Shown: positions 1-51,178 of the stretch, in pieces | Position numbering within the stretch: position 1 is the stretch's first letter | How the letters are laid out: every line of letters begins with the position of its first letter | Notes under the pieces: model-generated | Databases searched by the model: none | Told to the model about the DNA's origin: nothing | Seen by the model: only the letters and a program-made list of their open reading frames with translations | From: Alphaproteobacteria bacterium | GTDB taxonomy: Bacteria; Pseudomonadota; Alphaproteobacteria; Bin95 | NCBI GenBank assembly: GCA_022824105.1 | Contig: JAJEAZ010000291.1 | Span: 1-51,178 of the forward strand | DNA: 51,178 nucleotides | Direction of reading: 5' to 3' | Made by a program: the position numbers and the translations under genes

Positions 1-1
1 G

Positions 2-106
2 GAGGAGTACTACGACGGCAGCTGGATGCATACCCGCGTCAAGCGCCGCCGGGCGCGGGCGAAGGCGATCCTGAAGCAATACCGCGACATGGCGGCAGGC
101 AAGTAG
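2..106 (+). CDS. 3' end of an upstream gene (partial, product unknown)
   Basis: An open frame from the window edge reads EEYYDGSWMHTRVKRRRARAKAILKQYRDMAAGK, then TAG at 104-106. Codons are GC3-rich. No domain is recognisable in 34 aa. Confidence 0.35.
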   Translation, partial: EEYYDGSWMHTRVKRRRARAKAILKQYRDMAAGK

Positions 107-287
107 TCTGGAGGCCGCGCCGCGGCCCTTTGCGGCGGTGCGCCGATTGCCGAAATGCCGGGCATGCGTTCGCCATCGACACGAAAACCCGGGCTCGGCC
201 GCCGCGCTTCCGCCTCGCGCGCGCCGTATTGGGGGCGCCATGCGGCGTGCGGAAGACGCCGATGAGAGGCTGTAGAGGGGCCGAAGG

Positions 288-690
288 ATGAGCCAGGACG
301 ACCGTGACGACGTCTCCGACGGCGCGAATGCGGCCGAAAAGGCCGGCGAAGTCCGCAAGACGGGGGGCATCCGCTTCCCGGAATCGGAGTGGGAAGAGGT
401 CAGGCGCGCCGCGCTGGCCACGAAAAGTCCGTCACCAGCAGCTCGTCCGCAAGCGCATCCTCGCGCTCCCACGGAGCCTTGAGGGCGCGGATCGGACGCC
501 GAAGAGCGTCGAACCGGCCCCGGTCGAGGGTTCGGTGGCGCCGCTGATCGAGCGGATGTTCCGCTACACCTGGTTCCTGGCGACCGAAAGGCGCGACGCG
601 ATGGTCCGCGAAGGGCGCGGGGACGAGCTTGAAAAGCTGGTCGCCGAGGCCCGCCCCTTCCAGGACTCGCTGCGCCGGGACGCTGCCTGA
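288..690 (+). pseudogene. Ribbon-helix-helix (MobC/TraJ-like accessory) gene, apparently frameshifted near 423-433
   Basis: The ATG 288 frame gives ..GGIRFPESEWEEVRRAALATKS (beta strand plus helix 1 of an RHH) and stops at 480-482. The +1 frame continues with HQQLVRKRILAL (helix 2) ..IERMFRYTWFLATERRDAMVREGRGDELEKLVAEARPFQDSL to TGA 688-690. It lies adjacent to the oriT-like repeats. Confidence 0.5.
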
Positions 691-743
691 GCGAAATCGG
701 CACCCGCCCGGACCGCATCCGGGCGCGGCCCCCGGAATCCCGC

Positions 744-863
744 GCATGTCGCGCGTGTATCGGTCGCCGACAGCGGACGCCAGCCTCTTGAGCGACGCCG
801 CGCCGCGCGTGTATCGGTGCGCATGTCGGTCCCCGGTCCGCGTGTATCGGTGCGTGTATCGGT
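744..863. repeat. Iteron-like direct repeats, GCGTGTATCGGT x4 plus GCATGTCG x2
   Basis: GTGTATCGGT at 755-764, 809-818, 842-851 and 854-863, each preceded by GC. The related GCATGTCG occurs at 744-751 and 821-828. Spacing is irregular and the region is non-coding. Confidence 0.7.
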
Positions 864-907
864 CGGTGACACGGATCGACAGGGGCATGCCCGACCCATG
901 AGAAACC

Positions 908-940
908 GCGTGTATCGCACCGATACACGCTCGATCCTGC
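908..940 (+). other. Candidate oriT core: inverted repeat followed by an ATCCTG|C nick-like motif
   Basis: GCGTGTATCG-CAC-CGATACACGC is a perfect palindrome with 10-bp arms at 908-930, and its arm is the same motif as the upstream repeats. ATCCTGC lies at 934-940, 3 nt after the IR, as in IncP/Ti-type nick regions. Confidence 0.5.
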
Positions 941-1393
941 AAGAAGCGGACGCCGGAAGGCGGCCAAAGGCGGCAAACGAGTGCCGCAAGGCACGCTCCG
1001 CGCGCGCATGCGCACACCCGCAGCCTGCTGCGTCGGGTGTGGCCCCGAAGCCCGCCCCGGCGGGTCAAACAGGCCATTCGCGATGCACGGGAGATCGGGA
1101 GATCGACGCCGGGGAACCCGGCGGATCGGAGCCGCAGCGGCGATTGAGCGGCCCCGGATCGTCGTCCGGGGCAGGCGGTCACTGCGGCGCGAAGTGCGCG
1201 AGGCAGTGCCGCGAGCGATGCGGGCGGCAGTGCGCCGGGATCGGCGCAGGCGTCGATGCACTCATGCGCGGCATGGTGCAACGGCGCGTGACGCGGCAGC
1301 GGAACGCAACGGCGATCGGCGAGCGATGCGAGCCGGAGCGCGAGCGCGGCGCGAAGCGCGCGCGAGGATGGCGGCGTTGCCGCGATGCTGATG

Positions 1394-1437
1394 CACAAAC
1401 GCAAACGGGCCGCGCCGCCGGAGTGACGACGCGGCCC
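1394..1437 (-). terminator. Possible intrinsic terminator after the DUF2493 gene
   Basis: GGGCCGCG (1407-1414) pairs with CGCGGCCC (1430-1437). On the minus strand the hairpin is followed by GTTTGCGTTTGTG. The loop is long (15 nt), so confidence is moderate. Confidence 0.4.
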
Positions 1438-1455
1438 GCTCGGAACGCTGCGGGC

Positions 1456-2661
1456 TCAAGCCGCGATGCGCTGGACCGGGATGCCAAGCTGCCGCGCCTT
1501 GTCCACGAGATTGTCGGTGATGCCGGAGCCGGGGAACGCGATGACGCCTTTCGGCAGGAGATTGAGAAGGTCGTCATTGCGGCGGAACGGGGCGGCGCGT
1601 CCGTGCCTGTCCCAATCGGGCTTGCATACGATCTGCTGGACGCCGTTGCGCTCTGCCCAGCGCGCCGCGATCTTCTCGACGCCGGGGCCTCCGCCATGCA
1701 CGAGCACCATATCGGCGTATTTCTCGCGGGCCTTGTCCAGCCGGGCGATGACGGCGGCCGGGTCGGCAACATCCTTTCCGCCGGCGATGGCGATAAGGGT
1801 TCCGTCGGGAAGGTGCGCCGTGGTCTCGCGGTCCTTGCGGGCGCGCATGAAGTCGCGGGCGTCGATGGCGGCGGAGGTCAGATGCCCGGTCCGGCTGGTG
1901 TGCGAGCCGTGGCGCGGTCGCCAGACTTCGCCGGTGCGGGCGCGGTAGGCTTGGGCGGCGCAATCGCGGAAGATTTCCAGCGCATCGCGGCGGTCGCTGG
2001 TGTTGTGCGCCTTGTCGGTCAGCCGCTCCAGTTCCAGCGATTTGACTTCGGAGCCGTCCTGCGCGCGCTGAAGGTCGCGCAGTTCGGGCTCCATCCGGTC
2101 AAGCGCGCGGTCCAGCCGGTTGGTCTGCGCATGGAAGCAGTTGACCAAACCCCAGATCAGGCTCTCGCGTTCGTCGGCGAGCTTCGTTCCATCGGCGCAC
2201 AGGCGCTCGGCGGCAAGGTCGATGATCTCATGCACGATACCGGGCAAGTGCGAGTCCTCGAACCCGGCGCGAAGGTCGGGAAGGTCCAGCGGGTCGCCGG
2301 GGTGCAAGTTGGGGTCCTGGTCGCGGCGCACCTTGTATTCGCGGCGGCGGGTGCGCTGCTCGGCAAAGGTAAGCTCGCCATGCGGAACGGTCTTCATCCT
2401 GTCCGGGGCTTCCCACAGGGGCCGGTTGTCGTATTCGTCCGGGCCGGGGGTCGCGCCGTAGAGGGCGGCGGCTTCGCAGGCCATGGCGGTTGCCGATGCG
2501 GCGTGCTCGGGTTCCTGCCCGTCGTCGCTGTCGGTCGCGAGGCTCCCGGCGTCGATGCCGGCTTGGGCGAAAAGGTCGGCGGCGGTGGCGTCAAGGCTCC
2601 CGGTGTCGATCCCGGCTTCTGCAAAGGCGTCTGCCATGGCGCTGTCGTTGGGGTGTGTCAT
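1456..2661 (-). CDS. DUF2493 / SLOG-family (YspA-like Rossmann) protein with a long N-terminal extension
   Basis: 401 aa. The C-terminus reads GGKDVADPAAVIARLDKAREKYADMVLVHGGGPGVEKIAARWAERNGVQQIVCKPDWDRHGRAAPFRRNDDLL..PGSGITDNLVDKARQLGIPV, typical of DUF2493. Strong RBS GAGGAGAGAGGA upstream of ATG 2661. Confidence 0.85.
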   Translation of the reverse strand: MTHPNDSAMADAFAEAGIDTGSLDATAADLFAQAGIDAGSLATDSDDGQEPEHAASATAMACEAAALYGATPGPDEYDNRPLWEAPDRMKTVPHGELTFAEQRTRRREYKVRRDQDPNLHPGDPLDLPDLRAGFEDSHLPGIVHEIIDLAAERLCADGTKLADERESLIWGLVNCFHAQTNRLDRALDRMEPELRDLQRAQDGSEVKSLELERLTDKAHNTSDRRDALEIFRDCAAQAYRARTGEVWRPRHGSHTSRTGHLTSAAIDARDFMRARKDRETTAHLPDGTLIAIAGGKDVADPAAVIARLDKAREKYADMVLVHGGGPGVEKIAARWAERNGVQQIVCKPDWDRHGRAAPFRRNDDLLNLLPKGVIAFPGSGITDNLVDKARQLGIPVQRIAA

Positions 2662-2736
2662 GGTCGGTTCCTCTCTCCTCTGAAAAAAACACCGCGTTTC
2701 CCCCGGAGCGGGGTGGGCGGCGAGTCAAGCCTGGAA

Positions 2737-2823
2737 GGTCCGCAGATTGAGGCGGCCCGCACCCGAAGGGCCGCAACGCAGTGGAGGACCCGCGAAGCGG
2801 GTTGCGGGCCGCCGCTGCGGACC
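2737..2823. other. Compound GC-rich stem-loop (about 87 nt), function unknown
   Basis: GGTCCGCAG 2737-2745 pairs with CTGCGGACC 2815-2823. GGCGGCCCGC 2751-2760 pairs with GCGGGCCGCC 2804-2813. An inner hairpin ACCCGC-GAA-GCGGGT lies at 2788-2802. A further hairpin CGCCGCCC-gcca-GGGCGGCG lies at 2871-2890. The element is intergenic, upstream of the DUF2493 start. Confidence 0.4.
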
Positions 2824-3062
2824 TGGAATGGCGCGCCGCCCAGACCGATCTGGGGGAAACGCAACAACGCCGCCGCCCGCCAGGGCGGCGACACTCCCGC
2901 CGCAGGCGGCGGCAAGCGGAGCGCGCAAGGAGCGCAGCGACTGGAGGCGATAGGGATAGGAGCGGTTTCGGAGGGAGCGCCAGCGACCGGAGATATGAGC
3001 GGATAGCCCGGGCCGAAGGCATCGCCCAAATCCCACCATCCGCCTGCACGACCGAACCCGCA

Positions 3063-3398
3063 TTACGCACCGGCCCGGTCGGCCAGCACTTTGGAGGCCC
3101 ACGCTGCTGCCTTGGCCAGTACGTCCCCATGACAGGGCAGCGGCTCGCACCAGCAGGCCAGCCAGCAGCCATCGAGTTCCGCCAGCTCCTCCAGCGTGAC
3201 CTCGCCAGCCTGGATGCGGCGCCAGAGTTCCGCGCGGTATTGCGCGATCGCCAGCTCCCGCGAACAGCCCGATCCGATCCGGAACGGATTGCCCCACTTG
3301 GTGCGGCGGTCGATCAGCACGGTGTTGCCGACGACCTGCGCATATTCGAACTCCTCGCGCAGCTTCGGTTCGCTTTTCAGGTTTACGATTGCGCGCAT
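3063..3398 (-). CDS. DUF4326 domain protein
   Basis: 111 aa: MRAIVNLKSE..VLIDRRTKWGNPFRIG..AIAQYRAELWRRI..LDGCWLACWCEPLPCHGDVL. This is the characteristic WGNPF and CWC..CHGD pattern. ATG at 3396-3398 (complement). Confidence 0.85.
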   Translation of the reverse strand: MRAIVNLKSEPKLREEFEYAQVVGNTVLIDRRTKWGNPFRIGSGCSRELAIAQYRAELWRRIQAGEVTLEELAELDGCWLACWCEPLPCHGDVLAKAAAWASKVLADRAGA

Positions 3399-4591
3399 CG
3401 ACTCCCTCCTCTCTTCCCGTCGGCTTGCCCGACCCTCCGCTTCTCTCTTCCTCCCCCGGACCGGGAGCCTGCTTCGGCCTGCGAGCCGGAGGTGCGAGCA
3501 TCGCGGAACAGCGGGGCGAAGCGGGCGCGGAGCGCCGCCGGGCCGAGCGCGACGAGGTCGTCGTTGAAGTCCTTGCCGACGGGCACGATGACGGTGGCGG
3601 CGACGCCGAGCTGCGCGCAGCGCATGGCGAGGCGCTCGGCCGCAAGTGCGCCGTCCTCGTCGTTGTCGCGGGCGATCACCAGCCGCGCGAGGCCGGGCGG
3701 AGGCGCGAACGCGCCGAGGCTGCCGGCCGAGAGCGCGGCCGCCGCGCGGATCTCCGGCACGGCCGTGGTGAGGGAGAGCACGGTCTCGATGCCTTCGCCG
3801 ACGACAAGCGGCGCGCCGTCGGAAGGCGCGCCGAAACGCACCGCGAGGCCGTAGATGCGGCCGAGCGCCTTGCGCGGCAGGGCGACGCCCGCCTTGGCGG
3901 GCGAGTGGGGATCGAGCCAGGTCCGCTACACGCCGAGGATCCGGCCGCCTGTCCCGGATCCCGGATCGCGTCCGGGACAGGCTCCCGATGCGGGGTCGTC
4001 GCCGGTGACGGCGGCGACCAGCGCCGGGAAGCGGCGCACCGAGGAGCCTTCGCGATAGCGAAGCTCGGGGTGGAAGCGAAGCGCCGCGAAGCGGCAGCGG
4101 GCGAGACCGCGCGCATGCAGATAGCGCTCCGCGTGGCTGCCGGCGATGGCGCGGCAGCGCCGCCACAGGCGGCGCGCCGCCTCGGTCGCGTCATAGGGCT
4201 CGTCCGGTCCGCCTGCCGGCAGGCCGCCCGGCCCGGCGGCGTGCCCCGCACGCCAGCCGGAGCCCCCCGGATCGCGATCCGGGGCGGGCGGCAGGGCAAG
4301 GAAACGCCGCGCCTCGTTGAGCGCCGCGCGCAGCGTCGGCGCGCGCGAGCGGTGGCGGATAAGGTCGAGCAGGTCGCCATGCTCGCCGGTCGCCGCATCC
4401 GTCCACTTGCCCGGCGCGCCCGGGCCGCGCAGGCGGACGAAGAGCGAGCGCCCGCGAGCGCCGTCGAGATCGCCGCAGATCCAGTAGCGGCCCTGGCGGC
4501 GGCCGTTGGGCAGATACTGCCGGCAGACCGCCTCGGCGCGCTCGCCGAGCGCGGCGGCGATGGCGGCGGCGGGCGACGGTGGGTGCTGCAT
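3383..4591 (-). pseudogene. Toprim / DUF7146 primase-like gene interrupted by an in-frame TAG
   Basis: One continuous frame. The N-terminal 221 codons (..YWICGDLDGARGRSLFVRL..GEHGDLLDLI..) end at TAG (complement of 3926-3928). The same frame resumes as RTWLDPHSPAKAGVALPRKALGRIYGLAVRFGAPSDGAPLVVGEGIETVLSL..IARDNDEDG (toprim E and DxD motifs). Confidence 0.8.
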
Positions 4592-4762
4592 GCGAGATCT
4601 CCTTCAAACCATGCGGAACGCCCGATACCGGCCGCCCTCCGCCTCCGGCCGGCGCGGATAAGCGAGCGGCCCGAGCGAAGCGCGGGCGCGGAGCCCGGAC
4701 GGTTGGAGAGAGGAAGGCCGGGGCGCGAAGCACCGGCCGGGAGTGCGGCGAGGGCGCGCCGG

Positions 4763-5845
4763 TCAGGCGCGGGACGCATCGGCGAGCTGGCCGACGCGGA
4801 TGCGGCCGGTCCAGGCGGCGGCGCGCGCGGCGGAATCGCCGTCGCGCAACTGCCGGCGCAGCTCCATCCAGAGCCGGCCCAGCACGTTGGCGCCGCGGTA
4901 GCGGTCGCCTTCCGGCCGGGCGCCCCACCAGGGGTCGCGGGTCGAGACCTCGACGATGGCGCGCTCGCCGCTCGCGGCGAGGGCGGCGTCGATCGCGGCG
5001 GCGTTGGCCTCACGCTTCATGCGCAGCACCCAGCGCATCGCGTTCACCCGCTGCTCGTTCCAGCGGGGATCGAGACCGTCGGCCGTGCCGCGCCCGATGG
5101 CGGCCGCCTCGCGCGCCGTGGGCGCGCCGGCGATCCGGCGCTGCACCGCCGGGGCGGCGCCAAACTTGCAGGCCTGGTACAGGTGCTCGGACGTCGGAAG
5201 CGTCCACGGGCCGGCGGCGATCGGCGCCGCCAGCGGCGCGAAATTGCTGAACTCGCCCCAGGCTTCCCGGGTGAACCGAAAACTGCAAACCTCGCCGCGG
5301 TTGTAGATACGCATGCCGTCATCCTCCGCTACCGGCGGCGAGCTCCCTCCGGCCCTGCCGCGCTTCGCCCCGCCGCAAGCGCCCCTCCGCTCCGGTCCAC
5401 CGGGCTCGAATACGACGATCGAGACGCCCGCGCAGGGCGCGAGGCGGTCGACCAGCAGCGAGCGGACGGCGGGCCAGGGCAGGCCGCCGAGGCCGCAGCC
5501 GAGCGGCGGGATGGCGACGGAGCCGACGGCGCGGCGGCGGAGGATGAGGGCCAGGTCGTCGAGACCGCCGGCGATGTCCTCGATCCGGCTCGGGTCGCGC
5601 CAGTGGCGCTTGGTCGGGAAGTTGACCACGAAGCGCGCCGGCCCGGCGCCGGCGTCGAAGACGAGGCAGCGCCCGGGCCGGACCGCACGGCGCGCGCAGG
5701 CGTGCCGGTAGGCCTCGTAGTTGGCGGGGAAGCGATGCCGGAACTGGAGGGCGAGCCCCCTGCCCATCACGCCGACGCAGTTGACGGGATTGACGAGGGC
5801 CTGGCAGCCCGACCCGAAGAGGTCGCCTCGGGTGAAACGGATCAT
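4763..5845 (-). CDS. Macrodomain-NADAR (DUF1768) fusion protein, predicted ADP-ribose hydrolase
   Basis: The N-terminus MIRFTRGDLFGSGCQALVNPVNCVGVMGRGLALQF..FPTKRHWRDPS..IPPLGCGLGGL is macrodomain-like. The C-terminus IYNRGEVCSFRFTREAWGEFSNFAP..TSEHLYQACKF..NVLGRLWMELR is NADAR-like. ATG 5845 follows GGGAGC. The track ORF starts 18 codons earlier. Confidence 0.85.
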   Translation of the reverse strand: MIRFTRGDLFGSGCQALVNPVNCVGVMGRGLALQFRHRFPANYEAYRHACARRAVRPGRCLVFDAGAGPARFVVNFPTKRHWRDPSRIEDIAGGLDDLALILRRRAVGSVAIPPLGCGLGGLPWPAVRSLLVDRLAPCAGVSIVVFEPGGPERRGACGGAKRGRAGGSSPPVAEDDGMRIYNRGEVCSFRFTREAWGEFSNFAPLAAPIAAGPWTLPTSEHLYQACKFGAAPAVQRRIAGAPTAREAAAIGRGTADGLDPRWNEQRVNAMRWVLRMKREANAAAIDAALAASGERAIVEVSTRDPWWGARPEGDRYRGANVLGRLWMELRRQLRDGDSAARAAAWTGRIRVGQLADASRA

Positions 5846-5895
5846 GGGCGGTGCTCCCGGTTGGAGGAAGATCGAAGTCGAAGGGCCGGCGCGGC

Positions 5896-6480
5896 TCACG
5901 GCCGGCCGGCGCCGGACGCGAGCGTGCGGAAGGTGGCGGAAACACGGACCGCGGCCTCGCTGGCGCTGTCCGCGCGGTCGATGCCGTGCATGAAGTCCCG
6001 GCGCGCCGCGCCCGCGAGGACCAGGACCGAGCGGCGGGGGAGCACGGCCACCTCATCGCCCGGCAGGCCGTCGCGGGCGTAGGGCCGGACGGAGCGCGGC
6101 CGGAAGCGCATCGGCCAGTCGGCGGCGAGCGACAGCGAGGCGACGACGTCGCCGAAGTCGCGATGGTCGGCGTGCATGCCGATGCCCTGGCCGGGGCGGT
6201 ATTCGTTGACGATGCACTGCACCGGCGTCGCGCCCCCGAAACGGTCCCGCAGCCGCTCCGCCATGACCTCGGCCCAGCGCGGGAACGGCGCGGCCGGGAC
6301 CGGGCGGCTGGCACCGCGGTAGTCGTAGCGATAGCCGTAATGCTGCACGCGCCGGCTGAGCTCGGTCATCCAGGGCGCCGCGCCGATGCGCAGCAGCAGG
6401 CGCTCCTCCTCGGCCGGGGTGACGAAATCGGGGACGATGACGGCCCCCCGGGCGAAGACGCTCTCGGTGTTGTCGCGCAT
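5896..6480 (-). CDS. AlkB-like 2OG-Fe(II) dioxygenase
   Basis: 194 aa from MRDNTESV. It contains QCIVNEYRPGQGIGMHADHRDFG (HxD), ..RRDFMHGI.. (distal His) and ..RVSATFR (2OG-binding Arg). Confidence 0.85.
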   Translation of the reverse strand: MRDNTESVFARGAVIVPDFVTPAEEERLLLRIGAAPWMTELSRRVQHYGYRYDYRGASRPVPAAPFPRWAEVMAERLRDRFGGATPVQCIVNEYRPGQGIGMHADHRDFGDVVASLSLAADWPMRFRPRSVRPYARDGLPGDEVAVLPRRSVLVLAGAARRDFMHGIDRADSASEAAVRVSATFRTLASGAGRP

Positions 6481-6580
6481 GCTCCCTCTCCCTTGGTAAC
6501 GGAACGCCCCACCGGCGCACCTCTCCGGCTCCGGCGGCGCGCAGCGGACGGGCATGGGGGGAGGGACTCCGGCAGGGCTG

Positions 6581-6616
6581 CAAAAAGAAAGGGACCGACG
6601 CCGAAACGCCGGTCCC
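6581..6616 (-). terminator. Rho-independent terminator downstream of ssb
   Basis: GGGACCG (6591-6597) pairs with CGGTCCC (6610-6616). On the minus strand the hairpin is followed by TTTCTTTTTG (complement of 6581-6590). It lies 37 nt after the ssb stop. Confidence 0.65.
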
Positions 6617-6652
6617 AGGTTAGGGGAGGGAGGAACGAGGGACGCGAAGTCC

Positions 6653-7105
6653 TCAGAACGGGATTTCGTCGTCCAGGTCGGCGGGCGCGGAAGCCGGCGC
6701 GGCGCCGGTGTCGCCCGCCATGTCCGGGTCCGGCCGCGCGCCGCCCGCCGCGTCGCGCTTGTCGAGGAATTGCACGCGCCCGCCGGGGACCAGCAGGATC
6801 TCGGTCGAGAAGCGGTCCGAGTCCTCGCCCGGCTTCTTCCAGCGCCGGGTCTGGAGCTTGCCCGCGACATAGACCAGCCGGCCCTTCACCGCGTGCTTGA
6901 CCAGCATGTCGATCAGCCCGTCCTGGAAGGTGACGATGCGGTGCCACTCGGTGCGGTCCTGCCGCTCGCCGGTCTTGGCGTCGATATACGACTCGTCGGT
7001 CGCGATCGAGAGGTTGGCGACGCGGCCGCCGCTCTGGAGGTGGTTGACGGTCACGTCGGCGCCGAGGCGGCCGATCAGTTCCGCGCGGTTCAATCCGAAG
7101 GCCAT
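6653..7105 (-). CDS. ssb: Single-stranded DNA-binding protein
   Basis: 150 aa: MAFGLNRAELIGRLGADV..ANLSIATDESY..RTEWHRIV (OB fold), a Gly/Pro/Ala tail and the acidic tip DLDDEIPF. RBS AAGGAG. Confidence 0.95.
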   Translation of the reverse strand: MAFGLNRAELIGRLGADVTVNHLQSGGRVANLSIATDESYIDAKTGERQDRTEWHRIVTFQDGLIDMLVKHAVKGRLVYVAGKLQTRRWKKPGEDSDRFSTEILLVPGGRVQFLDKRDAAGGARPDPDMAGDTGAAPASAPADLDDEIPF

Positions 7106-7217
7106 GGGAAATCTCCTTCATGGGGTCTGGATGATGACGATGGGTTGCGAACGACCGGAAGCCGGGACACCCTCCCGAACCCCCGACCGTTCAATCTCTC
7201 CAAGCCCTCCTCCACCT

Positions 7218-7457
7218 CTAATCGGCCGGGGAGAGCGACGGTGCCGGGTCCCAGGGTTCCGCCGGCTCCGCCATGCCCGGCGCCGGGACCGGGAAGAGGT
7301 CCGCGAAGCGCCGTTCGGGAAACAGCGCCGCACGCTCCGGACAGCGCATGGCGCGGGCGTCTTCGGCGAGCTCGCGCACGAGGCCGGGACGGATCCCCAG
7401 TTCGGCCAGCAGGTCGGAACCCTGCGGGGGACCGAGGCGATAATCGGAAAACGGCAT
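7218..7457 (-). CDS. Hypothetical small protein (79 aa)
   Basis: ATG 7457 is preceded by GAGGAGGA. Translation: MPFSDYRLGPPQGSDLLAELGIRPGLVRELAEDARAMRCPERAALF.. No domain recognised. Confidence 0.55.
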   Translation of the reverse strand: MPFSDYRLGPPQGSDLLAELGIRPGLVRELAEDARAMRCPERAALFPERRFADLFPVPAPGMAEPAEPWDPAPSLSPAD

Positions 7458-7541
7458 GGACGGATCCTCCTCTGCCCGGCCCGGCATCGGCGCGGCGGGA
7501 CCCACTCCCTCCACCCTGCCGGACACTCGCCCGGCACCCGC

Positions 7542-8090
7542 TCACTCCCGACTCCCGGAGACCGACCGGGACCGGCGGATATCCCGCAGCCGCTCGCACA
7601 CCGCCCGCGGCGCCATCGCTCCGAGGTTCAGCACCGGGATGCCGCGGGACTCGGCGATGCGGATGCCCATGCCCGTGCCCCCGACCGGCTCGCCGCGTTC
7701 CGACCAGCACACGACCGCATCGACGGGCCCGTCCAACTGCTCGCCCAGCAGGATCGCGACATTCCGGGCATGCAGCTTCCGGACGGCCGGCGAACACCGC
7801 TCCCACGCCGGATGCAGGGGCGCCGCGATCTCCATGCACGCCGCCATCGCCGCCGCCGACAGCACCCGGCGGTCCGGCCCCCGGTGCCCGTTATAGCCCC
7901 GCCACGGCAGCCAGACCGTCCGCTGCTCCGCCGGCGCTCCCGCCGCGAACGCCGCATCGGCTCCGTCCGCGCCGCCGGAAGACAGATGCCAGCCGGTCCG
8001 CGCCAGCCAGCCCGCCATCACGGTCATGTCCGCCAGCACGGCCGCCGGTGTCGCCCGCGCCCCGATCCCCGCATATTGCAAAGTCGCCAT
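7542..8090 (-). CDS. DprA/Smf-like SLOG Rossmann-domain protein
   Basis: 182 aa from MATLQYAGIGARATPAAVLADMTVMAGWLARTGWHLSSGGADGADAAFAAG..VCWSERGEPVGGTGMGIRIAESRGIPVLNL. RBS GGGGAG. Confidence 0.75.
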   Translation of the reverse strand: MATLQYAGIGARATPAAVLADMTVMAGWLARTGWHLSSGGADGADAAFAAGAPAEQRTVWLPWRGYNGHRGPDRRVLSAAAMAACMEIAAPLHPAWERCSPAVRKLHARNVAILLGEQLDGPVDAVVCWSERGEPVGGTGMGIRIAESRGIPVLNLGAMAPRAVCERLRDIRRSRSVSGSRE

Positions 8091-8227
8091 GTTCGATCTC
8101 CCCGGTAGCGACTGCCGCGACTCCCTCTCCGTCAACGGCTTCGCTCCCGGACCGCTTCTCTCCACCTCCCTGCATGGAAGGACCGGCCCCGCTTGCATTG
8201 CCGCGCTGTCCGGGGCATCGGTGCGGC

Positions 8228-8632
8228 ATGGACGGACGGGGACAGATGGCGCGGCGCGGATTCTGGCCGCTGGCGCTGCTCTGGCTGCCGGCCGGGGTGA
8301 TGGCGCAGGCGGCGGTCCGGTTCGGGCCGTCGGCGGTCGGGTTCGCGGACTCCGGGGAGGCGCTGGCGGCGCTGGGCTCGCTCGCCGTCGCCGTTCCGTG
8401 CGGTCTGCCGCTGGCGCTCGGCTGCCGGCGCCTGTGGCGCCTGGGCTACCGGCGCGGGGCCTGGGCGACAGCCATCGGGCTGGGCGCCGTGACGATTCCG
8501 GCGACGCTGTTCGCGGGCCTGCTCGGGCCGGCGGCGGTGGCGGCCTGGGCCGTCCTGCTCAGCCTGCCGGTCTGGATCGCCTGGCTATGGCTCGCACGGC
8601 CCCGGATCGGAGTCCGGGGCAGGCGCGGATGA
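8228..8632 (+). CDS. Small hydrophobic (membrane) protein
   Basis: This is the tail of a long shadow ORF. From MDGRGQMARRGFWPLALLWLPAGVMA.. it has 3-4 hydrophobic stretches (LAALGSLAVAVPCGLPLALG, AIGLGAVTIPATLFAGLLGPAAVAAWAVLLSLPVWIAWLWL). The start is uncertain (8228 or 8246). Confidence 0.45.
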   Translation: MDGRGQMARRGFWPLALLWLPAGVMAQAAVRFGPSAVGFADSGEALAALGSLAVAVPCGLPLALGCRRLWRLGYRRGAWATAIGLGAVTIPATLFAGLLGPAAVAAWAVLLSLPVWIAWLWLARPRIGVRGRRG

Positions 8633-8880
8633 TTGCAGACGGCGGCGGGCCGGCGGCGGAGCATGGCCGCCATGTGCGAGTTCCTATGGGCCGCCGGACA
8701 GCACCGGGCCGGCTACGCAGTAGGCGGACAACCGAAACGGGATGGCCGCCACCCCGGCAAGACGACGACGGGCCGGCTGCGCAGCAAGACAAGCCAGAGT
8801 TCGGAGCCGCAACGCGTGCGGCAGGCGAGTAAAGGACGGTGGGCCGGCAGTGCAGCAGCACGCATGGCGTGCGAGCGAAC

Positions 8881-9231
8881 TCAGACCGCCTCGGAGTCGG
8901 CGATCCGCAGCTTCCCGCCGCCGGCGGCGCGCGGCTGGCGGACGACGATGTCGCGGCCGAGCGCGGTCAGCAGGCGGAACAGGCGTTCCAGCGAATACTC
9001 GCGAAAATCCCCCCGGAGCAGCCGGGAGACGTCGAGCTCGGAGAGCCCGAGCAGCCGCGCGGCCTCGGTCTGGGTGATGCCGCGCGCGCGGACGGTATCG
9101 TCGATACGGCTGACGAGTTCGGCCTTGACCAGGTGCGCGTCGGCATCGGGAAGGCCGAGATCGGCGAAGACGTTGCCGCCGCCGCGCTCCACGGTGGTTT
9201 CGGATACGGTCATCGGTCGGGCCTCATCCAT
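8881..9231 (-). CDS. XRE-family HTH protein, HigA-type antitoxin-like
   Basis: ..VERGGGNVFADLGLPDADAHLVKAELVSRIDDTVRARGITQTEAARLLGLSELDVSRLLRGDFREYSLERLFRLL. The start is ATG 9231 (overlapping the upstream remnant stop as ATGGATGA) or ATG 9213. Confidence 0.8.
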   Translation of the reverse strand: MDEARPMTVSETTVERGGGNVFADLGLPDADAHLVKAELVSRIDDTVRARGITQTEAARLLGLSELDVSRLLRGDFREYSLERLFRLLTALGRDIVVRQPRAAGGGKLRIADSEAV

Positions 9232-9406
9232 CGGTGTTGCGGTAGTGCGCCTCGGCGAGCGCGAGCCGGCGGCGGGGCGTGTCGCGAGCAGCCTCCCGGT
9301 GGACGACGGGCCGGCAGCGGAGCGGGGAGTGGCCTTAATGCCAGACACCGGTCTCCGGGTGGTCGTCCTCGGTGTGCGCGGAGCCGGACACCACGGTAGT
9401 GCAGGT
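9224..9406 (-). pseudogene. Remnant of a RelE/HigB-like toxin gene (5'-truncated, internal TAA)
   Basis: A single frame reads TCTTVVSGSAHTEDDHPETGVWH*GHSPLRCRPVVHREAARDTPRRRLALAEAHYRNTDG*. The tail resembles the ..LHAF.KK...TP......RL......Y ends of Gp49/HigB-like toxins. Its stop overlaps the antitoxin ATG. There is no start codon, and an internal TAA lies at the complement of 9335-9337. Confidence 0.4.
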
Positions 9407-9420
9407 TCATTTGAACCTGC
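9401..9420. repeat. Perfect palindrome GCAGGTTCA-TT-TGAACCTGC at the cargo/backbone junction
   Basis: It lies 2 nt downstream of the ImmA-like stop (9423-9425) and exactly where the toxin remnant reading frame opens. It is not followed by a U tract. Confidence 0.5.
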
Positions 9421-9422
9421 GG

Positions 9423-10286
9423 CTATCGGCGTCGTCTCTTGGTGGGCCACGGTAGGACACCGTCCAGCTCTCGAAGGAGCGGTTCCTCGTCTTCCGTATC
9501 GCTCGTGTCATGTAGGAGGGGCGGGGCTTCTTCATCCTCGAACCATAGAAGCGTAAGTGTCTGATCCCACGCCCTCAGATATCGCGCTTCTTCCAGGACC
9601 TCCCCGCCCCGGCGCCAATCGCTGAACCAAACATCGGCGGCCACCTCGTCCGGCCCTGCCTCTTTGCCACCTGCGCGTAATCTGGCCGATAGGGTTTCAC
9701 GCGGAACCTCCCTCCTGGGTGGGATCCAGCCGCCCGCTTCGCGTAGCGACTTCGACCGGGAGGCGTATCTCACTACCCCTTTTTGGGAGAGAATAAACGC
9801 GCATGGCGCATCCATCACAAACGCATAGCGCGAACCTGTGGCGGTCGTTGACGCCAGGAAACGGTGTGCAAGTTCGTCGATTGCGGAGAACCCGATCTGC
9901 TCCTCTCGCACCAGGGGTTCGAATAACTGTTTGGGCAACAGCAGCTCAGCAGCGAACACGTCACAGAGAATCTCGTTCTTGGGGCGGCTGGCATAGCTCC
10001 ACCAGGGCATCGCCGAATGCTCGGACGGCAGGCCCAGGACGATGTGCGCGACCTCGTGGCAGGCTGTGAACCGCTGGCGTTCCTCACTGTCCTTTTCGTT
10101 TACGCAAATGAAGTGCTTGCCGTTGCTCTCGAACGAATATCCGGGCTCGTCGTCAGGCAGGTCCGGTTCGTAACGCAAGACCCCGCCAATGTGCCTCACA
10201 TAAGCCTCGACGGCGGGCGGCAGCCCGGAGGAATCGGTTTCGCGGACGAAGTTCCGCGCGCGAAGGACAGCCGAGAATTCATCCAT
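9423..10286 (-). CDS. ImmA/IrrE-family zinc metallopeptidase (CapP-like)
   Basis: 287 aa from MDEFSAVLRARNF. HEXXH is present as FTACHEVAHIVLG, followed by ..NEILCDVFAAELLLP. ATG 10286 overlaps the upstream HTH gene stop (ATGGATGA). Confidence 0.9.
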   Translation of the reverse strand: MDEFSAVLRARNFVRETDSSGLPPAVEAYVRHIGGVLRYEPDLPDDEPGYSFESNGKHFICVNEKDSEERQRFTACHEVAHIVLGLPSEHSAMPWWSYASRPKNEILCDVFAAELLLPKQLFEPLVREEQIGFSAIDELAHRFLASTTATGSRYAFVMDAPCAFILSQKGVVRYASRSKSLREAGGWIPPRREVPRETLSARLRAGGKEAGPDEVAADVWFSDWRRGGEVLEEARYLRAWDQTLTLLWFEDEEAPPLLHDTSDTEDEEPLLRELDGVLPWPTKRRRR

Positions 10287-10671
10287 CGCCGTTCTCTTCC
10301 GACAGAATCCTGCGGACCCTTGCCAGCAGCTGCGCGTAGTTGGGCCGCGCGCTGCCGCGGAATGCTGCGCCCGCCGTGGCTGCGAATACCTCATAAGTCA
10401 CGGTCGGATCGTTCAACACCTCGACAACCAGATCCTGCGCGGTCTCGGGGTGGGCCGCGAGGAAACGAAGCATTTCGGCTTCGCGCCGGTCCGCTTTCAG
10501 CGCACGGATGAGCTTGACCAGCACGTCCTCTGACGGCGCTACCTTTTCCGCTTGCTCGAGGCGGTGGATGTAGGCGTGGTCCGTTTGAGCGAGCTGGCCG
10601 AGCTCCCGCAGCGACAGGCCCCGTCGCTCCCGCAGCAACTGTAGGAGAAACCCCAGCCCGTTTTTTTTCAT
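10279..10671 (-). CDS. XRE-family HTH regulator (CapH-like)
   Basis: 130 aa: MKKNGLGFLLQLLRERRGLSLRELGQLAQTDHAYIHRLEQAEKVAPSEDVLVKLIRAL. It is translationally coupled to the peptidase gene and divergent from the Ubl operon. Confidence 0.9.
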   Translation of the reverse strand: MKKNGLGFLLQLLRERRGLSLRELGQLAQTDHAYIHRLEQAEKVAPSEDVLVKLIRALKADRREAEMLRFLAAHPETAQDLVVEVLNDPTVTYEVFAATAGAAFRGSARPNYAQLLARVRRILSEENGDG

Positions 10672-10707
10672 GGCCGCCCCATTGACATCAGTCGTCCATC
10701 TCCCTAC

Positions 10708-10802
10708 CTGTTGTCTGAACAAGCAACAGTGCCCCAAATCATGGTCACTGGCTGGGTTCTGCCGTTGAGCATGCTCAACTCCTTGTTGTCGTCATAGACA
10801 AC
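10708..10802. promoter_or_regulatory. Divergent promoter/operator region with three palindromic elements
   Basis: CTGTTG..CAACAG at 10708-10729. A perfect 16-bp palindrome GTTGAGCATGCTCAAC at 10764-10779. GTTGTC-gtcata-GACAAC at 10785-10802. The region lies between the HTH gene (start 10671) and the Ubl gene (start 10876). Confidence 0.45.
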
Positions 10803-10875
10803 CGGATGGTGGATGGCAACGGGCGAGCGCGCAAGCCTGCGGCCGGATTTTGGGCCTCACAACAGAGGACCTGCT

Positions 10876-11415
10876 ATGTCCACGAATCAACTGGAGATCT
10901 TTGTCCACCAGCACGGCGAGCGCCCGCAGGTGGTAACTATCGAAGCCGAGGTGACACTTCGCGCTCTTCTGTCCCAACACGGTGTCGAGGTCGAAGGAAC
11001 CGGTGAAATCTTGGTGTTCGTCGGTGAATGCGAAGACGCGCTCAAGGCGCCCGAAGGCGTCGAAAATGGCGCGGACGCTCACGTTCCTGCCGATCTGGAC
11101 CTTACCCTCGGCGACCTCGATCTGGAAAAGCACCGCCACATCCACTGCCACCGTTGTCGGGAAGTCGACACAACCATCCTCTTCGCCGGCAAGGCGCTGA
11201 ATCGCAAGTTTTCGCCGGCGACCACCGTTGAGGTGGCAACGCGATGGGCTCGCATGAATCTGCGCATGGATGGGGCGGCGGAATCGGAATTCGTTCTTCG
11301 ACTCTCCGGTACGGGGGAACAGCCGCGCCCGAATCAGCACCTGGGCGAACTCGTCCAAGACGGCGAGTGCGAGCTGTACTTCGAAGTCGTCAAGGAAATG
11401 ACACCGCAGGGCTAG
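10876..11415 (+). CDS. Ubiquitin-like protein with two predicted beta-grasp units, ending in Gly (BilA position)
   Basis: 179 aa, with RBS AGAGGA 6 nt before ATG 10876. Translation: NQLEIFVHQHGERPQVVTIEAEVTLRALL.. and ..TTILFAGKALNRKFSPATTVEVATRWA..ECELYFEVVKEMTPQG, then TAG. It is the first gene of a Ubl-E2-JAB-E1 operon. Confidence 0.75.
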   Translation: MSTNQLEIFVHQHGERPQVVTIEAEVTLRALLSQHGVEVEGTGEILVFVGECEDALKAPEGVENGADAHVPADLDLTLGDLDLEKHRHIHCHRCREVDTTILFAGKALNRKFSPATTVEVATRWARMNLRMDGAAESEFVLRLSGTGEQPRPNQHLGELVQDGECELYFEVVKEMTPQG

Positions 11416-11419
11416 TCGC

Positions 11420-11890
11420 ATGAAGTCGCCGTCACAGCGCCTCTTCGAAGCCGATCTTCGGTCTGCCGAGTTCCGCAGCGGGGTCCTGAAGGGATATTGG
11501 GAGGTCGCTGCGCAGGACTGGCCGCAGGTGGTGCTCTGGATCCGTGCCGCCTCCCGACAGGGGGCACCCGACGGATACCACGTTGCGCTTGACCTGGAGG
11601 GTTACCGTGCTGCAGCGCCGACGGGCACGTTTTGGGATCCAGCAACCGGGACCATGCTTGACGCCGCCAATCGACCGAAAGGCAAAGCGAACAGTCGCTT
11701 CGCCAAGGTATTCCGGACCGATTGGGAAGAGCGGGCATTCTATCATCCGTATGATCGCCACGCCGCGGACAGCCACCCCGACTGGCGAGTCCAGCAACCG
11801 CACCTCGTCTGGACATCGGATCACACCATCGTCGACTACCTGGAGGAATTCCATTCCCTCCTGAATTCGGATCACTACGTTGGCGTGTGA
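11420..11890 (+). CDS. E2/UBC-like protein without any cysteine (BilB position)
   Basis: 156 aa. E2-like landmarks are YRAAAPTGTFWDP (compare YPxxPPxxxF), FYHPY (compare HPN) and W..TIVDYLEEFHSLL (compare WSP..ti..vl.si.sLL). The translation contains no Cys. Ser118 sits 9 residues after His109. Confidence 0.65.
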   Translation: MKSPSQRLFEADLRSAEFRSGVLKGYWEVAAQDWPQVVLWIRAASRQGAPDGYHVALDLEGYRAAAPTGTFWDPATGTMLDAANRPKGKANSRFAKVFRTDWEERAFYHPYDRHAADSHPDWRVQQPHLVWTSDHTIVDYLEEFHSLLNSDHYVGV

Positions 11891-12377
11891 ACCCGCTGTG
11901 GAAAGACTCTCCCTGTCCGTCTGGCTGTGGGCTCGCCTGCTCGGCGACCTGAGACGCCGGGGGGAAAGGAGGCGCGAAAGCGGCGCGTTTCTTCTCGGTC
12001 GCAGCGCCGGCGGACGCGGTCGCGTAACGACCTACCTGTGCTACGACGACCTTGACCCGGATGCGCTCAAGACCGGCGCCATCACCTTTCATGCGAAAGG
12101 CTATGCCGCGCTCTCGCAGGCCTGCCGCGAGAAGGCACTTGAGGTGCTCGCGGATGTGCATACCCATCCCGGTCGCTGGGTCGAGCAAAGCTCGATCGAT
12201 CGGCGAAACCCAATGTTGCCGATAGTCCACCACACGGCCCTCATCGTGCCTTGCTACGGACGGGCTTCGCGTTGGTCGCTTAAGGGTGTCGGCGTCTACG
12301 AGTATCTCGGCGACTTTCAGTGGGCGACGCACAACTGTGTCGGCAGGCCGAAACGCGTTTCCCTCAGCCTTTGGTGA
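11880..12377 (+). CDS. JAB/JAMM metallopeptidase (BilC position)
   Basis: RRESGAFLLG (Glu) and ADVHTHPGRWVEQSSIDRRN (HxH..S..D) are present. The start is TTG 11880 (overlapping the E2 end) or GTG 11898. Confidence 0.9.
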   Translation: MACEPAVERLSLSVWLWARLLGDLRRRGERRRESGAFLLGRSAGGRGRVTTYLCYDDLDPDALKTGAITFHAKGYAALSQACREKALEVLADVHTHPGRWVEQSSIDRRNPMLPIVHHTALIVPCYGRASRWSLKGVGVYEYLGDFQWATHNCVGRPKRVSLSLW

Positions 12378-12382
12378 TAGGC

Positions 12383-13786
12383 ATGAACGACCAAAACCCC
12401 AATCTCTCGCGGATATCGAAGCTGTTCGCCGACAGGGATTCGCTTCCGACCTGGGACGGGCTCAGGAAACGGCGGCAATTCGGGGTGACGCTCGTTTGCG
12501 GTGCCGATGTGGCGGGATCCTACATGCTGCAACTCTCCGTGCTCACCGCCGCGAAGATTGCCACCCGCTGCTTTCCCCATGCCGTGCGCATCGCACTGCC
12601 TGCCCAGGTCGAAGAAGCCGCCACGTTACTCTGGCCGGGAATGAGGGATCGCCTCCCCTTCGGTGCCATGCTCCGTCAAATCGTGGGCGCTGAAAATGTC
12701 GTTGCCGACCGGAGCGATCTGGATCGCAGCAACGTGCTTATGTTCGGCGATGCGCCGGAGACCGCCGGTGCGTTGCGCGTGACCTTCGACGGATGGGTCG
12801 CGATGACGGGTCCAGCATCTCAGGTGGTCCGGCTGCCAGAACGTCCATACTGTTCGCTGGCCGCCGTCCTCTCGGCGGCATTGGCGGTCTCGGAACTGTT
12901 CCTGTCGTTCGCGGAGATTTCCGTGGAAGCAAGGCGGCGCACCGTGACGCTGTCCCTCTGGCGGCCTGAGCTTGATCCTGCCGATCCCGCTGCAATTGGT
13001 CCGGTTGTCGGGTGGTTGCCGGCCGATCTCTGGGTCCTGGGTCTCGGACACCTGGGCAACGCCTACCTGTGGGCGCTGGCGACGTTGCCCTACTCGACTC
13101 CATGTGAGGTCCGGTTCTTCCTGAACGACTTTGATACGGTAGAAGACGAGAACGTCGAAACGGGCCTGCTCTTCAGCGGAGCAGATATAGATCGCTCCAA
13201 GGCGCGGACCTGCGCCGCCTGGCTGGAACGCCGAGGACTTCAGACCCGTTTGTTCGAACGCCGTTTCGACAAGCACTTTCGTTGTCAGCACGATGAACCA
13301 AGGCTCGCGCTATGCGGATTCGATTCGAACCCTTCCCGCCGCGAGCTTGCCTCGGCAGATTTCGTGCAAGTGGTCGAAAGCGGGCTCGGAGGTACATCGA
13401 ACAACTTCGACACGTTGAGCCTTCACGCTCTGCCGAATCCCCGCAGCGTTCATGATCTCTGGCCGGATCTGTCCGACGAAGAGGAAGAGAGGCGCCAAGC
13501 CCAACAGGAGCGTGTTGCGGAAGGGAATGAGGCATATGCTCGCTCCGGGCTTGACGAATGCGGCCGGTTTGAGTTCGCCGGGAAATCCATCGCCGTTCCA
13601 TTTGTGGGAGCGGTCGCGGGCTGCTTTGTTGTCGCCGAAACGCTCCGCCTATTCCACGAGGGTCCGGCCTATACCGATATCAAGTTGCGTCTGGGAGGCC
13701 CCAAACCGCAATGCGCGCCGCGAAGTGGCCGGTACGGAGTGGAGGATACTCCCGCTCACAAGGCCACAGCCGCGCTGTCGCTGTAG
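12383..13786 (+). CDS. E1-like (ThiF/MoeB/UBA family) activating enzyme with an N-terminal degenerate and a C-terminal active adenylation domain (BilD position)
   Basis: 467 aa from MNDQNPNL. The degenerate N-terminal fold contains VCGADVAGS. The active fold contains VLGLGHLGNAYLWAL, FLNDFDTVEDENVETGLLF, DIDRSKA and CGFDSNPSRR. A charged helical insert contains DECGRF. ATG 12383 is 5 nt after the JAB stop. Confidence 0.9.
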   Translation: MNDQNPNLSRISKLFADRDSLPTWDGLRKRRQFGVTLVCGADVAGSYMLQLSVLTAAKIATRCFPHAVRIALPAQVEEAATLLWPGMRDRLPFGAMLRQIVGAENVVADRSDLDRSNVLMFGDAPETAGALRVTFDGWVAMTGPASQVVRLPERPYCSLAAVLSAALAVSELFLSFAEISVEARRRTVTLSLWRPELDPADPAAIGPVVGWLPADLWVLGLGHLGNAYLWALATLPYSTPCEVRFFLNDFDTVEDENVETGLLFSGADIDRSKARTCAAWLERRGLQTRLFERRFDKHFRCQHDEPRLALCGFDSNPSRRELASADFVQVVESGLGGTSNNFDTLSLHALPNPRSVHDLWPDLSDEEEERRQAQQERVAEGNEAYARSGLDECGRFEFAGKSIAVPFVGAVAGCFVVAETLRLFHEGPAYTDIKLRLGGPKPQCAPRSGRYGVEDTPAHKATAALSL

Positions 13787-13924
13787 GGCATTTCTTTGAC
13801 GAGACTGTGGTCGTCTCGACGGGTTGCGGTGAAATGACCTCGGTTTTTCGGACGGCTTGGCGGCTGAGTTGAGCTGCATTCCGGCGGTGGAAGGCTCACG
13901 CGCCGGCAGCCCGGAGAATGGCAT

Positions 13925-14953
13925 TCACGGTCGCGAAGCCGGCGGGGAAGCGAGATTCACTTCGGTCTCCAGAGACCGGATGCGCTCGACGAGCGCCCCG
14001 AACTCCGGCGCGCCATCGCCGACGATGTGGGCGCGGCGCATGGCGTCGTAGTCCGATTGCAGGGCGGGGAGCTGGTCGTCGTCGGGGACGAGACGCAGCC
14101 GGCCGTCGAGGCAGCGGTCGTAGTTGGCGTTGCCGGCATGGAAGAACACCCTTTTGTGCCGGACGACGTCCGCCAGGAGTTCGCGGTCCGCCAGTGCGGC
14201 CCGGCCGACAGGGTGGGCGGCGAGGCAGGCGAGGTCGAACCAGTGGCGGGAGAGCCGGCCGGGCTTGTTCGCAAGCTGCCGGCGATGGCATGCGACATGG
14301 ATGAGCGTCGCCTTCTCCCAGAAGGTGCGTGCCGGCGAGAGGACGGTAACGGTCGCGGCAGGATAATCGAGCCCATCGGTCAGGGCGGCGATATCCGGAA
14401 CGATCGTGTGGCGCTCGTTCGGGTCGATGACGTTGCGACCGCCGAACTCCAGAAGGACCTCGCTTGCGACATAGCTGTCCGGCGCCTCGACCGCGGACGG
14501 ATAGGCGAAGCGGACGGTCTCGCCGTCTTCGCCGACATGGATGGCGTAGCGGCCGTCGGCGCCAAGGCGTCGGGCGGCGTCATCGAGGGCGGGTGCGACG
14601 ACATTGCGGACATGGCGTGCGACGCGGTCCTTGAGACGTTCGCCGAACCGCTTGGTCGCGGTACGGCTGGCGCCCTTGGCGAAGGGGTCGAAGCCGTCGT
14701 CGAAGGCGTGGTAGTCGAGGGTGATGTCCACGTCCTCGGAGAACCGGTCGATGATTCGATAGACCTTCGAGAGCGAGGTGCCGCCCTTGAAAGCCATCGG
14801 ATGGGGGTCGGGCATGGAGAAGAGGGCCTGCAGAACCCAGCAAACCCAGATGTCCTTCTCCAGGATGACGGCTGAGCGCCGGGCGTCGCCGGCCGCGGTC
14901 CGGAGGATATCGGCGCGCTCGCCGGCGCCGAGGGAGAGGAACGGCTCAGCCAT
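13925..14953 (-). CDS. abiEii: AbiEii/AbiGii-family nucleotidyltransferase toxin (DUF1814)
   Basis: 342 aa: ..AVILEKDIWVCWVLQALFSMPDPHPMAFKGGTSLSKVYRIIDRFSEDVDITLDY.. ATG 14953 overlaps the AbiEi stop (ATGGCTGA). Confidence 0.9.
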   Translation of the reverse strand: MAEPFLSLGAGERADILRTAAGDARRSAVILEKDIWVCWVLQALFSMPDPHPMAFKGGTSLSKVYRIIDRFSEDVDITLDYHAFDDGFDPFAKGASRTATKRFGERLKDRVARHVRNVVAPALDDAARRLGADGRYAIHVGEDGETVRFAYPSAVEAPDSYVASEVLLEFGGRNVIDPNERHTIVPDIAALTDGLDYPAATVTVLSPARTFWEKATLIHVACHRRQLANKPGRLSRHWFDLACLAAHPVGRAALADRELLADVVRHKRVFFHAGNANYDRCLDGRLRLVPDDDQLPALQSDYDAMRRAHIVGDGAPEFGALVERIRSLETEVNLASPPASRP

Positions 14954-15548
14954 GGGCCGGCTCCTCGACGGCGGCGAACGCCTTCTGCATCCAGGCCGGC
15001 ATGTCGGCGGAGCGCAGCTTCTCGAACTCCGACGGGCCGAGCGCGGCTTCGATGGTGGCGACGGTCTCCGGCGTTACGTTGTCCTTGCCGAGATACCACA
15101 GCGCGGAGATCGCGGCGCCGGTCGGCTCGCCCGCGAATTGCAGCCGGCGGCGGTTTGCGGTGTGGACCATGCGCACGGCAACGCCGGCGACCCGGATCGT
15201 GCGGGTCGAGCCGCTGGTATGGAACACGGGCGCGGTCGGCACCTGGGTGCTCAGCCTGAATCGCCTCGCGGCTTCGGCGCCGTGGATCTGGAGCGTCTCG
15301 CCATTGTTGCGCGCGATGGCCTCGACCACTTCGTGGAGGTCGGGCATGACGGTCCCGACAAACCGGTTGGTCCTCGGACGGACGAAGACGCCGTGGGCGA
15401 GACGCCGGATCTCGCCGTCTGCGGCGAGGCGGGAAAGGGTCCGGTCGACGGCGCCGCGGGTGCCGTGCTTCAGGAAACGGGCGCCGGTGAAGGGCCTGCC
15501 CCGGGGCAGCTTCCTTATGGCGGCTCGAACGGCTTTCGCAGTAGACAT
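14946..15548 (-). CDS. abiEi: AbiEi-type antitoxin / transcriptional regulator
   Basis: 200 aa from MSTAKAVRAAIRKLPRGRPFTGARFLKHGTRGAVDRTLSRLAADGEIRRLAHGVFVRP (winged-helix N-terminus). It is coupled to the NTase gene. Confidence 0.8.
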   Translation of the reverse strand: MSTAKAVRAAIRKLPRGRPFTGARFLKHGTRGAVDRTLSRLAADGEIRRLAHGVFVRPRTNRFVGTVMPDLHEVVEAIARNNGETLQIHGAEAARRFRLSTQVPTAPVFHTSGSTRTIRVAGVAVRMVHTANRRRLQFAGEPTGAAISALWYLGKDNVTPETVATIEAALGPSEFEKLRSADMPAWMQKAFAAVEEPAHG

Positions 15549-15563
15549 GGAATGACCCTTCTG

Positions 15564-15592
15564 TGTCCAAAAATATAGCGGTATTTTGGACA
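15564..15592. promoter_or_regulatory. Inverted repeat in the abiE promoter (candidate AbiEi operator)
   Basis: TGTCCAAAAATA (15564-15575) and TATTTTGGACA (15582-15592) form a near-perfect IR with a one-base bulge. It sits in an AT-rich patch 16 nt upstream of the abiEi ATG. Confidence 0.5.
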
Positions 15593-15626
15593 ATTTCAAG
15601 GAGCGGTGTTGGACCTCAGGGGCGGG

Positions 15627-15896
15627 TCAGTGCTCGGCGGGGTCGCCCGGCTCGGGGGTCTCCGCGCGCATGGAGGCGGCCGCCATCGCGGTCCAGGCCT
15701 CGCGGTCGAATCCGAGCCTCCGGTTCAGCTTGTCGCAAATGCTGAGCGCATCGTCCAGATTGAGCGAGATGAGCGCGGTCGGGACATGCCCGGCGAGGCC
15801 TTCGATGACGATGCGGATCTGCTGCACGTCGGTCTCGACGTCGTAGGCGGGCGCGAAGCAGAAGTTGGGGCAGTCCGGCAGGGTCTGTGCGGTCAT
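15627..15896 (-). CDS. Hypothetical small protein (89 aa) downstream of the MTase-helicase
   Basis: ATG 15896 is preceded by AAGGAG. Translation: MTAQTLPDCPNFCFAPAYDVETDVQQIRIVIEGLAGHVPTALISLNLDDALSICDKLN.. Confidence 0.6.
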   Translation of the reverse strand: MTAQTLPDCPNFCFAPAYDVETDVQQIRIVIEGLAGHVPTALISLNLDDALSICDKLNRRLGFDREAWTAMAAASMRAETPEPGDPAEH

Positions 15897-15987
15897 GGGG
15901 TCGGTCTCCTTGTCGGGGTGGGTCGGCGGGTGCCCGGCCGGCAATACGTATCCCGGCCGGGCATTGAACGGGTGATTTCTCCGGGAG

Positions 15988-18900
15988 TCACGCGGCGAGC
16001 GGCCAGCGGTCGAGGAGGCGCTCGACCGTCTCCGGGTTGGGCGCGAACACGCGGGTGCGCCAGGAAACGATCTCGGTCGCGCAGCCCATGCGCTTCAGCG
16101 CGGCCATGTCGGTGTCCGCCGGTCCTTCGATCTCGACCCTGTTGCCGCCCATGAGCCGCCGGCGCGCGAGCCGCCAGCCATTGGCGAGGGCGAGCGCGTT
16201 GCCCCGCTCCATGACTGCCGCGAAGGCTTCCGCGCCGGTCATGGCGGGACCGCCGTCGAGCCCGAACCCGGCGCGCACCGACTGCACCTGCTCGGCGTCG
16301 AGCACCCGCCCGATGAGCGCGATGCCGTCGTCGCTGGTGAGGCGGCGGACCCGCATGTTCTCGGCCGGCAGGCGGTCCCAGACCGGCAGCAGCAGGCCGG
16401 AGGCGAGCCAGAAGCGGGACTCGCGGTGGCTCGGCAGCTCGCCGATCTCGTGGTCCCAGAGCATGCGCCAGTGCCGCTCGTCGGTGCGCCCCCAGTTGGA
16501 GGCGACGAACTCGGCTTGCGCCATGCGGTCCCGGGTAGCGGGCCGGATCAGCTGCACGCGCTTCTGCACCCCACCATCGTCCAGCATGCGCGACGGCGCG
16601 GGCAGCAGAACAGCGGCGCGCTTGGAGCGCGTGTTGACGACCAGCCGCGGCTTCCCGTCCGGACCGGGATCGCGCGCGCCGATCTCAAGCGCCGCGTCGG
16701 CGGCCAGCGGCACCAGCTTGTCGCGGCGGACGATCTCGACCAGCTCGGTCGCCGCCCCGGTGCCGGGATGCTCGTACAGCGTCTCCCGGCCGGCGACAAC
16801 GAGCGAGTCGGCAAGGACCGTCTCGACCCCCACCTCGTAGCTGCCGGCCTCAATGGCCTGCTCGATATTGGCGGCGATGCGCTCTTCCAACTCGGCGAAG
16901 AGCTGGTTTTGCTCGGCGATGGGCAGCGCCAGCAGCCGGTTGAGGAACTTCGGCATGGGCGGCAGCTCGTCCTTGAGCCCGCCCTCATGAACGATCTTGA
17001 GGCCGGTCGAGTCCTGGAACCGTTCGGCGTTCCAGCCCTCGATGCGGCCCCGCCAGAGGGCGCTGTAGAACTGCCGCAATGCCGCTTTGGCATAGGCGGA
17101 TTCGAGGTTGTCGCTCTCGCGGAACAGCGCGGCGTCGCTGCCGCCCATGGCGGTCTGGCTGTCGCGCTGGCCGCGGGTGATGGCGCCCAGGCTGTCGAGC
17201 CGCCGTGCGATGGTCGCGATGAAGCGGCGCTCGCCCTTGACGTCCGTGGTCACGGGCCGGAACAGCGGCGCGGAAGCCTGGTGCGTCCGGTGGGTGCGGC
17301 CCAGTCCCTGGATCGCCTGGTCGGCGCGCCAGCCGGGCTCCAGCAGATAGTGGATGCGCCGCTCGGTGTTGGCGCAGGACAGATCTGCGTGATAGCTCCT
17401 GCCGGTCCCGCCGGCCATGGAGAACACTAGGATGCGCTTTTCGGCGTCCATGAACGCGGCGGTCTCGGCGAGATTGGCCGAGGCGGGCCGGCTGCGGAGC
17501 GAGAGACGCTCACCTTTGGCATCCTTTATACGCAGCACCCGCCGCGAGCGCCCGGTGACTTCGGCGACGGCCTCGTGCCCGAACTTCTGCACGATCTGGT
17601 CCAATGCCGTCGGCACCGGCGGGAGCGCCGCGAGCTTCTCGATCAGCGCGTCGCGCTGTTCCTCCGCCTCCTTGCAGGTGATGGGGTTGCCGTCGGCGTC
17701 GGTCGCCGGCCGACTCATCAGGTTGCCGTCGTCGTCGGTGAACGGCTCCTGCAACTGCACCGGAAATGCGTGCATCAGGAACGACAGGATGCCGTCCCGC
17801 GGGGTGAGGTCGATGTTGAGGTCGTCCCACTCCGAGGCCGGGATCTCGGCGATGCGCCGCTCCATCAGCGCTTCGCCGGTCGAGACCAGCTGCACCACCG
17901 CCGAGCGCCCGGCGTCGAGGTCGGCCTCGACGGCGCGGATCAGGCTGGGGCATTTCATGCCGGTCAGCAGATGGCCGAAGAAGCGCTGCTTGGTGCCCTC
18001 GAAGGCCGACAGGGCTGCCGATTTCGCCCTCTTGTTCAGCGTATCCTCGCCCTGGACGATGCCGGTCGCCTCGAGGGCGGCCTCGATGTTGGCGTGGATG
18101 ACCTTGAAGGCGCCGGCATAGGCGTCGTAGATGCGGCGCTGCTCGGGCGAGAGCGGATGTTCGAGGATGTCGACCTCCACCCCGTCATAGGCCAGGGCCC
18201 TGGCCTGGTAGAGCCCGAGCGCCTTCAGATCGCGCGCCACCACTTCCATTGCAGCCACCCCGCCGGCCTCCATGGCGGAGACGAACTCGACGCGCTTCTC
18301 GAACGGCGTCTCGCTGGCGCCCCACAGGCCGAGCCTCCCGGCGTAGGCAAGGCCGGGCACGGTGGTGGCGCCGGTGGCGGAGACATAGGCGATGCGCGCA
18401 TCGGGCAGCGCGTTCTGTAGGCGCAGGCCCGCGCGCCCCTGCTGGGACGGCTTGGTCTCGCCGCGCTCGGACTTCGACCCCGCCGCGTTGGCCATGGCAT
18501 GCGCCTCGTCGAACACGATCACGCCGTCGAAGGCATGACGGTCCTCCTCGTCGAGCGAACCGGCAAGCCATTCCACGATCTGGTCGAGGCGCGACGGCTT
18601 CCCTTGCCGGGACGGCGAGCGCAGCGTGGCGTAGGTCGCGAACAGGATGCCCTCGTCGAGCGGGATCTCCATGCCCTGCCGGAAGTTGCCCAATGGGATG
18701 ACGTCGCTCTCCAGCCCGCCCAGTGCGGTCCAGTCGCGGCGCGCGTCCTCCAGCAGCTTGTCGGACTGCGACAGCCAGAGGGCCCTCTTCCGTCCGCGCA
18801 TCCGGTTGTCGAGGATGATGGCGGCGACCTGGCGGCCCTTGCCGCAGCCGGTGCCGTCGCCCAGCATCCAGCCACGCCGGAACCTCACCGGCTCCGAAAG

Positions 18901-20532
18901 CGTCTCGCCGTCCTGTGTGACGAAGGAGGTGTCGATTTCTTCCCCGTCCTCACCGTTTTCAGGGCAGCGGTGGACAGTCTCCCAGCCGGAGCCGATGCGG
19001 TACTGCGCCGCCAGGTGCCGGTTATGGGCCTCGCCCGCCAGCACGAGGCTCTCCAGTTGGGCGTCGGACAGCAGGCCGTCGGCGACCACCCGCTCGGGAA
19101 GCATAGGCCGCCAGGCCGGTGCCGGATGCGGCACGGCGGCCATGGCGGCGGATTGCACCAGCGGCGTCGGATGCGCGACCGCCCCCGGCACCCGCACCGC
19201 GCCCGGCCGCCAGGAGGCGTAGGGGCCGGTGTCGTTGGCGGCCGACGTTTCGGCATCGGTGGCAACCGGCTCCATTGGCCCGGTCTCGACGGCCAGTTCC
19301 GAAACCGGCCCCCAGTCATGGGCCTGCCTCGTTTCGGGGGTGGATGCGGGTTTCGGACCGCGCCGCTTGGCGGGTGCCGGCGCGACGGCCTTGCCGAACA
19401 GGTCGCGCGCGGGTCCGGCCGGCGCGGCCGGCGCGGCAATCGGCACGGTCTCGACCGGCAGCCGGAGAGGAACCCGCGCGATGACGGCATCGAGCAGCTC
19501 GGCGGCATCGGCGGCGCGGGCTTCCCGATCGACAGCAACGTCCGGCTCCGCACTGCGCTCCAGCACGGTGAGGCGGGTGTCGAAGCCGGTGCCCCGCCTG
19601 GCATAGGCCCGCCCGTCGATCGCCATGGTGAAGATGCAGCGCGCCGGCGGGCCGCTCGGGCCGTGCCCGTCGAGGCGGGCGAAGGCGGCGGTCCAGGCGG
19701 CGTCGCCGGGGACGCAGTGGGCCGAGGTGATGGCGACCAGCCGCCCGCCCGGCGGCAGCATCGAGACGGCCGAGCGGACATGGCGCAGGTCGGCGTCGTG
19801 GCGGATGCGGTCGACCCCGGGCGTCGCCGAGAACGGCGGGTTCATCAGCACGACCGTCGGCCGGACGTCCCGCAGCCGGTCGGCGATCGCCTCGGCGTCG
19901 AACGCGGTCACGACGGCCTGCGGAAACAGCTGCGTCAGCAGCCGCGCCCTGACGCGAGCGTATTCGTTGAGATGGAGATGGCCGGCGGCTCTGCTGCCTA
20001 GCGCGCATTCCGCCACGACGGCCAGCATGCCGGTGCCGGCCGAGGGCTCCAGCACGGTGTCGCCCGGCCGGACTGCGGCGGCCTGAAGCGCGGCATAGGC
20101 GAGCGGCAGCGGTGTCGAGAACTGCTGGAGCCGGACCTGCACCTCGGATCGCCTGGTATGCGAGGGCTCCAATGCGGCGAGCGCCTCCAGCATCGCCAGC
20201 ATGCGGCGCGGCCCGCCGTCACCGGCGTTGCGGCGCATGCCCCGGCCATAGCGCTGCATGAAGATCACGACGGCGGCTTCGGCGGCCTCATAGGCGTCCT
20301 TCCAGATCCAGCCGCCCTCGGAGTCCGACGACCCCAAGGCCTCCGTCATCGCCTCGCGGAGGGTCGCGGCATCGAGGGGCTGTCCGGCCTCCAGCACCGG
20401 CAGCAGGGTCCGGGCTGCGGCGAACAGGGTGTCGCCGGCCACCGGACGGGCCGACGCTGCGGGTGGGTCGATGGGGACGGCGGGAGGAAGAGGACGCGCG
20501 AAGGCGTCCGGCGCCTGCGGGGCGTCGAGCAT
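15988..20532 (-). CDS. Giant N6-adenine methyltransferase / strawberry-notch-like SF2 helicase fusion
   Basis: 1514 aa. MTase motifs are VLEPSAGTGMLAV and VVLMNPPFS. Helicase motifs are GDGTGCGKGRQ (Walker A), VIVFDEAHAM (DEAH) and later ..FSMAGGTGRSYHAD.., ..GLGRTHRTHQ. Confidence 0.9.
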   Translation of the reverse strand: MLDAPQAPDAFARPLPPAVPIDPPAASARPVAGDTLFAAARTLLPVLEAGQPLDAATLREAMTEALGSSDSEGGWIWKDAYEAAEAAVVIFMQRYGRGMRRNAGDGGPRRMLAMLEALAALEPSHTRRSEVQVRLQQFSTPLPLAYAALQAAAVRPGDTVLEPSAGTGMLAVVAECALGSRAAGHLHLNEYARVRARLLTQLFPQAVVTAFDAEAIADRLRDVRPTVVLMNPPFSATPGVDRIRHDADLRHVRSAVSMLPPGGRLVAITSAHCVPGDAAWTAAFARLDGHGPSGPPARCIFTMAIDGRAYARRGTGFDTRLTVLERSAEPDVAVDREARAADAAELLDAVIARVPLRLPVETVPIAAPAAPAGPARDLFGKAVAPAPAKRRGPKPASTPETRQAHDWGPVSELAVETGPMEPVATDAETSAANDTGPYASWRPGAVRVPGAVAHPTPLVQSAAMAAVPHPAPAWRPMLPERVVADGLLSDAQLESLVLAGEAHNRHLAAQYRIGSGWETVHRCPENGEDGEEIDTSFVTQDGETLSEPVRFRRGWMLGDGTGCGKGRQVAAIILDNRMRGRKRALWLSQSDKLLEDARRDWTALGGLESDVIPLGNFRQGMEIPLDEGILFATYATLRSPSRQGKPSRLDQIVEWLAGSLDEEDRHAFDGVIVFDEAHAMANAAGSKSERGETKPSQQGRAGLRLQNALPDARIAYVSATGATTVPGLAYAGRLGLWGASETPFEKRVEFVSAMEAGGVAAMEVVARDLKALGLYQARALAYDGVEVDILEHPLSPEQRRIYDAYAGAFKVIHANIEAALEATGIVQGEDTLNKRAKSAALSAFEGTKQRFFGHLLTGMKCPSLIRAVEADLDAGRSAVVQLVSTGEALMERRIAEIPASEWDDLNIDLTPRDGILSFLMHAFPVQLQEPFTDDDGNLMSRPATDADGNPITCKEAEEQRDALIEKLAALPPVPTALDQIVQKFGHEAVAEVTGRSRRVLRIKDAKGERLSLRSRPASANLAETAAFMDAEKRILVFSMAGGTGRSYHADLSCANTERRIHYLLEPGWRADQAIQGLGRTHRTHQASAPLFRPVTTDVKGERRFIATIARRLDSLGAITRGQRDSQTAMGGSDAALFRESDNLESAYAKAALRQFYSALWRGRIEGWNAERFQDSTGLKIVHEGGLKDELPPMPKFLNRLLALPIAEQNQLFAELEERIAANIEQAIEAGSYEVGVETVLADSLVVAGRETLYEHPGTGAATELVEIVRRDKLVPLAADAALEIGARDPGPDGKPRLVVNTRSKRAAVLLPAPSRMLDDGGVQKRVQLIRPATRDRMAQAEFVASNWGRTDERHWRMLWDHEIGELPSHRESRFWLASGLLLPVWDRLPAENMRVRRLTSDDGIALIGRVLDAEQVQSVRAGFGLDGGPAMTGAEAFAAVMERGNALALANGWRLARRRLMGGNRVEIEGPADTDMAALKRMGCATEIVSWRTRVFAPNPETVERLLDRWPLAA

Positions 20533-20803
20533 GGGGCGGTCTCCGTGCTGGAAGGGACAGGAGACCGGCGGAATGCGCTGAGAGCGGAACTCCTCCCGCC
20601 CGGCTCCGCCGGCCCGCCCCCGACAGGCTCGACGGCCTTTCGGCGGCCGGGCGCGTGGCGGCGGACCCTCGCGGGAGAGCGGCTCTGCAACGGGGACGGG
20701 ACCGGGCTGGTGTACGGTTCCGGCCGGGGAGGAAAGGCCGGGTCCGGTATCGGAGGATTCGTCGAGCCCGTAAGGGACGGTCCCTACGGTGCGAGGCCCG
20801 GGT

Positions 20804-21604
20804 TCACTCCGGCTGCGGGCCGGGATCGGCGGCGTCTTCGCGGATTTCGTAGCGGCTGCCCGGGAAGTGCCTCACCGCCCGCTCGACATAGGCGTCCGCC
20901 TCTTCGCGGCTGTGGAAACGGCTGTCCATGGCGGCGCCGATGCCGAGCGTGAACAGCCGGGACCTTACGAGGTATTTCCCGGTTACCGGGACCTCCGTCC
21001 GGTCGGGGACGGGCCTGGGCGAAGCCGGGCTGGACGGTCCGGCGCCGGCCGGGGCTCGACGATCCGGGGCTTGCCCGCTCCCCGATGCCAGGTTGCGGCG
21101 GGCGTCGCCGGGGACGGCGCGCACGAACCGGACCGCCTCGCGGATGCGCCGCCTTGCGACGCGGTCGCAGTCGGGATCGGCACGGAACCACGGGCGGGGT
21201 TTGCGCCCAAGCCAGGCGCCCGAGTCCGCGACGAAGCCGTCGCCGTAGGCGACGAAATGATCGCTCGCCGAAATAGCCCACGTCCCGGACGGCGCGGGGT
21301 CGAGGAAGGTGCCGAGCGTCATGGCGCAGACGTCGGTGGGGATATCGGCGAAGATCCGCTCCCAGGCCTCCTTCCGGCGGGCATGGTGGCGCTCGCGGTA
21401 TTTGGGGTGGCGGATGGCGTAATCCGGTGTCCAGCCGAACTCGGCCAGCGCGGCGGCGAGCTCGTCGATGAAGACGCCGTTGACCGAGGGCCGGTCGAAC
21501 AGGCGGCGGATGACGGCGGCGGCCTCGTGGGTCGGCACGCCGGCGATGGCGGATATGGCGGAGGGGCCGCACTTCGTGGCGCGACCGGTGATCCGGCGGA
21601 GCAT
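20804..21604 (-). CDS. Hypothetical protein (266 aa)
   Basis: The protein-like sequence starts at MLRRITGRATKCGPSAISAIAGVPTHEAAAVIRRLF. The track ORF begins 93 codons earlier in Pro/Arg-rich sequence. No domain recognised. Confidence 0.6.
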   Translation of the reverse strand: MLRRITGRATKCGPSAISAIAGVPTHEAAAVIRRLFDRPSVNGVFIDELAAALAEFGWTPDYAIRHPKYRERHHARRKEAWERIFADIPTDVCAMTLGTFLDPAPSGTWAISASDHFVAYGDGFVADSGAWLGRKPRPWFRADPDCDRVARRRIREAVRFVRAVPGDARRNLASGSGQAPDRRAPAGAGPSSPASPRPVPDRTEVPVTGKYLVRSRLFTLGIGAAMDSRFHSREEADAYVERAVRHFPGSRYEIREDAADPGPQPE

Positions 21605-21668
21605 AGCGGTCGGTTCCGGTGTCGGGTGGATCGGGGTGGGCGGCGGGCGCGGGGCGTCCCCGCCGAGT

Positions 21669-22436
21669 TCATTCACGCGGAGAGGCAGCGGCCGGCGGGG
21701 CGGGATCGAGCGGGTTTTCGAGGATGCGCCGGACCTCGCGCCAGACGCCGGGCGAGCGGTCGGCGGCGAGCAGCCGGGCGATGCGCCGGCGCTTTTCGAT
21801 CCGGTAGTTCCGCGTGTTCTCGGACTCGGCGAAGGCGAACATCTCGCAGTAGCGCCTGACGCCCGACAGTGTTGTGGCGGCATGGCAGCGCCCGGCCTCG
21901 CCGAAGCCGTAGATGCGCCAGTAACGCCCGTCGCGCTGGAGGATGGCCGCTTCCTCGCCCTCGATCAGGAAGGCATGGACGCCAGGGCGCTTGCACCTCG
22001 TCCGGGTGTTGGGCCGGAGGCCGGGATAATCGGGAAGGGAGGCGCGGGCGGAGTGGAGAACCGCCACCGCGATCTCCTGCGAGTCGCAGACCTCATCGAA
22101 TACGACGAGCTCCGGCGGACCGGCCGGCAGCGCCTTGCGCAGCATGGCGTGGAGATGGCCGGCCAGGGCGCGCAGTGCGTCGCCGGCGCTATCGCCGGGG
22201 TCCAGCCGGTCGCTGCAATGCCGCCCGCCGAGGTCGTAGGCGGCGCGGCGGATGGCGGCGTCGAGGGAGAAGCGCCGGGCGTGAGGCGACAGCGCGTTGC
22301 AGGACCCGCCTTCGGTGTCGAGCGCGCCCTCCTGGGTCCAGCCGGCTTCCAGCAGCGCGATCGCGTCGTCGCAGATATCCGCCGGCGTGACGATCGGCGG
22401 CCGTTCGGCAAGGAAAGAGTCGGGAAACGCTGTCAT
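21669..22436 (-). CDS. Hypothetical protein (255 aa)
   Basis: MTAFPDSFLAERPPIVTPADICDDAIALLEAGWTQEGALDTEGGSCNALS.. The frame is GC3-rich and sits in the backbone operon. Confidence 0.7.
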   Translation of the reverse strand: MTAFPDSFLAERPPIVTPADICDDAIALLEAGWTQEGALDTEGGSCNALSPHARRFSLDAAIRRAAYDLGGRHCSDRLDPGDSAGDALRALAGHLHAMLRKALPAGPPELVVFDEVCDSQEIAVAVLHSARASLPDYPGLRPNTRTRCKRPGVHAFLIEGEEAAILQRDGRYWRIYGFGEAGRCHAATTLSGVRRYCEMFAFAESENTRNYRIEKRRRIARLLAADRSPGVWREVRRILENPLDPAPPAAASPRE

Positions 22437-22511
22437 GGCCGGTTGTCCATGCTGGGGTGGAACGGGTGGACGACCCTCGACGGCGCTGGGTCGGGGCCGG
22501 GTAGCGGCGCG

Positions 22512-23261
22512 TCAGAGCAGCCCGCGCGCCTGGAAGCTGACCGAGCCGGTCGGCGTGACGATCACATGATCGAGCAGCGTCACCTCGATGGTCTTCAGCG
22601 CGTCGCGGAGGCGGTTCGTCATGTCGATGTCGGCCCTTGAGGGCTCGGGGTCGCCGGAGGGGTGCGCATGTATCGCGATGACGGCGCTGGCCTGGAGCTC
22701 CAGGCAGCGGATGCAGATCTCCCGCGGATAGACCGGGGTGTGGCAGACCGAGCCCTGCTGGTGCAGGCGGTCGGCAACGAGACGGCTTTTGCGGTCCATG
22801 TAGAGCACGTGGAACTGTTCGACCTCGCGGTGGCCCGCGAGCGTGCGGCAATACTCGACGACCTTGTCGTAGTTGGCGAAGGACGGACGCACGGTCTGCG
22901 GCACCTGCTCCCGCGCCATGCGGATGCCGAGGGCTTCGGCGGTCTTGAGCGTGGCGACGGCCTCCTCCGGAAGGCCGGGCACCGCGCGCAGCCGGTCCGG
23001 GCGGGCGGCGAGCGCCCGCGGCGCCGTGCCGAAGGTGTCCAGCAGCGCGCCGGCGAGCGCCCCGGTATCGTCCGCCGGCCGGCAGCCGGAGAGCAGCAGC
23101 TCCAGCAGATCGCGGTCGTCGACCGCATGGCGCCCGGCGCGCAGGAAGCGGGCCCGGAGCCGGCGGCGGCTTGCGGCCTCTCGGACGGACACAGGGGCCG
23201 CGGGCACGTCGAACAGCGGCATTTCCCGGAGGCCGGCATCGGGCGTGTCGAGCGGGCTCAT
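22512..23261 (-). CDS. radC: RadC-family JAB-domain protein
   Basis: 249 aa from MSPLDTPD. It contains ..FHVLYMDRKSRLV.. and AVIAIHAHPSGDPEPSRADIDMT (the JAMM HxH..S..D motif). ATG 23261 overlaps the upstream stop (ATGA). Confidence 0.9.
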   Translation of the reverse strand: MSPLDTPDAGLREMPLFDVPAAPVSVREAASRRRLRARFLRAGRHAVDDRDLLELLLSGCRPADDTGALAGALLDTFGTAPRALAARPDRLRAVPGLPEEAVATLKTAEALGIRMAREQVPQTVRPSFANYDKVVEYCRTLAGHREVEQFHVLYMDRKSRLVADRLHQQGSVCHTPVYPREICIRCLELQASAVIAIHAHPSGDPEPSRADIDMTNRLRDALKTIEVTLLDHVIVTPTGSVSFQARGLL

Positions 23262-23560
23262 GCCGCCGTCTCCATGACGGCGGAGGTCTTGCGCTCCGCG
23301 GCGCGGGCGGTGCAGTGCTCGATCAGCCGGGCGTATTCGTCCGCGTCGAGGATGCGGTCGACATTGAGCAGGAAGGCGAGCTGGAGGCCGATCAGGCGGA
23401 TGGCGGGATCGTCGCGCTGCGGGACCCCCTCGGCGATCGCCTGCCGGCAAGCTTGGTGGAGGGTGAGCGCGACGCCGGACGGGTTGCACGCCCCGAGGCC
23501 GACGATGTCGAGCGCCGCCCGGTGGCGGTCGAAGCCGGCGGGAAGATCGGCGGCGCTCAT
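23258..23560 (-). CDS. Hypothetical protein (100 aa)
   Basis: MSAADLPAGFDRHRAALDIVGLGACNPSGVALTLHQACRQAIAEG.. It has ATGA overlaps with both neighbouring genes. Confidence 0.6.
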   Translation of the reverse strand: MSAADLPAGFDRHRAALDIVGLGACNPSGVALTLHQACRQAIAEGVPQRDDPAIRLIGLQLAFLLNVDRILDADEYARLIEHCTARAAERKTSAVMETAA

Positions 23561-23889
23561 CGGCCGGTCCTCCGCATCTTCGCGACCAGGCCGTCGATGG
23601 TGGCGGCGTCGGCCCCGCAGGCCTCGCCCCAACTGCGCAGATTGCGCTCGAAATCCCGGACGGAGCCGACATAGGCATTGAAGAACGGGTCCTCGGTGGT
23701 GGCGGCCAGCACCGAATCTCCGGCGACGGAGATCCCGGTGATGGCCGGCACGGTCATCGGTTCGAGACCGAGCAGCCAGCAGAGCAAGGCGCCGAACAGG
23801 GGCGAGAGGCTCTCGCCCCGGCGCGGGTCCATCGGGTGCATGGGCGGCGGCACATACTCGGGCGCGGCCGCAATTCCGGTATCGGGCAT
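23557..23889 (-). CDS. Hypothetical protein (110 aa)
   Basis: ATG 23889 follows GGAGA. Translation: ..LSPLFGALLCWLLGLEPMTVPAITGISVAGDSVLAATTEDPFFNAYVGSVRDFERNLRSW.. Confidence 0.6.
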   Translation of the reverse strand: MPDTGIAAAPEYVPPPMHPMDPRRGESLSPLFGALLCWLLGLEPMTVPAITGISVAGDSVLAATTEDPFFNAYVGSVRDFERNLRSWGEACGADAATIDGLVAKMRRTGR

Positions 23890-23935
23890 GGCGGTCTCCG
23901 TGATCGGGAAACGGGAGAGGTCGGCGGAACGGCGG

Positions 23936-24322
23936 TCAGGCGCCGGCGGGGACGGTGCGGCTCCGGGCGGCCTGGTCGAGCTCCGGTCCGAACTCCACGA
24001 TGCGCCCGGCGCGCCGCGCTGCCTCGGCGTAGACCGAGATCGGGTGGACGGGCCGGAACCAGAGATCGCGCTCGATGCCGAGGCCGAACGGTCCCTCGAA
24101 GGCCTCCAGCTCGCTGAGGCGCACGCTGCCGAGCTCCGGGGTGCCGAAGCCGAGATCCATCAGCCCGAAATGAATATCGGGGTCCTCGGGATCGGCGTCG
24201 ACGATCAGCCAGGTGCCGGCGCCGGCGGGGTTGAACCACTTGACGAGCGGAACCCGGTCGCGGTCGGGGTTCCTGCCGTTGGCGATGAGCTGCTCGCGCA
24301 ACTCCGGGGTGACGAGGTCCAT
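23936..24322 (-). CDS. DUF2958 domain protein
   Basis: 128 aa: MDLVTPELREQLIANGRNPDRDRVPLVKWFNPAGAGTWLIVDADPEDPDIHFGLMDLGFGTPELGSVRLSELEAF.. This is the characteristic DUF2958 pattern. Confidence 0.85.
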   Translation of the reverse strand: MDLVTPELREQLIANGRNPDRDRVPLVKWFNPAGAGTWLIVDADPEDPDIHFGLMDLGFGTPELGSVRLSELEAFEGPFGLGIERDLWFRPVHPISVYAEAARRAGRIVEFGPELDQAARSRTVPAGA

Positions 24323-24494
24323 GGGAAGGCTCCCTTGCGTCGGAGGAATGCGGTGCGGGACGGAACGCTCCCGCGTCCCGCCCCGACGGGCGCCCGGCCT
24401 CGGTTCCGCACTGCCTCCGTCCGGAGCGGCGGCGCGATCGGGCATGGATGAAATGGCGCCGGCGCGATCCGAAGACCGGGCGGGACTTGCACCG

Positions 24495-24746
24495 TCAGTG
24501 GGACGGGACCTCCGGCACCGGGCCGGCTGGGCCGAGCTCGACCGCGACCCGGCCGTCGCGGACGGTAACCGTGACGGTGCGGCCGGTCGGCATCAGCCAG
24601 AGCAGGTCGGTCCAGACCGCGTTGGCGATGGCGCGCTTCTGCGCTTCGTCGTCGGGGCCGTCCGGAACGGGAACCCCGGATCGGTGTCCGGGGCAGGCAG
24701 ACACCGATCCGGAGGGACAGGCGGCGGGCATGATGGCGAGCTTCAT
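24495..24746 (-). CDS. Hypothetical small protein (83 aa)
   Basis: ATG 24746 is preceded by GGGAGA. Translation: ..DDEAQKRAIANAVWTDLLWLMPTGRTVTVTVRDGRVAVEL.. Confidence 0.5.
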   Translation of the reverse strand: MKLAIMPAACPSGSVSACPGHRSGVPVPDGPDDEAQKRAIANAVWTDLLWLMPTGRTVTVTVRDGRVAVELGPAGPVPEVPSH

Positions 24747-24839
24747 GGCTGCGGTCTCCCGTGATTGCGAGCGGTCCCGGCGCGCGGCGGCGCCGGAACG
24801 GCTTCGGGGTGGATGGGATGGCGGCGGGCCGGCGGCCGG

Positions 24840-26582
24840 TCAGGCGCCGAGGGTCACGGTCACGTCGGGCCGGCGGATGTGGATGTCGACGGCGCGGTCG
24901 CCGGGCACGAACCACATCAGCTCGCGCCGCACCGCCTCGGTGATGGACTGCCGGCAGGCCTCGTCGTCGGATAGCAGCAGACGGGTTGCCAGGTGCAGCG
25001 CGTCCTCGTCGAAGCGGTCGCGCTGGGTCTCCCAGCTGTCCGCCTCGATGTCGTCCGACGGCGAGAAGAACCCGGCGCGGAGCAGCGCGGCCAGCTCGTG
25101 CGGCTGGAGCGCGCTGTCTTGCGCGACCAGCGGCAGGGCGTCGTCGATGTGGGACCAGGCCTCGCCGGCGAACGCCATGTCGGCCGGAATGTCGATCGTG
25201 CGGCAGCATCCGGCTGCGGGGCGGACCGTGAGTTGGATGCGGAGGGCAGCGGGCCTGGACGGCAGCCGCGCCGCTCCCGGGCGAGCCCGCTCCGGCCGGG
25301 GCCAGTCTTCGATCCAGATCCATTCGCCGTCCCCCGAGGCGAGGATGGAGACGGCCGTCGTCCGATCGAGCCCGTCATACCAGCCGTAACCTTCGAGCCG
25401 GCGGTCGGCCTCGAACAGGCGGGGCGCGAAACCGTCCCGTTCGGCGGCGCGCCAGAGCGCCTGGGCTTCCGGCGGTTCCGGGTCGCAGATCATGACCAGG
25501 GTGCCGTGGCCGGCCTCCGTCGGCCTGGCCGAGTCGCGCCAGTAGTCGGCCTCGGCCATGGAAGGCCGCCAGGGCCGCAGCAGAGCCGGCGGGGGCGCGA
25601 TGTCGATGCCCGCCTCGCGCGCCCGGCTCCAGTCCTCGAAGGCCGGACGCGGGTCGGGATCGGCCGCCATGGCGCGGTAGACCGCCAACCGCGCGGCGTC
25701 GCGCATTTCCTTGAGGAAGGCGTTCTCGACCGCCTCCTTGCGGGCCGGCAGGACCAGTTCGAGGTCCGGGCAGTCGTCCACATCCGCCAATACGCTCCAG
25801 GTCGCGCCGTGGACGGTCTCGACCGTGGGCAGGCCGGCGGTCAGGGTGAGGCCGAAGAAATTGAGGTCGGGGTCCCTGTAACCATTGTGGCGGCTCTTGA
25901 AGGCTCCGAAGACGAGACCCCGCCATGGCTCGGCATGGACCGCGCCGTGGAGGAAGGCCCGGCGCGGCAGTTCTTCCGGGCCGGCGGTGTCGTCTCGGGT
26001 GCGATCGTCAAAGATGACCGGCAGCGGGAAGTGCCGGGCTGCGTTCTCGGCCGCGTTGCGGATCGCGGGGGCGGCCTCGGTCGCCTCGAACGAAATCGAC
26101 GTCCCACAGGGATACGGCGCCTCATCGTCGGCATGAACCTCGGCATCGGTCTCGCCGAGAAAATGCTCGGGTTCCAGCTCGACGCGCCAGCCGGGCAATG
26201 TCTCCCCGTCCGGCAAACGCGGCTTGGACGAGACGGTGCAGTTGCGGCGCGCCAGGCTGGCGAAACCGAAGCCGGCGGCGTCCTCGCGCCGGACAAGGGC
26301 GTCGTCCCAGCCGTTCTCGCCGAAGCTCAGCAGCACGGCAGGATCGGCGATACCGGCGCCGTCGTCGGAAACGGTGACGGTGTATGCGGTTTCGCCGGTG
26401 TCCGAGGCGTCGTCAGCGGGACCGTCGGCAAGCGCGACAACCGCGATGTGGATACGCGTGGCGCCGGCGCGGCGGCTGTTCTGCAAGGTTTCGGCGAAGA
26501 TGTCGGCCAGCGTGGCGGCATAGATGCGGGTGACCCGCTTCACGGCGGTTTCGTGTATGCGGGCGCGGATCGTCCGGGTCAT
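24840..26582 (-). CDS. GHKL-superfamily ATPase (HATPase_c-like)
   Basis: 580 aa. The N-terminus FAETLQNSRRAGATRIHI (E..N motif) and TVSDDGAGIADP (DxGxG) are typical of the Bergerat fold. RBS GGAGG. It lies immediately downstream of the ParB-like gene. Confidence 0.8.
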   Translation of the reverse strand: MTRTIRARIHETAVKRVTRIYAATLADIFAETLQNSRRAGATRIHIAVVALADGPADDASDTGETAYTVTVSDDGAGIADPAVLLSFGENGWDDALVRREDAAGFGFASLARRNCTVSSKPRLPDGETLPGWRVELEPEHFLGETDAEVHADDEAPYPCGTSISFEATEAAPAIRNAAENAARHFPLPVIFDDRTRDDTAGPEELPRRAFLHGAVHAEPWRGLVFGAFKSRHNGYRDPDLNFFGLTLTAGLPTVETVHGATWSVLADVDDCPDLELVLPARKEAVENAFLKEMRDAARLAVYRAMAADPDPRPAFEDWSRAREAGIDIAPPPALLRPWRPSMAEADYWRDSARPTEAGHGTLVMICDPEPPEAQALWRAAERDGFAPRLFEADRRLEGYGWYDGLDRTTAVSILASGDGEWIWIEDWPRPERARPGAARLPSRPAALRIQLTVRPAAGCCRTIDIPADMAFAGEAWSHIDDALPLVAQDSALQPHELAALLRAGFFSPSDDIEADSWETQRDRFDEDALHLATRLLLSDDEACRQSITEAVRRELMWFVPGDRAVDIHIRRPDVTVTLGA

Positions 26583-26693
26583 GGACGGACCTCCATGGAA
26601 TTGCGGAAACGGAAACGCCCCGCCCGCCTGCCCCGGCCCCCGAGGCGGAGGCGAGGGGTGCCGGGCGGGGCGTTCTGGCGAGGCCTAGGCCGT

Positions 26694-29243
26694 CTATTGG
26701 ACGCGGCGGAGAAACTCGGGGATCTCCAGCGGGTCAGGCGGCGCATCGTGGCCGTTGGCGGCGCCGACACCATGCACGATGACGCGCGGCCCGCCGTCGG
26801 CGGTGGGAACCGCATTCATCGCGTCGATGGCGTCGGCGATGGACGGCTCGGAGCGTCCATCCTCCGGCCCGTCGCCGTGGTTGGCGGTCTCCGGGTCGGT
26901 CCCGGTCCCGACCTCGTCCGGTTCGGGCGCGGATCCGACGGCGCCATTGCCGGTATCCGGTCCGTCGCCCTCCGACGGTTCCGGTTCCGGCGTAGCCTCC
27001 ACGGTCCCAGACCCGGCGGCCGGTTCCGTGAGTTCCGCTTCGGCGGGGTGGCCGTCTCCGTCGGCGCGGGCGGCGAGGGCCTTGGCCCGACGTGCCGTGA
27101 CGTCCGGCGACTCGATACTCTCGACAACCGAGGTCCTGCGCGGCGGATCAGCCGGATTGTCCACGGTCTTGGCCGTGTCAGCGGCCGGTTCCGGCGCTTC
27201 CGCACCGTCGCCCATGCGCCCGGTGTCGAAGGCAGCGAAACCGGGCGGCGTCCAGGCCAGCGCCGCCGCGTGCATGCCGGCGCTCAGGCTCACCGGCCTG
27301 TCTCCCGCCGCGAAGGCGGCCTCCATCGCCTCGGCCAGCACCGGCTTCCGGCTCTTCGCGCGGGCCGACGCCCAGGCGATGCCGAACACCGTGCGGGCGA
27401 CGTCGAGGATGCGCGCCTTGGCGATGCGCGACCACAACATCGCCGCCGTCGGACGGACATGCTGCGCGAAGTCGATGTCGAGCCGGGCGACGGTGGCTTC
27501 GAGCTCGGGACGGGCCTGGGGCTCGAAGGCGAGCTGGGGGTTCACCGTGCGCGCCACACAGGCCGCGAACAGCGCGTGCTTCTCGGACTGCGGCAGCGCC
27601 CGCAGCGCCGTGAAAGACTCGCCGTCGTTCTCGATCTCCAGCCAATCCATGGACAGGCCGGAGCGGTCCTCAAGCATCGCCTCGCCCGGCGACCAGTCCG
27701 CGAAGTCCTCGTCGTTCATCCGCGTCGTCGGCCGGTCGGCGGTCTCGCGCACCGCGATGTCGAGCGCGTGCGGCGTATATCCATGGGTGAACACCGAGCG
27801 CCCCATCTGGAACACCACGAGGTCGAAGGCGGCGTCGAAGTCCCCGGCGAGATACGCCTTGATGAGCGCGGTCCGGATATGCCGCAGATCGTCGGCAAGG
27901 CCGATGCCGACGCCGGCCTCCTTGCGCGCCTCCGCCTCGCGGTCGGGCGGCGGCGCCATCGGCGTGGAAACCGACGTACGGGCGGTGTGGACGCCATGAG
28001 TGGCGGCATTAGGGCCGTTGCCGGCTTCCGATCCCGCCTCGCTTGTCTCTTCCGGCTTCGGCATGTCCTCGGGCTTCACCAGCCCCTGGATGACCTGCAT
28101 CGCGCCGTCATGACCGACGGTGACGATGCAGCCCGCCATGGCGAGGTCCTCGCGGCGGAACACCGCGCGGGCCTCGACGGCGCCCTCGATCTCGTCGAGG
28201 CGGGTCTCGATGGCCTGGGCTTCCGAGATCAGCTCTTCCGTCCACTGCTCGTCGTCGAGCTCGGCGAGTTCGGCCTGCCGGGCTTCCAGCTTCGCAATCT
28301 CCGCCTGCTCCTCGTCGGTCGGCGTGCCGGGCTGCGGCTCAATGCGCCCATAGCGGGCGGTGTCGTCCCACGAGACCTCCGCCATGGCCGTGGCCCACTT
28401 CCAGCGGGTCGCCAGCTCGTCGGCAGCCGCCTGAAGCTTCTCCGTCGCCAGTTTCGCCAGCAGCACCGGGTCCTCGAACCAGACGCCGCTCTCGTCGTCC
28501 CGAGCGAACAGGTCGCGCATGACCGCGCCGCCCGCGGCTTCATAGGCCTCGACGCCGACGAAGCGGGCGATCGCGGTGCCGCCCGGCACCCGCTCCTCGG
28601 TCAGCAGGCGCTTCACCTGCCAGGCGGACGGGCGGTAGTTCTGGGCCGCGACCTGCTCCCAGACCGCCATCTGACGCTCCCGGTCGGCGGTGACGGCGAA
28701 GGCCTTCAGCACCTCGAGGTCGATCTCGCCGGCCCGGTAGGCGTCCAGCAGCTCCGGCGCGGCGTTGCCGAGGCGCAGGCGCTGCTCGACGATGCGTTCG
28801 GAGGCCCCGAACCGCGCCGCGATCGCAGAGACCGACTGCCCGGCGTCGGCCAGCTTCGTGAACGCGACCACTTGGTCGGCGGGGTGCATCGGCACGCGGA
28901 TGACGTTCTCGGCCAGCGAAAGCTCGGCCGGCTCGGCGTCGGCCTTGACCAGGCAGGGTACCGGGTGGTCGGCGTCGAACACCTTGTCCTCGACCAGCGC
29001 CTGCATGGCCTTCAGGCGGCGCCCGCCGGCGACCACTGCGAAACGCTCGGCGTCGTTCTCGCCGGGCTGATCGGCGCGGACGACGAGGTTCTCCAGCAGG
29101 CCGAGGGCGGCGATCGAGGCCTTGAGTTCGGCGTCGGCCCGAGGATCGGGCGGGGTCTTGCGGACGTTCTTGGGGGCGAGCGCGAGCCGGCTCAGCGGGA
29201 TCTCCCGAATGAGCGGTTCGGCCCTGGGGGCGATGAAGTTCAT
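26694..29243 (-). CDS. ParB/Spo0J-family N-terminal-domain protein with a long C-terminal extension
   Basis: 849 aa from MNFIAPRAEPLIREIPLSRLALAPKNVRK. It contains ..LLENLVVR..RFAVVAGGRRL (ParB box) and an HTH ..SVSAIAARFGASERIVEQRLRL. The C-terminal tail is Pro/Glu/Gly-rich. Confidence 0.9.
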   Translation of the reverse strand: MNFIAPRAEPLIREIPLSRLALAPKNVRKTPPDPRADAELKASIAALGLLENLVVRADQPGENDAERFAVVAGGRRLKAMQALVEDKVFDADHPVPCLVKADAEPAELSLAENVIRVPMHPADQVVAFTKLADAGQSVSAIAARFGASERIVEQRLRLGNAAPELLDAYRAGEIDLEVLKAFAVTADRERQMAVWEQVAAQNYRPSAWQVKRLLTEERVPGGTAIARFVGVEAYEAAGGAVMRDLFARDDESGVWFEDPVLLAKLATEKLQAAADELATRWKWATAMAEVSWDDTARYGRIEPQPGTPTDEEQAEIAKLEARQAELAELDDEQWTEELISEAQAIETRLDEIEGAVEARAVFRREDLAMAGCIVTVGHDGAMQVIQGLVKPEDMPKPEETSEAGSEAGNGPNAATHGVHTARTSVSTPMAPPPDREAEARKEAGVGIGLADDLRHIRTALIKAYLAGDFDAAFDLVVFQMGRSVFTHGYTPHALDIAVRETADRPTTRMNDEDFADWSPGEAMLEDRSGLSMDWLEIENDGESFTALRALPQSEKHALFAACVARTVNPQLAFEPQARPELEATVARLDIDFAQHVRPTAAMLWSRIAKARILDVARTVFGIAWASARAKSRKPVLAEAMEAAFAAGDRPVSLSAGMHAAALAWTPPGFAAFDTGRMGDGAEAPEPAADTAKTVDNPADPPRRTSVVESIESPDVTARRAKALAARADGDGHPAEAELTEPAAGSGTVEATPEPEPSEGDGPDTGNGAVGSAPEPDEVGTGTDPETANHGDGPEDGRSEPSIADAIDAMNAVPTADGGPRVIVHGVGAANGHDAPPDPLEIPEFLRRVQ

Positions 29244-29410
29244 GCCAGTCTCCACGGATGGTTGCTTGCAGGCGGCGCGGGACCCTCCGGACCCCGCTTC
29301 GCGCAACCGCCGCATCGCTCCCCACGACCTCTGGGCGACGCCCATGCGCGGACGGTGGACAGCGACGGGTCCGGGAGCGGTGCAGGAGCCGGCCGGCGCG
29401 CGGCGGAAGG

Positions 29411-30073
29411 TCATCCGTTCCGAACCGGCAACAGGCTGTCGGGATACGGCCGCAGCACCAGGCGCCAGCCGTCCGCAGAGGGCTCAATCTCGATGCCCGG
29501 CAGGGCCGAGAGATCGTGGCGTGCGAGGGCGGCAAGCGCGTCCGCCCGGTCGCGATGGACCGGGATCGCCGCATCGAGCCGGTCTGCCACCGCGAGCCAC
29601 CAGTCCACGATCTCGCTTACGCGGACCGGGGTATGGGCCGGTCTGCCGAACGCCATGGCCCCGTCGCCGGCGAACATCCGCTCGCCGTGGCGGCAGCCCC
29701 AGATCTCCGGATGGCGCTCCGCCCAGCCCTTCAGCGCGGGCGCGTTCATGAACCCCAGATCGCGTGCCAGCGCATGGCCGCCCTCGAAATACATCACCGG
29801 CGTCGTCGACCCGTCGGGCCGGGTGGCCATTAGGCTCTCACCGGCATCGTCCAGCGGGAAGTCGGCATCGCGCCGCCAGCTCACCGCCACGCTGTCCATG
29901 AGGCGGCCGAGCGCATACCAGCCGCCATGGCAGGCGATCGTGCGGCAGCCGTCGCGGCGCACGATGCCCCAGTCCATGGGGGCCACACAGTCGCCGCCCT
30001 GGGCGTCGACGGCGCGCCGGATGCGCGCCATGGCGAGGCGGACGGCTTCGGGCGAGGGATGGACGGTCTGCAT
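29411..30073 (-). CDS. Hypothetical protein (220 aa)
   Basis: ATG 30073 is preceded by GAGGAGAA. Translation: ..CRTIACHGGWYALGRLMDSVAVSWRRDADFPLDD..YFEGGHALARDLGFMNAPALKGWAERHPEIWG.. Confidence 0.7.
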   Translation of the reverse strand: MQTVHPSPEAVRLAMARIRRAVDAQGGDCVAPMDWGIVRRDGCRTIACHGGWYALGRLMDSVAVSWRRDADFPLDDAGESLMATRPDGSTTPVMYFEGGHALARDLGFMNAPALKGWAERHPEIWGCRHGERMFAGDGAMAFGRPAHTPVRVSEIVDWWLAVADRLDAAIPVHRDRADALAALARHDLSALPGIEIEPSADGWRLVLRPYPDSLLPVRNG

Positions 30074-30114
30074 GGCGATTCTCCTCGGACGGTGCGGTCA
30101 GGGTCGGGAAAGGG

Positions 30115-30504
30115 TCATCGGCGGCGCGGCCCGCCGTCCGCGATGCGGGTCCAGGCAAGACGGAAGGCGTCGAACCAGCCGAGCCGGCGCGGGTCCGGCC
30201 AGCGCCGGTGAATGGACACCGGCTCGGGCCGCGTGTGGTGGTAGTAGCCACAGGCCGCGATGTCGTTCTCGTGCAGCTCGTCCATGGCATCGACGACGGC
30301 ACCGCCCAGCTCTCCGTCGACATAGCAGGAGAACAGGCAGAAATTGTCGTAGCGCCCGCTCTTCAGCGCGTCGAAGGCGCGACGGTGCTCTTCGGTGATG
30401 TTGGTGGCTATGGCGGCGGTCTCCCCGGCGGTAGCGCGGAGGACCGCCTCCCGGCCCTCCGGATCGCCCGGGAAAGGCCGCCCGCCACCTCCGGCCGCCG
30501 CATC
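30115..30504 (-). pseudogene. Coding-looking frame with no ATG/GTG/TTG start (absent from the ORF track)
   Basis: Manual translation gives ..DAAAGGGGRPFPGDPEGREAVLRATAGETAAIATNITEEHRRAFDALKSGRYDNFCLFSCYVDGELGGAVVDAMDELHENDIAACGYYHHTRPEPVSIHRRWPDPRRLGWFDAFRLAWTRIADGGPRRR, with the stop at the complement of 30115-30117. Codons are strongly GC3-biased. The upstream in-frame stop is reached without any canonical start. Confidence 0.45.
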
Positions 30505-30778
30505 GCGCGTCGGCGGCGGGAGACCGTTGCGGTGTCGTGAATCGGGTTGTGACCATCCGGGAGCGCACGGTCGCTGTCCAGAGGCGGCGGGGACGGCCAG
30601 GTCGCCGGAAACCTTCCCCGACCTGCTGGCCGGTCGGGGAAGCGGAATTCGCGCGGCGGACGATGCGATTCACGCCCGGCCCGGCGTTGCGCACGGCGGG
30701 GCGGCCGGGCTAGACAGGTCGGGAGACCCGGGGAGTTCGGAACAGAACACCCGGCGTCGCGAAATCCGGGAGATCGAG

Positions 30779-31210
30779 ATGGTCAGCGAAACAATGGCGC
30801 GGCGGGGCACCGCCAGCATGGCGAAGATGATGGGCCTGATGTGCGTCGCGGACTCGAAGCTGGGAAAACTGACGGAAGGCGAGTCGCCGGTCACCAGGAC
30901 GGGGGACTATTCGGATGTCGTGGTCGTGGACGCCGATGGACGGATCATTCCATGGCAGCGCGCGGCCCGCATGGACGCCGCCGAGATGGACCGGACGATG
31001 CGCGAAATCGTGGACAAGCTGTACACATTTCTCTGGAACTTCGAGGAACCGGAGCTTGCGGCGCTACGGGATCATCGGCGAGGCGAGACCTCGGAATGGG
31101 CCAGGCCCACGGAAGATGCCGGGCTGAAGAAGCAGATCGAGGTGCTGGCAAGCGGCATCGTCGAGAGCGAACGGAAGCCGGGAGCGATCGACGGGGCGGC
31201 AAGGGACTGA
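30779..31210 (+). CDS. Hypothetical protein (143 aa)
   Basis: ATG 30779 follows GGGAGA. Translation: ..MAKMMGLMCVADSKLGKLTEGESPVTRTGDYSDVVVVDADGRIIPWQRAARMDAAEMDRTMREIVDKLYTFLWNF.. Confidence 0.55.
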   Translation: MVSETMARRGTASMAKMMGLMCVADSKLGKLTEGESPVTRTGDYSDVVVVDADGRIIPWQRAARMDAAEMDRTMREIVDKLYTFLWNFEEPELAALRDHRRGETSEWARPTEDAGLKKQIEVLASGIVESERKPGAIDGAARD

Positions 31211-31559
31211 CCGAGGCGTCGTGCGGACCCTTCAGGCGTCAATATCCGATAACTGGTGGAGACGCGGCGGGTGGAGGGATTGAATATGGATGGCTTGGGT
31301 GCGATGAGGAAGAGGTCGGTTGGGGCGCATTTTTGAGGGGGCACTCAAACGGGGTCATAGGATTGACGGCCGAGTATGGGCGCGAGTTCTGGCAAGATGG
31401 CCGATAACACGGAAATTGCATTGGGCCTGTCGGGGCAAGGATCGTAAACGGCGAGACGGCGATGCGGGACTCTTCCTGGAAAGCCCATAGGGGGCGAGCG
31501 GTTGTCCTCAATTCACTTGTGGTTGGCAGATTGCGGTCGTCCCCGAGTGTTGCGGACTG

Positions 31560-33620
31560 ATGATCGTACCGATTTTTCCGCCCCTGGATGGAGAATCCGC
31601 GGAGCGGTTCCATGCGTTTGCCACGAAACTTGCCTGCGCCCAGCGCATGCGCAACGCGAGGGATATGGGTAGCGCATTGGAAGAAGAGATAGCTTGGTGC
31701 CGATCGGCGAGGTGTGGCGAAGAGTATGCGTTGGCCTATGAAGCGTGTGTCCGGGTTCTCACCGACCTCGCGCGGCTCGGCTGGCGTATCGTCGAACAAG
31801 GCTACGGGTTTGCACTGGAGAAAGGCAAGGAACGGGCGGGCAGACGACCGACAGAAGAGATCGTGGCCAGCAAGGAGATGCTGCGCGGTGCGCTGCAGCC
31901 CGTCGTCGATGAACAAAAGCGGCATCCCGCCGTAGTCGACTTCATCACCCGGATGGAAGGAGAAGACCGTTATGGGCGACGCAGCGTGCGGTTGCTCATG
32001 GCGGACGGAGCCGAGCTGGCGGCGAGACTGGCGCCGGCATGTGCGCTGGAGGGTGAAGAACGGGTGGCGGCGCTGGACGACGCCATCAAGCCCTATCTTC
32101 AGGAGGCGGACAGGAGCGTGGATCCGGCCACGGGACGCCGACTTCGGGAGATCTGGCGCTATTTCCGGTACAGCTGGTCGATCCCCCAGGTGACCACGCC
32201 GGGACGGCAGCTGCTTTACCTCGTGAGGGACGGGGCGCATCCGGCGCACCCGGTCATCGGCATCGCCGCGCTCAACAATTGTCCTCTCGAAATGGGGGAG
32301 CCGCGCGAGCGGTACATCGGCTGGCACATTGTGGTGATCGTCGAACGCTTCATCGATGCGGCGGCGAGGGGCAAGGCGGCGCTGGAAGAGGAAGTCGAAT
32401 GGCTCGAACGCCAGATCGAGACGTCGCTCGCGGAAATCGACTGGACCAACCTCGTGACGGCGGCGGAAGTCGCTGCTCCCGAGGATGCGGTGATCCGCCG
32501 GCTCGCGCGGCGCGGGCAGGAATTCTCGAAGTTGCGGGAGACTCTGCTGAGGGAGGTTGCCGGGTCCTCTCGGGATCGGTTCGAGGCCGATCTCTGGGAC
32601 GATGAAACGGCGCCCCCGGTGGATGACGACATTCTGCGGCTGGAGGCGAAGGCGTCGGTCGACGCGCGCATGCACACTGCCCGCAAGCAGCTCGTGGCGA
32701 GGAAGCGGGCTTCCGCATTGTCGCGTCTATTGTCGGCCCGGCTCGCCATCGCCGAGCACCGGGACGAACTCACCGATCCCGAACGCGCCTCTGCGGCGCT
32801 TGGCAAGGACAAGGTAAGAGGTGCGGTAAACATCGTGCTGGAGGCGCTGAAGGGGCGACGGGCCGGTGCCAACCTGCTTGAAATCACGACCTGCGGCGCG
32901 ATCGCGCCCTACAATCGAATTCTTGGCGGCAAGCTGGTTGCGCTGCTGATGCTGAGCCCGCAGATAGGCGTCGACTATCGGCGCCGTTATTCGGGTCCGT
33001 CGATCATCTCGTCGCAGATGAAGAATCGACCGGTGATCCGCGATAACGCGCTGGTCTATCTCGGCACGACCAGCCTCTACGTCCACGGGTCCAGCCAGTA
33101 CAATCGGTTGCGTCTACCGGCCGGGACGATCGCGCCGGACCAGGAAAAGATCAGCTATGACGCGATCGGTCAGACCTCGGGCTTTGGAACGATACAGTTT
33201 TCGCCCGACACGAGCCGCGCGATCGACGCCTTCCTCGCCCGCGAACACGATTTCAGGGAGGTCAACAGTGTCTTCGGGGAAGGAACGAGTCCGAAGCTTC
33301 GCAAGGTGAAGATGGGACTGCGCAGGCTGGGATTCGATCCCGACAAATTGATCCAGCATCGTCATCACCGCCTGATCTACGGCGCCCCGCTCTTTCCGAC
33401 GGCGCGGGAGTGGCTGCAGGAACGCGTTGAGGAGCTGCCGGGCTATGTCGCGGCGCCGGACGCCTATGCGGACGCTACGGAACGCATTGCCGCCTTCTGG
33501 CGTCGGCGCTGGCTCGCAAGCCGGGTCCGTCACGGGCCCAGCATGGCTGCTCTGCCGCGCGACGGTTTCGTACCCCTGGGGGAGGCGGGAGAACAGATGG
33601 TCGGAGAAGCCGGGCCATGA
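31560..33620 (+). CDS. DUF4338-like (DruA-like) protein, 686 aa
   Basis: WRYFRYSWSIPQVTTPGRQLLYLVRDGAHPAHPVIGIAALNNCPLEMGEPRERYIGW and LLEITTCGAIAPYNRILGGKLVALLML resemble the DUF4338 core. The stop overlaps the next ATG (ATGA). Confidence 0.7.
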   Translation: MIVPIFPPLDGESAERFHAFATKLACAQRMRNARDMGSALEEEIAWCRSARCGEEYALAYEACVRVLTDLARLGWRIVEQGYGFALEKGKERAGRRPTEEIVASKEMLRGALQPVVDEQKRHPAVVDFITRMEGEDRYGRRSVRLLMADGAELAARLAPACALEGEERVAALDDAIKPYLQEADRSVDPATGRRLREIWRYFRYSWSIPQVTTPGRQLLYLVRDGAHPAHPVIGIAALNNCPLEMGEPRERYIGWHIVVIVERFIDAAARGKAALEEEVEWLERQIETSLAEIDWTNLVTAAEVAAPEDAVIRRLARRGQEFSKLRETLLREVAGSSRDRFEADLWDDETAPPVDDDILRLEAKASVDARMHTARKQLVARKRASALSRLLSARLAIAEHRDELTDPERASAALGKDKVRGAVNIVLEALKGRRAGANLLEITTCGAIAPYNRILGGKLVALLMLSPQIGVDYRRRYSGPSIISSQMKNRPVIRDNALVYLGTTSLYVHGSSQYNRLRLPAGTIAPDQEKISYDAIGQTSGFGTIQFSPDTSRAIDAFLAREHDFREVNSVFGEGTSPKLRKVKMGLRRLGFDPDKLIQHRHHRLIYGAPLFPTAREWLQERVEELPGYVAAPDAYADATERIAAFWRRRWLASRVRHGPSMAALPRDGFVPLGEAGEQMVGEAGP

Positions 33621-35221
33621 GCAAGGGAGAAGGCAGCCCGGTGGTCGCGGATGACGGCGCCAGGTTGTGGCGCACCCTTGCCGCAGCGGGCAGGGAAGCG
33701 ACCGCGGAAGCGTTGACGGAAGAGGATTTCGAGCGGCTGCACGTTGCTGGCGGGATCGAGCGTTTCGTCGTCGAACGGGTGCGGGCGGGTGGGAGCGTCG
33801 TCGTCACCGGGAATGCCGGGGACGGCAAGACGCACTTGCTGCGGCGCGTGAAGCGCGATCTCGAAAGTGCCGGCGCAGTCGTGGTCGAAGACGCGACCGC
33901 TGAGATGGTGGACGATGATCCGCGTCCTGTCCTCGACAAGTGGCGCGCGGCCGTGGAAGCGGGGCAGCCGTTTTGCCTGGCCGCGAACGAATACCCGTTC
34001 TACCAGTTGAGAATGTCGGGTAAGTCGGCCCCGCATATGGCGGAGGTGGGGCGGCAATGCCGGCACCGTCTGGCCTACGGGGAGGGGGAACGGTCCGAGT
34101 GCGCCGCCGGCGACGTGGTGGTGATCGATCTCAGCCTGCGAAACCCGCTGAGCGCGGAATTCTTCGAGACCATGCTGGACAGATTGTTGGCGGACGATGG
34201 GCTGAAGGCAGCGCTGGCGCGCCCGGAAGAATCGGCCGCCCGCCGGAATGTAGAGCTTCTTTCTCATCCCCGGGTGCGTGAGCGATTGCGGGCCCTGGCC
34301 GATCGGCTGGTGGCGTTGGGCCATCGCGCCACGGTGCGCGAGTTGTGGATCCTGTTTGCTCGGATGGTGTTCGGTCGGGGGGAGCGCGGCGCGTATCAGC
34401 GTGCGGACTGGTATTCGGAGGCGCTGTTCGGTCGCGACGAGCGCTTCGAGTTGACGGAGTCCCTGCAGGCGGTCGATCCCGCGAAATGCAGCCATCCGAT
34501 ATGGGATGCCGCGCTCGACGCCCGTGCGCCCGCAGTGCGCGGCGGATGGGCGCTGCGCGCGCCGTTGCCGGCGCCGCATCCGACGCTCGAGTGGGAGGAT
34601 TTTGCTGCGCTCAAGCGCCGTTTCTATTTCGAGCACGAGAAGGGCGAGGAGGCGTTCGAGCTGGCCGACGCGGATGCGGGTGAGTTCGAACGGCTTCTGG
34701 ACGGGGATGGGGGCTCGGGCCGGACGCTTGTCACAAGCCTGGTCGAAGCCATCAACGCGGCCTACTGCCCAGTCCGCTTCGAGTCGCGCGATCAGCACCT
34801 GTATCTGTGGAACGGTCACCGCTTTCACGAGCAACCGTCCCGGTCCTTCGTCGCCGCCGAACGCGTCCCCACGGAACAATTCGTAACGGAAGTGCCGCGC
34901 CTGCCGGAGCGGCTGGAGACGTGCTTCGAATATCGTCCGGACCATATCGCGCTGACTGCGCACGGGCACCCGGGAACGCCGCGGCTGAGGATCGACTTTC
35001 CGCTCTGGCGGACGCTCCGCCGGCTGGCGCGCGGCCTGCCGCGGAAGCTGATTCCGGAGCGCGACATTCACCGCCTGGACGCCTTCCTCCAGGAGCTCGG
35101 TGCCGGGGCGGTCGGGGCGCGAGACAGCATCTGGTCGGTTCACCTGGAGAACCTGGAGCTGATCCAGGTAAACCTCAGCGCGGACAGAAGCCGCTTCGAA
35201 CGGGTGCGCCGCTATGGCTAA
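33617..35221 (+). CDS. P-loop ATPase, DptF (DndF)-like, 534 aa
   Basis: Walker A VVVTGNAGDGKTHLLRR (33809-33835), then VVVEDATAE and ..QPFCLAANEYPF.. The size and position match DptF. The gene is coupled to both neighbours. Confidence 0.65.
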   Translation: MSKGEGSPVVADDGARLWRTLAAAGREATAEALTEEDFERLHVAGGIERFVVERVRAGGSVVVTGNAGDGKTHLLRRVKRDLESAGAVVVEDATAEMVDDDPRPVLDKWRAAVEAGQPFCLAANEYPFYQLRMSGKSAPHMAEVGRQCRHRLAYGEGERSECAAGDVVVIDLSLRNPLSAEFFETMLDRLLADDGLKAALARPEESAARRNVELLSHPRVRERLRALADRLVALGHRATVRELWILFARMVFGRGERGAYQRADWYSEALFGRDERFELTESLQAVDPAKCSHPIWDAALDARAPAVRGGWALRAPLPAPHPTLEWEDFAALKRRFYFEHEKGEEAFELADADAGEFERLLDGDGGSGRTLVTSLVEAINAAYCPVRFESRDQHLYLWNGHRFHEQPSRSFVAAERVPTEQFVTEVPRLPERLETCFEYRPDHIALTAHGHPGTPRLRIDFPLWRTLRRLARGLPRKLIPERDIHRLDAFLQELGAGAVGARDSIWSVHLENLELIQVNLSADRSRFERVRRYG

Positions 35222-36572
35222 GGCAAAGCGAACGGCGGCGCAGAGGAAGGCGGACACGGCTGCCGAGCGCCGGGTGCATGGTGCCATCCTCGGATACCAG
35301 CCCTATCGCATGAAGCCGGTTCACTTCGCCACGAGTTTTCTTCTTGCATTGACCGGCCGCTATTACCGGCTCGAATACCTGAATAAGGCCTCGGTTCCGA
35401 AGACGGCGCCGAGGGACAAGCGGAGCGTTCAGGACGAATACCCGTCCGATCGGCTTCATTCCCGGCTGGTCGATCTTGAGAAACTGGACCCGTCGGTCGA
35501 CCTGGAGTCGTTCCGCACACTTCGCGCGCACTTGAACGCGGCATATAACAACGACGGTTCGGCCTTGGCAGCCGTCTTCCCGCCCTATTCGACGTTCGGC
35601 GCGGACTACAGTGCCCCCTCGACCAGGTACATCTCGGACCGGTCGAAAAACCACGGTTATTCGGGAAGCTTCGTCGTTTCGGTCCTGGGAGCCAGCGCCG
35701 AGGGACGGAGAGCGCTCGGAAATATCGAACGGCTGCTGGAGCTTCCGCCGCCGCCGCTGGCCGCGTTCGGCGAGCCGCTGCTCGACGACGCGGAGGAGGA
35801 ATGGTGCGATCGGCACGACGAACTCTACGGTGCGATCTTGCCGGGAAGGCTGGCGCGGATTGGATCGGAAATGGAGGACTGCACCGTTGCAATAGGCCAA
35901 CTCGCCGCGAATCTGGAACGGCTGCGATCCAGCTATTCGATGCGCTACATGGTGCTGGGGCTCTGCTGCTGGCTGTTTGCCTACATGATGCGCCAAGGAA
36001 GCGATTCACCGCTGCTGCTGGTCGACGCGCTGCAGGGACGCAATTCCAGGATCCGCGCGCAGAGCCGGGCCACCTACGCGCGGGCGCTGGACCTTTTTTC
36101 GTCAAGCTATGATCGGGCCTTTACAGCGTCCAACGGCTCGGGGATCGAGGAAGACGACTGGAATGTGTTCGCCGGCTCGGCGGAAGCCCGTCAGGTTCTG
36201 GATGAGCACTTTCGGGACCTGGGCGTGCGGATCGGCATCGTGCAACCCCGCTCCGCGGTCGCCAAGCACAAGCATGTCGAGCTACAAGCGGACACGCTTC
36301 GGGTGCTTGCGTACAGCCTGCTTGATGAGGGCCAGGTGCTGACCCTGCCGGCATTTGCAGCGCAACTCAGAAGTGTCTGGTCAATCCTGGTCGGTGCCCA
36401 GGCATCGGACGTCGACGTTCTGCGTGCAAACCGCTTCGGGCCCCTCGATCACGACGAGGATCTGCGACCGAACGCGGATGCGTTCCAAACGCTGCTGGTG
36501 AGACTGGGTCTGGCGGTAGAGCCATCGGACGGGCTGACGCTGGTCGCAATTGACGCGGAAGAGGCGATCTGA
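35214..36572 (+). CDS. DptG (DndG)-like protein, 452 aa
   Basis: ATG 35214 overlaps the upstream stop (ATGGCTAA). The C-terminus reads ..DLGVRIGIVQPRSAVAKHKHVELQADTLRVLAYSLLDEGQVLTLPAFAAQLRSVWSILVG.. The assignment rests mainly on size and order. Confidence 0.55.
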   Translation: MAKAKRTAAQRKADTAAERRVHGAILGYQPYRMKPVHFATSFLLALTGRYYRLEYLNKASVPKTAPRDKRSVQDEYPSDRLHSRLVDLEKLDPSVDLESFRTLRAHLNAAYNNDGSALAAVFPPYSTFGADYSAPSTRYISDRSKNHGYSGSFVVSVLGASAEGRRALGNIERLLELPPPPLAAFGEPLLDDAEEEWCDRHDELYGAILPGRLARIGSEMEDCTVAIGQLAANLERLRSSYSMRYMVLGLCCWLFAYMMRQGSDSPLLLVDALQGRNSRIRAQSRATYARALDLFSSSYDRAFTASNGSGIEEDDWNVFAGSAEARQVLDEHFRDLGVRIGIVQPRSAVAKHKHVELQADTLRVLAYSLLDEGQVLTLPAFAAQLRSVWSILVGAQASDVDVLRANRFGPLDHDEDLRPNADAFQTLLVRLGLAVEPSDGLTLVAIDAEEAI

Positions 36573-36573
36573 G

Positions 36574-39500
36574 ATGGCGCGCACCGCAACATCGCTGGTG
36601 AGCGAGGCCCTGGCGGTCTGGATCCTCTCGCGGCTGGACCAAGAAAACGATTTCGCACGAGAGGGACTTCCGGAGTTCGACATTCCGCGCCTGCTTCAGG
36701 CGCTTTCGGAGGGAGGATTGCCGGCCGGGCGCTTTTCGCTGGCGCTGGTCGGATTCGAGACGACAGAAGAGGAAGTGCGGGCACTCGCGGATGCGAATGG
36801 CCTCGGCGCGCTGGCCGGGGTGACGCTCGATCTCCATGTCGCCACCGAGTGGCGCAACGATCGCGACCGGCATCCGAGGATCGTCGTGCTGGCGCGCGGC
36901 TACAATTCGGGCGTGCATGGCTTGCGCTTCTTCTCCCGCGCCTCTTCGGGAGAGCTCGCGGCCATTCTGTTGGGCTGGGCGGAAAACGCATCCGAATACA
37001 CGGCCACGCCACAGCACCGAGCGTTGCTGGAGAAGCTGGGTCAGGCGCGGGGGCTGGGGTCGGTTCGGTCCCTGGAGGGTGTCGCAGCCTTTCTCGCCGA
37101 ATGGAGCGAGGGACGCGACGAGGCGATCGGCAGGCCGCGCGACGTTCTTCCCGCTCTCGGACTGCTCCGCGATCCGCAATTATTCGAAGCGGACGATCTG
37201 GGCAAGCGGCTCGAACACAATCTGCGTGTAGGGGAACGCGTAACCATCATGTCGCCGGGGGACATCCGGCAGCGGCGTGAGCGCGCGACGCGTTACCGTG
37301 ACGTAGAGACGGCCAAGCTGGTGACCCGGGCACTGGACCGGCTGGAAGCCCATCGGCGCGGCGAGCCCGACGCCGGGCTGACGCTGGCGGATGCGGATCG
37401 TCTCGTGAAACTTCCCGCCGATCCGCCACCGATCCCCGGCTCGGAGGCGGACGAGACGGACGTTTCGGACAAAAACGACAACGAGGGCGGCGGCGTCGAG
37501 GAAGAGGACGAATCCGGACTGCACGAGATGGCGGTGGACGCGCTGCTGGAGGGGCGCGATGAAGACCTCGCGGCCATCGGCGACGCCCTCGAAGCGGCGT
37601 GGGATGAATTCGGGCAGAACGGGGACCGGCTGGCGTCCAGTCAGGAAACCAGCCAGGGGGTGGCCCGGCTCGAAGAGCAGGTCGACCCCAAAGTCATCGA
37701 CTGGGTTACCGCCTTCTGTGGCGTGGATCGCTTCGGCGGGCTCATTGAGACCGACATCGGTGACCTGCCGCAGGCGCTTGCCCGCCATGCCGAGTTCAAT
37801 CCCCTATTCCTGGACCCGGACTCGATCTGGAAGCACAACGGGGTCTCATACTCGATCGAGGCACTGCTCGAAGGGTGGGATGACGTGGATGCTGTCGCAG
37901 AAGCCCGGCCGCGCCCGATAATATCCATGTGGCGTGATTTCGTCGCCGCGCGCGCCTCGCTTGCGGAGAGGGTGGGCCCGCTTCTCATCCATCCTCGCGA
38001 ATGGCTCGACACCCATCCCGAAACGCGGGATGGGTGCGGGCGCTACCTCGCGGTGGCGACCGAGCTCTACAAGGCGATCCAACAGAATTACCGGGCAGTC
38101 TGGGACCAGTCGCCTGAGTGGGCGCAGGCGACGCTGGACGCTCTTCTGTCGCTCGATCTGGTGCAGATCCGGATTACGGGTCTGGACGGTGGATTCAGCG
38201 CCAAGGCGGTGATGCTGCCGCTGCATCCGCTGCATCTGTGGCGCTACCAGCGTTTCGGGGAAATTCTCCGCGATCTCTCGCGTGCAGGCCCCTTATCCGA
38301 GAGCGACAGGAAGGTCGTCATCGAGGAGTTGCGCCGTCCGGAACGCTTTGTCGGCGTCATAAGGACCGGGGCTACGCCGGAAGGGCGGGGGCTCAACCAG
38401 CTGCTTCCGGTCGCCAACAGGATTTGCGGCCTCGCGACGTTCGAGAACCTGCACAACGCGATCAGCAGCGCCGACGGCATGGAGACGCTGGTCCTCGCGC
38501 TCGATCACTTCGTGATGCTCTACCCCAACCATCCCCGCCCGCTCCGGTTGACGCTGGTCAATCCGCCCGAGCCGGCGCGGCTGCTTGAGCGGCTGACGAA
38601 ATTCCTCAATGAACGGCGAAACACCGGCGGACGTCTTCCCGCCCTCGAAGTGACGGTCGTCGCCACGGCCGGGCACCGGGACCGACTGACGGCGACGTCG
38701 ACCCTCGAAGGCGGAGCGCAGGACCTGGTCTATGAGCAAGTCTCCGCCGGCCGGCTCGATCTGCGTGTAGCGAGCGATCCCCATGAAAGCCTCGACCGGC
38801 TGGTGCGGGAGGTGCTGTCGAAACGTCCGCAGCACCTGGTTGCGATCTTCGACGAGTCCGCGATCTCGGTCAGGCGCAGGCGGGTCGAGCGCCTGCTGCC
38901 GATGAGTCCGTTCTGCGTGCGCAACGAGATCATGGTCGATCGGATGCTGGGCGATATCAGCCTGAGTCCGCACCCCGGCGAACCGCCGTTCTCGGATTTC
39001 GTGATGATGATCCACGAGTTCGAACAGGAGCAGCGGGACAGCACGATGGTCGCCTCGGCGGATGCGGACCGGCTGCGCTCGACGATTGACGGACTGCTTC
39101 TAGGAGAGCGAGCGCCGGCACACTGGGTCCTGCTTGCAGATCGCGCTCTGCCGCCGGAAAACGGCATGACGTCCATCCGCCTCCTGCAACGCAGGGAAGG
39201 GCATCGCCAGGTGCTGCTGAGTGCGGCGGATTACGGTCGGCTGTCGACGTTGATGTATGCCGCGTTCAGGAGCTGCAATCTCACGATCACGGATGAGGGG
39301 CTGGGCCACGTTCTGCGGCAGGGCGTGAACCTGGTCGGCGCCGGGCTGCTCGACATGATCAAGAAGCAATCCGGATTGCCGGACAATGCGTCGGTGCTCG
39401 GGTTTGTGGGCATGTTGCTCGCGGCGCGGCGTGTAAGAAGTGAGGATCGGCATGCGCTGGTCGCCTCGGTCGACGGGCCGGTCGCGCGCCTGTGGCTGAA

Positions 39501-41346
39501 GCTGGGCCCGGCGGGCGACGGCAGGCGCTGCGATCTGATTGCGATTCGTCGAGGGTCGGACGGGTCGTTCCGGATCACCTGTATCGAAGTCAAGACGACC
39601 GGGGAACCGGTCCTCTCCGACGAGACGGTGCTGATCGGCCACGCGGCAGACCAGATCGAACGGACGGCGGCGGTAGTGTCGAGCGCGGTTGGGGGGTCGG
39701 GGCCGTTCGCGGCGCCGCGCTCGGAGATGCTGAAGGAGGTCTTGGTGAGGGCGGCATCAAGCCGCTGGGGCGCCGAGCAGGAAGACGTCGCCCAGCGCAG
39801 GATCTGGGGGCCGCTGCTCAAGGACCTGTTCGGGGACGGTCCCGAACCGCCGGTCGTCAGGGTGGACGGTGAGGTCGTCATCGTGAAGCTGCGGTCGACG
39901 GAGCCGGCCGGGGCGAGGCCGCTCGGGGGGAGGGAAATCCCGATCTCGGTCAGGACGATAACCGAGAAGGCGGCGGAGGCGCTGTTCGGCAACGATTTCG
40001 TAACCGAGGCTCCGCTGGAAGATGCGGATCCGGACGGCGATGCTGCGGATGGAGAAGACAGCGGCGGGCGGTGTTCGGCCGGTGAAGAGTCGGCATCGAC
40101 GACCGACCATGCTTCCGGACCAGTTTCGGAACCGCGGGATGGTGGCGGGACCAGGGGAACGGCAACCGAAAGGGGCAAGGATGAGCCGTCCTCGACCGGT
40201 GCCGATGCGGCGGCCAGGAGGGAGCGTCGGGGCGCGACGGAGGCGTCGACGACCTCGGCGGCGGTCAATCGCGCGAATGAAGCGGTTGTAGGAGGAGCGT
40301 TGAACGCGGGATCGGTCTGGCCGCCGCGGGTGAACGCGCTGGGAATGGTCGGACAGTACGAAATCGCCCAGGAACTCGACAATCAGGCGCGCAAGGCCAG
40401 GGGCTGGGGCGAGAGGTTCTTGGACAAGTTGTTCGTTGGGCCTGCCGGCGTTGGCAAGACGACGCTCGCCCGCAGGATTGCAGAACGACTGCTTCAGCTG
40501 GAACCGATGGTGTTCAATGGCGCCGATCTTCGCCGGCCGGATATGATCGTGGAGCGACTGGTGGAGGCCGGCAAGGCGCCGGCGGACGCAGCGGGAGAGG
40601 TCACGGTCGCCCCCTGTCTGATCTTCATAGACGAGGTGCATGCGGTCGCGAGCCCGGTTTCCACGGTGCTGCTCAGCGCGTTAGACGAGCGGCGCAGCAC
40701 CACGATCGGAAATGTGGTCTACAGCTTCGAGGACGTCGTGTTCCTTCTCGCGACCACGGATCCGGGCAGGCTCTCGGAGGCGTTCCAGAGCCGGCCGGAT
40801 AAGACGATCTTGCGCTCCTACACGCTTGAGGAGATGGCCGGGATCGTCTGGCTCCGCTCCGTGGAGACGCTCGGGCAAACGGGTCTCAGTCGCGAGACCT
40901 GTATTGAGATTGCGGCGCGCATGCAGTGCAGCCCACGGCCGAGCGTTAACATTCTCGAGCCGCTGGTCGCGAGCTTCTACGGAACGGCGGAGCACAGGTT
41001 GGGGCGGGTGCCGACCAGGGAAGAAGTGGCGGGCCTGATGAACGCGGCTGCTGTGGCGCGGTGGTTTGAAGATGCGCATGGCATCGACCGCAACGGCCTT
41101 ACCTCGGAACATGTGGAATATCTCAAGCTGCTGCGGACCCGCGGTGCCTCGGCGGAGGAGGAGATTCGCCGTGCGCTCGGAATCTCCAACCGGGCCGACT
41201 TCGTGATCGTGTCGGAATATCTGACTCGTCTCGACCTGATCCGCGTCGGACCCGGCGGGCGGAGCCTTACCTCCGATGGCAGGCGTTATCTCTCCGCGTC
41301 GTCCCCACCCGACCTCCGTGACCGGATATCGCGTCGCATGAACTGA
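36574..41346 (+). CDS. Large DptH (DndH)-like protein with an internal PD-(D/E)xK-like motif and a C-terminal RuvB-like AAA+ module, 1590 aa
   Basis: ATG 36574 lies 2 nt after the upstream stop. Nuclease-like motif: CDLIAIRRGSDGSFRITCIEVKTT (39529-39600). An acidic/Gly-rich linker follows. AAA+ motifs are FVGPAGVGKTTLARR (40438-40464), LIFIDEVHAV (40618-40641) and FLLATTDPGRLSEAFQSRPD, followed by a winged-helix-like tail. Confidence 0.6.
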   Translation: MARTATSLVSEALAVWILSRLDQENDFAREGLPEFDIPRLLQALSEGGLPAGRFSLALVGFETTEEEVRALADANGLGALAGVTLDLHVATEWRNDRDRHPRIVVLARGYNSGVHGLRFFSRASSGELAAILLGWAENASEYTATPQHRALLEKLGQARGLGSVRSLEGVAAFLAEWSEGRDEAIGRPRDVLPALGLLRDPQLFEADDLGKRLEHNLRVGERVTIMSPGDIRQRRERATRYRDVETAKLVTRALDRLEAHRRGEPDAGLTLADADRLVKLPADPPPIPGSEADETDVSDKNDNEGGGVEEEDESGLHEMAVDALLEGRDEDLAAIGDALEAAWDEFGQNGDRLASSQETSQGVARLEEQVDPKVIDWVTAFCGVDRFGGLIETDIGDLPQALARHAEFNPLFLDPDSIWKHNGVSYSIEALLEGWDDVDAVAEARPRPIISMWRDFVAARASLAERVGPLLIHPREWLDTHPETRDGCGRYLAVATELYKAIQQNYRAVWDQSPEWAQATLDALLSLDLVQIRITGLDGGFSAKAVMLPLHPLHLWRYQRFGEILRDLSRAGPLSESDRKVVIEELRRPERFVGVIRTGATPEGRGLNQLLPVANRICGLATFENLHNAISSADGMETLVLALDHFVMLYPNHPRPLRLTLVNPPEPARLLERLTKFLNERRNTGGRLPALEVTVVATAGHRDRLTATSTLEGGAQDLVYEQVSAGRLDLRVASDPHESLDRLVREVLSKRPQHLVAIFDESAISVRRRRVERLLPMSPFCVRNEIMVDRMLGDISLSPHPGEPPFSDFVMMIHEFEQEQRDSTMVASADADRLRSTIDGLLLGERAPAHWVLLADRALPPENGMTSIRLLQRREGHRQVLLSAADYGRLSTLMYAAFRSCNLTITDEGLGHVLRQGVNLVGAGLLDMIKKQSGLPDNASVLGFVGMLLAARRVRSEDRHALVASVDGPVARLWLKLGPAGDGRRCDLIAIRRGSDGSFRITCIEVKTTGEPVLSDETVLIGHAADQIERTAAVVSSAVGGSGPFAAPRSEMLKEVLVRAASSRWGAEQEDVAQRRIWGPLLKDLFGDGPEPPVVRVDGEVVIVKLRSTEPAGARPLGGREIPISVRTITEKAAEALFGNDFVTEAPLEDADPDGDAADGEDSGGRCSAGEESASTTDHASGPVSEPRDGGGTRGTATERGKDEPSSTGADAAARRERRGATEASTTSAAVNRANEAVVGGALNAGSVWPPRVNALGMVGQYEIAQELDNQARKARGWGERFLDKLFVGPAGVGKTTLARRIAERLLQLEPMVFNGADLRRPDMIVERLVEAGKAPADAAGEVTVAPCLIFIDEVHAVASPVSTVLLSALDERRSTTIGNVVYSFEDVVFLLATTDPGRLSEAFQSRPDKTILRSYTLEEMAGIVWLRSVETLGQTGLSRETCIEIAARMQCSPRPSVNILEPLVASFYGTAEHRLGRVPTREEVAGLMNAAAVARWFEDAHGIDRNGLTSEHVEYLKLLRTRGASAEEEIRRALGISNRADFVIVSEYLTRLDLIRVGPGGRSLTSDGRRYLSASSPPDLRDRISRRMN

Positions 41347-42020
41347 AGTGTGTCCGGCGCGGGGCATTGGCGACGGGCCGGCGGAGGAGGCTACTTCCCG
41401 GTCGGCGTGCTGGATACACGCCGTGGTAACGAACCTGGTGAGTGGGGCTCGCATGTGCTGAAAGGCGCCCGAAACGGCGACTGGAAGACCTTCGCGGGAA
41501 TGCCGAAGGTCGTGCTGGAGGGCCGGGTGCTGGAGACCATTTCCATCATGGAGTATGTCTGGGAGGAGGACCAACACGGTTCTGGCGAACGAGAAAACGC
41601 TACGAGTGCAAAGGTAAGCGGACGGATGAGATGGCGGCGGAGAGGATAGTGGCTCGTATGCACTGGGCTTGGCACACCGCGCTTCCGCGGCCGGATGGCT
41701 GGCGGCATCGACCGAAGGGGTCGGGCGGCGTCTGGATGTGGAAACCGGCTGGTTACGGCACGATGACGGCGACCGCGCTGCGCGGATCGCTATACTGGTG
41801 GGAATGGAGCCGCGCCTTGAGGTTGATGCCGGCTCCTCGGCCCGCGTAGACGGTTGGTTGCATATGAGGCAAGAAGGTCGTGGAGAAACAGACGCGCCAC
41901 AATAAATGGACAACGGTATGGGCGTAGAGTTGGTTGACCCGCTATGCTGAAGAATAGAGAACGGAGATTTGTGGTATATGGGTCCCGCAACTAACGAAAT
42001 TAGTTCAATGGGAGCATTGT

Positions 42021-42485
42021 ATGTCTATTTTGGAGAACTCGATATCACATTTTGATCGCACTTTGCTCTATGGGCTGTGCTCGGAAAGCAGAGTCCATAC
42101 TGGGATTATGGTGTTTTACACAGGACCGAAGCTACCCGACTTCTGTTCGGCAATGGTTCGTGACCCGCTGCCAAAATGCGGTCATATAGTTGATCGTGGA
42201 TTTGTATCGAAACTTCAAGCGGCGCTACGAGCTAATCCATCGGTTCACGATGGAGCGATAATGTGCGGGCAGGAGTCGGCCAAGAACAAGTACAGGGTAA
42301 CAGGCTGGTCGTACCGGCTATATCCGCCTGCTTTTGAAGGGACATTGTTTCCGAACAAGGGATCGGCATTTAACAGTGGTCTGGCCATGTCTCGCGTAGA
42401 ATCCGTGGATAGAGTGTTGTTCTGGTCATCGGGGAGAGGCTGGTGCTTTGAACATGGTTGCATCTTGGGACCGGTACAAGGATGA
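42021..42485 (+). CDS. DAC-fold (DisA_N / diadenylate-cyclase-like) small protein with a divergent active site
   Basis: 154 aa, with RBS GGGAGC. It aligns by eye to DAC domains: TGIMVF (GALI), SVHDGAIMC (LHDGAxI), SYRLYPP (yLPLS), NKGSAFNSGLAMS (in place of GTRHRAAxGIS) and VLFWSSGRGWCFEHG (in place of ViVSEETGxIS..G). The gene is AT-richer than its surroundings. Confidence 0.55.
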   Translation: MSILENSISHFDRTLLYGLCSESRVHTGIMVFYTGPKLPDFCSAMVRDPLPKCGHIVDRGFVSKLQAALRANPSVHDGAIMCGQESAKNKYRVTGWSYRLYPPAFEGTLFPNKGSAFNSGLAMSRVESVDRVLFWSSGRGWCFEHGCILGPVQG

Positions 42486-43102
42486 AGCGTCCCTTTGTGA
42501 TTCTCGTAGTCCTGGTAGCTGCGGTGACGTGGGCCGTGATGGCTGCTGTGAAGGGATTGCCAGACACACTATGGGAGGCCATGCTTCCCTTCGGTAGCTC
42601 AATTGGCGTGGCAATGGGGTTGTCGTGGATGTACCAGAAAAAGGTATGGCACTGGTGGCCGTTGCAGGAGCTGTTGGCGAAGACGCCGGACTTAAGGGGG
42701 GCGTGGAAGGTAACAATTCGTCCTGCACGGATTGATCCGAGCGAAAACAGGAAAATGAAACCGGTGGAAGGATACGCACAAATAGATCAGACAGCATCGT
42801 CACTTTGTATGCGGCTTTTTACAGATGATTCTCGTTCCGAAACGTTTGCGTATTCAATAGATGAGATTGAGGGGGAGTTCCGTTTGACGGTAGCTTATGA
42901 GAACAGGCCGAGGATGGAGGACAGGGCGAGAAGCGGAACGAGCCATCAGGGTAGCGCTATTTACAGGTTTAGAGAATATAGACCGGAAGGGCTGAATGGC
43001 GAGTATTGGACGGAACTGAAAAACGTGGGCGAGATTGAACTCAGGAACAGAAGGCAGCAGGGGATAAGTTCGTTCGAGGATGGCAAGCAGGTTTTTTCTT
43101 GA
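42482..43102 (+). CDS. Two-TM + beta-barrel effector, Cap15 / S-2TMbeta-like
   Basis: 206 aa. ATG 42482 overlaps the upstream TGA (ATGA). TM1 is PFVILVVLVAAVTWAVMAAV and TM2 is MLPFGSSIGVAMGLSWMY. Then LRGAWKVTI..GYAQIDQTASSLCMRLFTDDSRSETF..FRLTVAYENRP..SHQGSAIYRF..LNGEYWT..GEIELRNR matches the G.W..I / I.QT.S / Y.N.P / H.G / L.G.Y / G.I.L pattern of Cap15-type effectors. Confidence 0.7.
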   Translation: MKRPFVILVVLVAAVTWAVMAAVKGLPDTLWEAMLPFGSSIGVAMGLSWMYQKKVWHWWPLQELLAKTPDLRGAWKVTIRPARIDPSENRKMKPVEGYAQIDQTASSLCMRLFTDDSRSETFAYSIDEIEGEFRLTVAYENRPRMEDRARSGTSHQGSAIYRFREYRPEGLNGEYWTELKNVGEIELRNRRQQGISSFEDGKQVFS

Positions 43103-43199
43103 ATGATGTCGCTATGTTCGCGATGCGACCGTCGCGTTCGGCTAGGGTCATTCAGCTAGCGGGATAGGAAAAAGGCAAGATTCGGTACGTCGACGCAGT

Positions 43200-43730
43200 C
43201 TACTCCAACAAGTCGCCGAAGCTGTCGAGATTAAGGCGAAAGCGATGCCGATCAGACCATTCGCGCTTTATGCGATCGGCTTCCTCAACGCCAAGCAAGT
43301 TCTGGCGGATCATCGATACGACCAGATCCTGCGTTGTCAGGATGTGGAGCGATGGAGCGAAACGACGCGCGAGCCGGTTGGCGACACGGTCATCGATGGC
43401 CAACGAATATCCACGCTGGACTGCGACGGCGATCGCGGAACACTCGCCTGCGCCCAGGCGTCCGGTGGCTGACAGGGAGGCGAAGAGACGGAGTTCTTCA
43501 GCGGCGGCAACGGGAATAAGGGTAAGGGTCCCGGAATCGAGCGCGGAAGCGAAGCGTCGCTGTTGATCGGGATATCGGTCCGACACTTCGTTGGCAACAT
43601 GGTCGGTGGCGAGGAAGGCATGGGAATGGCCGGCGATCAGATCGATCCTGTCGATACGCAGGAAGTTGATCAGGACCGAGGCGTCGGTGACGATGATCGC
43701 CGGCCGATCAGGTTCTGGGGAAACGCTCAC
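43200..43730 (-). CDS. PIN-domain protein
   Basis: 176 aa: AIIVTDASVLINFLRIDRIDLI..ATDHVANEV..GECSAIAVAVQRGYSLAIDDRVA (acidic PIN residues). The GTG start overlaps the upstream stop (GTGA). Confidence 0.8.
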   Translation of the reverse strand: MSVSPEPDRPAIIVTDASVLINFLRIDRIDLIAGHSHAFLATDHVANEVSDRYPDQQRRFASALDSGTLTLIPVAAAEELRLFASLSATGRLGAGECSAIAVAVQRGYSLAIDDRVANRLARRFAPSLHILTTQDLVVSMIRQNLLGVEEADRIKREWSDRHRFRLNLDSFGDLLE

Positions 43731-44965
43731 CTAGCCCGAGCCACTTCGGCAAGGCTAAGTAGAATGTCGCGGTCGATCCTCAGCATCTTGCTCATTTCGA
43801 GGACGCGTCCGCGCGAAATTTCCTCGCGGCGGTAAGCCTCGATGGCGAGATGGACAATTTCACTTCGGAGTTCGCGATCCCAGTATCTCCGCCTTTCAGG
43901 CTCGCCGACCTCGCTGAACATACTGAGAGCCTTCAGGTATTTGCGGCCGAAGTTTTCTTGATCCAGGAGTCCCCGACATTCCCTGTCGGAGACGTATCTG
44001 AGGCTCTTGAGGCGGTAGGACGCGGCCTGATAGCTCACTCCGAAGTGATGGGCGAGCATGGCGTTGTCTTTGTAGGTAATGCGTTGTGAGCGCGCAGGAG
44101 GGCGCTGTGCCGCCTCGATGTGGCCGCCGCTTGCCGCGTCGAATATGGCGTGATCGAGGCGGCTTGGCAGACCCTTATCGAGAGTTCGCAGGAAGTCACG
44201 AAAGCCGCCCCTGGGCATCAGAAAGGCGGCGGCAAAGGCGTTCGCGCGCTTTTCGACCAGTTGGGAAGAGTTATCGGTGCTGGAGATCGTAACGTCGCGA
44301 TCGCGGTCCAGTAAAGCGTGCGCGTATTCGTGCGCATAGGAGAAGCGCTTTCGGCCCCTGGGATGGGTCGAGTTGACAAGTATTGCGAGGCCGATACTGG
44401 AATGACGGAGAAACAGACCGGACATTCCATCCGGTAGCGCGACCCCGGATGCCCAAATGCCTTGAGAGGCGATGAGTTCGGAGACATCGGCTATGGGGGC
44501 GTTCCCGATGCCGAGGCGCCGCCGCTCTTGTTCCGCAGCCTGCTCGCCGTGGGAGATAGCTTCGCCTGGAGAACGTGGCATATGCGGCTCGTATCTCGGC
44601 GGGCCGGAGCGGGGCTCAGCGCCGAGCAGACGCTCGAGCATCACGCCTTCCCGGCAAAGATGGACGCAGCGCGCCACCTGCTCCGGGGTGGCCGGATCTT
44701 GCTCAAGGCCGGGGGCCGCGCGATGCAAGGCGACGAGAACGTCGTCGTCATCGCCTTCGGCTGGGTCCTGAAGGAAATCGGCGACGGGGCGAAGGTAGAG
44801 CTCTGACAGTGCTGTAAGTTCCAGGGTCGAGACTGACCGGTTGCCCGCTTCCAGCTGGGTGATGGCCGTTCGAGCAAGGCCCAATGCCTGGGCGACCTCC
44901 TGCTGACTGAGGCCGCGCGCTACGCGGGCCGTGCGCAATCGGCGTCCCAAGGTCTCCGCATCCAT
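43727..44965 (-). CDS. Fused XRE HTH + ImmA/IrrE metallopeptidase regulator (CapH-CapP-like fusion)
   Basis: 412 aa. The HTH is LGRRLRTARVARGLSQQEVAQALGLARTAITQLEAGNRSVS. The peptidase HEXXH is FSYAHEYAHALLD, followed by ..EKRANAFAAAFLMP. RBS GGGAGGA. It is divergent from the CBASS operon. Confidence 0.9.
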   Translation of the reverse strand: MDAETLGRRLRTARVARGLSQQEVAQALGLARTAITQLEAGNRSVSTLELTALSELYLRPVADFLQDPAEGDDDDVLVALHRAAPGLEQDPATPEQVARCVHLCREGVMLERLLGAEPRSGPPRYEPHMPRSPGEAISHGEQAAEQERRRLGIGNAPIADVSELIASQGIWASGVALPDGMSGLFLRHSSIGLAILVNSTHPRGRKRFSYAHEYAHALLDRDRDVTISSTDNSSQLVEKRANAFAAAFLMPRGGFRDFLRTLDKGLPSRLDHAIFDAASGGHIEAAQRPPARSQRITYKDNAMLAHHFGVSYQAASYRLKSLRYVSDRECRGLLDQENFGRKYLKALSMFSEVGEPERRRYWDRELRSEIVHLAIEAYRREEISRGRVLEMSKMLRIDRDILLSLAEVARAR

Positions 44966-45037
44966 GGTTCGTTCCTCCCTCGGCAGAAACCGCTACAAGC
45001 GGCGTGAGGATGTCACTCTCCTATATCGAACGCCAAA

Positions 45038-45058
45038 TGTCAAAATCAAACATTGACA
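45038..45058. promoter_or_regulatory. Inverted repeat TGTCAA-N9-TTGACA in the divergent CBASS/regulator promoter region
   Basis: It lies in an AT-rich 190-bp intergenic region. TTGACA also equals the -35 consensus. The arms are only 6 bp, so support is weak. Confidence 0.3.
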
Positions 45059-45155
45059 GATCGATGATCGTACATATGATTCGTGCGGTGTGGCCTGAGG
45101 GTGCGTACGGCGCGGTTCGGGTGCGGATGTCTCAAGCGGGACGCAGACAACGACA

Positions 45156-46295
45156 ATGAGCGAAGCCCCTCTACCCCCTCTCAGGGCTTTGAGCCTGGAC
45201 GGCGGCGGTATGCGCGGCATCTACACGGCGGCCTTTCTTGACCGTCTGCTGTCGCAGCACGCCAAGCGCACCGGTCAGGGGCGGCTGGATCTGGGCCGCG
45301 GAATCGACCTGATTTGCGGGACGAGCACGGGTGCGATCGTCGCTTGCGCCGTGGCGGTCGGTTGTCCGCTCGATCGCGTCGTGGATCTCTATCGAAAACA
45401 CGGGGCGGCGATATTTCCTCATCGCATCACCGGGTATCGAAGCATTGCATACCGCGCCTTCAGTGGGCGGCGCTTCGTACGGGCGGGAGACCAGGCTCTT
45501 CGATCCGCTTTGACCGAGGTGTTGGGGGACATCACGGTGGCTGATGTCTTCGACAAGCGCGGCATTTCCCTATCGGTGCCGGCAGTGGACATGTCGACGC
45601 ATCGGTCCTGGGTCTTCAAACGGACGCCGGTCAGCGGTGTGCGCGACGACGATTTCTCGTTGGTTGATGTTTGCATGGCTTCGAGCGCTGCACCGATCTT
45701 TCGATCGTTGGCGGACGTTGGTGACCCGAACAGTGATCGAGGCGCCCGCAAGGTCTTCGCGGATGGAGGTCTCTGGGCAAACAACCCCGTGCTGGTGGCC
45801 CTGACTGACGCAATGGCGATGGCTGAAGAGGATCAGCCGATCGAAATATTCTCGTTGGGGACATGCCCCCGGCCCGTAGGTGAACACATTCGAGGCGACG
45901 CCGTTCACAGGTCGCTCCTTGAGTGGCGGTTCGGCGCCGACGTGGGGCCCCTTTCGATCTCGGCACAGGAATTCGCCTACGACAATATCGCGCGGCTCTT
46001 GGGAAACGAGCTTTCCAAACAGGGGAGAAGCGTGCAGGCGATCAGGTTTCCCCGGAAGGATGTGCCGGCAAGCATGATGCCGTTCCTGGCGCTCGACGAT
46101 ACGCGGGAGGAGGCAATGGACCGCTTGGTTGAACAGGCAGGCTCGGATGCCGATTTGACGAAGAGCGCCTGTGACGATCCGGGATGCCGGGATGGCAGCA
46201 CGATCAAGTCGCTTCTTGAAAGCCTTCCGCCGGCCGACCCAAGCCGGCTGTTGTACAACCCGGGCCTGCAAGATGGCACGCCAAGTGAACCTTGA
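45156..46295 (+). CDS. capV: Patatin-like phospholipase, CBASS effector CapV-like
   Basis: 379 aa. Motifs: LSLDGGGMRG (oxyanion hole), CGTSTGAI (GxSxG) and FADGGLWANNP (catalytic Asp). Confidence 0.9.
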   Translation: MSEAPLPPLRALSLDGGGMRGIYTAAFLDRLLSQHAKRTGQGRLDLGRGIDLICGTSTGAIVACAVAVGCPLDRVVDLYRKHGAAIFPHRITGYRSIAYRAFSGRRFVRAGDQALRSALTEVLGDITVADVFDKRGISLSVPAVDMSTHRSWVFKRTPVSGVRDDDFSLVDVCMASSAAPIFRSLADVGDPNSDRGARKVFADGGLWANNPVLVALTDAMAMAEEDQPIEIFSLGTCPRPVGEHIRGDAVHRSLLEWRFGADVGPLSISAQEFAYDNIARLLGNELSKQGRSVQAIRFPRKDVPASMMPFLALDDTREEAMDRLVEQAGSDADLTKSACDDPGCRDGSTIKSLLESLPPADPSRLLYNPGLQDGTPSEP

Positions 46296-46309
46296 ACTGG
46301 AGAGAACAG

Positions 46310-47356
46310 ATGATTGATTGCGGTGCGGACGTTAAGGCGTTTCATGACGAGAAGGTGACGTTGCCTGGTTCCGAGCAGGACAAGATGAAGGACCGGCGAA
46401 ACTCGAATCGCGACAGGTTGAAGAGGAACCTCGAAAAGGACGAGAAGCCTACGCCGTACGAGCATGTCTCCCAGGGAAGCTATCGAATGAAGACGATGCT
46501 TCGGGACGAGAACAACGACTACGACATCGACGACGGAGCGTATTTCAAAAAGGGCGTTCTTGTGGGGGATCGCGGAGCGGAGATGTCGTCGCTCGACGCG
46601 CGCAAAATGGTCCGCGACGCCATGGATGACGGGAGCTTCAAGACGCCACCGGAGGTCAAGGCGAACTGCGTCCGCATCCACTATTCCGAAGGGTACCACG
46701 TGGACATTCCGGTCTACCGCCAAATCGTCGATGAAGATGCTGACGAAACGTATTATGAACTCGCGGCCAGTTCCGGATGGAAGCGTTCGGACGCGCGAGA
46801 TGTGACCAAGTGGTACGAAGAGAAGCGCACGGGCACGTCCGACGCCAATCAATTCCGGCGCTTGAATCGGTATCTCAAGAAGCACGCGAGAAGCCGGGCG
46901 AGCTGGAAGTCCCGCAATCTTAGTGGATTCGCGATCACGGCACTGCTTGCCGAGACCTTCGTTCTCAGCCCGGATCGGGATGACATCGCGTTGTATCGCA
47001 CGATGGAGGCGATGAAGAGACGTCTGGACGGCAATACCGTGATCGACCATCCGGTTACGCCGAACGAAACCATCACGACCGACGACCCGGACGCAAAGGC
47101 GCGTTTTTTCAGGGACAAGTTGAAGGAAGCGCTGGATCACCTCGCCCCGGTATACGCGGACGACTGCGACAGAGAATCGGCACTGAAGTGCTGGGACAGG
47201 GTGTTCGACACGAACTTCTTCTCCAAACGATACGAGGACGAGAAGGAGAAGAGTGCATCAATGTCTGCCCCGGCGATCGGTTCTGCTGCGATACTTGGGT
47301 CGACGGCGGCAGCTGCCTCTTCGGTGAGCGCGAGAGGCGGCGGACGGCATGCGTGA
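46310..47356 (+). CDS. cGAS/DncV-like nucleotidyltransferase (CD-NTase)
   Basis: 348 aa from MIDCGADVKAFHDEKV, with GGAGAG 5 nt upstream. Motifs: QGSYRMKTMLR..DYDIDDGAYF (GS...DxD) and GYHVDIPVY (third Asp). The C-terminal tail is Ala/Ser/Gly-rich and ends ..RGGGRHA. Confidence 0.85.
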   Translation: MIDCGADVKAFHDEKVTLPGSEQDKMKDRRNSNRDRLKRNLEKDEKPTPYEHVSQGSYRMKTMLRDENNDYDIDDGAYFKKGVLVGDRGAEMSSLDARKMVRDAMDDGSFKTPPEVKANCVRIHYSEGYHVDIPVYRQIVDEDADETYYELAASSGWKRSDARDVTKWYEEKRTGTSDANQFRRLNRYLKKHARSRASWKSRNLSGFAITALLAETFVLSPDRDDIALYRTMEAMKRRLDGNTVIDHPVTPNETITTDDPDAKARFFRDKLKEALDHLAPVYADDCDRESALKCWDRVFDTNFFSKRYEDEKEKSASMSAPAIGSAAILGSTAAAASSVSARGGGRHA

Positions 47357-49184
47357 TGCGACATTCTCTGGCGAGGGAATGGTGGAATACGAGCGTGCGA
47401 TACTTGAGGTAACGCAATGTCTTCGGGAGCACACGGGGGGTACGGCGACCCGCATTGAGCATGGGCCGATAGCGGCGGCCTACAAAACGAGAAATTTCGC
47501 CGATGGATGGCGGATCCGGGTTGCGTTCTCCGACGACAAGACGCGGAACATCGACCTGCTCGTCTCGGCCTTTTTCCCGCATAGCGCGCCCCGAGCGGCG
47601 CTGGTCGACCGTCCGGAGTACCTGACTTGGCCGCATATCGAGCATGACGGCGTTCTGTGTCTTCTTCGCAATTCCAGCGAGATTGATCCGACGGCACCCG
47701 GTGAGGTGGCGCTTGCAATTCTGAACCGGGCCGTACGACTGGTGGAAGAACTCATCGAAGGTTCGATTGTCGAGCGGGACTTCAAGCAGGAGTTCCTCAC
47801 CTACTGGTTCTACGCCAGTCAGGAGTCCGGCAAGAACGTAGTGATTCTGTGTGAACCGGTGGGCCCGTCCCGCGTGCTCAGGCGCTTCACATGGGAGGGA
47901 AAGGTTTACGTTGGCGAGAATTTGTCATCGCTTCAGCAGTGGATAGACCGGAGGTTTGGAGCGCGAACGGCGGCAAAGGCCGCGAAGACCGCGAAGCCGG
48001 CGGCGTTCATTTGGTTGCAGGAGCCGCCCCTACCGAAAAAGTATCCCGAGCGCGGATCCGACATCCTGGCGCTGGCGTCTCGCCAGGGCGAAGAGGCGGT
48101 CGAGATTCTCGCCGAAGCGGCGTCAGCCGGTGATGACGAATGTCTGGTGCTTCTCGGGGCAGAGGGGCGTGGCGGCGCGGGCGTGGTCGCCGTCCGCATT
48201 GACCGCAACCGTAGTCAGAGGACGGGAAACCGGCGAGCCAGGGACAAAATGCACCGCGGCTTTCGGGCCGGTCACCTTCCGCCGGCAGTCGCCATGGAAC
48301 GGACCTATGGGCGCAACGAGGTCCGACGTGCTGAGGTCGAAAGGGCTGATGCGGCATGGGTACATGGGAGAGGACAAGAGGCCCGCAGTCGCATCCTGCT
48401 CGAGAAGTCCGTCACGGTTTTCGGCTGCGGCTCGGTCGGGTCGTTCGTGACCCAAAGTCTGGCGCGAGCAGGTGTCGGCACGCTGCGCTTGGTAGATTTC
48501 GATAAGTTGAGCTGGGCGAATGTGGGGCGCCATACGCTCGGCGCAGATTCTGTTGGGCGGAACAAGGCAGAGGCGCTGGCGGAGAGATTGCAGCGTGAGT
48601 TTCCGCATCTTCAGTTTGAAGGGCAGAACTCGATGATCGAAGCCGCTCTGCTTGCCGACAGAGCGCGGCTGCTCCGCAGTGACCTGATTGTGTGCTTGAC
48701 GGGAAATTGGGTAGCCGAGTCTGGGTTGAACGACTGGCACGTGAAATCCGGTCTCGACAATGCGATTCTGTACGGTTGGACGGAGGACCATGCCGTTGCC
48801 GGCTCAGCGGTCGTAATCACGCCCAAAGGTAGGTGCCTGGCGTGCGGAATAGGTCGCACAGGGACGCCGCTGTTGACGGCGGTGGATTGGCCGGATGGAC
48901 GCGAGGCGCATACGGAGCCTTCCTGCGCGGATCATTACCAGCCGTACGGAGCGATCGAACTCTCTTACATCACCACGATGATTGCGAACACGGCAATCGA
49001 CGAGCTTCTCAACGCATCGGAGACGTCCTATCGAAGAATTTGGGTTTCTGGAAGGCAGGCCGAATATGGGGGAACGATCAGCAAGGCGTTCACGGAGGCT
49101 CTGGGTGGGACAGAAATGAAAAACGGGATTATAACGCTCTCCTGGGGGAACGAGACATGTGCGCTGTGCAAGGAGCGCGGATGA
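47349..49184 (+). CDS. cap2: Cap2-like E2-E1 fusion
   Basis: 611 aa. The E2 part is WPHIEHDGVLCLL (Cys104 codon at 47658-47660). The E1 part is VTVFGCGSVGSFV..LRLVDFDKLSWANVGRH.. and ..KGRCLACGI. ATG 47349 overlaps the CD-NTase stop (ATGCGTGA). Confidence 0.9.
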   Translation: MRDATFSGEGMVEYERAILEVTQCLREHTGGTATRIEHGPIAAAYKTRNFADGWRIRVAFSDDKTRNIDLLVSAFFPHSAPRAALVDRPEYLTWPHIEHDGVLCLLRNSSEIDPTAPGEVALAILNRAVRLVEELIEGSIVERDFKQEFLTYWFYASQESGKNVVILCEPVGPSRVLRRFTWEGKVYVGENLSSLQQWIDRRFGARTAAKAAKTAKPAAFIWLQEPPLPKKYPERGSDILALASRQGEEAVEILAEAASAGDDECLVLLGAEGRGGAGVVAVRIDRNRSQRTGNRRARDKMHRGFRAGHLPPAVAMERTYGRNEVRRAEVERADAAWVHGRGQEARSRILLEKSVTVFGCGSVGSFVTQSLARAGVGTLRLVDFDKLSWANVGRHTLGADSVGRNKAEALAERLQREFPHLQFEGQNSMIEAALLADRARLLRSDLIVCLTGNWVAESGLNDWHVKSGLDNAILYGWTEDHAVAGSAVVITPKGRCLACGIGRTGTPLLTAVDWPDGREAHTEPSCADHYQPYGAIELSYITTMIANTAIDELLNASETSYRRIWVSGRQAEYGGTISKAFTEALGGTEMKNGIITLSWGNETCALCKERG

Positions 49185-49283
49185 GAAGCAGCGCAAAATT
49201 GAACCGAGCTTGGTCGACAGCACAAGGTTGTGGGGAAATGTACTTGATTGACTGGAATCGCACCTGTCGCATTGGAGAGGCCA

Positions 49284-49439
49284 ATGGCGATACCTGAATC
49301 TCAATTGGATACCTGGTCTCATCAAGGTTCGGTCACGCGATCCAGCAAGACTTACGGAACCGTCAGAAGTGCACTATTGGCGGGAGGCACGGCATACGCG
49401 AACAAGGAGACAAAGGTGTTCCTCCCTGTTAATCGGTAA
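49284..49439 (+). pseudogene. 5' fragment of a second SMODS/CD-NTase-type nucleotidyltransferase gene
   Basis: RBS GGAGAGG is present. MAIPESQLDTWSHQGSVTRSSKTYGTVRSALLAGGTAYANKETKVFL matches the usual N-terminus (..SQL.tWs.qG......Y..i...L.......vfLqGSY.N.TNi). From about 49425 it reads PVNR, then stop, and AT-rich DNA begins. Confidence 0.55.
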
Positions 49440-49451
49440 CTGGGCCCGCAA

Positions 49452-50063
49452 ATGCTCGTCTCAATTCTCGTTCCATTAACGATGTTGATATGTTTACCAC
49501 TTTGGTTTAGGTTGCACTACGAGTGGATCGGAAGACGCGCATATTGGGTTTTTGGCTATCTTATTCTGCATTCACTAATCGCATTTCCTATAGATTTATT
49601 GGCGCATTTTATGGACATTGGCCAACCTTCTGCTCCGATCGCATTTTATCCTTTGGTAATTTTGAACGTATTCCTTGGTCCATTACTAATTACCCTAGCT
49701 ACTATTTATGAAGTAGTTTTATTTTGGATAAATGGTGGCGAAGAAACATGCTATATTGTGTCCGGGTTGATTTCATGGTCTCGGAAAATTGTTACTGATG
49801 AGTACGAAACGTATCCGGTGCTATACCCGTTGTTTGTAACACTAGCCCCATCTATTGGCGCAACATTGGAAATCCTATGGGGGGTACTAGTTTTCTGTTG
49901 GAGGATAATTGCAGGATCGCTAGCCGGAAGTATTGTTCCGCCCTCGCAAATACCAACCTTACAAATACCAACAAAGGAGTATTTGTCGGTTCATCTACCC
50001 CGTTTAGTAGGATTTATACCGCCCCTTGTAATCGCGGCAATAATAATTTCTTGTTCATTGTGA
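49452..50063 (+). CDS. Polytopic membrane protein, AT-rich foreign-looking gene
   Basis: 203 aa with 5-6 hydrophobic helices (VSILVPLTMLICLPLWF, WVFGYLILHSLIAFPIDLL, IAFYPLVILNVFLGPLLITLATIYEVVLFWI ...). Its composition is markedly AT-richer than everything else in the window. No family recognised. Confidence 0.6.
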   Translation: MLVSILVPLTMLICLPLWFRLHYEWIGRRAYWVFGYLILHSLIAFPIDLLAHFMDIGQPSAPIAFYPLVILNVFLGPLLITLATIYEVVLFWINGGEETCYIVSGLISWSRKIVTDEYETYPVLYPLFVTLAPSIGATLEILWGVLVFCWRIIAGSLAGSIVPPSQIPTLQIPTKEYLSVHLPRLVGFIPPLVIAAIIISCSL

Positions 50064-50149
50064 GGCTCTCACCCATGGCCCTGGAAGCAAATCGGAGATG
50101 GAGGTCATGCGGCCGGAGACTTGTCAGTGCGGCGCGCCGGGCAGCAGTG

Positions 50150-51178
50150 TCACAAAATATCGGCAGCAATGCTCCCGGCGATTCGCTCCGCCGCCTCGTG
50201 GACGGAATCCTGCGCCAGGTGCGCGTATCTCGCGGTGGTCTCGATGTCGTTGTGCCCCAGCAGCTTGCCGATCACGGGCAGCGTCTCGCCGAGCGCCAGG
50301 GCGCGGGACGCAAAGCTGTGTCTGAGGTCATGGATCCGGACATCCTCCAGCTTCGCGGCCTCGCGCACGGCCTGCCAGGCCCCGTCGAGGCCGGCCGCGC
50401 TGTAACGGCCGTCCTTGTCTCTCCCCGGAAACACCCACGGGCTGCCTGCCCGGCGCGGCATGTGCTCCAGCAGCCGCACCGCCGGCGGCGGCAGCTGGAC
50501 CGTGCGCGGGCCGGACTTCGCGTCGGGCAGGCGGAGCTCGCCTGCGTCGAGATCGACATCGGCCCAGCGCAGCGCGAGGATTTCTCCCTTGCGGCAGCCG
50601 GTCAGCATAAGCAGCCGGATCGCCGCCGCCGCCATTTGCGTGACGGTCCCGTCGTCCTCGGCCTCGTCCAGCACGCGCCCCAGCCGGGCGAACTCGGCAT
50701 CGGTCAGGAAGCGCTCGCGGCCCTTCTCGGGATATTTGTCGATCCCCCGGCACGGGTTGCAGCCCGCCGGCACAAGGCCCCAGCCCTCGCCCAGACGGTA
50801 CATTTGCGCCAGCGTCTTGACCGTCCGGTTGGCCACCGCCGGACGGTCGCTGAGTTTGCGGTGCAGCTCGACCACCTGCTTGCGCTCCACCGCCTCGACC
50901 GGAAGTCTGCCGAGGGCCGGCAGGATGTGGCGGCGCAGCAGGCCGCGAAGCTTGGCTTGCGTCCTCGGCTTGAGCCGGACCTCGACATGGTCCTCCAGAT
51001 AGCGCGCCGCAAGGTCGGCCACGGTCGGGCCGCCGTTGAGCCGGGCCGCCAGCGGCAGCGGCACCGGGTCCTCGCCCGCCTTGATGCGCGTGACGATCAG
51101 CGCCGCCCTCTGCCGCGCCTCGTCGGCGTTGAGCACGCCGTGCCGGCCCACCGTCACCCGCTTCGGCCCCTCCGGCCC
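50150..51178 (-). CDS. int: Tyrosine recombinase / phage-type integrase (5' end outside the window)
   Basis: ..LMLTGCRKGEILALRWADVDL..VRIHDLRHSFASRALALGETLPVIGKLLGHNDIETTARYAHL (R, HxxR and catalytic Tyr). The frame stays open to the window edge (..GPEGPKRVTVGRHGVLNADEARQRA). Confidence 0.9.
   Translation of the reverse strand, partial: GPEGPKRVTVGRHGVLNADEARQRAALIVTRIKAGEDPVPLPLAARLNGGPTVADLAARYLEDHVEVRLKPRTQAKLRGLLRRHILPALGRLPVEAVERKQVVELHRKLSDRPAVANRTVKTLAQMYRLGEGWGLVPAGCNPCRGIDKYPEKGRERFLTDAEFARLGRVLDEAEDDGTVTQMAAAAIRLLMLTGCRKGEILALRWADVDLDAGELRLPDAKSGPRTVQLPPPAVRLLEHMPRRAGSPWVFPGRDKDGRYSAAGLDGAWQAVREAAKLEDVRIHDLRHSFASRALALGETLPVIGKLLGHNDIETTARYAHLAQDSVHEAAERIAGSIAADIL

Follow-up and report, generated by a model that had tools for sequence, protein, structure and literature searches.

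The only Type I Bil system with a known mechanism is that of Collimonas sp. OK412 (Hör et al.), in which the ubiquitin-like protein (Ubl) BilA is attached to the central tail fibre of phages (10.1101/2023.09.04.556158). Both its E1 cysteine and its JAMM peptidase are required. The Collimonas operon has the same four-gene order as the locus described here, which lies in a 51,178-nucleotide stretch of alphaproteobacterial DNA (the window), and its two-domain Ubl likewise ends in glycine. However, the proteins of the two loci share only 25 to 40% identity, the Collimonas E2-like protein BilB has Cys113 (LYIPCDR) where the window BilB has tyrosine, and CapH/CapP regulators, both present in the window, have not been reported with the Collimonas operon.

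The closest tested relative is the Bil operon of Paraburkholderia caffeinilytica CF1 (construct Ub12, Millman et al. 2022), which protects Escherichia coli from several phages (10.1101/2022.05.11.491447, Table S2). The tested construct was driven by an arabinose promoter and lacked the native regulators. Gene order is shared with the window, at protein identities of 42% (BilA), 42% (BilB), 52% (BilC), and 45% (BilD). Common to both loci are a two-beta-grasp BilA with a TPQG end (...KEVTPQG in CF1), a BilB with the sequence FYHPYDR and tyrosine at the Collimonas C113 column, and a BilD with DECGR. The CF1 BilB has two cysteines at its extreme C terminus, whereas the window BilB has none, and the His-rich BilA linker of CF1 contains no cysteine.

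Type II BilABCD operons (CEHH/6C; Ensifer aridi; Chambers et al.) also follow the order Ubl-E2-DUB-E1, and 15% of them have divergent CapH/CapP genes that share the promoter region. The window BilB model finds its best structural match in their E2, but the CEHH motif is absent from the window protein. The Type II Ubl usually has one domain and a C-terminal tail that is removed by BilC, whereas the window BilA has two domains and no extension; the Type II E1 further differs in bearing a four-cysteine zinc site. In Bub operons (6E/DUF6527), 31% of which are associated with CapH/CapP, the E2 lacks cysteine, as in the window, and conjugation proceeds via Tyr and Ser oxyesters. The Bub E1 uses tyrosine in place of cysteine and the Bub E2 an invariant serine; in contrast, the window E1 keeps its cysteine. 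Bub operons also carry a DUF6527 serine protease and fused proteins, and the window has no DUF6527 gene. The occurrence of CapH/CapP genes divergent from and upstream of Bil-type and Bub operons has already been published (PMC10557695, PMC11601596).

The regulators resemble the CapH/CapP pairs of CBASS (E. coli MS115-1 and Thauera sp. K11; Lau et al.), IrrE/DdrO, and ImmA/ImmR in combining a helix-turn-helix (HTH) repressor with an M78 Zn peptidase that has a linker and a GAF region. The CBASS pairs are likewise divergent from the operon that they regulate, and cleavage of the repressor upon activation by single-stranded DNA (ssDNA) is their studied mechanism. The regulated cargo is Bil in the window versus CBASS in the systems of Lau et al.

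Gene content of the cassette

The six genes occupy positions 9423 to 13786, with strands and spacings as described in the first-pass annotation: an HTH and ImmA-type pair on the minus strand and four genes on the plus strand, separated by 4 nt, an overlap (or 7 nt), and 5 nt. The range then given for the six genes (10279 to 13786) holds only five, because capP lies to its left. PADLOC profiles matched all six proteins (E-values of 3e-12 to 4e-128), and Pfam matches across the cassette comprised Peptidase_M78, HTH_31, DUF7665, Prok-JAB, and a weak ThiF; these two sets of matches place the identity of the cassette far beyond chance. On the basis of full-length PADLOC matches, the predicted folds of BilA and BilB, the JAMM motif, and the BilD motifs, the four plus-strand genes are identified as a BilABCD operon, as had been proposed, and one of Type I.

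Regulators and the shared control region

The capP gene (9423 to 10286, minus strand) encodes an IrrE/ImmA-type Zn metallopeptidase of 287 aa (PADLOC capP, 2.8e-55, full length; Pfam Peptidase_M78, 5.9e-14) with HEVAH and a downstream Glu, followed by a linker and a C-terminal (GAF) region. Its best PDB sequence match is CapP itself (7t5t_A, 3.9e-8, residues 54 to 250), and the alignment has a gap where the optional cysteine-switch loop is absent from the window protein; this loop is also missing in 67% of CBASS-associated CapPs. The capH gene (10279 to 10671, minus strand) encodes an XRE-type HTH repressor of 130 aa (PADLOC capH, 2.9e-12; Pfam HTH_31, 1e-13), whose best PDB match is the CapH HTH domain (7t5u_A, 6e-4) and whose N-terminal MKKNG is kept in homologous loci. 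These matches bear out the earlier assignment of the pair to CapH/CapP. The capP ATG and the capH stop overlap in ATGGATGA, and this 8-nt overlap of the genes makes the two genes translationally coupled, as first noted.

A shared control region of 204 bp (10672 to 10875) separates capH from bilA. It contains TTGACA (10682 to 10687) and two operator-like inverted repeats, O1 (TGTTGTC-N8-CAACA, 10709 to 10728) and O2 (GTTGTC-N6-GACAAC, 10785 to 10802). TTGACA and the O1 and O2 half-sites were invariant in an alignment of six loci, one of them an Acidobacteriota copy, and a search of the 51 kb found a single copy each of O1 and O2, where 0.00 and 0.05 copies were expected. A further palindrome, GTTGAGCATGCTCAAC (10764 to 10779), is specific to the window and is not conserved. 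A generic scan found no sigma-70 promoter.

BilA, BilC, and BilD

The bilA gene (10876 to 11415, plus strand) encodes a ubiquitin-like protein of 179 aa with two beta-grasp domains (PADLOC BilA, 2.9e-37), identical to the product of gene call P0390. The protein terminates exactly at ...TPQG without extension, an end found in all sequences of a 55-sequence family alignment, and its His/Cys-rich linker (HRHIHCHRC) is conserved. Its AF2 model (pLDDT, 86.9) matched linear di-ubiquitin, ISG15, FAT10, and the bacterial multi-ubiquitin protein 8u38 in Foldseek (E-values of 1e-7 to 1e-5), and BilA is thus modeled as a tandem ubiquitin fold.

The bilC gene (11880 to 12377, plus strand) encodes a JAB/JAMM deconjugating metallopeptidase of 165 aa (PADLOC BilC, 5.3e-56; Pfam Prok-JAB, 1.6e-5). 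Translation starts either at TTG 11880, with an 11-nt overlap with bilB, or at the in-frame GTG 11898, 7 nt past the bilB TGA. The JAMM motif read from the translation is complete (E33, H94-x-H96, S104, and D107). After a 5-nt spacer (TAGGC), bilD starts at ATG 12383 (12383 to 13786, plus strand) and encodes an E1-like protein (PADLOC BilD, 3.5e-128; weak Pfam ThiF) with GLGHLGN and, in a helical insertion, Cys393 (DECGR). Of 119 homologues, 118 keep the cysteine, and the P-loop shows no variation; BilD homologues also contain PF27312 (BilD_N).

A UBC-fold BilB without cysteine

The bilB gene (11420 to 11890, plus strand) begins 4 nt (TCGC) past the bilA TAG and encodes an E2-fold (UBC) protein of 156 aa (PADLOC BilB, 8.8e-53; Pfam DUF7665, listed as "BilB-like," 1.5e-37). 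At the sequence level, neither BilB nor BilD had a PDB match, and the BilB family profile gave a weak one (E-value, 0.87). The predicted structure of BilB (AF2; pLDDT, 97.8) is a UBC fold, for which the best PDB structural match was the E. aridi E2(BilB) (8tz0_C; TM, 0.53 to 0.55), followed by Ube2W and UBE2F.

No cysteine occurs in the 156-aa ORF, read from the preceding stop to its own stop. The gene content of a "complete" conjugation operon, as first described, is present, but the textbook E1-to-E2 thioester relay is therefore impossible here. The protein carries the motif FY108-H-P-Y111-D-R...H119..W122, in which Y111 aligns with Collimonas C113. That residue has been called catalytic, and C113A abolishes defence (10.1101/2023.09.04.556158), so the column matters in at least one system. 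Among 114 genome loci, however, the column holds Y in 47, C in 40, W in 12, L in 11, and F in 4, with about 48 changes on a tree of 113 representatives; a natural Ala was found in only one member of the alignment. The equivalent cysteine is missing in three of the five published defence-active Bil systems (alignment with five validated BilBs), and operons of the Cys, Trp, and Leu types all keep the E1 cysteine. The sole invariant column of the BilB family alignment is Tyr108. Profile alignments to UBE2D2 and Type II BilB were of low confidence, and one of them placed Type II Cys138 opposite Tyr108, not column 111.

Mobility and genomic neighbourhood

Nucleotide homology to three loci with unrelated flanks (L002, L004, and L005) starts at 9422 to 9425 and fades at 13689 to 13760, within the bilD 3' end. 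The six-gene order is kept in genome bins of Alphaproteobacteria and Acidobacteriota and in Paraburkholderia isolates. Of 39 Tyr-type loci, 36 have a gene for an M78 peptidase upstream of bilA, and in 34 of these 36 it is divergent. Across Alphaproteobacteria, Acidobacteriota, and other phyla, the cassette travels as a single unit.

The first-pass annotation regarded the system as cargo of an integrative conjugative element (ICE). Carriage by a conjugative element is plausible from gene content, since the window does encode a backbone of ParB-like, SSB, Toprim, DUF2958, strawberry-notch, and integrase proteins, and homologues of the ParB-like protein are mostly on conjugative plasmids. However, the window yielded neither a relaxase gene nor one for type IV secretion. 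The cassette is adjoined by the defence genes AbiE, DruA, and Type II CBASS.

Proposed mechanism and alternatives

By analogy with studied CapH/CapP pairs, CapH bound to the two conserved inverted repeats would repress both transcription units; ssDNA produced when phages replicate or DNA is damaged would activate CapP, which would then cleave CapH and switch on bilABCD. BilA needs no maturation because it already ends in Gly179. Given its motifs, BilD would adenylate BilA and then bind it as a thioester on Cys393. Since an E2 fold without cysteine precludes the usual E2 thioester, BilA would pass via BilB to a target lysine by a thioester-free transfer. Our tentative preference is for an aryl-ester formed on Tyr108, which is invariant in the family, with help from Arg113 and His119; oxyesters of Tyr and Ser have a precedent in Bub pathways (PMC11601596). 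As in Collimonas, the target may be a phage tail-tip protein, the modification of which would spoil virion assembly or infectivity, and BilC (JAMM) would remove misplaced conjugates.

Nearly as likely as the Tyr108 aryl-ester is a route in which BilB is a noncovalent E3-like or UEV-like platform on BilD and the target. The lysine would attack BilD(Cys393)~BilA directly, with Tyr108, Arg113, and His119 only orienting or deprotonating it. The lack of cysteine in BilB, the retention of the E1 cysteine throughout the family, and the free exchange of bulky hydrophobic residues at column 111, as expected of a packing residue, are consistent with this route, and even for Collimonas, a Cys-type system, Hör et al. 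were unable to detect a Ubl~E2 adduct. However, the conserved Tyr/Arg/His cluster in the active-site loop resembles chemistry more than docking, and covalent oxyesters do form on the Cys-free E2s that have so far been studied in bacteria (Bub).

The cassette may instead be a DNA damage or stress protein modification module of the mobile element, acting for example in element transfer or host physiology. CapH/CapP answer to DNA damage and not to phages as such, the Bub and Ubl papers themselves raise nonimmune roles, and the surrounding backbone resembles a conjugative element. We consider this unlikely, as phage defence is known for five Type I Bil operons, among them that of the closest tested relative, and the neighbours are defence genes.

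A decaying remnant that has lost its E2 active site is very improbable. Some copies do decay: in L009, the BilD CGR is changed to WGR and bilB has a premature stop, and L004 has an in-frame stop within bilA. In the window, however, none of the six ORFs is disrupted, their junctions are coupled, and the dN/dS of bilB (0.10 to 0.22) shows purifying selection; the Tyr state is common to several phyla, and one system of the Tyr type has proved active in E. coli.

Least tenable is the canonical cascade, in which BilA moves from a thioester on the BilD Cys to one on a BilB Cys and finally to the target. [quoted passage not shown] For the window BilB, it is refuted by the sequence: cysteine is absent here, as in 61 of the 120 closest homologue clusters, and a sequencing error hiding a Cys codon is unlikely because more than 40 loci share FYHPYDR.

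Positions 9423 to 13786 thus probably constitute a self-contained, horizontally mobile Type I Bil defence cassette with a divergent CapH/CapP DNA damage switch. Its family membership suggests that the cassette would be inducible and would act in defence. It is ordinary for the known kinds of Bil and CapH/CapP systems, save for its cysteine-free BilB, a state that is itself common in the family.

A Type I Bil cassette with divergent CapH/CapP genes

Six genes make up the cassette, which spans positions 9423 to 13786. Two lie on the minus strand: capP (9423 to 10286), whose ATG is inside ATGGATGA, and capH (10279 to 10671), whose stop codon is overlapped by the capP start over 8 nt. The other four diverge from them on the plus strand. 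There, bilA (10876 to 11415) is followed after 4 nt by bilB (11420 to 11890), which bilC (11880 to 12377; TTG start) overlaps by 11 nt, and bilD (12383 to 13786) begins 5 nt downstream of bilC. An alternative in-frame bilC start, GTG at 11898, would instead leave 7 nt beyond the bilB stop codon. All six genes in the first-pass annotation were thus real and their junctions were as it described, although the range it assigned (10279 to 13786) left out capP. On the basis of homolog alignments, profile coordinates, and stored gene calls, the conserved ATG codons were preferred over longer starts for capP (ATG 10394), capH (TTG 10737), bilA (ATG 10813), and bilD (GTG 12320). The bilABCD order was the same in homologous loci wherever all four genes were recovered. 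An antisense open reading frame (ORF) of 209 amino acids (10792 to 11421, minus strand) spans the whole of bilA and has a coding-like GC3>GC2 pattern; it is most likely an artifact of high G+C content.

PADLOC profiles matched all six proteins over essentially their full lengths, with E values of 2.8e-55 (CapP; profile positions 8 to 242 of 242), 2.9e-12 (CapH), 2.9e-37 (BilA), 8.8e-53 (BilB), 5.3e-56 (BilC), and 3.5e-128 (BilD). Pfam matches were to Peptidase_M78, HTH_31, DUF7665, Prok-JAB, and ThiF (weak). The DUF7665 match was to BilB (1.5e-37), and this family is labeled "BilB-like" in gene tables. The AlphaFold model of BilB (pLDDT, 97.8) has the UBC fold of the BilB family; its top PDB match was the crystal structure of Ensifer aridi E2(BilB) (8tz0_C), followed by Ube2W, UBE2F, and UbcH7. 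The BilA model (pLDDT, 86.9) contains two fused beta-grasp domains, both of which are covered by matches to linear di-ubiquitin, ISG15, and FAT10 (170 to 185 columns) and to a bacterial multi-ubiquitin protein. The C terminus of BilA, ...TPQG, is invariant across the family alignment. The translation of BilC carries a complete JAMM motif (E33, H94-x-H96, S104, and D107). In BilD, the nucleotide loop GLGHLGN is invariant among homologs, and Cys393 (DECGR), situated in a helical insertion, is kept in 118 of 119. Homologs of BilD have the Pfam domain BilD_N, and the inactive and active adenylation domains of a two-domain E1 are both present.

The nearest solved relative of CapP by sequence was Thauera CapP (7t5t; 3.9e-8), with an alignment that covers residues 74 to 277 from the peptidase through the linker and GAF region and is gapped at the site of the optional cysteine-switch loop; HEVAH and a downstream Glu can be read from the sequence. 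For CapH, it was a CapH HTH domain (7t5u; 6e-4), and the C-terminal part of about 65 residues is the right size for the predicted oligomerization domain. Sequences of PDB chains yielded no usable match to either BilB or BilD, and the BilB family profile matched E. aridi BilB (8tyz_C) at an E value of only 0.87, over the N-terminal sheet only. A sulfur-carrier (ThiF/MoaD-type) reading was rejected, given that the cassette includes genes for an E2 and a JAMM peptidase and that BilA has a tandem ubiquitin fold.

In the BilA family, a His/Cys cluster is conserved, consisting of HxHxHCHxC in the interdomain linker (86 to 94), G-E-C (50 to 52), H155, and C165, which might be a metal site. In Paraburkholderia caffeinilytica, whose system is validated, BilA keeps the histidines of the cluster and not the cysteines.

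Relation to characterized conjugation systems

Bil was discovered as an "ISG15-like" system (10.1101/2022.05.11.491447). [quoted passage not shown] Type II Bil was defined, and its E1-E2-Ubl complex solved, by Chambers et al. (PMC10557695). Unlike the Type II E2s, which carry a CEHH motif (Cys138, Glu144, His146, and His151 in E. aridi), the window BilB has neither this motif nor any cysteine, and its hhalign probability against Type II BilB is at most 31%. The cassette also differs from Bub pathways. No gene for the DUF6527 serine protease BubE was found in or beside it; BilD retains Cys393, whereas Bub E1s have a crossover-loop Tyr in place of the Cys; and the invariant residue of the BilB family is Tyr, whereas that of Bub E2s is Ser.

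PADLOC, the predicted folds, and the PDB sequence matches all agree with the earlier classification of the locus as Type I BilABCD with CapH/CapP, in line with published systems. The finding was correctly interpreted, and the cassette belongs to a known system type, closest to the validated system of P. caffeinilytica CF1 (42 to 52% identity). Judging only by the systems of Collimonas and P. caffeinilytica, it would conjugate its Ubl to a structural protein of phages and protect against them.

The supposed E2 catalytic cysteine is absent from much of the Type I BilB family

Cysteine is missing from the entire ORF of the window BilB, as it is from 61 of the 120 closest BilB homolog clusters. 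Alignment of 113 family representatives revealed the active-site-loop motif LY-x-P-X-D-R...H..W, in which Tyr108 is the only invariant column and D112, R113, H119, and W122 are each at least 90% conserved. The X column of this motif, occupied by Tyr111 in the window protein, varies. Its residues in a 123-sequence alignment were C (34), Y (28), F (19), W (14), and L, M, V, or I (23), and in members with Cys at this column it is their only conserved cysteine.

The published "catalytic" cysteine lies in this column. We compared the sequences of the five validated Bil systems (Millman Table S2), including the true Collimonas sequence; a Cys-type locus considered as a possible Collimonas match (L095; BilB C113) proved on checking not to be Collimonas. 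Collimonas BilB reads LYIPC(113)DR, and Tyr111 of the window protein aligns with its C113. Cupriavidus BilB also has Cys in the X column, the P. caffeinilytica CF1 protein reads FYHPYDR (as in the window), and the Caulobacter and Thiomonas proteins read IYRAWQR. The cysteine is therefore missing from three of the five founding defense-active systems (Paraburkholderia, Caulobacter, and Thiomonas). The BilBs of Caulobacter sp. Root343 and Thiomonas sp. FB-6 have Gln for Asp112 and share another cysteine in a beta-sheet motif, L[IV]CDG[FY]P, a column that is Cys in about 20% of family representatives as well.

A census of one-genome-per-species contigs, searched with two BilD motifs, covered 114 genome loci. 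In these, the X column was Y in 47, C in 40, W in 12, L in 11, and F in 4, and its state changed about 48 times on a neighbor-joining tree. Operons of the Cys, Trp, and Leu types all retain the E1 cysteine, all BilAs examined end in Gly, and the Cys-less bilB is under purifying selection (dN/dS, 0.10 to 0.22). The BilB cysteine has been called highly conserved in both Bil types (PMC10557695); our data show that it is not truly family defining for Type I Bil. No report on DUF7665 or on a Cys-less Type I BilB was found in the literature searched, which comprised papers available without a subscription, and the family-wide absence of the supposed catalytic cysteine is unremarked there.

Possible chemistry of the E2 step

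Because BilB has no cysteine, its E2 step, as read from the translation, cannot be a thioester. Two routes were considered. In the one that we slightly favor, with somewhat less than even confidence, the invariant Tyr108 would carry BilA as an aryl ester, with aid from Arg113 and His119. This ester is chemically reasonable and has a precedent in the Tyr/Ser oxyester conjugation of Bub pathways (PMC11601596). It is also consistent with a low-confidence local profile alignment that sets Cys138 of Type II BilB opposite Tyr108 (probability, 31%). The C-terminal half of the corresponding global alignment was unreliable. Alignment with the UBE2D2 profile matched only the crossover helix (probability, 3.5%), and the YHPY string of BilB resembles the canonical YHPN motif. 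In the second route, a little less probable in our judgment, BilB would provide a noncovalent platform for a direct attack of the target lysine on BilD~BilA. Such a platform would fit the Collimonas system, where no Ubl~E2 adduct was seen (10.1101/2023.09.04.556158).

The requirement for Cys113 in Collimonas may have another basis than catalysis. In natural sequences, column 111 is occupied almost without exception by bulky hydrophobic residues and hardly ever by Ala, and therefore the phenotype of the C113A mutant could be structural. As an extension of the tyrosine ester to the whole group, which we regard as possible but rather unlikely, Type I Bil E2s in general would work without a cysteine thioester: the invariant Tyr108, amid Arg113 and His119, would take the Ubl from the E1 Cys as an aryl ester, and Collimonas Cys113 would be one of several interchangeable bulky packing residues. 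If true, Type I Bil would provide the first E2 whose nucleophile is a tyrosine.

By analogy with family models, BilD would carry out its E1 step as in other Bil systems. BilC would be needed only as a deconjugase, because BilA already ends at Gly179, a role that differs from that of BilC in Type II Bil.

Control region and the putative CapH/CapP switch

The 204-bp spacer between capH and bilA is common to both divergent units. Three elements of it were retained in a six-locus spacer alignment: a TTGACA beside the capH start and two inverted repeats, O1 (TGTTGTC-N8-CAACA; 10709 to 10728) and O2 (GTTGTC-N6-GACAAC; 10785 to 10802). Both repeats occur once in the 51-kb window (expected, 0.00 and 0.05, respectively); they are natural candidates for CapH operators. 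O1 is directly 3' of a weak -10-like hexamer that lies 17 nt beyond TTGACA. Since a generic sigma-70 scan found no promoter, the promoter positions are inference only. A perfect palindrome, GTTGAGCATGCTCAAC (10764 to 10779), which was also scored as terminator-like, was rejected as the operator for lack of conservation in related loci.

Similar regulators accompany most Type I Bil operons. Where at least 2 kb of sequence precedes bilA, an M78 peptidase gene was present within 2.5 kb in 36 of 39 with a Tyr-type BilB (34 divergent; 24 with a recognizable CapH), 12 of 19 loci with a Cys-type, all 4 with a Trp-type, and 3 of 7 with a Leu-type BilB. Overall, 55 of the 70 loci with enough upstream sequence have an M78-peptidase/HTH switch; these switches are the rule, the usual partners of Type I Bil. 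The frequency exceeds the published values for divergent CapH/CapP at Type II Bil operons (15%; PMC10557695) and for CapH/CapP with Bub (31%; PMC11601596).

In the published model, DNA damage leads to ssDNA-activated cleavage of CapH and thereby to expression; this stimulated cleavage and the derepression are established for the Escherichia coli MS115-1 pair only (10.1101/2022.04.27.489752). The window CapH and CapP would be expected to act in the same manner. The switch frequency suggests that Type I Bil is normally silent until DNA damage occurs.

Cassette boundaries and carrier

The cassette is a mobile unit: nucleotide homology with three loci of unrelated flanks begins at 9422 to 9425 and fades at 13689 to 13760, near the end of bilD. 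Other homologous loci (L003/L008, L009, and L001) have backbone sequence in common with the window next to the cassette, on one side of it or on both, at 7011 to 8594 in L003/L008 and from 15627 onward in L003/L008, L009, and L001. The window cassette is flanked by an HTH_37 antitoxin-like gene (8881 to 9450, minus strand) and by an AbiEii (7e-97) and AbiEi (3e-59) pair (13925 to 15599, minus strand). In L003/L008, the cassette occupies the same place without the HTH_37 gene and the AbiEi/AbiEii pair, and the site therefore seems to collect cargo. The six-gene arrangement was found at 45 to 90% protein identity in genome bins of Alphaproteobacteria and Acidobacteriota; it was also seen in Paraburkholderia isolates, and the bilABCD core occurs in Planctomycetota (Isosphaeraceae) as well. 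Two decaying copies were observed. L009 has DEWGR for DECGR in BilD (match at 5001 to 6401) and a premature TAG in bilB (4034 to 4504), and L004 has an in-frame stop codon in bilA (4530 to 5027).

The G+C content of the cassette region (0.61 to 0.65) is lower than that of its surroundings (0.68 to 0.74). A tyrosine integrase gene (50150 to 51157) lies at the right end of the window. The backbone includes genes for ParB-like, SSB, Toprim, DUF2958, and strawberry-notch proteins. Homologs of the ParB-like protein are mainly on conjugative plasmids, the closest being in Roseobacter-group bacteria. The window ORFs that were scanned included neither a relaxase gene nor one for type IV secretion; the proposal that the cassette is ICE cargo is thus no more than plausible. 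Minus-strand backbone genes encode a YspA/SLOG-domain protein (1456 to 2661), the Toprim protein (3383 to 3841), a Macro-NADAR fusion (4763 to 5899), a 2OG-Fe(II) oxygenase (5896 to 6870), and SSB (6653 to 7105). The called ORFs for the oxygenase and SSB run into each other, and their starts need revision. A tRNA-Ser(GGA) called by ARAGORN (16587 to 16677, plus strand) is within the gene for the 1,514-amino-acid strawberry-notch helicase (15988 to 20532, minus strand) and is probably a false positive.

Other defense genes in the window

The window is a mobile region rich in defense genes, among them AbiE, a cluster that contains DruA, a gene for a 2TM effector, and an operon of Type II CBASS. 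The CBASS operon (43727 to 49184) is a second ubiquitin-related defense system. Its plus-strand genes encode a phospholipase effector (45156 to 46295; 3.7e-94), a CD-NTase (46292 to 47356; 9e-136), and a Cap2 E1-E2 fusion (47349 to 49184; 2.9e-204). A divergent minus-strand gene (43727 to 44965) encodes an RmrA-like regulator of 412 amino acids with fused HTH and M78 domains that matches the profiles for capH and capP as well. For this operon, no Cap3/JAB gene was identified, and the ORF at 49452 to 50063 had no PADLOC match.

The cluster at 31560 to 41346 (plus strand) looks Druantia-like. After a DruA homolog (PADLOC, 2e-127) come an SspF-like ATPase (4e-11), a 452-amino-acid ORF without a match, and a 1,598-amino-acid protein with a C-terminal AAA+/RuvB-like module; no profile matched the other components of the cluster. 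A lone 2TM CBASS-type effector gene (42458 to 43102, plus strand; PADLOC, 2.6e-45), in a stretch with a G+C content of 0.51 and no adjoining cyclase, may be a remnant of another signaling system.

Implications for the Bil family

The locus alone adds little, as PADLOC-type tools would name Bil and CapH/CapP, and a system 42 to 52% identical to it already defends. Its importance lies in BilB. The accepted relay from E1 Cys to E2 Cys cannot apply to this protein. According to the census of species-level genomes, it is equally excluded for roughly two thirds of Type I Bil operons, and three of the five founding systems of the Bil family are among these. The question thus raised is whether a bacterial E2 uses a tyrosine ester or no covalent intermediate. 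It is testable with existing constructs, and the answer bears on the pre-eukaryotic evolution of E2 chemistry.

Follow-up and report, generated by a model that had tools for sequence, protein, structure and literature searches.

Ubiquitin-type cascades are defined by a thioester relay from E1 to E2. UEV proteins (Mms2/Uev1a) and RWD domains have a UBC fold without a catalytic cysteine and act by positioning their partners, and in the archaeal SAMP/UbaA system conjugation is E2-independent, with the E1 alone transferring the ubiquitin-like protein (Ubl) to lysines. The literature consulted on bacterial Bil systems assumes an E1-to-E2 thioester relay, and the cysteine of the E2 component, BilB, is either called highly conserved in types I and II alike (PMC10557695) or passed over without comment.

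Five Bil systems have defended E. coli (sequences in Table S2 of Millman 2022). In the type I BilABCD system of Collimonas sp. OK412, BilA is conjugated to the central tail fibre of the phage, the E1~Ubl adduct is DTT-sensitive and dependent on C385, and the BilB substitution C113A abolishes defence; a Ubl~E2 thioester was not detected even in this Cys-type system (Hör et al. 2023/2024). Type II Bil, known from Ensifer aridi (8TYZ/8TZ0, Chambers et al.), shares with type I the operon order and a conserved His after the catalytic position; its BilB, the CEHH E2, carries the motif Cys138/Glu144/His146/His151, and the Ubl consists of one beta-grasp domain. Type II BilB uses its cysteine: C138A abolishes conjugates, and an E1-E2 disulfide is present in the structure (Chambers et al.).

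A conjugation cascade without an E2 cysteine has been described in Bub systems, where one intermediate is a Tyr-linked oxyester (Ye et al. 2024 preprint). The tyrosine is on the crossover loop of the E1, and the nucleophile of the E2 is an invariant Ser with a His (plus an Asp or Lys). Bub loci carry gene fusions (BubAB/BubCD or BubBD) and invariably encode BubE, a DUF6527 serine protease.

A type I bil operon with capH and capP

The window analysed here is a stretch of 51,178 nucleotides (contig JAJEAZ010000291.1, from an Alphaproteobacteria bacterium). It contains four genes, bilA to bilD, that abut or overlap on one strand in the order Ubl - E2 - JAB peptidase - E1 (Table 1), an order repeated in at least 40 related loci. 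The likely starts are ATG 10876 (Met22) for bilA and ATG 12383 for bilD. A capH- and capP-like pair lies upstream, as it does in the related loci of close homologues; the listed capP ORF overlaps capH, so its true start is probably an internal Met near 10286. CapH/CapP, AbiE, CBASS and DruA all occur within the window, a defence island context. A plasmid collection searched with the bil operon gave no match.

Table 1. Coordinates of the bil operon, its upstream regulators and selected codons in the window
Feature	Position	Strand	Evidence or detail
capP-like M78/IrrE metallopeptidase regulator	9423..10394	-	Pfam Peptidase_M78 7.9e-14; PADLOC capP 4e-55
capH-like XRE helix-turn-helix repressor, divergent from bil operon	10279..10737	-	Pfam HTH_31 1.4e-13; PADLOC capH 3.5e-12
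bilA, ubiquitin-like protein (Ubl)	10813..11415	+	PADLOC BilA 2.9e-37, residues 26-200
BilA C-terminal Gly codon	11410..11412	+	
bilB, UBC-fold E2-like, 156 aa, zero Cys	11420..11890	+	Pfam PF24702 (DUF7665/BilB-like) 1.5e-37; PADLOC BilB 8.8e-53
BilB active-site stretch, Y108-H109-P110-Y111-D112-R113 ... H119 ... W122	11741..11785	+	Alignments: 120 homologues, 150 representatives, 5 tested BilBs
BilB Tyr111 codon	11750..11752	+	TAT
BilB Ser118 codon	11771..11773	+	AGC
BilB His119 codon	11774..11776	+	CAC
bilC, JAB/JAMM peptidase	11880..12377	+	PADLOC BilC 5.3e-56; Pfam Prok-JAB
bilD, E1	12320..13786	+	PADLOC BilD 3.5e-128
BilD Cys414 codon	13559..13561	+	TGC

The Ubl of type I systems consists of two beta-grasp domains in tandem (ISG15-like), an arrangement that BilA of the window may share: indirect support comes from its full-length match to the 162-position PADLOC model and from Pfam BilA_UBL_2 in the homologues' gene. 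BilA ends in ..EMTPQG directly before the stop codon, so that its C-terminal Gly is already exposed; the ..TPQG terminus is found in 40 of 48 related loci. The family of bilB, DUF7665, is labelled 'BilB-like' in the gene tables of homologues' loci. bilC shares 11 nt with the end of bilB and encodes an intact metal site (H94-x-H96 ... S-x-x-D107; HTHPGRWVEQSSID from residue 94); of 49 related loci, 48 have this JAMM motif.

The E1, BilD, has a cysteine (Cys414 in GTG-start numbering) in the sequence ..GLDECGRF.., and this residue (LDECG) aligns with the experimentally validated C385 of Collimonas BilD (IDACG); 40 of the 41 E1 sequences aligned have Cys at this catalytic column. Two proposals of a first-pass annotation of this DNA, that the operon has Bil gene order and a JAMM peptidase and that the cognate E1 has a cysteine at ..GLDECGRF.., are thus borne out by the PADLOC/Pfam matches and by this alignment. 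Some related loci are visibly damaged, with IS66 insertions in bilD (L004, L005 and L013) or a truncated E1 (L007).

The locus has the gene order, the four profile matches, the Ubl C-terminal Gly, the E1 Cys and the JAMM motif of type I BilABCD; the only type I feature that it lacks is the E2 catalytic Cys, in place of which it has Tyr111. The Collimonas system has the same operon and matches the same family models, and its BilB, 30% identical, shares the frame Y-x-P-x-D-R ... H..W with Cys113 (IPCDR) where the window protein has Tyr111. Type II membership is ruled out, since there is no Cys/CEHH motif and no significant match to 8TYZ chain C; the mapping of type I to type II residues is that stated by Chambers et al. 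Kinship with Bub does not hold either. The E1 residue is a Cys in a helical insert, not a crossover-loop Tyr; the E2 has a variable Ser (Ser118) instead of an invariant one; the genes are separate, and no BubE (DUF6527) gene is found among the four operon genes and both flanks. The gene almost certainly encodes the BilB of an intact type I BilABCD operon, an anti-phage ubiquitin-like conjugation system under CapH/CapP control, within a large Tyr-type subclade where the position of Collimonas C113 is occupied by Tyr111.

A system of this kind protects E. coli. Paraburkholderia caffeinilytica CF1 (construct Ub12, Millman et al. 2022) has the same four-gene order; its BilB is 42% identical to that of the window (E 3e-41), shares G-F-Y-H-P-Y-D-R ... 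H..W, and has no Cys at the active-site column. Its BilA also ends in ..TPQG and its E1 has ..ADECGR... The CF1 BilB differs in having two C-terminal cysteines (158 and 164) that are absent from the window protein. No comment on the missing E2 Cys of CF1, or on how its E2 works, was found in the literature consulted.

Among the five protective systems the C113 column is Cys in Collimonas and Cupriavidus, Tyr in P. caffeinilytica CF1, and Trp in both Caulobacter and Thiomonas. Three of the five validated members therefore lack a Cys at this column, which in practice means that an E2 Cys is not a defining feature of type I BilABCD.

Cysteine content and predicted fold of BilB

The bilB ORF has an ATG start and no Cys codon. 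The three neighbouring operon proteins contain 2.0-3.0% Cys (20 Cys in 853 aa), so that zero Cys in 156 residues is by composition only mildly unusual (P ~0.025). The same lack is seen in 53 of the 120 closest homologues (59-87% identity), the others having one to three Cys at scattered positions, and no conserved Cys column was found in the alignment of these 120 proteins. A sequencing error and a pseudogene are excluded on these grounds, and the absence of Cys is a stable property of the lineage. The UBC-like landmarks picked out in the first-pass annotation are all present and coincide with blocks conserved in the family: PTGTF (67-71), FYHPYDR (107-113) and IVDYLEEFHSLL.

It is very improbable that the E2 is decayed or inactive, or has lost its Cys through an assembly error, in a non-functional operon. 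Such a reading can draw on the damage to some related loci noted above; against it stand the motif common to 119 of the 120 homologues, which come from many phyla, the intactness of all four genes with their catalytic motifs, the confident structure model, and the experimental protection conferred by a 42%-identical YHPYDR system.

BilB was modelled with AlphaFold2 from 55 homologues, and the result is confident (pLDDT 91.5, pTM 0.86). The top Foldseek matches, 8tyz_C and 8tz0_C, are the Ensifer aridi type II BilB E2 (probability 1.0, E 5.8e-4, TM 0.51-0.58), the best structural match to the model; next come the eukaryotic E2s Ube2W, UBE2F and UbcH7, so that active E2s, not UEVs, are ranked there. 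BilB is thus predicted to be UBC-like, as the first-pass annotation had supposed. With UEV and RWD proteins it has in common the fold and the missing Cys; they are not homologous subfamilies, and there is no specific similarity.

At the sequence level the relationship to known E2 structures is distant. Searches of the PDB with BilB, with BilD and with the clade profile found nothing, and a broader family profile gave a weak partial match to 8tyz_C (E 1.1) that leaves the active site uncovered. Alignment by hhalign with a single canonical E2 recovered helix 2 only (BilB W131 with UbcH5B W93, probability 6%). Alignment with four canonical E2s spanned 103 columns at a probability of 15%, pairing YHP-Y with YHP-N and Ser118 with UbcH5B Cys85. 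If this low-confidence alignment is right, the Cys/Tyr position of BilB would be equivalent to the Asn of the HPN motif, a neighbour of the catalytic Cys in canonical E2s.

The four-E2 alignment bears on Ser118, which the first-pass annotation had placed at the catalytic-Cys site. Its codon lies where it was said to lie (Table 1), and the motif logic behind the placement is reproduced by the 15%-probability alignment; the column that holds Cys across the family is a different one, that of Tyr111. Nor is the serine kept among orthologues, the residue being Ser in 53, Gly in 53 and Asp in 8 of the 120 close homologues (all at least 59% identical) and G, T, S or D family-wide. The invariant residue is His119, directly after it. 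It is hence exceedingly improbable that Ser118 serves as the E2 nucleophile in a Bub-like serine oxyester, even though the serine of Bub E2s is invariant; a family-wide invariant Ser was not found in BilB (135 representatives).

The Tyr111 column across the BilB family

When 1.84 billion representative proteins were searched with a profile, 366 BilB family clusters (50% identity) were obtained, of which the best 150 were aligned; 135 of these representatives cover the active site. The family frame is [LF]-Y-x-P-X-D-R-x-A-x3-H-x2-W, in which X is the only Cys-rich conserved column among these nearest representatives. Tyr111 of the window protein (..FYHPY111DRHAADSH119..) and C113 of Collimonas BilB (..LYIPC113DRISIQGH..) both fall at X. 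The residues found there in the 135 representatives are C45, Y32, F20, W14, L9, M5, V5, I3, H1 and T1; Ala, Gly and Ser never occur among them.

Of the 135 representatives, 90 thus lack Cys at this column, a share that is biased upward because the 150 are those nearest to the Tyr-clade profile; for the 366 clusters as a whole, 90 is a minimum. Together with the three protective systems, this count removes the ground for regarding a Cys-less E2 as unusual for a Bil operon, as the first-pass annotation had done. Y108, P110, D112, R113, H119, W122 and W131 are near-invariant in Cys and non-Cys groups alike, which indicates that the pocket is under selection with or without a nucleophile. A crude neighbour-joining tree requires a minimum of 16 changes between the Cys and the non-Cys state. 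As far as the alignments go, the Cys position of type I BilB is evolutionarily labile, aromatic or aliphatic in a large share of the proteins, with an invariant pocket around it.

Within the window's own clade the column is far more uniform. In place of the conserved active-site Cys that orthologues might have revealed, Tyr is found in 119 of the 120 close homologues, from many phyla, and also in 45 of 48 related loci. The 43 genome loci of the clade (Alphaproteobacteria, Acidobacteriota, Paraburkholderia, Methylomonas and others) over-represent Tyr-type BilB, having been gathered with the clade alignment. The single Phe among the 120 (P0023) is an isolated variant on a 6x long-read contig whose eight cluster mates all have Tyr; it was for this reason rejected as a sign that the tyrosine hydroxyl is dispensable. 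The near-invariance of Tyr in this clade is equally compatible with a required hydroxyl and with a packing role.

The main rival to a non-covalent BilB is a mixed relay, in which the BilD Cys414 thioester would pass BilA to Tyr111 as an aryl oxyester, assisted by His119 and/or His109 and by Asp112, and thence to the target lysine. We consider such a relay somewhat unlikely, though several observations speak for it. Tyr111 is exactly at the catalytic-Cys column and is kept almost throughout the clade, His119 is invariant, the Bub E1 has been shown to carry its Ubl as a Tyr oxyester (Ye et al. 2024 preprint), and a YHPYDR-type system defends E. coli. His109 is clade-invariant and commoner among non-Cys BilBs (35 of 90) than among Cys types (2 of 45); however, it also occurs together with Phe, Met and Leu (HPF 7, HPM 4, HPL 2). 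An E2 tyrosyl ester is not known from any report, and Phe, Trp, Leu, Met, Val and Ile occupy the column in intact operons, two validated systems also being non-Tyr and non-Cys. A covalent intermediate at column 111 is therefore not a requirement of the family.

The non-nucleophilic residues occur in otherwise well-preserved loci. Complete operons accompany BilBs with Leu, Phe or Val at column 111 (L052, L053 and L055). By motif search, L052 (a 103x circular contig) and L053 each have the E1 Cys as well as the JAMM motif; in L055 the E1 has ..LDQCG.. and the JAMM signature is in an uncalled frame. Leu, Phe and Val cannot form an ester, and their presence in complete operons supports a mode of transfer in which BilB is not charged.

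Covalent attachment might also occur elsewhere on BilB, at Tyr108, Thr68 or Lys87, or in other subclades at a Cys in the Leu59 column. Tyr108 is Tyr in 133 of the 135 representatives, with or without Cys at the active site; however, it is aligned with the tyrosine of the canonical YHPN motif, a structural residue (hhalign, probability 15%). The Leu59 column is Cys in 33 of the 135, including the validated Trp-type BilBs of Caulobacter and Thiomonas (L-[VI]-C-D-G), but the window's clade has Leu, Ala or Val there. With no precedent for any of these acceptors, this possibility is improbable.

A proposed non-covalent role for BilB

The first-pass annotation offered two readings, an oxyester relay and a non-catalytic adaptor, and the choice still lies between them. 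Our tentative preference, at slightly under an even chance, is that BilB is a non-covalent platform without an E2 thioester, discharging the E1~BilA thioester onto the target. It is preferred because non-nucleophilic residues are found in intact or validated systems around an invariant pocket, and because the Ubl~E2 thioester went undetected in a Cys-type system and the C113A result is ambiguous. The loss of defence in C113A is no proof of nucleophilic use, given that Ala, like Gly and Ser, is never found at that column; judged by the alignment, the substitution cannot separate loss of a nucleophile from loss of a bulky hydrophobic residue. Counting against a non-covalent role are the near-invariant Tyr of the clade, the use of Cys in type II, and the precedent of the Tyr oxyester on the Bub E1.

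In the proposed mechanism CapH and CapP, by analogy with their homologues, would keep the operon silent until a damage or phage cue. BilD would then adenylate the C-terminal Gly of BilA (Gly200) and take BilA onto Cys414 as a thioester. Being thiol-free, BilB would form no covalent BilB~BilA intermediate; its UBC fold would dock on E1~BilA, and the pocket of Y108, P110, the aromatic residue 111, D112, R113, H119 and W122 would position the thioester and the target lysine, so that BilA could move straight from the E1 cysteine to the target. BilB would thus be a specificity factor and non-covalent catalyst, E3- or UEV-like, and BilC (JAMM) would edit or reverse the conjugates. The conservation of the pocket at the former Cys site suggests catalysis rather than mere binding and argues against plain inactivity.

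The system type is a known one, and the mechanistic puzzle of a thiol-free UBC-fold 'E2' is widespread and apparently undiscussed: no discussion of a Cys-less BilB was found in the literature consulted on Bil systems and DUF7665, though Hör et al. may mention it in the version finally published in Nature. Either a UBC-fold protein promotes Ubl transfer non-covalently, with the E1 discharging directly and the E2 acting in an E3-like manner, or some E2s use a tyrosine nucleophile. Should the Tyr111 relay prove true, it would be an undescribed cascade of mixed chemistry, with an E2 in which tyrosine is the catalytic nucleophile. For annotation, BilB-like genes without a catalytic Cys should not be dismissed as inactive. 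Either outcome would alter the view of bacterial, and ancestral, ubiquitin-like conjugation.

Candidate defence genes and mobile-element style cargo around the bil operon

The bil operon shares the window with several other candidate defence genes (see table). An AbiEii/AbiEi pair lies directly downstream of bilD on the opposite (minus) strand. A second ubiquitin-like machinery is encoded within the window by a type II CBASS (43727-49184). Another region (31560-41346) opens with a DruA-like protein (PADLOC DruA, 2.1e-127), followed by an AAA/SspF-like ATPase and large ORFs without an assignment, and may represent a Druantia-like system. Two stretches (1456-8198 and 15988-23678) carry mobile-element style cargo; a TrwC relaxase is located nearby at the locus of a close homologue (L001). 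The GC content of the bil operon is 0.62, compared with 0.67 for the window.

Defence-related and cargo features of the window
Feature	Position	Strand	Remarks
AbiEii toxin and AbiEi/DUF6088 antitoxin	13925-15599	minus	AbiEii: Pfam 1.8e-41
AAA/SspF-like ATPase	33617-35221		follows DruA-like protein
1598-aa ORF	36550-41346		among large ORFs following DruA-like protein
Fused HTH-M78 regulator	43727-44965	minus	CBASS
Phospholipase effector	45156-46295		CBASS
CD-NTase	46292-47356		CBASS
Cap2 E2-E1 fusion	47349-49184		CBASS; PADLOC E1-E2 2.9e-204; Pfam Prok-E2_B and ThiF
SSB-like ORF	6653-7105		cargo
YspA/SLOG protein			cargo
2OG-Fe(II) oxygenase			cargo
Strawberry-notch-type helicase, 1514 aa			cargo; AAA_34 and Helicase_C_4
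RadC-like JAB protein			cargo

Fused, divergent and damaged bil loci

Of the 150 representatives of the family, about 11 are BilA-BilB fusions of 300-355 aa (P0122, P0127, P0128, P0166, P0175, P0222, P0227, P0241, P0247, P0255, and P0269); in P0122, for instance, the BilB domain continues directly from ...EQTPQG. These proteins are reminiscent of the BubAB fusions of the Bub system, which have to be cleaved by a JAB peptidase. Processing by JAB would be needed in the Leu-type system at L052 (named for the residue at the catalytic-Cys column of BilB), since its BilA ORF ends in ..GGGGGHVE-stop, leaving a three-residue tail past the Gly, whereas BilA of the window ends in Gly itself.

Among the 41 E1 sequences compared, only the bilD product of an alphaproteobacterial MAG (L009, CBDDDJ010000004.1) lacks the catalytic Cys, which is replaced by Trp (DEWGR); the two codons are one base apart (TGC/TGT to TGG), and the substitution may stem from an error in long-read sequencing or mark a copy that has been inactivated. 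A Vicinamibacterales MAG (L004, L005, and L013) has an IS66-family transposase insertion at or inside bilD, so this bil copy is probably disrupted; its BilB is intact.

A cysteine at the end of strand 3

The experimentally validated Trp-type BilB proteins of Caulobacter sp. Root343 and Thiomonas sp. FB-6 (Millman 2022, Table S2) contain a Cys in the motif L-[VI]-C-D-G-[FY]-P, positioned at the end of strand 3 in the alignment column of Leu59 of the window protein. This column is Cys in 33 of the 135 representatives covering the active site, in Cys-type and non-Cys-type BilBs alike, and Leu, Ala, or Val in the clade of the window protein. The residue could serve as an alternative thiol in some subclades of the family.

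Follow-up and report, generated by a model that had tools for sequence, protein, structure and literature searches.

A DruA-led cassette resembling DndFGH/SspFGH restriction complexes, with a RuvB-like AAA+ motor in its putative effector

What kind of system is encoded by four adjacent genes of an alphaproteobacterium, of which the first resembles druA and the other three recall, in size and order, the restriction genes of phosphorothioate (PT) systems? The genes lie in a 51,178-nt stretch of DNA (the window) from Alphaproteobacteria bacterium (GTDB Bin95; assembly GCA_022824105.1, contig JAJEAZ010000291.1, positions 1-51,178, forward strand), and an earlier note had proposed that they form an undescribed hybrid of Druantia and a Dnd-type restriction complex. 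Our analysis indicates that the cassette is probably a standalone mobile defence complex of restriction type, belonging to the DndFGH/SspFGH class and led by a DruA-like accessory protein.

Layout and distribution of the cassette

The cassette consists of four co-directional genes, encoding proteins of 686, 534, 452 and 1590 aa (Table 1). Direct reading of the sequence gave the junctions ccATGAgc between genes 1 and 2 (a 4-nt overlap), ATGGCTAA between genes 2 and 3 (an 8-nt overlap) and TGAgATG between genes 3 and 4 (a 1-nt gap). The four-gene operon that had been described, with its sizes and overlaps, was therefore borne out, except for the last gap, which had been given as 2 nt. The GC content of the four genes is 0.74-0.79 at codon position 3 versus 0.47-0.52 at position 2, and each gene has at least 120 homologues among the matches listed; they are real genes in a single operon-like unit, and not high-GC shadow ORFs. 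The 1801-aa ORF just upstream (24993-30398, plus strand) is merely a shadow cast by genes on the other strand, and a tRNA-Ser call at 16587-16677, located inside a CDS on the opposite strand, is probably spurious. Consensus scans for promoters and terminators gave no informative signal in this high-GC DNA.

Table 1. Positions of the cassette, its genes and their main features in the window.
Feature	Position (nt)	Strand	Residues	Description
Cassette	31560-41346	+		Four co-directional genes
Gene 1	31560-33620	+	686 aa	Long-form DruA-like (DUF4338) protein
Gene 2	33617-35221	+	534 aa	DndF/SspF-family P-loop (kinase-like) protein
Gene 2 Walker A	33809-33835	+	65-73	GNAGDGKTH, conserved motif
Gene 3	35214-36572	+	452 aa	DndG/SspG-like putative DNA-binding protein, multiple winged-helix domains predicted
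Gene 4	36574-41346	+	1590 aa	Length from ATG; mechanical ORF start is TTG 36550
Gene 4 body	36574-40344	+	1-1257	N-terminal alpha/beta domain, helical and beta domains, Rossmann-like domain, putative nuclease, low-confidence linker
Gene 4 decayed methyltransferase motif IV	38560-38571	+	N663-P-P-E666	In the Rossmann-like domain
Gene 4 PD-(D/E)xK signature	39532-39594	+	D987...E1005-V-K1007	Sequence DLIAIRRGSDGSFRITCIEVK
Gene 4 C-terminal motor	40345-41346	+	1258-1590	RuvB-like classical AAA+ ATPase and C-terminal winged helix

The cassette is also present in Bacillota, Treponema, Bacteroidota and haloarchaea. It was intact, with its gene order kept and its flanks unrelated, in 17 of the genome loci and in all eight of the Pfam-annotated neighbourhoods, and the DNA identity of the window to MAGs from other phyla (80-86%) begins at 31559/31560 and stops at 41346-41351. 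With DNA homology that sets in and breaks off at its two ends, the cassette moves as a unit. A megablast of the operon against plasmids gave no match. In the window the cassette sits in an integrative element that also encodes an integrase and ParB-like, RadC and Sno-like proteins, besides CBASS II and AbiEii. One relative cassette adjoins a T4SS, ordinary chromosomal genes flank the cassette in many loci, and cassette copies are often degraded.

The absence of modification genes from the 51 kb, already remarked on in the earlier note, was confirmed by a scan of the 24 sizeable window ORFs, which contained no dnd or ssp genes; none were found either within 10 kb of the cassette in the eight Pfam-annotated neighbourhoods. 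The accompanying view that DptFGH normally occurs with dndABCDE is outdated, since DndFGH is commonly standalone, decoupled from dndABCDE modification (Rakesh, Aravind and Krishnan 2024, PMC10853773).

Identity of genes 1 to 3

The assignment of gene 1 to DUF4338/DruA held up well. Its product matches Pfam PF14236 at 5e-29 (102 bits versus a cut-off of 27) and, full-length, the PADLOC DruA1 model PDLC00001 at 2e-127 (aa 57-665), it contains the GRQLLYLVRD motif, and PGAP labels such genes 'Druantia anti-phage system protein DruA'. Comparison with a canonical 409-aa DruA gave an hhalign probability of 99.2 and, in hmmsearch, two aligned blocks. The DUF4338 core is indeed made of two blocks (aa 196-265 and 436-620) parted by an insertion of about 170 aa, and the N-terminal 190 aa or so are specific to this family.

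Like the cassette, type I Druantia (DruABCDE; Doron et al. 2018) opens its operon with a DUF4338 DruA, combines this with a giant DNA-motor protein and is found on plasmids and islands. The two differ in DruA itself, which is about 410 aa long in the canonical system and 686 aa here, with the insertion and a different N-terminus; in canonical Druantia loci, a short DruA of 409-413 aa is followed by DruB-E. Genes 2 and 3 gave hhalign probabilities of at most 1% against DruB, DruC and DruD of three canonical loci, genes 2-4 matched none of the PADLOC Dru models, and no DruE/DUF1998/MZB protein was found among the window ORFs scanned. Of the proposed Druantia-Dnd hybrid, the shared DruA stands, but beyond it the cassette contains no Druantia part.

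Gene 2 had been called DptF. Its Walker A motif GNAGDGKTH and its Walker B motif AANE (N124-E125), which carries an Asn, are invariant across the alignment of the gene 2 family, and D92 is also invariant. DndF is a P-loop kinase with a canonical Walker A, and its peculiarity is a Walker B in which Asn replaces Asp (PMC10853773). PADLOC SspF matched the window protein at 4e-11, mainly over aa 29-254, that is, its N-terminal 230 aa or so; in the family as a whole SspF matched 40/40 members (best 6e-18) and DndF 28/40 (best 3e-10). The NCBIfam DptF equivalog TIGR03238 scored 15 bits versus a cut-off of 50, in the P-loop region only. These profile matches place gene 2 in the DndF/SspF superfamily, nearer to SspF, so that the P-loop ATPase and the family were correctly recognised, while the name DptF, whose equivalog fails, has to give way to a closer relationship with Ssp.

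Window gene 3 matched nothing in Pfam, NCBIfam (its DptG equivalog included) or PADLOC. The only PADLOC families matched by its relatives were those of SspG (4/39, at about 1e-3), and gene 3 of distant cassettes matched SspG at 1.7e-6 and 9e-6. When its AF2 model (pLDDT 82, pTM 0.85) was searched with Foldseek, the top PDB match was DndG (7exx), aligned end to end with probability 0.96, E 0.04 and a TM-score of 0.36; the next full-length matches had probabilities of 0.07 or less. The predicted fold is thus DndG-like, 7exx being its only credible PDB match, at a modest TM-score. In size and fold gene 3 corresponds to DndG/SspG (about 450-500 aa, three winged-helix domains), with weak similarity in sequence, which upholds the fold implied by its earlier identification as DptG, but not the equivalog itself. 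Searches of PDB sequences with the sequences and profiles of genes 1-3 returned P-loop noise only.

The gene 4 body and its C-terminal motor

The D..IEVK motif that had been taken as PD-(D/E)xK-like in gene 4 proved to be well conserved. Residues D987, E1005 and K1007 are invariant in 38 homologues, and the same triad (there D957, E975 and K977) is invariant in 31 distant ones; it aligns across the AAA+ and FtsK forms described below, in a total of about 70 homologues. An invariant WRN is present at aa 93-95, in the N-terminal alpha/beta domain, and the Rossmann-like domain carries a (D/N)PPx motif that follows a beta-strand and is non-aromatic in all forms. These body motifs are common to the AAA+ and FtsK forms, the archaeal form included. 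As in DndH and SspH, the candidate REase is located upstream of a C-terminal motor. DndH and SspH further have a catalytically inactive Dam-like methyltransferase domain with its TRDs and, N-terminally, an inactive SF2 C-domain, an HTH and beta-sandwiches.

The body itself seems to constitute a separate sequence family. A phmmer search with it collected 281 cluster representatives, but bodies from four divergent loci matched no PADLOC model at E<5, those of DndH and SspH included, and when genuine SspH or DndH proteins were sought among the 31 distant body homologues, the scores fitted matches to the C-terminal motor only. A plasmid search for an annotated DptH with an SspH-like FtsK C-terminus recovered nothing but this DruA cassette and FtsK proteins of cellular type. 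Foldseek of the AF2 model of the body (pLDDT 75) gave weak matches to HemK, RsmC, other methyltransferases and P-loop domains; for the whole chain of the 1200-aa model the best E was 0.1, and the fold matches are therefore usable only as a hint. The body may thus bear a weak resemblance to DndH, in its architecture, two motifs and faint whole-chain fold matches. The identification of gene 4 as DptH was not sustained: NCBIfam gave no DptH match, the body is missed by the DndH/SspH models, and the motor is a RuvB-like AAA+.

This motor occupies the last 330 aa or so of gene 4 and matches RuvB over its full length (AAA+ large and small domains, winged helix). It matched Pfam AAA (1e-15), RuvB_N (2e-6) and RuvB_C (8e-4), NCBIfam RuvB PRK00080 (4e-17, model positions 27-327 of 330) and the PDB RuvB 7x7p (9e-6). 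Walker A (GPAGVGKT, aa 1289-1296), Walker B (LIFIDE, aa 1349-1354), the Arg-finger-like SRP and the sensor-2-like PR are conserved in at least 90% at their columns. The motor remains below the RuvB equivalog scores (62 bits versus 282 for NF000868, 51 versus 299 for TIGR00635), so the C-terminus of gene 4 is RuvB-like in architecture only and no RuvB orthologue. Unlike RuvB, it is joined to a nuclease body of 1250 aa and has no RuvA/RuvC context. Nor does window gene 4 end in the HerA/FtsK-class ATPase with which DndH and SspH end.

In the gene 4 homologues of distant cassettes, FtsK_alpha and FtsK_SpoIIIE domains stand in place of the AAA+. Gene order is kept in the sister cassettes of Bacillota, Treponema and haloarchaea, whose gene 4 body is homologous (E 5e-63 to 8e-41) and whose gene 4 C-termini, made of FtsK_alpha and FtsK, match that of SspH at 1e-76 to 3e-63. 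Since the sister proteins, those of Bacteroidota included, end in an FtsK module that matches the C-terminus of SspH, the AAA+ is a motor replacement. In the tree of the bodies, the AAA+ forms make up one clade within a radiation of proteins ending in HerA, FtsK or TrwB. In the window lineage, then, a RuvB-like AAA+ has taken the place of an ancestral pump of FtsK/HerA type.

Mode of action and its implications

In the SspABCD-SspFGH system, restriction is the task of SspFGH (Wang et al. 2021, PMC8092258). The cassette is like it in the three-gene F-G-H order with similar sizes, in a gene 2 closest to SspF models, in gene 3 relatives that match SspG models only, and in the H-like FtsK module of the sister cassettes, which best matches the SspH C-terminus and is found at the same position (about 1200-1560). 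It is unlike SspFGH in that it has no sspABCD partner, in that DruA is always upstream or fused, in an H-like body missed by SspH models, and in the replacement of the FtsK motor by the RuvB-like AAA+ in the window. With DndFGH the cassette shares a P-loop kinase-type F with Asn in Walker B, a 450-500-aa G with a predicted DndG fold, and an H of about 1600 aa in which a candidate methyltransferase-like domain with a decayed motif IV is followed by an apparently intact REase and a C-terminal ring motor, as well as the repeated exchange of motors and the common occurrence without dndABCDE. The differences are that the cassette proteins fail the NCBIfam DptF, DptG and DptH equivalogs (TIGR03238, TIGR03236 and TIGR03237), that the motor is a classical AAA+, that DruA is a separate gene in the window, and that the gene 4 body belongs to its own sequence family.

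DndFGH forms a 2:2:1 complex that carries out translocation-coupled nicking (PMC11662687). By analogy, we infer for the cassette the formation of a complex, nicking with translocation, a defence phenotype and a role for DruA. The DndG-like winged-helix protein of gene 3 would bind DNA, and gene 2 would bind nucleotides and serve in regulation or sensing. Gene 4 would be the effector, its body combining domains that read DNA with a methyltransferase-like domain that has lost its activity and a PD-(D/E)xK nuclease that has kept it, and a hexameric motor would drive the protein along dsDNA; the RuvB-like AAA+ would be another ring-shaped dsDNA translocase substituting for the FtsK/HerA-type pump. 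At least seven loci carry a fusion of genes 1 and 2, and because such fusions occur in many relatives, gene 1 probably works physically with gene 2. DruA, which is reported to have a GNAT acyltransferase fold (PMC10853773), would most likely license the complex as a sensor, as a gate or as a back-up effector.

Canonical DndFGH and SspFGH require PT marks and become toxic where these are missing. This dependence of the validated systems, together with a gene 2 nearest to SspF and a genome inspected over a 51-kb window, would fit a cassette that is the restriction arm of a PT system, its dnd or ssp modification genes being elsewhere in the genome and marking self DNA in trans. We think this unlikely, as no dnd or ssp genes were found in the window or within 10 kb in the eight neighbourhoods, the cassette alone transfers between phyla with homology that stops at its borders, DndFGH is commonly decoupled from modification, as cited above, and the constant extra partner is DruA and no PT enzyme. 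It is highly improbable that the cassette is a type I Druantia variant in which DruB-E have been replaced and the Druantia route of action kept: the full-length DruA1 match, the PGAP naming and the very large DNA-motor protein present in both systems speak for it, but genes 2 and 3 are unrelated to DruB, DruC and DruD and match Ssp/Dnd families instead, the cassette has no DruE/DUF1998 helicase, and the canonical DruA is short and followed by DruB-E.

Could the cassette serve the mobile element, in DNA processing, segregation, competitor exclusion or addiction, and not the anti-phage defence of the host? The integrase, ParB-like, RadC and Sno-like genes of the integrative element, the T4SS beside one relative, and the FtsK, TrwB/VirD4-like and HerA motors exchanged at the gene 4 C-terminus, which are typical of conjugation and segregation, are compatible with such a service. 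However, ordinary chromosomal genes flank many loci, a conserved, active-looking nuclease with sensor-type partners fits restriction, CBASS and AbiE are defence neighbours in the window, and frequent degraded copies are expected of costly immune genes; plasmid exclusion, moreover, would still count as defence, and we judge this reading very unlikely. DruA might instead supply the modification, as an enzyme of GNAT fold that places its mark on self DNA or on a chromosomal protein and makes the cassette a complete R-M-like system with a non-PT mark. The Mom enzyme of phage Mu, which has a GNAT fold, modifies DNA bases, and modification and restriction functions are fused in other R-M types. The cassette offers no other candidate for telling self from non-self, and DruA is never missing and in many cases forms one protein with the F subunit. 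Against this, there is no sign of DNA modification, none is known in type I Druantia, and the authors who reported the GNAT fold of DUF4338 prefer the idea of a back-up effector with proteins as its targets (PMC10853773), which makes a modifying DruA quite unlikely. An equally speculative version, to which we give little credence, is that DruA is the self/non-self element, a GNAT-fold enzyme physically coupled to F that either leaves a non-PT mark on host DNA or on a protein bound to it or acylates the complex once infection is sensed, and that the RuvB-like motor directs the complex to branched replication or recombination intermediates and not to plain duplex. If true, the four genes would make up a portable restriction system that is complete and follows a new logic, and the same DruA module would explain licensing in type I Druantia.

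The combination had been thought undescribed. Standalone DndFGH systems and DUF4338 (GNAT) domains fused N-terminally to some DndF proteins have already been reported (PMC10853773), so the pairing of DruA with DndFGH is only partly new; what appears to be undescribed is the variant with an AAA+ motor and the DruA-led cassettes as a delineated family. The same authors noted that DndH effectors repeatedly "capture" pumps, and only motors of the HerA/FtsK class were described (PMC10853773).

If the cassette is a standalone restriction-type complex, as we favour, the lack of modification genes raises the question of what keeps a canonically toxic translocating nickase off self DNA. To current tools the cassette is only an orphan DruA with hypothetical proteins and a protein labelled "AAA family ATPase" or "FtsK", and it is therefore missed in defence censuses. 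DruA would be the one component common to type I Druantia and a Dnd/Ssp-type complex, linking families that are annotated separately, and its fusion to the F subunit offers a concrete partner for testing its role. The motor slot of DndH-type effectors would accept a RuvB-like AAA+ ring and TrwB-like ATPases, extending the published idea of HerA/FtsK capture, and this natural series of motor swaps asks what the motor adds to target choice.

Layout and setting of the cassette

The four plus-strand open reading frames of the earlier note were confirmed, and their junctions read, in gene order, ATGA, ATGGCTAA and TGA-g-ATG, so that the gap before gene 4 is 1 nt and not the 2 nt claimed there. The codon-position GC of the cassette genes (GC3 0.74-0.79 versus GC2 0.47-0.52) is what genuine high-GC genes show, and the GC of the block is ~65%, compared to ~71% upstream. 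The adjoining 1801-aa plus-strand ORF (24993-30398) was rejected as a high-GC shadow, since codon-position GC and Pfam matches favour three minus-strand genes.

The window is an integrative element whose defence cargo comprises AbiEii, a type II CBASS and the two HTH/M78 regulators, and in which the mobile-element backbone spans 13925-30100 and 50150-51178 on the minus strand. Its left end (1456-6885, minus strand) encodes a YAcAr SLOG-domain protein, a Macro+NADAR fusion (ADP-ribose processing) and a 2OG-Fe(II) oxygenase, possibly carried by the element for anti-defence or repair. The tRNA-Ser(GGA) called by ARAGORN at 16587-16677 (plus strand) is probably a false positive, falling within the Sno-like helicase gene on the opposite strand.

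Features of the cassette and of the surrounding element
Feature	Position	Strand	Remark
Second M78 protein	9423-10397	-	in lower-GC block (~62%), 9-14 kb
Weak ThiF-like ORF	12284-13786		adjoins second M78 protein
AbiEii toxin	13925-15073	-	defence cargo
Sno-like AAA_34/Helicase_C_4 helicase	15988-20871	-	1627 aa; mobile-element gene
RadC	22512-23753	-	mobile-element gene
ParB-like protein	26694-29414	-	906 aa; mobile-element gene
Gene 1 (DruA-like)	31560-33620	+	686 aa
Gene 2 (F-like)	33617-35221	+	534 aa
Gene 3 (G-like)	35214-36572	+	452 aa
Gene 4 (H-like)	36574-41346	+	1590 aa counted from ATG
HTH + M78 (ImmA/IrrE-like) regulator	43200-44965	-	412 aa, with 176-aa partner; between cassette and CBASS
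Type II CBASS operon	45099-49184	+	~4 kb downstream of cassette
CBASS patatin phospholipase	45099-46295	+	
CBASS DncV-like CD-NTase	46289-47356	+	
CBASS Cap2-like E1/E2 protein	47328-49184	+	
Tyrosine integrase	50150-51178	-	cut by window end

A DruA-like protein ahead of F- and G-like genes

As the earlier note had proposed, gene 1 is a DUF4338 protein, scoring 102 bits against the Pfam DruA/DUF4338 model (cut-off 27) and matching the PADLOC DruA1 model (675 positions) end to end at 2e-127. Compared with the canonical type I Druantia loci of P. putida pKF715A, Nitrosococcus and Ralstonia, however, the protein is much longer (686 versus 409-413 aa): its core aligns as two blocks (aa 196-265 and 436-620) split by a ~170-aa insertion, and its N-terminal ~190 aa are unlike canonical DruA. 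In those loci the short DruA is followed by DruB, DruC, DruD and a DEAD/DUF1998 DruE. Genes 2 and 3 were rejected as relatives of DruB, DruC or DruD (hhalign probability <=1%), and DruA is the sole component common to type I Druantia and the cassette.

In PADLOC, gene 2 matched SspF models only (4e-11, aa 29-249), and within its family SspF was matched by all 40 members (best 6e-18) and DndF by 28 of them (best 3e-10). These matches place gene 2 in the DndF/SspF family, nearer Ssp than Dpt; the proposed DptF identity failed against the NCBIfam model, where gene 2 reached 15 bits (cut-off 50). Gene 3 had no match in Pfam, NCBIfam, PADLOC or PDB sequences; among its relatives, SspG were the only PADLOC families matched (4 of 39, at ~1e-3), with homologues in distant cassettes reaching 1.7e-6 and 9e-6. 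The top fold match of its AlphaFold2 model (pLDDT 82, pTM 0.85) was the DndG crystal structure 7exx, end to end (probability 0.96, E 0.04, TM 0.36), the remaining full-length matches having probabilities <=0.07. The predicted fold is DndG-like, in line with the suggested DptG assignment; the NCBIfam DptG model gave no match.

Distribution of the cassette and a possible mode of action

The gene 4 family (at least 129 clusters, ~1550-1600 aa) is labelled only "AAA family ATPase", and gene 2 and gene 3 homologues are "hypothetical" in all annotations. Eight Pfam-annotated neighbourhoods carried the same four genes between unrelated flanks and contained no dnd or ssp genes, in agreement with the earlier view of a cassette lacking nearby dnd genes. 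A gene 1 profile scan of GTDB species genomes recovered 34 loci in Pseudomonadota, Acidobacteriota, Binatia, Verrucomicrobiota, Bacillota and Spirochaetota, and wherever the intact DNA downstream was long enough, local HMMs located genes 2, 3 and 4 in that order. In MAGs of other phyla, DNA identity of 80-86% starts at 31559/31560 and ends at 41346-41351, exactly the cassette. About nine loci, ~1/4 of those related, carry frameshifted, truncated or IS-interrupted copies (L009, L014, L018, L023, L025, L028, L033, L034 and L039), suggesting that the cassette is costly and often inactivated.

Several loci have peculiarities of their own. In a Blastocatellia MAG (L020:9959-14464) genes 1, 2 and 3 apparently form one 1501-aa ORF, either through a genuine triple fusion or as an assembly/frameshift artefact. 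In Rhizobium ruizarguesonis (L001:16490-24393) the genes downstream of the cassette encode a 2060-aa DEAD/MZB (DUF1998) helicase bearing a YjiV_N domain and a helicase of the NERD/UvrD type, which make up a YprA-family system of their own (Druantia III or ARMADA-like). The Sphingomonas (L002:49-4366) and Caulobacter (L047:511-4747) loci share an upstream trio transcribed divergently (a 766-775-aa HATPase_c_3 protein with 377-aa and ~270-aa proteins), possibly a further defence system or a partner conserved on the island.

The DndFGH ATPase is repressed by phosphorothioate (PT) marks on self DNA, and DndFGH without PT damages the host (PMC11662687); SspFGH behaves similarly (PMC8092258). By homology, gene 3 would be the DNA binder, gene 2 a nucleotide-binding regulator and gene 4 a nuclease powered by a ring-shaped translocase, which is RuvB-like in this cassette. 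Since at least seven loci encode a fusion of genes 1 and 2, DruA probably works together with the F subunit, and could be a sensor, a gate, a back-up effector or a marker. Rakesh et al. (2024) reported that DndFGH is commonly standalone, and gave a GNAT domain "annotated as DUF4338" as one of the DndF N-terminal fusions (PMC10853773). DUF4338 is mentioned rarely across the literature searched, where we found no delineation of a DruA-led F-G-H family across Bacteria and Archaea, no account of its self-contained mobility and no experimental test of it.

Gene 4 and the exchange of its motor

The gene 4 body (first ~1250 aa) had no PADLOC match, even with the threshold relaxed to E<5. Its D987, E1005 and K1007 do not vary among homologues, and N663-P-P-E666, which follows a beta-strand and is of a type conserved across all forms, is methyltransferase motif IV minus its aromatic residue. 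The AF2 model of the body (pLDDT 75) gave weak matches to HemK/RsmC-type methyltransferases and P-loop domains. The body fits the DndH layout (inactive Dam, REase, motor), a likeness that is suggestive rather than proven. The C-terminal ~330 aa form a classical AAA+ that is RuvB-like and ends in a winged helix (Pfam AAA 1e-15, RuvB_N; PDB RuvB 9e-6). They cover the whole NCBIfam RuvB model at 4e-17 with a score far under the cut-off, and conservation extends to their Walker A/B, Arg-finger-like and sensor-2-like positions. The nuclease motif proposed for gene 4 is thus upheld, but the protein is not a DptH: no DndH or SspH model detects its body, and its motor is of the RuvB-like AAA+ class instead of HerA/FtsK.

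In distant cassettes (Exiguobacterium, Tissierellales, another Bacillota MAG and Treponema) the gene 4 HMM matched over ~27-1194 only (5e-63 to 8e-41), and the C-terminus is FtsK_alpha plus FtsK/SpoIIIE, resembling the PADLOC SspH C-terminal region (1200-1560) at 1e-76 to 3e-63. A Haloplanus (archaeal) plasmid encodes a 705-aa DruA, hypothetical proteins of 519 and 500 aa and a 1535-aa "DNA translocase FtsK", and a Hymenobacter plasmid has a fused form interrupted by an IS3 element. Exhaustive phmmer with the body, omitting the ATPase, returned 281 cluster representatives. Motors of the HerA/FtsK class were present in 30 of 31 distant full-length homologues, nearest to SspH in 19-20 and to DndH in 10, and one homologue matched BrxL; further homologues end in TrwB/VirD4-like or HerA-like ATPases. 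One body homologue, P0391 (1550 aa), ends in a different AAA+; we infer that it is the single scanned member matching PADLOC BrxL (7e-18), and its motor may be a further acquisition.

A neighbour-joining tree built from the body groups the AAA+ forms in one clade, interleaved with TrwB-like forms, inside the HerA/FtsK/TrwB-ended radiation. Together with the FtsK-ended distant cassettes and the predominance of HerA/FtsK among the homologues, this indicates that the AAA+ motor of gene 4 is a derived replacement. We found no description of this form in the literature searched, and the published "HerA/FtsK capture" pattern now reaches a different ATPase class, the AAA+.

Follow-up and report, generated by a model that had tools for sequence, protein, structure and literature searches.

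Two genes in the window, the 51,178-nucleotide stretch of alphaproteobacterial DNA analysed here (contig JAJEAZ010000291.1), encode a DAC-fold protein (gene 1) and a Cap15-type 2TM beta-barrel effector (gene 2), and we put at roughly 45% the probability that they form an anti-phage guard module of the PanDA/Panoptoo type, in which gene 1 would control the effector through a nucleotide ligand by inverse signalling. The new part of this finding is narrow: it is a divergent family of gene 1 proteins without the catalytic arginine of DACs. The pairing of a minimal DAC with a 2TM-beta effector is already described, with biochemistry, structures and phage assays, in two preprints of 11 August 2026 on PanDA (PMC13640721) and Panoptoo (10.64898/2026.08.10.743927), so that the preliminary description of this locus, according to which no described defence system had such a pairing, is out of date in that respect.

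Gene layout and pairing

The features discussed below are collected in Table 1. As the preliminary description had it, the two genes overlap as ATGA in a patch that is AT-richer than its surroundings, and the open reading frames and the GC profile agree with this. GC content falls from 0.63-0.70 upstream to 0.49-0.54 over positions 41800-43200 and is about 0.60 further downstream, and the two-gene patch lies about 12 points under its flanks. We place the start of gene 2 at the ATG in the overlap rather than at an upstream TTG (42458); most homologues are 206 aa long. A scan for promoters and terminators around the pair gave signals at background level.

Table 1. Features of the two-gene locus and its neighbours, in window coordinates.
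Feature	Position	Strand	Basis and remarks
GGGAG, Shine-Dalgarno-like site	42010-42014	+	Read from sequence; 6 nt ahead of gene 1 ATG
Gene 1	42021-42485	+	ORF, 154 aa, ATG start; predicted DAC-fold single domain
H76-D77-G78-A79, DGA motif of DACs	42246-42257	+	Aligns with TmDisA D75-G76-A77
W96-S97-Y98-R99-L100, family-specific GWSxRL strand	42306-42320	+	Register by hhalign
N112-K-G-S-A-F-N-S119, GTRHR/GGR counterpart	42354-42377	+	Ala116 at catalytic Arg position
ATGA, gene 2 start over gene 1 stop	42482-42485	+	Read from sequence; translational coupling
Gene 2	42482-43102	+	ORF, 206 aa from ATG; Cap15/PanE-like 2TM beta-barrel effector
Two N-terminal hydrophobic helices, residues 3-24 and 30-55	42488-42646	+	AF2 secondary structure, hydrophobic sequence
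Cyclic-dinucleotide receptor beta-barrel, residues 67-188	42680-43045	+	Pfam Cap15_CD_rec envelope; eight strands in model
PIN-like 176-aa protein, candidate PDC-S70	43200-43730	-	PADLOC E 4.2e-11
HTH + M78 (ImmA/IrrE) peptidase fusion, CapH/CapP- or RmrA-like regulator	43727-44965	-	Pfam Peptidase_M78, HTH_3; divergent from CBASS operon
Adjacent type II CBASS	45156-49184	+	Pfam and PADLOC
CBASS patatin effector	45156-46295	+	PADLOC phospholipase 3.7e-94
CBASS CD-NTase	46292-47356	+	PADLOC cyclase 9e-136; start 3.2 kb past gene 2
CBASS Cap2 E1-E2	47349-49184	+	PADLOC E1-E2 2.9e-204

When 1.84 billion representatives were searched with a HMMER profile, 180 matched gene 1 at E <= 1e-3. Among the 150 of these that were listed, all look like members of the gene 1 family and no large DAC families appear. 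The family comprises about 180 clusters, nearly all of them alphaproteobacterial, and the plasmid records inspected give its members no annotation beyond "hypothetical protein".

Both genes are real: gene 1 is backed by the 180 cluster representatives, and none of the six co-directional loci has lost the 4-nt overlap (ATGA in five, GTGA in one). They also form a true pair, because a Cap15-like gene adjoins gene 1 in 30 of 30 evaluable loci, across effector identities that span 14-97% and two gene orders. The co-occurrence of gene 1 homologues with 2TM-beta genes that the preliminary description proposed to survey is therefore present in every evaluable locus, and its proposal of a DAC-derived protein as the effector's partner stands as far as the pairing is concerned; the two roles it offered for that protein, altered cyclase and nucleotide sensor, remain two live readings. 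The arrangement is head-to-head in 22 of 28 family loci (79%) and co-directional in six, the window included. Pairwise identities of the gene 1 and gene 2 proteins are correlated (Pearson r = 0.65, Spearman 0.38), and the GC content of the pair is under that of its flanks in 27 of 28 loci.

Fold of the gene 1 protein

The AlphaFold (AF2) model of gene 1, which has a pLDDT of 92.3, has the DAC fold, because each of the 50 listed Foldseek matches in the PDB is either a cyclase (DacM, CdaA, CdaM or DisA) or 2fb5, itself a DAC-fold protein, with TM about 0.6 and a best E of 1.4e-5; the fold order read in the preliminary description is thereby corroborated. The predicted protein is a bare catalytic-fold domain from which any sensor or regulatory domain is absent. 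The sole sequence method that linked gene 1 to DACs was hhalign of the family against the DAC profile (E 2.1e-5). Gene 1 itself matched no Pfam family, even at E <= 10, and no NCBIfam or PADLOC family; the only recurrent weak Pfam match in the gene 1 family was PF02457, sub-threshold in 8 of 44 members with a best E of 0.011. PanS, the minimal DAC of the PanDA and Panoptoo systems, was collected by DisA_N/DAC sequence recognition (PMC13640721; 10.64898/2026.08.10.743927), whereas no member of the gene 1 family reaches significance against the Pfam DisA_N/DAC model. Querying PDB sequences with gene 1, with the profile of its family or with the DAC domain of DS-2C yielded chance matches or none, and a Foldseek search of viral structures returned nothing.

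Active-site residues

Residue conservation in the gene 1 family, counted over 156 sequences, is high at the Asp-Gly of the DGA motif and at the positions that contact the nucleoside (ribose and base). The HDGA of the preliminary description is where it was claimed to be, with D77 kept in 155 of 156 sequences and G78 in all. Pocket positions equivalent to those of TmDisA are D77 (D75), L100 (L94, which contacts adenine; aligned by hhalign), S115 (T107) and S119 (T111). Two features are specific to the family: a 9-residue insertion, M-x-R-x-P-x-P, that holds R47, and the GWSxRL strand, in which W96 is found in 149, S97 in 151 and R99 in 155 of the sequences.

The RHR motif is altered. Profile alignments agree with the preliminary description in setting GSAFN (G114-N118) opposite the canonical DAC GTRHR, which was the case in every profile-profile alignment run, and WSSGRG opposite VSRRRN/VSEETG. 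Position 116 is alanine in 142 of the 156 sequences, glycine in 10 and arginine in one. The register of A116 is fixed because the DS-2C sequence SRGSRFNSA aligns with NKGSAFNSG of gene 1; it is the same against TmDisA/CdaA and DS-2C profiles, and the comparison with PanS goes through published residue numbers instead of a direct sequence alignment. The catalytic residues of PanS are the Asp of DG[AF] (D68 in EcPanS, D71 in RePanS) and an Arg (R105 in EcPanS, R108 in RePanS, that of the GGR in VcPanS), and the R105A change in EcPanS abolishes cyclase activity, as do mutations of the VcPanS GGR (PMC13640721; 10.64898/2026.08.10.743927). By these published positions the gene 1 family differs from PanDA and Panoptoo in having Ala at the catalytic Arg. 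R. etli PanS was considered as a member of the gene 1 family and rejected, since its published residue numbers (D71, S90, G107, R108) misfit the Rhizobium members.

The equivalents of the basic residues of DisA that contact the triphosphate (H109, R110, R128 and R130) are not conserved in the family. K/R113 was considered as a relocated catalytic Arg and set aside: no more than 91% of the family is basic at this position, 7 sequences carry Met there, and DS-2C (SRGSR) has that Arg in addition to the catalytic one. The neighbouring change from H-R to Y/F-N is compatible with activity, because DS-2C proteins, of the type that a preprint shows to be active c-di-AMP synthases, read Y/F-N at this point, as gene 1 does. 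As a synthase, gene 1 would have to rely on a remodelled phosphate site, for which the invariant R99 and R47 are candidates.

The effector

Three lines of evidence identify gene 2 as a Cap15-type 2TM beta-barrel effector. With the Pfam model PF18153 Cap15_CD_rec it reaches 49.1 bits, where the cut-off is 31.2 (E 8.8e-13), the best PADLOC match is a CBASS 2TM effector (E 2.6e-45), and the three best PDB matches of the model in Foldseek are Yersinia aleksiciae Cap15 (7n35/7n34; E 1.5e-4, TM 0.79 on target). Together with the AF2 model these agree with the two TM helices and the beta-rich Cap15/S-2TMbeta domain of the preliminary description. A homologue search with gene 2 found close relatives only, at least 57% identical. 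A tblastn search of phages with gene 2 returned nothing, and tblastn searches of plasmids with gene 2, B. subtilis CdaA and the A. vitis DAC domain returned only CBASS Cap15 operons, housekeeping DACs or the gene 1 family.

Genomic context

Two opposite-strand genes separate the pair from a type II CBASS, whose CD-NTase lies at the distance downstream that the preliminary description gave. The first, PIN-like neighbour accompanies the pair in two related loci, L005 and L006, as part of a shared 3.5-kb block; the second, the HTH-M78 fusion, matches RmrA (2.7e-26), capP (3e-18) and capH (9e-8) in PADLOC. No Cap3 was found: a tblastn search for a JAB protein gave no convincing match, and none beside the CBASS.

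Of the 31 loci, 24 have a CBASS CD-NTase or DS-2C cyclase in the flanks retrieved, which reach up to 10 kb. The CBASS systems near gene 1 pairs are mostly of the patatin or 2TM-beta kind, many with Cap2/Cap3. The cyclase often abuts the pair, as in L013, where CD-NTase, gene 1 and Cap15 are co-directional, and in L004, L008, L009, L021 and L026; in L022, L027 and L032 the next gene downstream codes for a DS-2C or other DAC protein. The fetched flanks of L020 and L007 hold no cyclase. In the two close relatives L005 and L006 (96% and 87% nucleotide identity) the pair is intact and only a patatin stump is left of the CBASS, which fits a self-sufficient module.

Comparison with known systems

The PanS minimal DACs constitutively make 3'3'-c-di-AMP or 3'3'-cUA, a signal that represses the 2TM-beta protein PanE, toxic by itself, until phage sponges such as Acb4 and Acb2 release it, and CBASS adjacency and low GC content are traits of these systems (PMC13640721; 10.64898/2026.08.10.743927). 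The likeness to the gene 1 pair is extensive: a DAC-fold protein of about 150 aa without a regulatory domain stands beside a Cap15-like 2TM beta-barrel effector, in Pseudomonadota, at a GC content under that of the host, usually by a CBASS with patatin or 2TM-beta effectors and Cap2/Cap3, and with the Asp-Gly of DGA kept. Apart from its catalytic position and its distance from the Pfam model, the gene 1 family differs in carrying the M-x-R-x-P-x-P insertion and the GWSxRL strand, in being largely head-to-head where PanDA/Panoptoo is a two-gene operon, and in a CBASS or DS-2 adjacency of 77-86%, compared with about 50% reported for PanDA. The higher adjacency could mean that the pair depends on its neighbour's signal.

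The closest motif match to gene 1 is DS-2C/CdaG (DACNG-DACNH-DAC, from DS-2 CBASS variants), which occurs in the same islands. The DS-2C proteins directly downstream in L022 and L027 read MDGALLID and, as the counterpart of NKGSAFNSG, SRGSRFNSA, where gene 1 has HDGAIM for the former. Unlike gene 1, DS-2C is about 570 aa long, has two N-terminal sensor domains and keeps the catalytic Arg; tested homologues make 3'3'-c-di-AMP, and its partners are a CD-NTase-like protein and a patatin, not a dedicated 2TM-beta gene. Panoptes, which consists of the minimal CRISPR polymerase OptS and the 2TM-beta effector OptE, resembles the gene 1 pair in joining a small gene of the nucleotide-synthase type to a 2TM-beta gene beside CBASS, and its logic, inhibitory decoy signalling, is the one proposed here for gene 1; the OptS fold, however, is Cas10-palm/GGDEF-like and its signal is 2'3'-c-di-AMP, whereas gene 1 is predicted to have the DAC fold. 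Type I CBASS with Cap15 shares its effector family with gene 2 (PF18153, with Y. aleksiciae Cap15 the best structural match) but has a CD-NTase, which the unit formed by the gene 1 pair lacks; the effectors of gene 1 pairs share no more than 27% identity with the CBASS Cap15 genes in the same loci. The housekeeping DACs (DisA, CdaA, CdaS and DacM) have their fold in common with gene 1 (TM about 0.6), which also shows their DGA motif and their G-[ST] helix N-cap. Gene 1 differs from them in having neither a regulatory nor a membrane domain, in reading AFN for RHR, and in falling below the Pfam PF02457 threshold. The hosts of the gene 1 family, mostly Alphaproteobacteria, are outside the phyla named as typical c-di-AMP users in an August 2026 preprint.

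Proposed mechanism and alternatives

In the guard module that we favour, gene 2 would be a membrane-permeabilising effector whose barrel is a cyclic-dinucleotide receptor, and gene 1, a minimal DAC-fold protein without a regulatory domain, would control it by constitutively supplying a cyclic dinucleotide that keeps it shut. A phage sponge or nuclease directed against CBASS-type signals would strip away the ligand, upon which the effector would kill the infected cell, and the module would thereby guard the adjoining CBASS. Inverse signalling is the most likely logic by analogy with PanS/PanE; we infer the ligand, the sign of regulation and the synthesis of a nucleotide by gene 1 despite the Ala at the canonical catalytic Arg. 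Speaking for the guard module are the DAC fold with its remote homology, the Cap15-like gene 2, strict pairing with translational coupling, CBASS adjacency, low GC content, autonomy and the conserved pocket. Against it stand the apparent replacement of the catalytic Arg by Ala or Gly, the loss of the basic residues of DisA without an obvious substitute in K/R113, the predominance of head-to-head loci, and a CBASS adjacency above that of PanDA.

PanDA and Panoptoo established DAC domains in 2026 as constitutive makers of decoy signals in anti-phage immunity, and the gene 1 family, with its roughly 180 clusters, adds to them another DAC-derived family that has the same partner and CBASS neighbourhood and lacks the residue that both studies found essential. 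If active, gene 1 would show a DAC working without this arginine, and may add a new signal. If inactive, it would be a pseudo-cyclase controlling a pore-former, a different wiring of 2TM-beta effectors to CBASS. The Panoptoo authors noted that PanE-like effectors also adjoin proteins of unknown function (10.64898/2026.08.10.743927), and some of these may plausibly be members of the gene 1 family.

A tentative idea, to which we give nearly as much credence as to the guard module, is that the family represents a DAC domain that gave up Arg-dependent cyclase chemistry. It may have become a nucleotide-binding pseudoenzyme that gates the 2TM-beta pore-former, in which case gene 1 could be a host-encoded buffer or sensor of the CBASS or DS-2 signal, a regulatory logic undescribed for such effectors. 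Alternatively it may be a synthase with a phosphate site rebuilt from R99 and from R47 of the family-specific insertion; its product would then be other than 3'3'-c-di-AMP or 3'3'-cUA.

Taken by itself, the proposal that gene 1 is a catalytically dead DAC-fold pseudoenzyme seems rather unlikely, though it is the best of the rivals. It would bind a nucleotide from the neighbouring CD-NTase or DS-2C, buffer or sense it, and either fix the threshold at which the effector responds or act as its gate, possibly through direct contact, which would make the pair a CBASS add-on. The substitutions at the phosphate-contacting positions beside retained ribose and base contacts are what a binder of this sort might display, and a DAC dimer can act as one, as PanS holds its product through purification (PMC13640721; 10.64898/2026.08.10.743927). 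The frequency and closeness of neighbouring cyclases, and the DAC proteins immediately downstream in three loci, also point this way. However, in RePanS the Arg that is lost here also touches the product phosphodiester, so that one would expect a protein that only binds to have retained it, and the invariant D77 together with two family-specific invariant arginines resembles an active site. The loci without a cyclase in their flanks, and those in which the pair outlasted its CBASS, speak against dependence on a neighbour; moreover, with a ligand-repressed effector, toxicity would be expected of any pair that has no synthase of its own.

Positive signalling, with gene 1 as an infection-activated cyclase that takes the place of a CD-NTase and whose product opens the effector, is improbable. 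CBASS Cap15 is activated by its ligand, and the best profile matches of gene 2 are models of CBASS 2TM effectors. Gene 1 nevertheless has no sensor or regulatory domain through which it might be activated, the doubt about the catalytic Arg applies equally, and the characterised minimal DAC and 2TM-beta systems are constitutive and inhibitory (PMC13640721; 10.64898/2026.08.10.743927).

Still less probable is a nucleotide-independent pair resembling toxin-antitoxin genes, in which the DAC-fold protein would neutralise a membrane toxin purely by protein contact. Toxin-antitoxin genes are typically tightly paired, with starts that overlap or diverge, and loss of the catalytic Arg would be in keeping with such a role, but the residues best conserved in gene 1 fall in the nucleotide pocket of DACs, and the barrel of gene 2 still scores above the Pfam threshold as a Cap15 cyclic-dinucleotide receptor.

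The alternative raised in the preliminary description, that gene 2 is a second effector of the downstream CBASS and gene 1 an unrelated neighbour, draws on the presence of CBASS in the window and in most related loci, and we reject it as very improbable because that CBASS owns a patatin effector, two opposite-strand genes intervene and the pair outlives CBASS in L005 and L006; the constant adjacency of gene 1 to divergent effectors in either gene order and the ATGA coupling tell against it as well.

Fold and genetic coupling of the pair

The features on which the preliminary description was based (the open reading frames, their ATGA overlap, the low GC content and the HDGA, GSAFN and WSSGRG motifs) are all present and were read correctly; the gene pair is genuine. 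The ATG of gene 2 at 42482 lies within the ATGA shared with the stop codon of gene 1, and GC content over 41800-43200 is 0.49-0.54, compared with 0.63-0.70 upstream and about 0.60 downstream. In gene 1, HDGA occupies residues 76-79 (codons from 42246), GSAFN residues 114-118 and WSSGRG residues 135-140.

Even with the cut-off relaxed to E ≤ 10, gene 1 matches no family of Pfam, PADLOC or NCBIfam, and a PDB sequence search gave no meaningful match. Its AlphaFold model, made from an alignment of 43 homologues, is confident (pLDDT 92.3, pTM 0.88). With this model, Foldseek returned 44 PDB matches at E ≤ 1e-3 (best E 1.4e-5, TM about 0.6), and all 50 matches listed have the diadenylate cyclase (DAC) fold: DacM, CdaA, CdaM, DisA and the uncharacterised 2fb5. 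Remote homology to DACs can still be detected by sequence comparison. PF02457 (DAC) is the sole recurring family among weak Pfam matches of gene-1 family members (8 of 44, best E 0.011), and hhalign, comparing the family (156 aligned sequences) with a small set of aligned DACs (T. maritima DisA, here TmDisA, verified against 3c1y; two mycobacterial DisA; three CdaA), gave E 2.1e-5 over 123 columns. The fold proposed for gene 1 is upheld. A HMMER search of 1.84 billion cluster representatives with the family profile found only 180 proteins at E ≤ 1e-3 (163 at E ≤ 1e-10), which places the large DAC families outside its reach; gene 1 is a member of a separate, compact family.

Gene 2 is a Cap15/S-2TMbeta-type effector, as had been suggested. 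It scores 49.1 bits against Pfam Cap15_CD_rec (threshold 31.2), and PADLOC CBASS "2TM" effector models cover its full length (E 2.6e-45). The AlphaFold model (pLDDT 73) has long N-terminal helices at 3-24 and 30-55 and an eight-stranded barrel. The three PDB entries that match it best all show the receptor domain of Cap15 from Y. aleksiciae (E 1.5e-4; TM 0.79, on the target).

Co-occurrence in related loci

We surveyed 31 loci with gene-1 homologues (four from exact-protein look-ups, 24 from a scan of species-representative genomes, two plasmid copies and the window), which were annotated by iterated local HMMs and checked with Pfam and PADLOC. The hosts are almost all Alphaproteobacteria, with one Bryobacterales MAG; on the Bradyrhizobium and Agrobacterium vitis plasmids gene 1 is called "hypothetical protein" or is uncalled. 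Wherever both sides of gene 1 can be seen (30 loci), a Cap15-like gene adjoins it, which confirms the proposed pairing; that gene 1 is an unrelated neighbour of an effector serving the downstream CBASS, the alternative offered in the preliminary description, is very improbable. The window has the minority arrangement: the pair is co-directional in six loci, all of which keep the four-nucleotide start/stop overlap, and head-to-head in both plasmid copies and in 22 of the 28 loci surveyed (L002-L004, L008-L012, L014-L027, L031 and L032), where the two starts overlap or are separated by up to 130 bp. The paired effectors vary widely, with 14-97% identity among themselves and no more than 27% to the CBASS Cap15 genes of the same loci. 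Effector distances follow gene-1 distances (Pearson r = 0.65, Spearman 0.38). In 27 of 28 loci the GC content of the pair is lower than that of its flanks, the mean difference being 7 points.

The usual neighbours are patatin/CD-NTase/Cap2(/Cap3) and Cap15/CD-NTase operons, and a CD-NTase or DS-2C cyclase was found in 24 of the 31 loci. Among those lacking one, three are not long enough or are truncated at a contig end, IS elements disrupt another, and two retain only a patatin stump. DS-2C/CdaG-type proteins (DACNG+DACNH+DAC, 571-574 aa) lie directly downstream of gene-1 homologues in L022 and L027; in L004 such a protein is encoded on the other strand, some 3 kb upstream of gene 1. On the A. 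vitis plasmid (L032), a 426-aa protein with DGA, GGR and SQDG motifs and a weak Pfam DAC match is directly downstream.

The active site of gene 1

The register between gene 1 and TmDisA is identical in all alignments made, and is anchored by the DS-2C proteins of L022 and L027 (SRGSRFNSA, compared with NKGSAFNSG in gene 1). D77-G78-A79, L100, G114, S115, A116, F117, N118, S119 and S136 of gene 1 correspond to TmDisA D75-G76-A77, L94, G106, T107, R108, H109, R110, T111 and S127. The altered RHR motif that had been reported is thus real: GSAFN aligns with the canonical motif, with Ala at the catalytic Arg position. Among the 156 family sequences, D77 is conserved in 155, G78 in 156, G114 in 155 of 155, S115 in 145 and S119 in 153. 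At residue 116, 142 sequences have Ala, 10 have Gly and one has Arg. TmDisA T107/R108/T111 have been equated with G104/R105/A108 of EcPanS, a minimal DAC synthase, and activity is lost in EcPanS D68A and R105A and in VcPanS DGF and GGR mutants (PMC13640721 section 7; 10.64898/2026.08.10.743927 Results, Fig. 4 legend). These data together indicate that the family retains the catalytic Asp-Gly and nucleoside-contacting positions without the Arg essential in PanS. F117 and N118 have counterparts (Y/F-N) in DS-2C-type proteins, and a preprint reports c-di-AMP synthase activity for homologues of these; for this reason only the Arg to Ala change is treated as critical.

K/R113 is an unlikely stand-in for the lost Arg, being only 91% basic (Met in seven sequences) and having its own Arg counterpart in DS-2C. 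R99 (155/156), in a GWSxRL strand adjoining the L94 equivalent, and R47 (141/156), inside a nine-residue M-x-R-x-P-x-P insertion missing from canonical DACs, are near-invariant; a phosphate site could have been rebuilt from these family-specific residues. The motif that comes closest to NKGSAFNSG is SRGSRFNSA, hinting that the family derives from the DS-2C-type DAC lineage.

Relationship to PanDA and Panoptoo

Two preprints of 11 August 2026 describe a minimal DAC plus 2TM-beta architecture, named Panoptoo by Ragucci, Haley and Kranzusch (10.64898/2026.08.10.743927) and PanDA by Nabhani and colleagues (PMC13640721). The earlier idea of a DAC-derived partner for a pore-former was biologically sound, but its statement that no such defence system had been described does not stand: systems of the kind to which the pair belongs had been reported weeks to months before. 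PanS (about 150 aa) constitutively makes 3'3'-cUA or 3'3'-c-di-AMP; PanE, a 2TM-beta effector, is toxic alone, repressed by the nucleotide and released by the phage sponge Acb4 (PMC13640721; 10.64898/2026.08.10.743927). The published systems have GC content about 10% under the host genome, and for roughly half of them a CBASS that has ubiquitin-like machinery and a patatin or 2TM-beta effector is found no more than ten genes away. To gather PanS proteins, the authors used either DisA_N signatures together with homology to a protein from Klebsiella, or PSI-BLAST/MMseqs iterations that started from known DAC families; PanE-like effectors also adjoin proteins of unknown function (10.64898/2026.08.10.743927). 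The pair is a divergent variant of this kind. It differs from PanDA/Panoptoo in that the current Pfam DAC model does not detect the gene-1 family, the catalytic arginine is missing, gene 1 and its effector are in most loci transcribed divergently, and CBASS or DS-2 almost always adjoins the pair, rather than in about half of cases.

The folds, pairing, coupling and context are observed; which ligand is involved, whether it represses or activates, and whether gene 1 is catalytically competent we infer by analogy with the published systems. The reading we favour, with a probability of roughly 45%, is a PanDA/Panoptoo-like guard: gene 1 would supply an inhibitory cyclic dinucleotide to gene 2, and removal of this ligand by a phage would open the pore-former. 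The main rival, which we consider somewhat unlikely, is that gene 1 is a non-catalytic nucleotide binder that gates the effector by buffering or sensing the signal of a neighbour. Such a binder is favoured by the missing catalytic Arg, by the very high cyclase adjacency and by the finding that a true DAC protein directly follows gene 1 in L022, in L027 and on the A. vitis plasmid; however, the lost Arg also contacts product in PanS, pocket conservation is active-site-like, and L005 and L006, two other alphaproteobacterial MAGs, carry the pair as an autonomous unit. Positive, CBASS-like signalling by gene 1 is improbable, and a nucleotide-free toxin-antitoxin pair slightly more so.

Genomic neighbourhood

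L005 and L006 share with the window only a 3.5-kb block (96% and 87% nucleotide identity, respectively) containing gene 1, gene 2, the PIN-like and HTH-M78 genes and the first 200-400 bp of patatin. Past its end within patatin, L005 continues with unrelated genes, AcrB among them, and L006 with an IS transposase, indicating that the pair outlives CBASS; the four genes may be mobile as a unit. The fused HTH and M78 peptidase is RmrA/CapH-CapP-like and probably a damage-responsive CBASS regulator; the gene for the PIN-like protein, a PADLOC candidate (PDC-S70), follows it and is co-transcribed with it. Unlike several related loci, the window CBASS has no Cap3: tblastn with the JAB protein of locus L001 gave no convincing match in the window and none near CBASS.

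Features of the window and coordinates in related loci
Feature	Coordinates	Strand	Remarks
tRNA-Ser (GGA)	16587-16677	+	
Run of large co-directional genes	24993-41346	+	upstream of the pair
1801-aa protein	within 24993-41346	+	no family match
DruA-like protein	31560-33620	+	PADLOC E 2e-127
SspF-like AAA protein	33617-35221	+	
452-aa protein	within 24993-41346	+	no match
1598-aa protein	within 24993-41346	+	C-terminal AAA+/RuvB-like module
Shared block	41860-45555		L005:9837-13344; L006:10001-13517
Gene 1	42021-42485	+	ATG ORF, 154 aa
Gene 2	42482-43102	+	206 aa
PIN-like gene and neighbouring HTH-M78 regulator	43200-44965	-	divergent from CBASS
Type II CBASS (patatin, CD-NTase, Cap2)	45156-49184		after PIN-like and HTH-M78 genes
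Second CD-NTase stump	49248-49439	+	63-aa ORF
AT-rich stretch	49400-50100		GC about 0.40
Tyrosine integrase	50150-51157	-	beyond AT-rich stretch
DS-2C/CdaG-type protein	L022:10387-12111	+	
DS-2C/CdaG-type protein	L027:10384-12108	+	
DS-2C/CdaG-type protein	L004:1458-3173	-	
426-aa protein	L032:7431-8711	+	A. vitis plasmid

The genes upstream of the pair look like an unclassified defence cluster, and the whole region is therefore a defence island. Directly after Cap2, the N-terminal stump of a second CD-NTase is closest to the DS-2-type cyclase of L004 (E 1.9e-10). The AT-rich stretch that precedes the integrase carries a 203-aa multi-helix membrane ORF without family match. The sole tRNA gene in the window sits within a long, probably spurious ORF of the minus strand.
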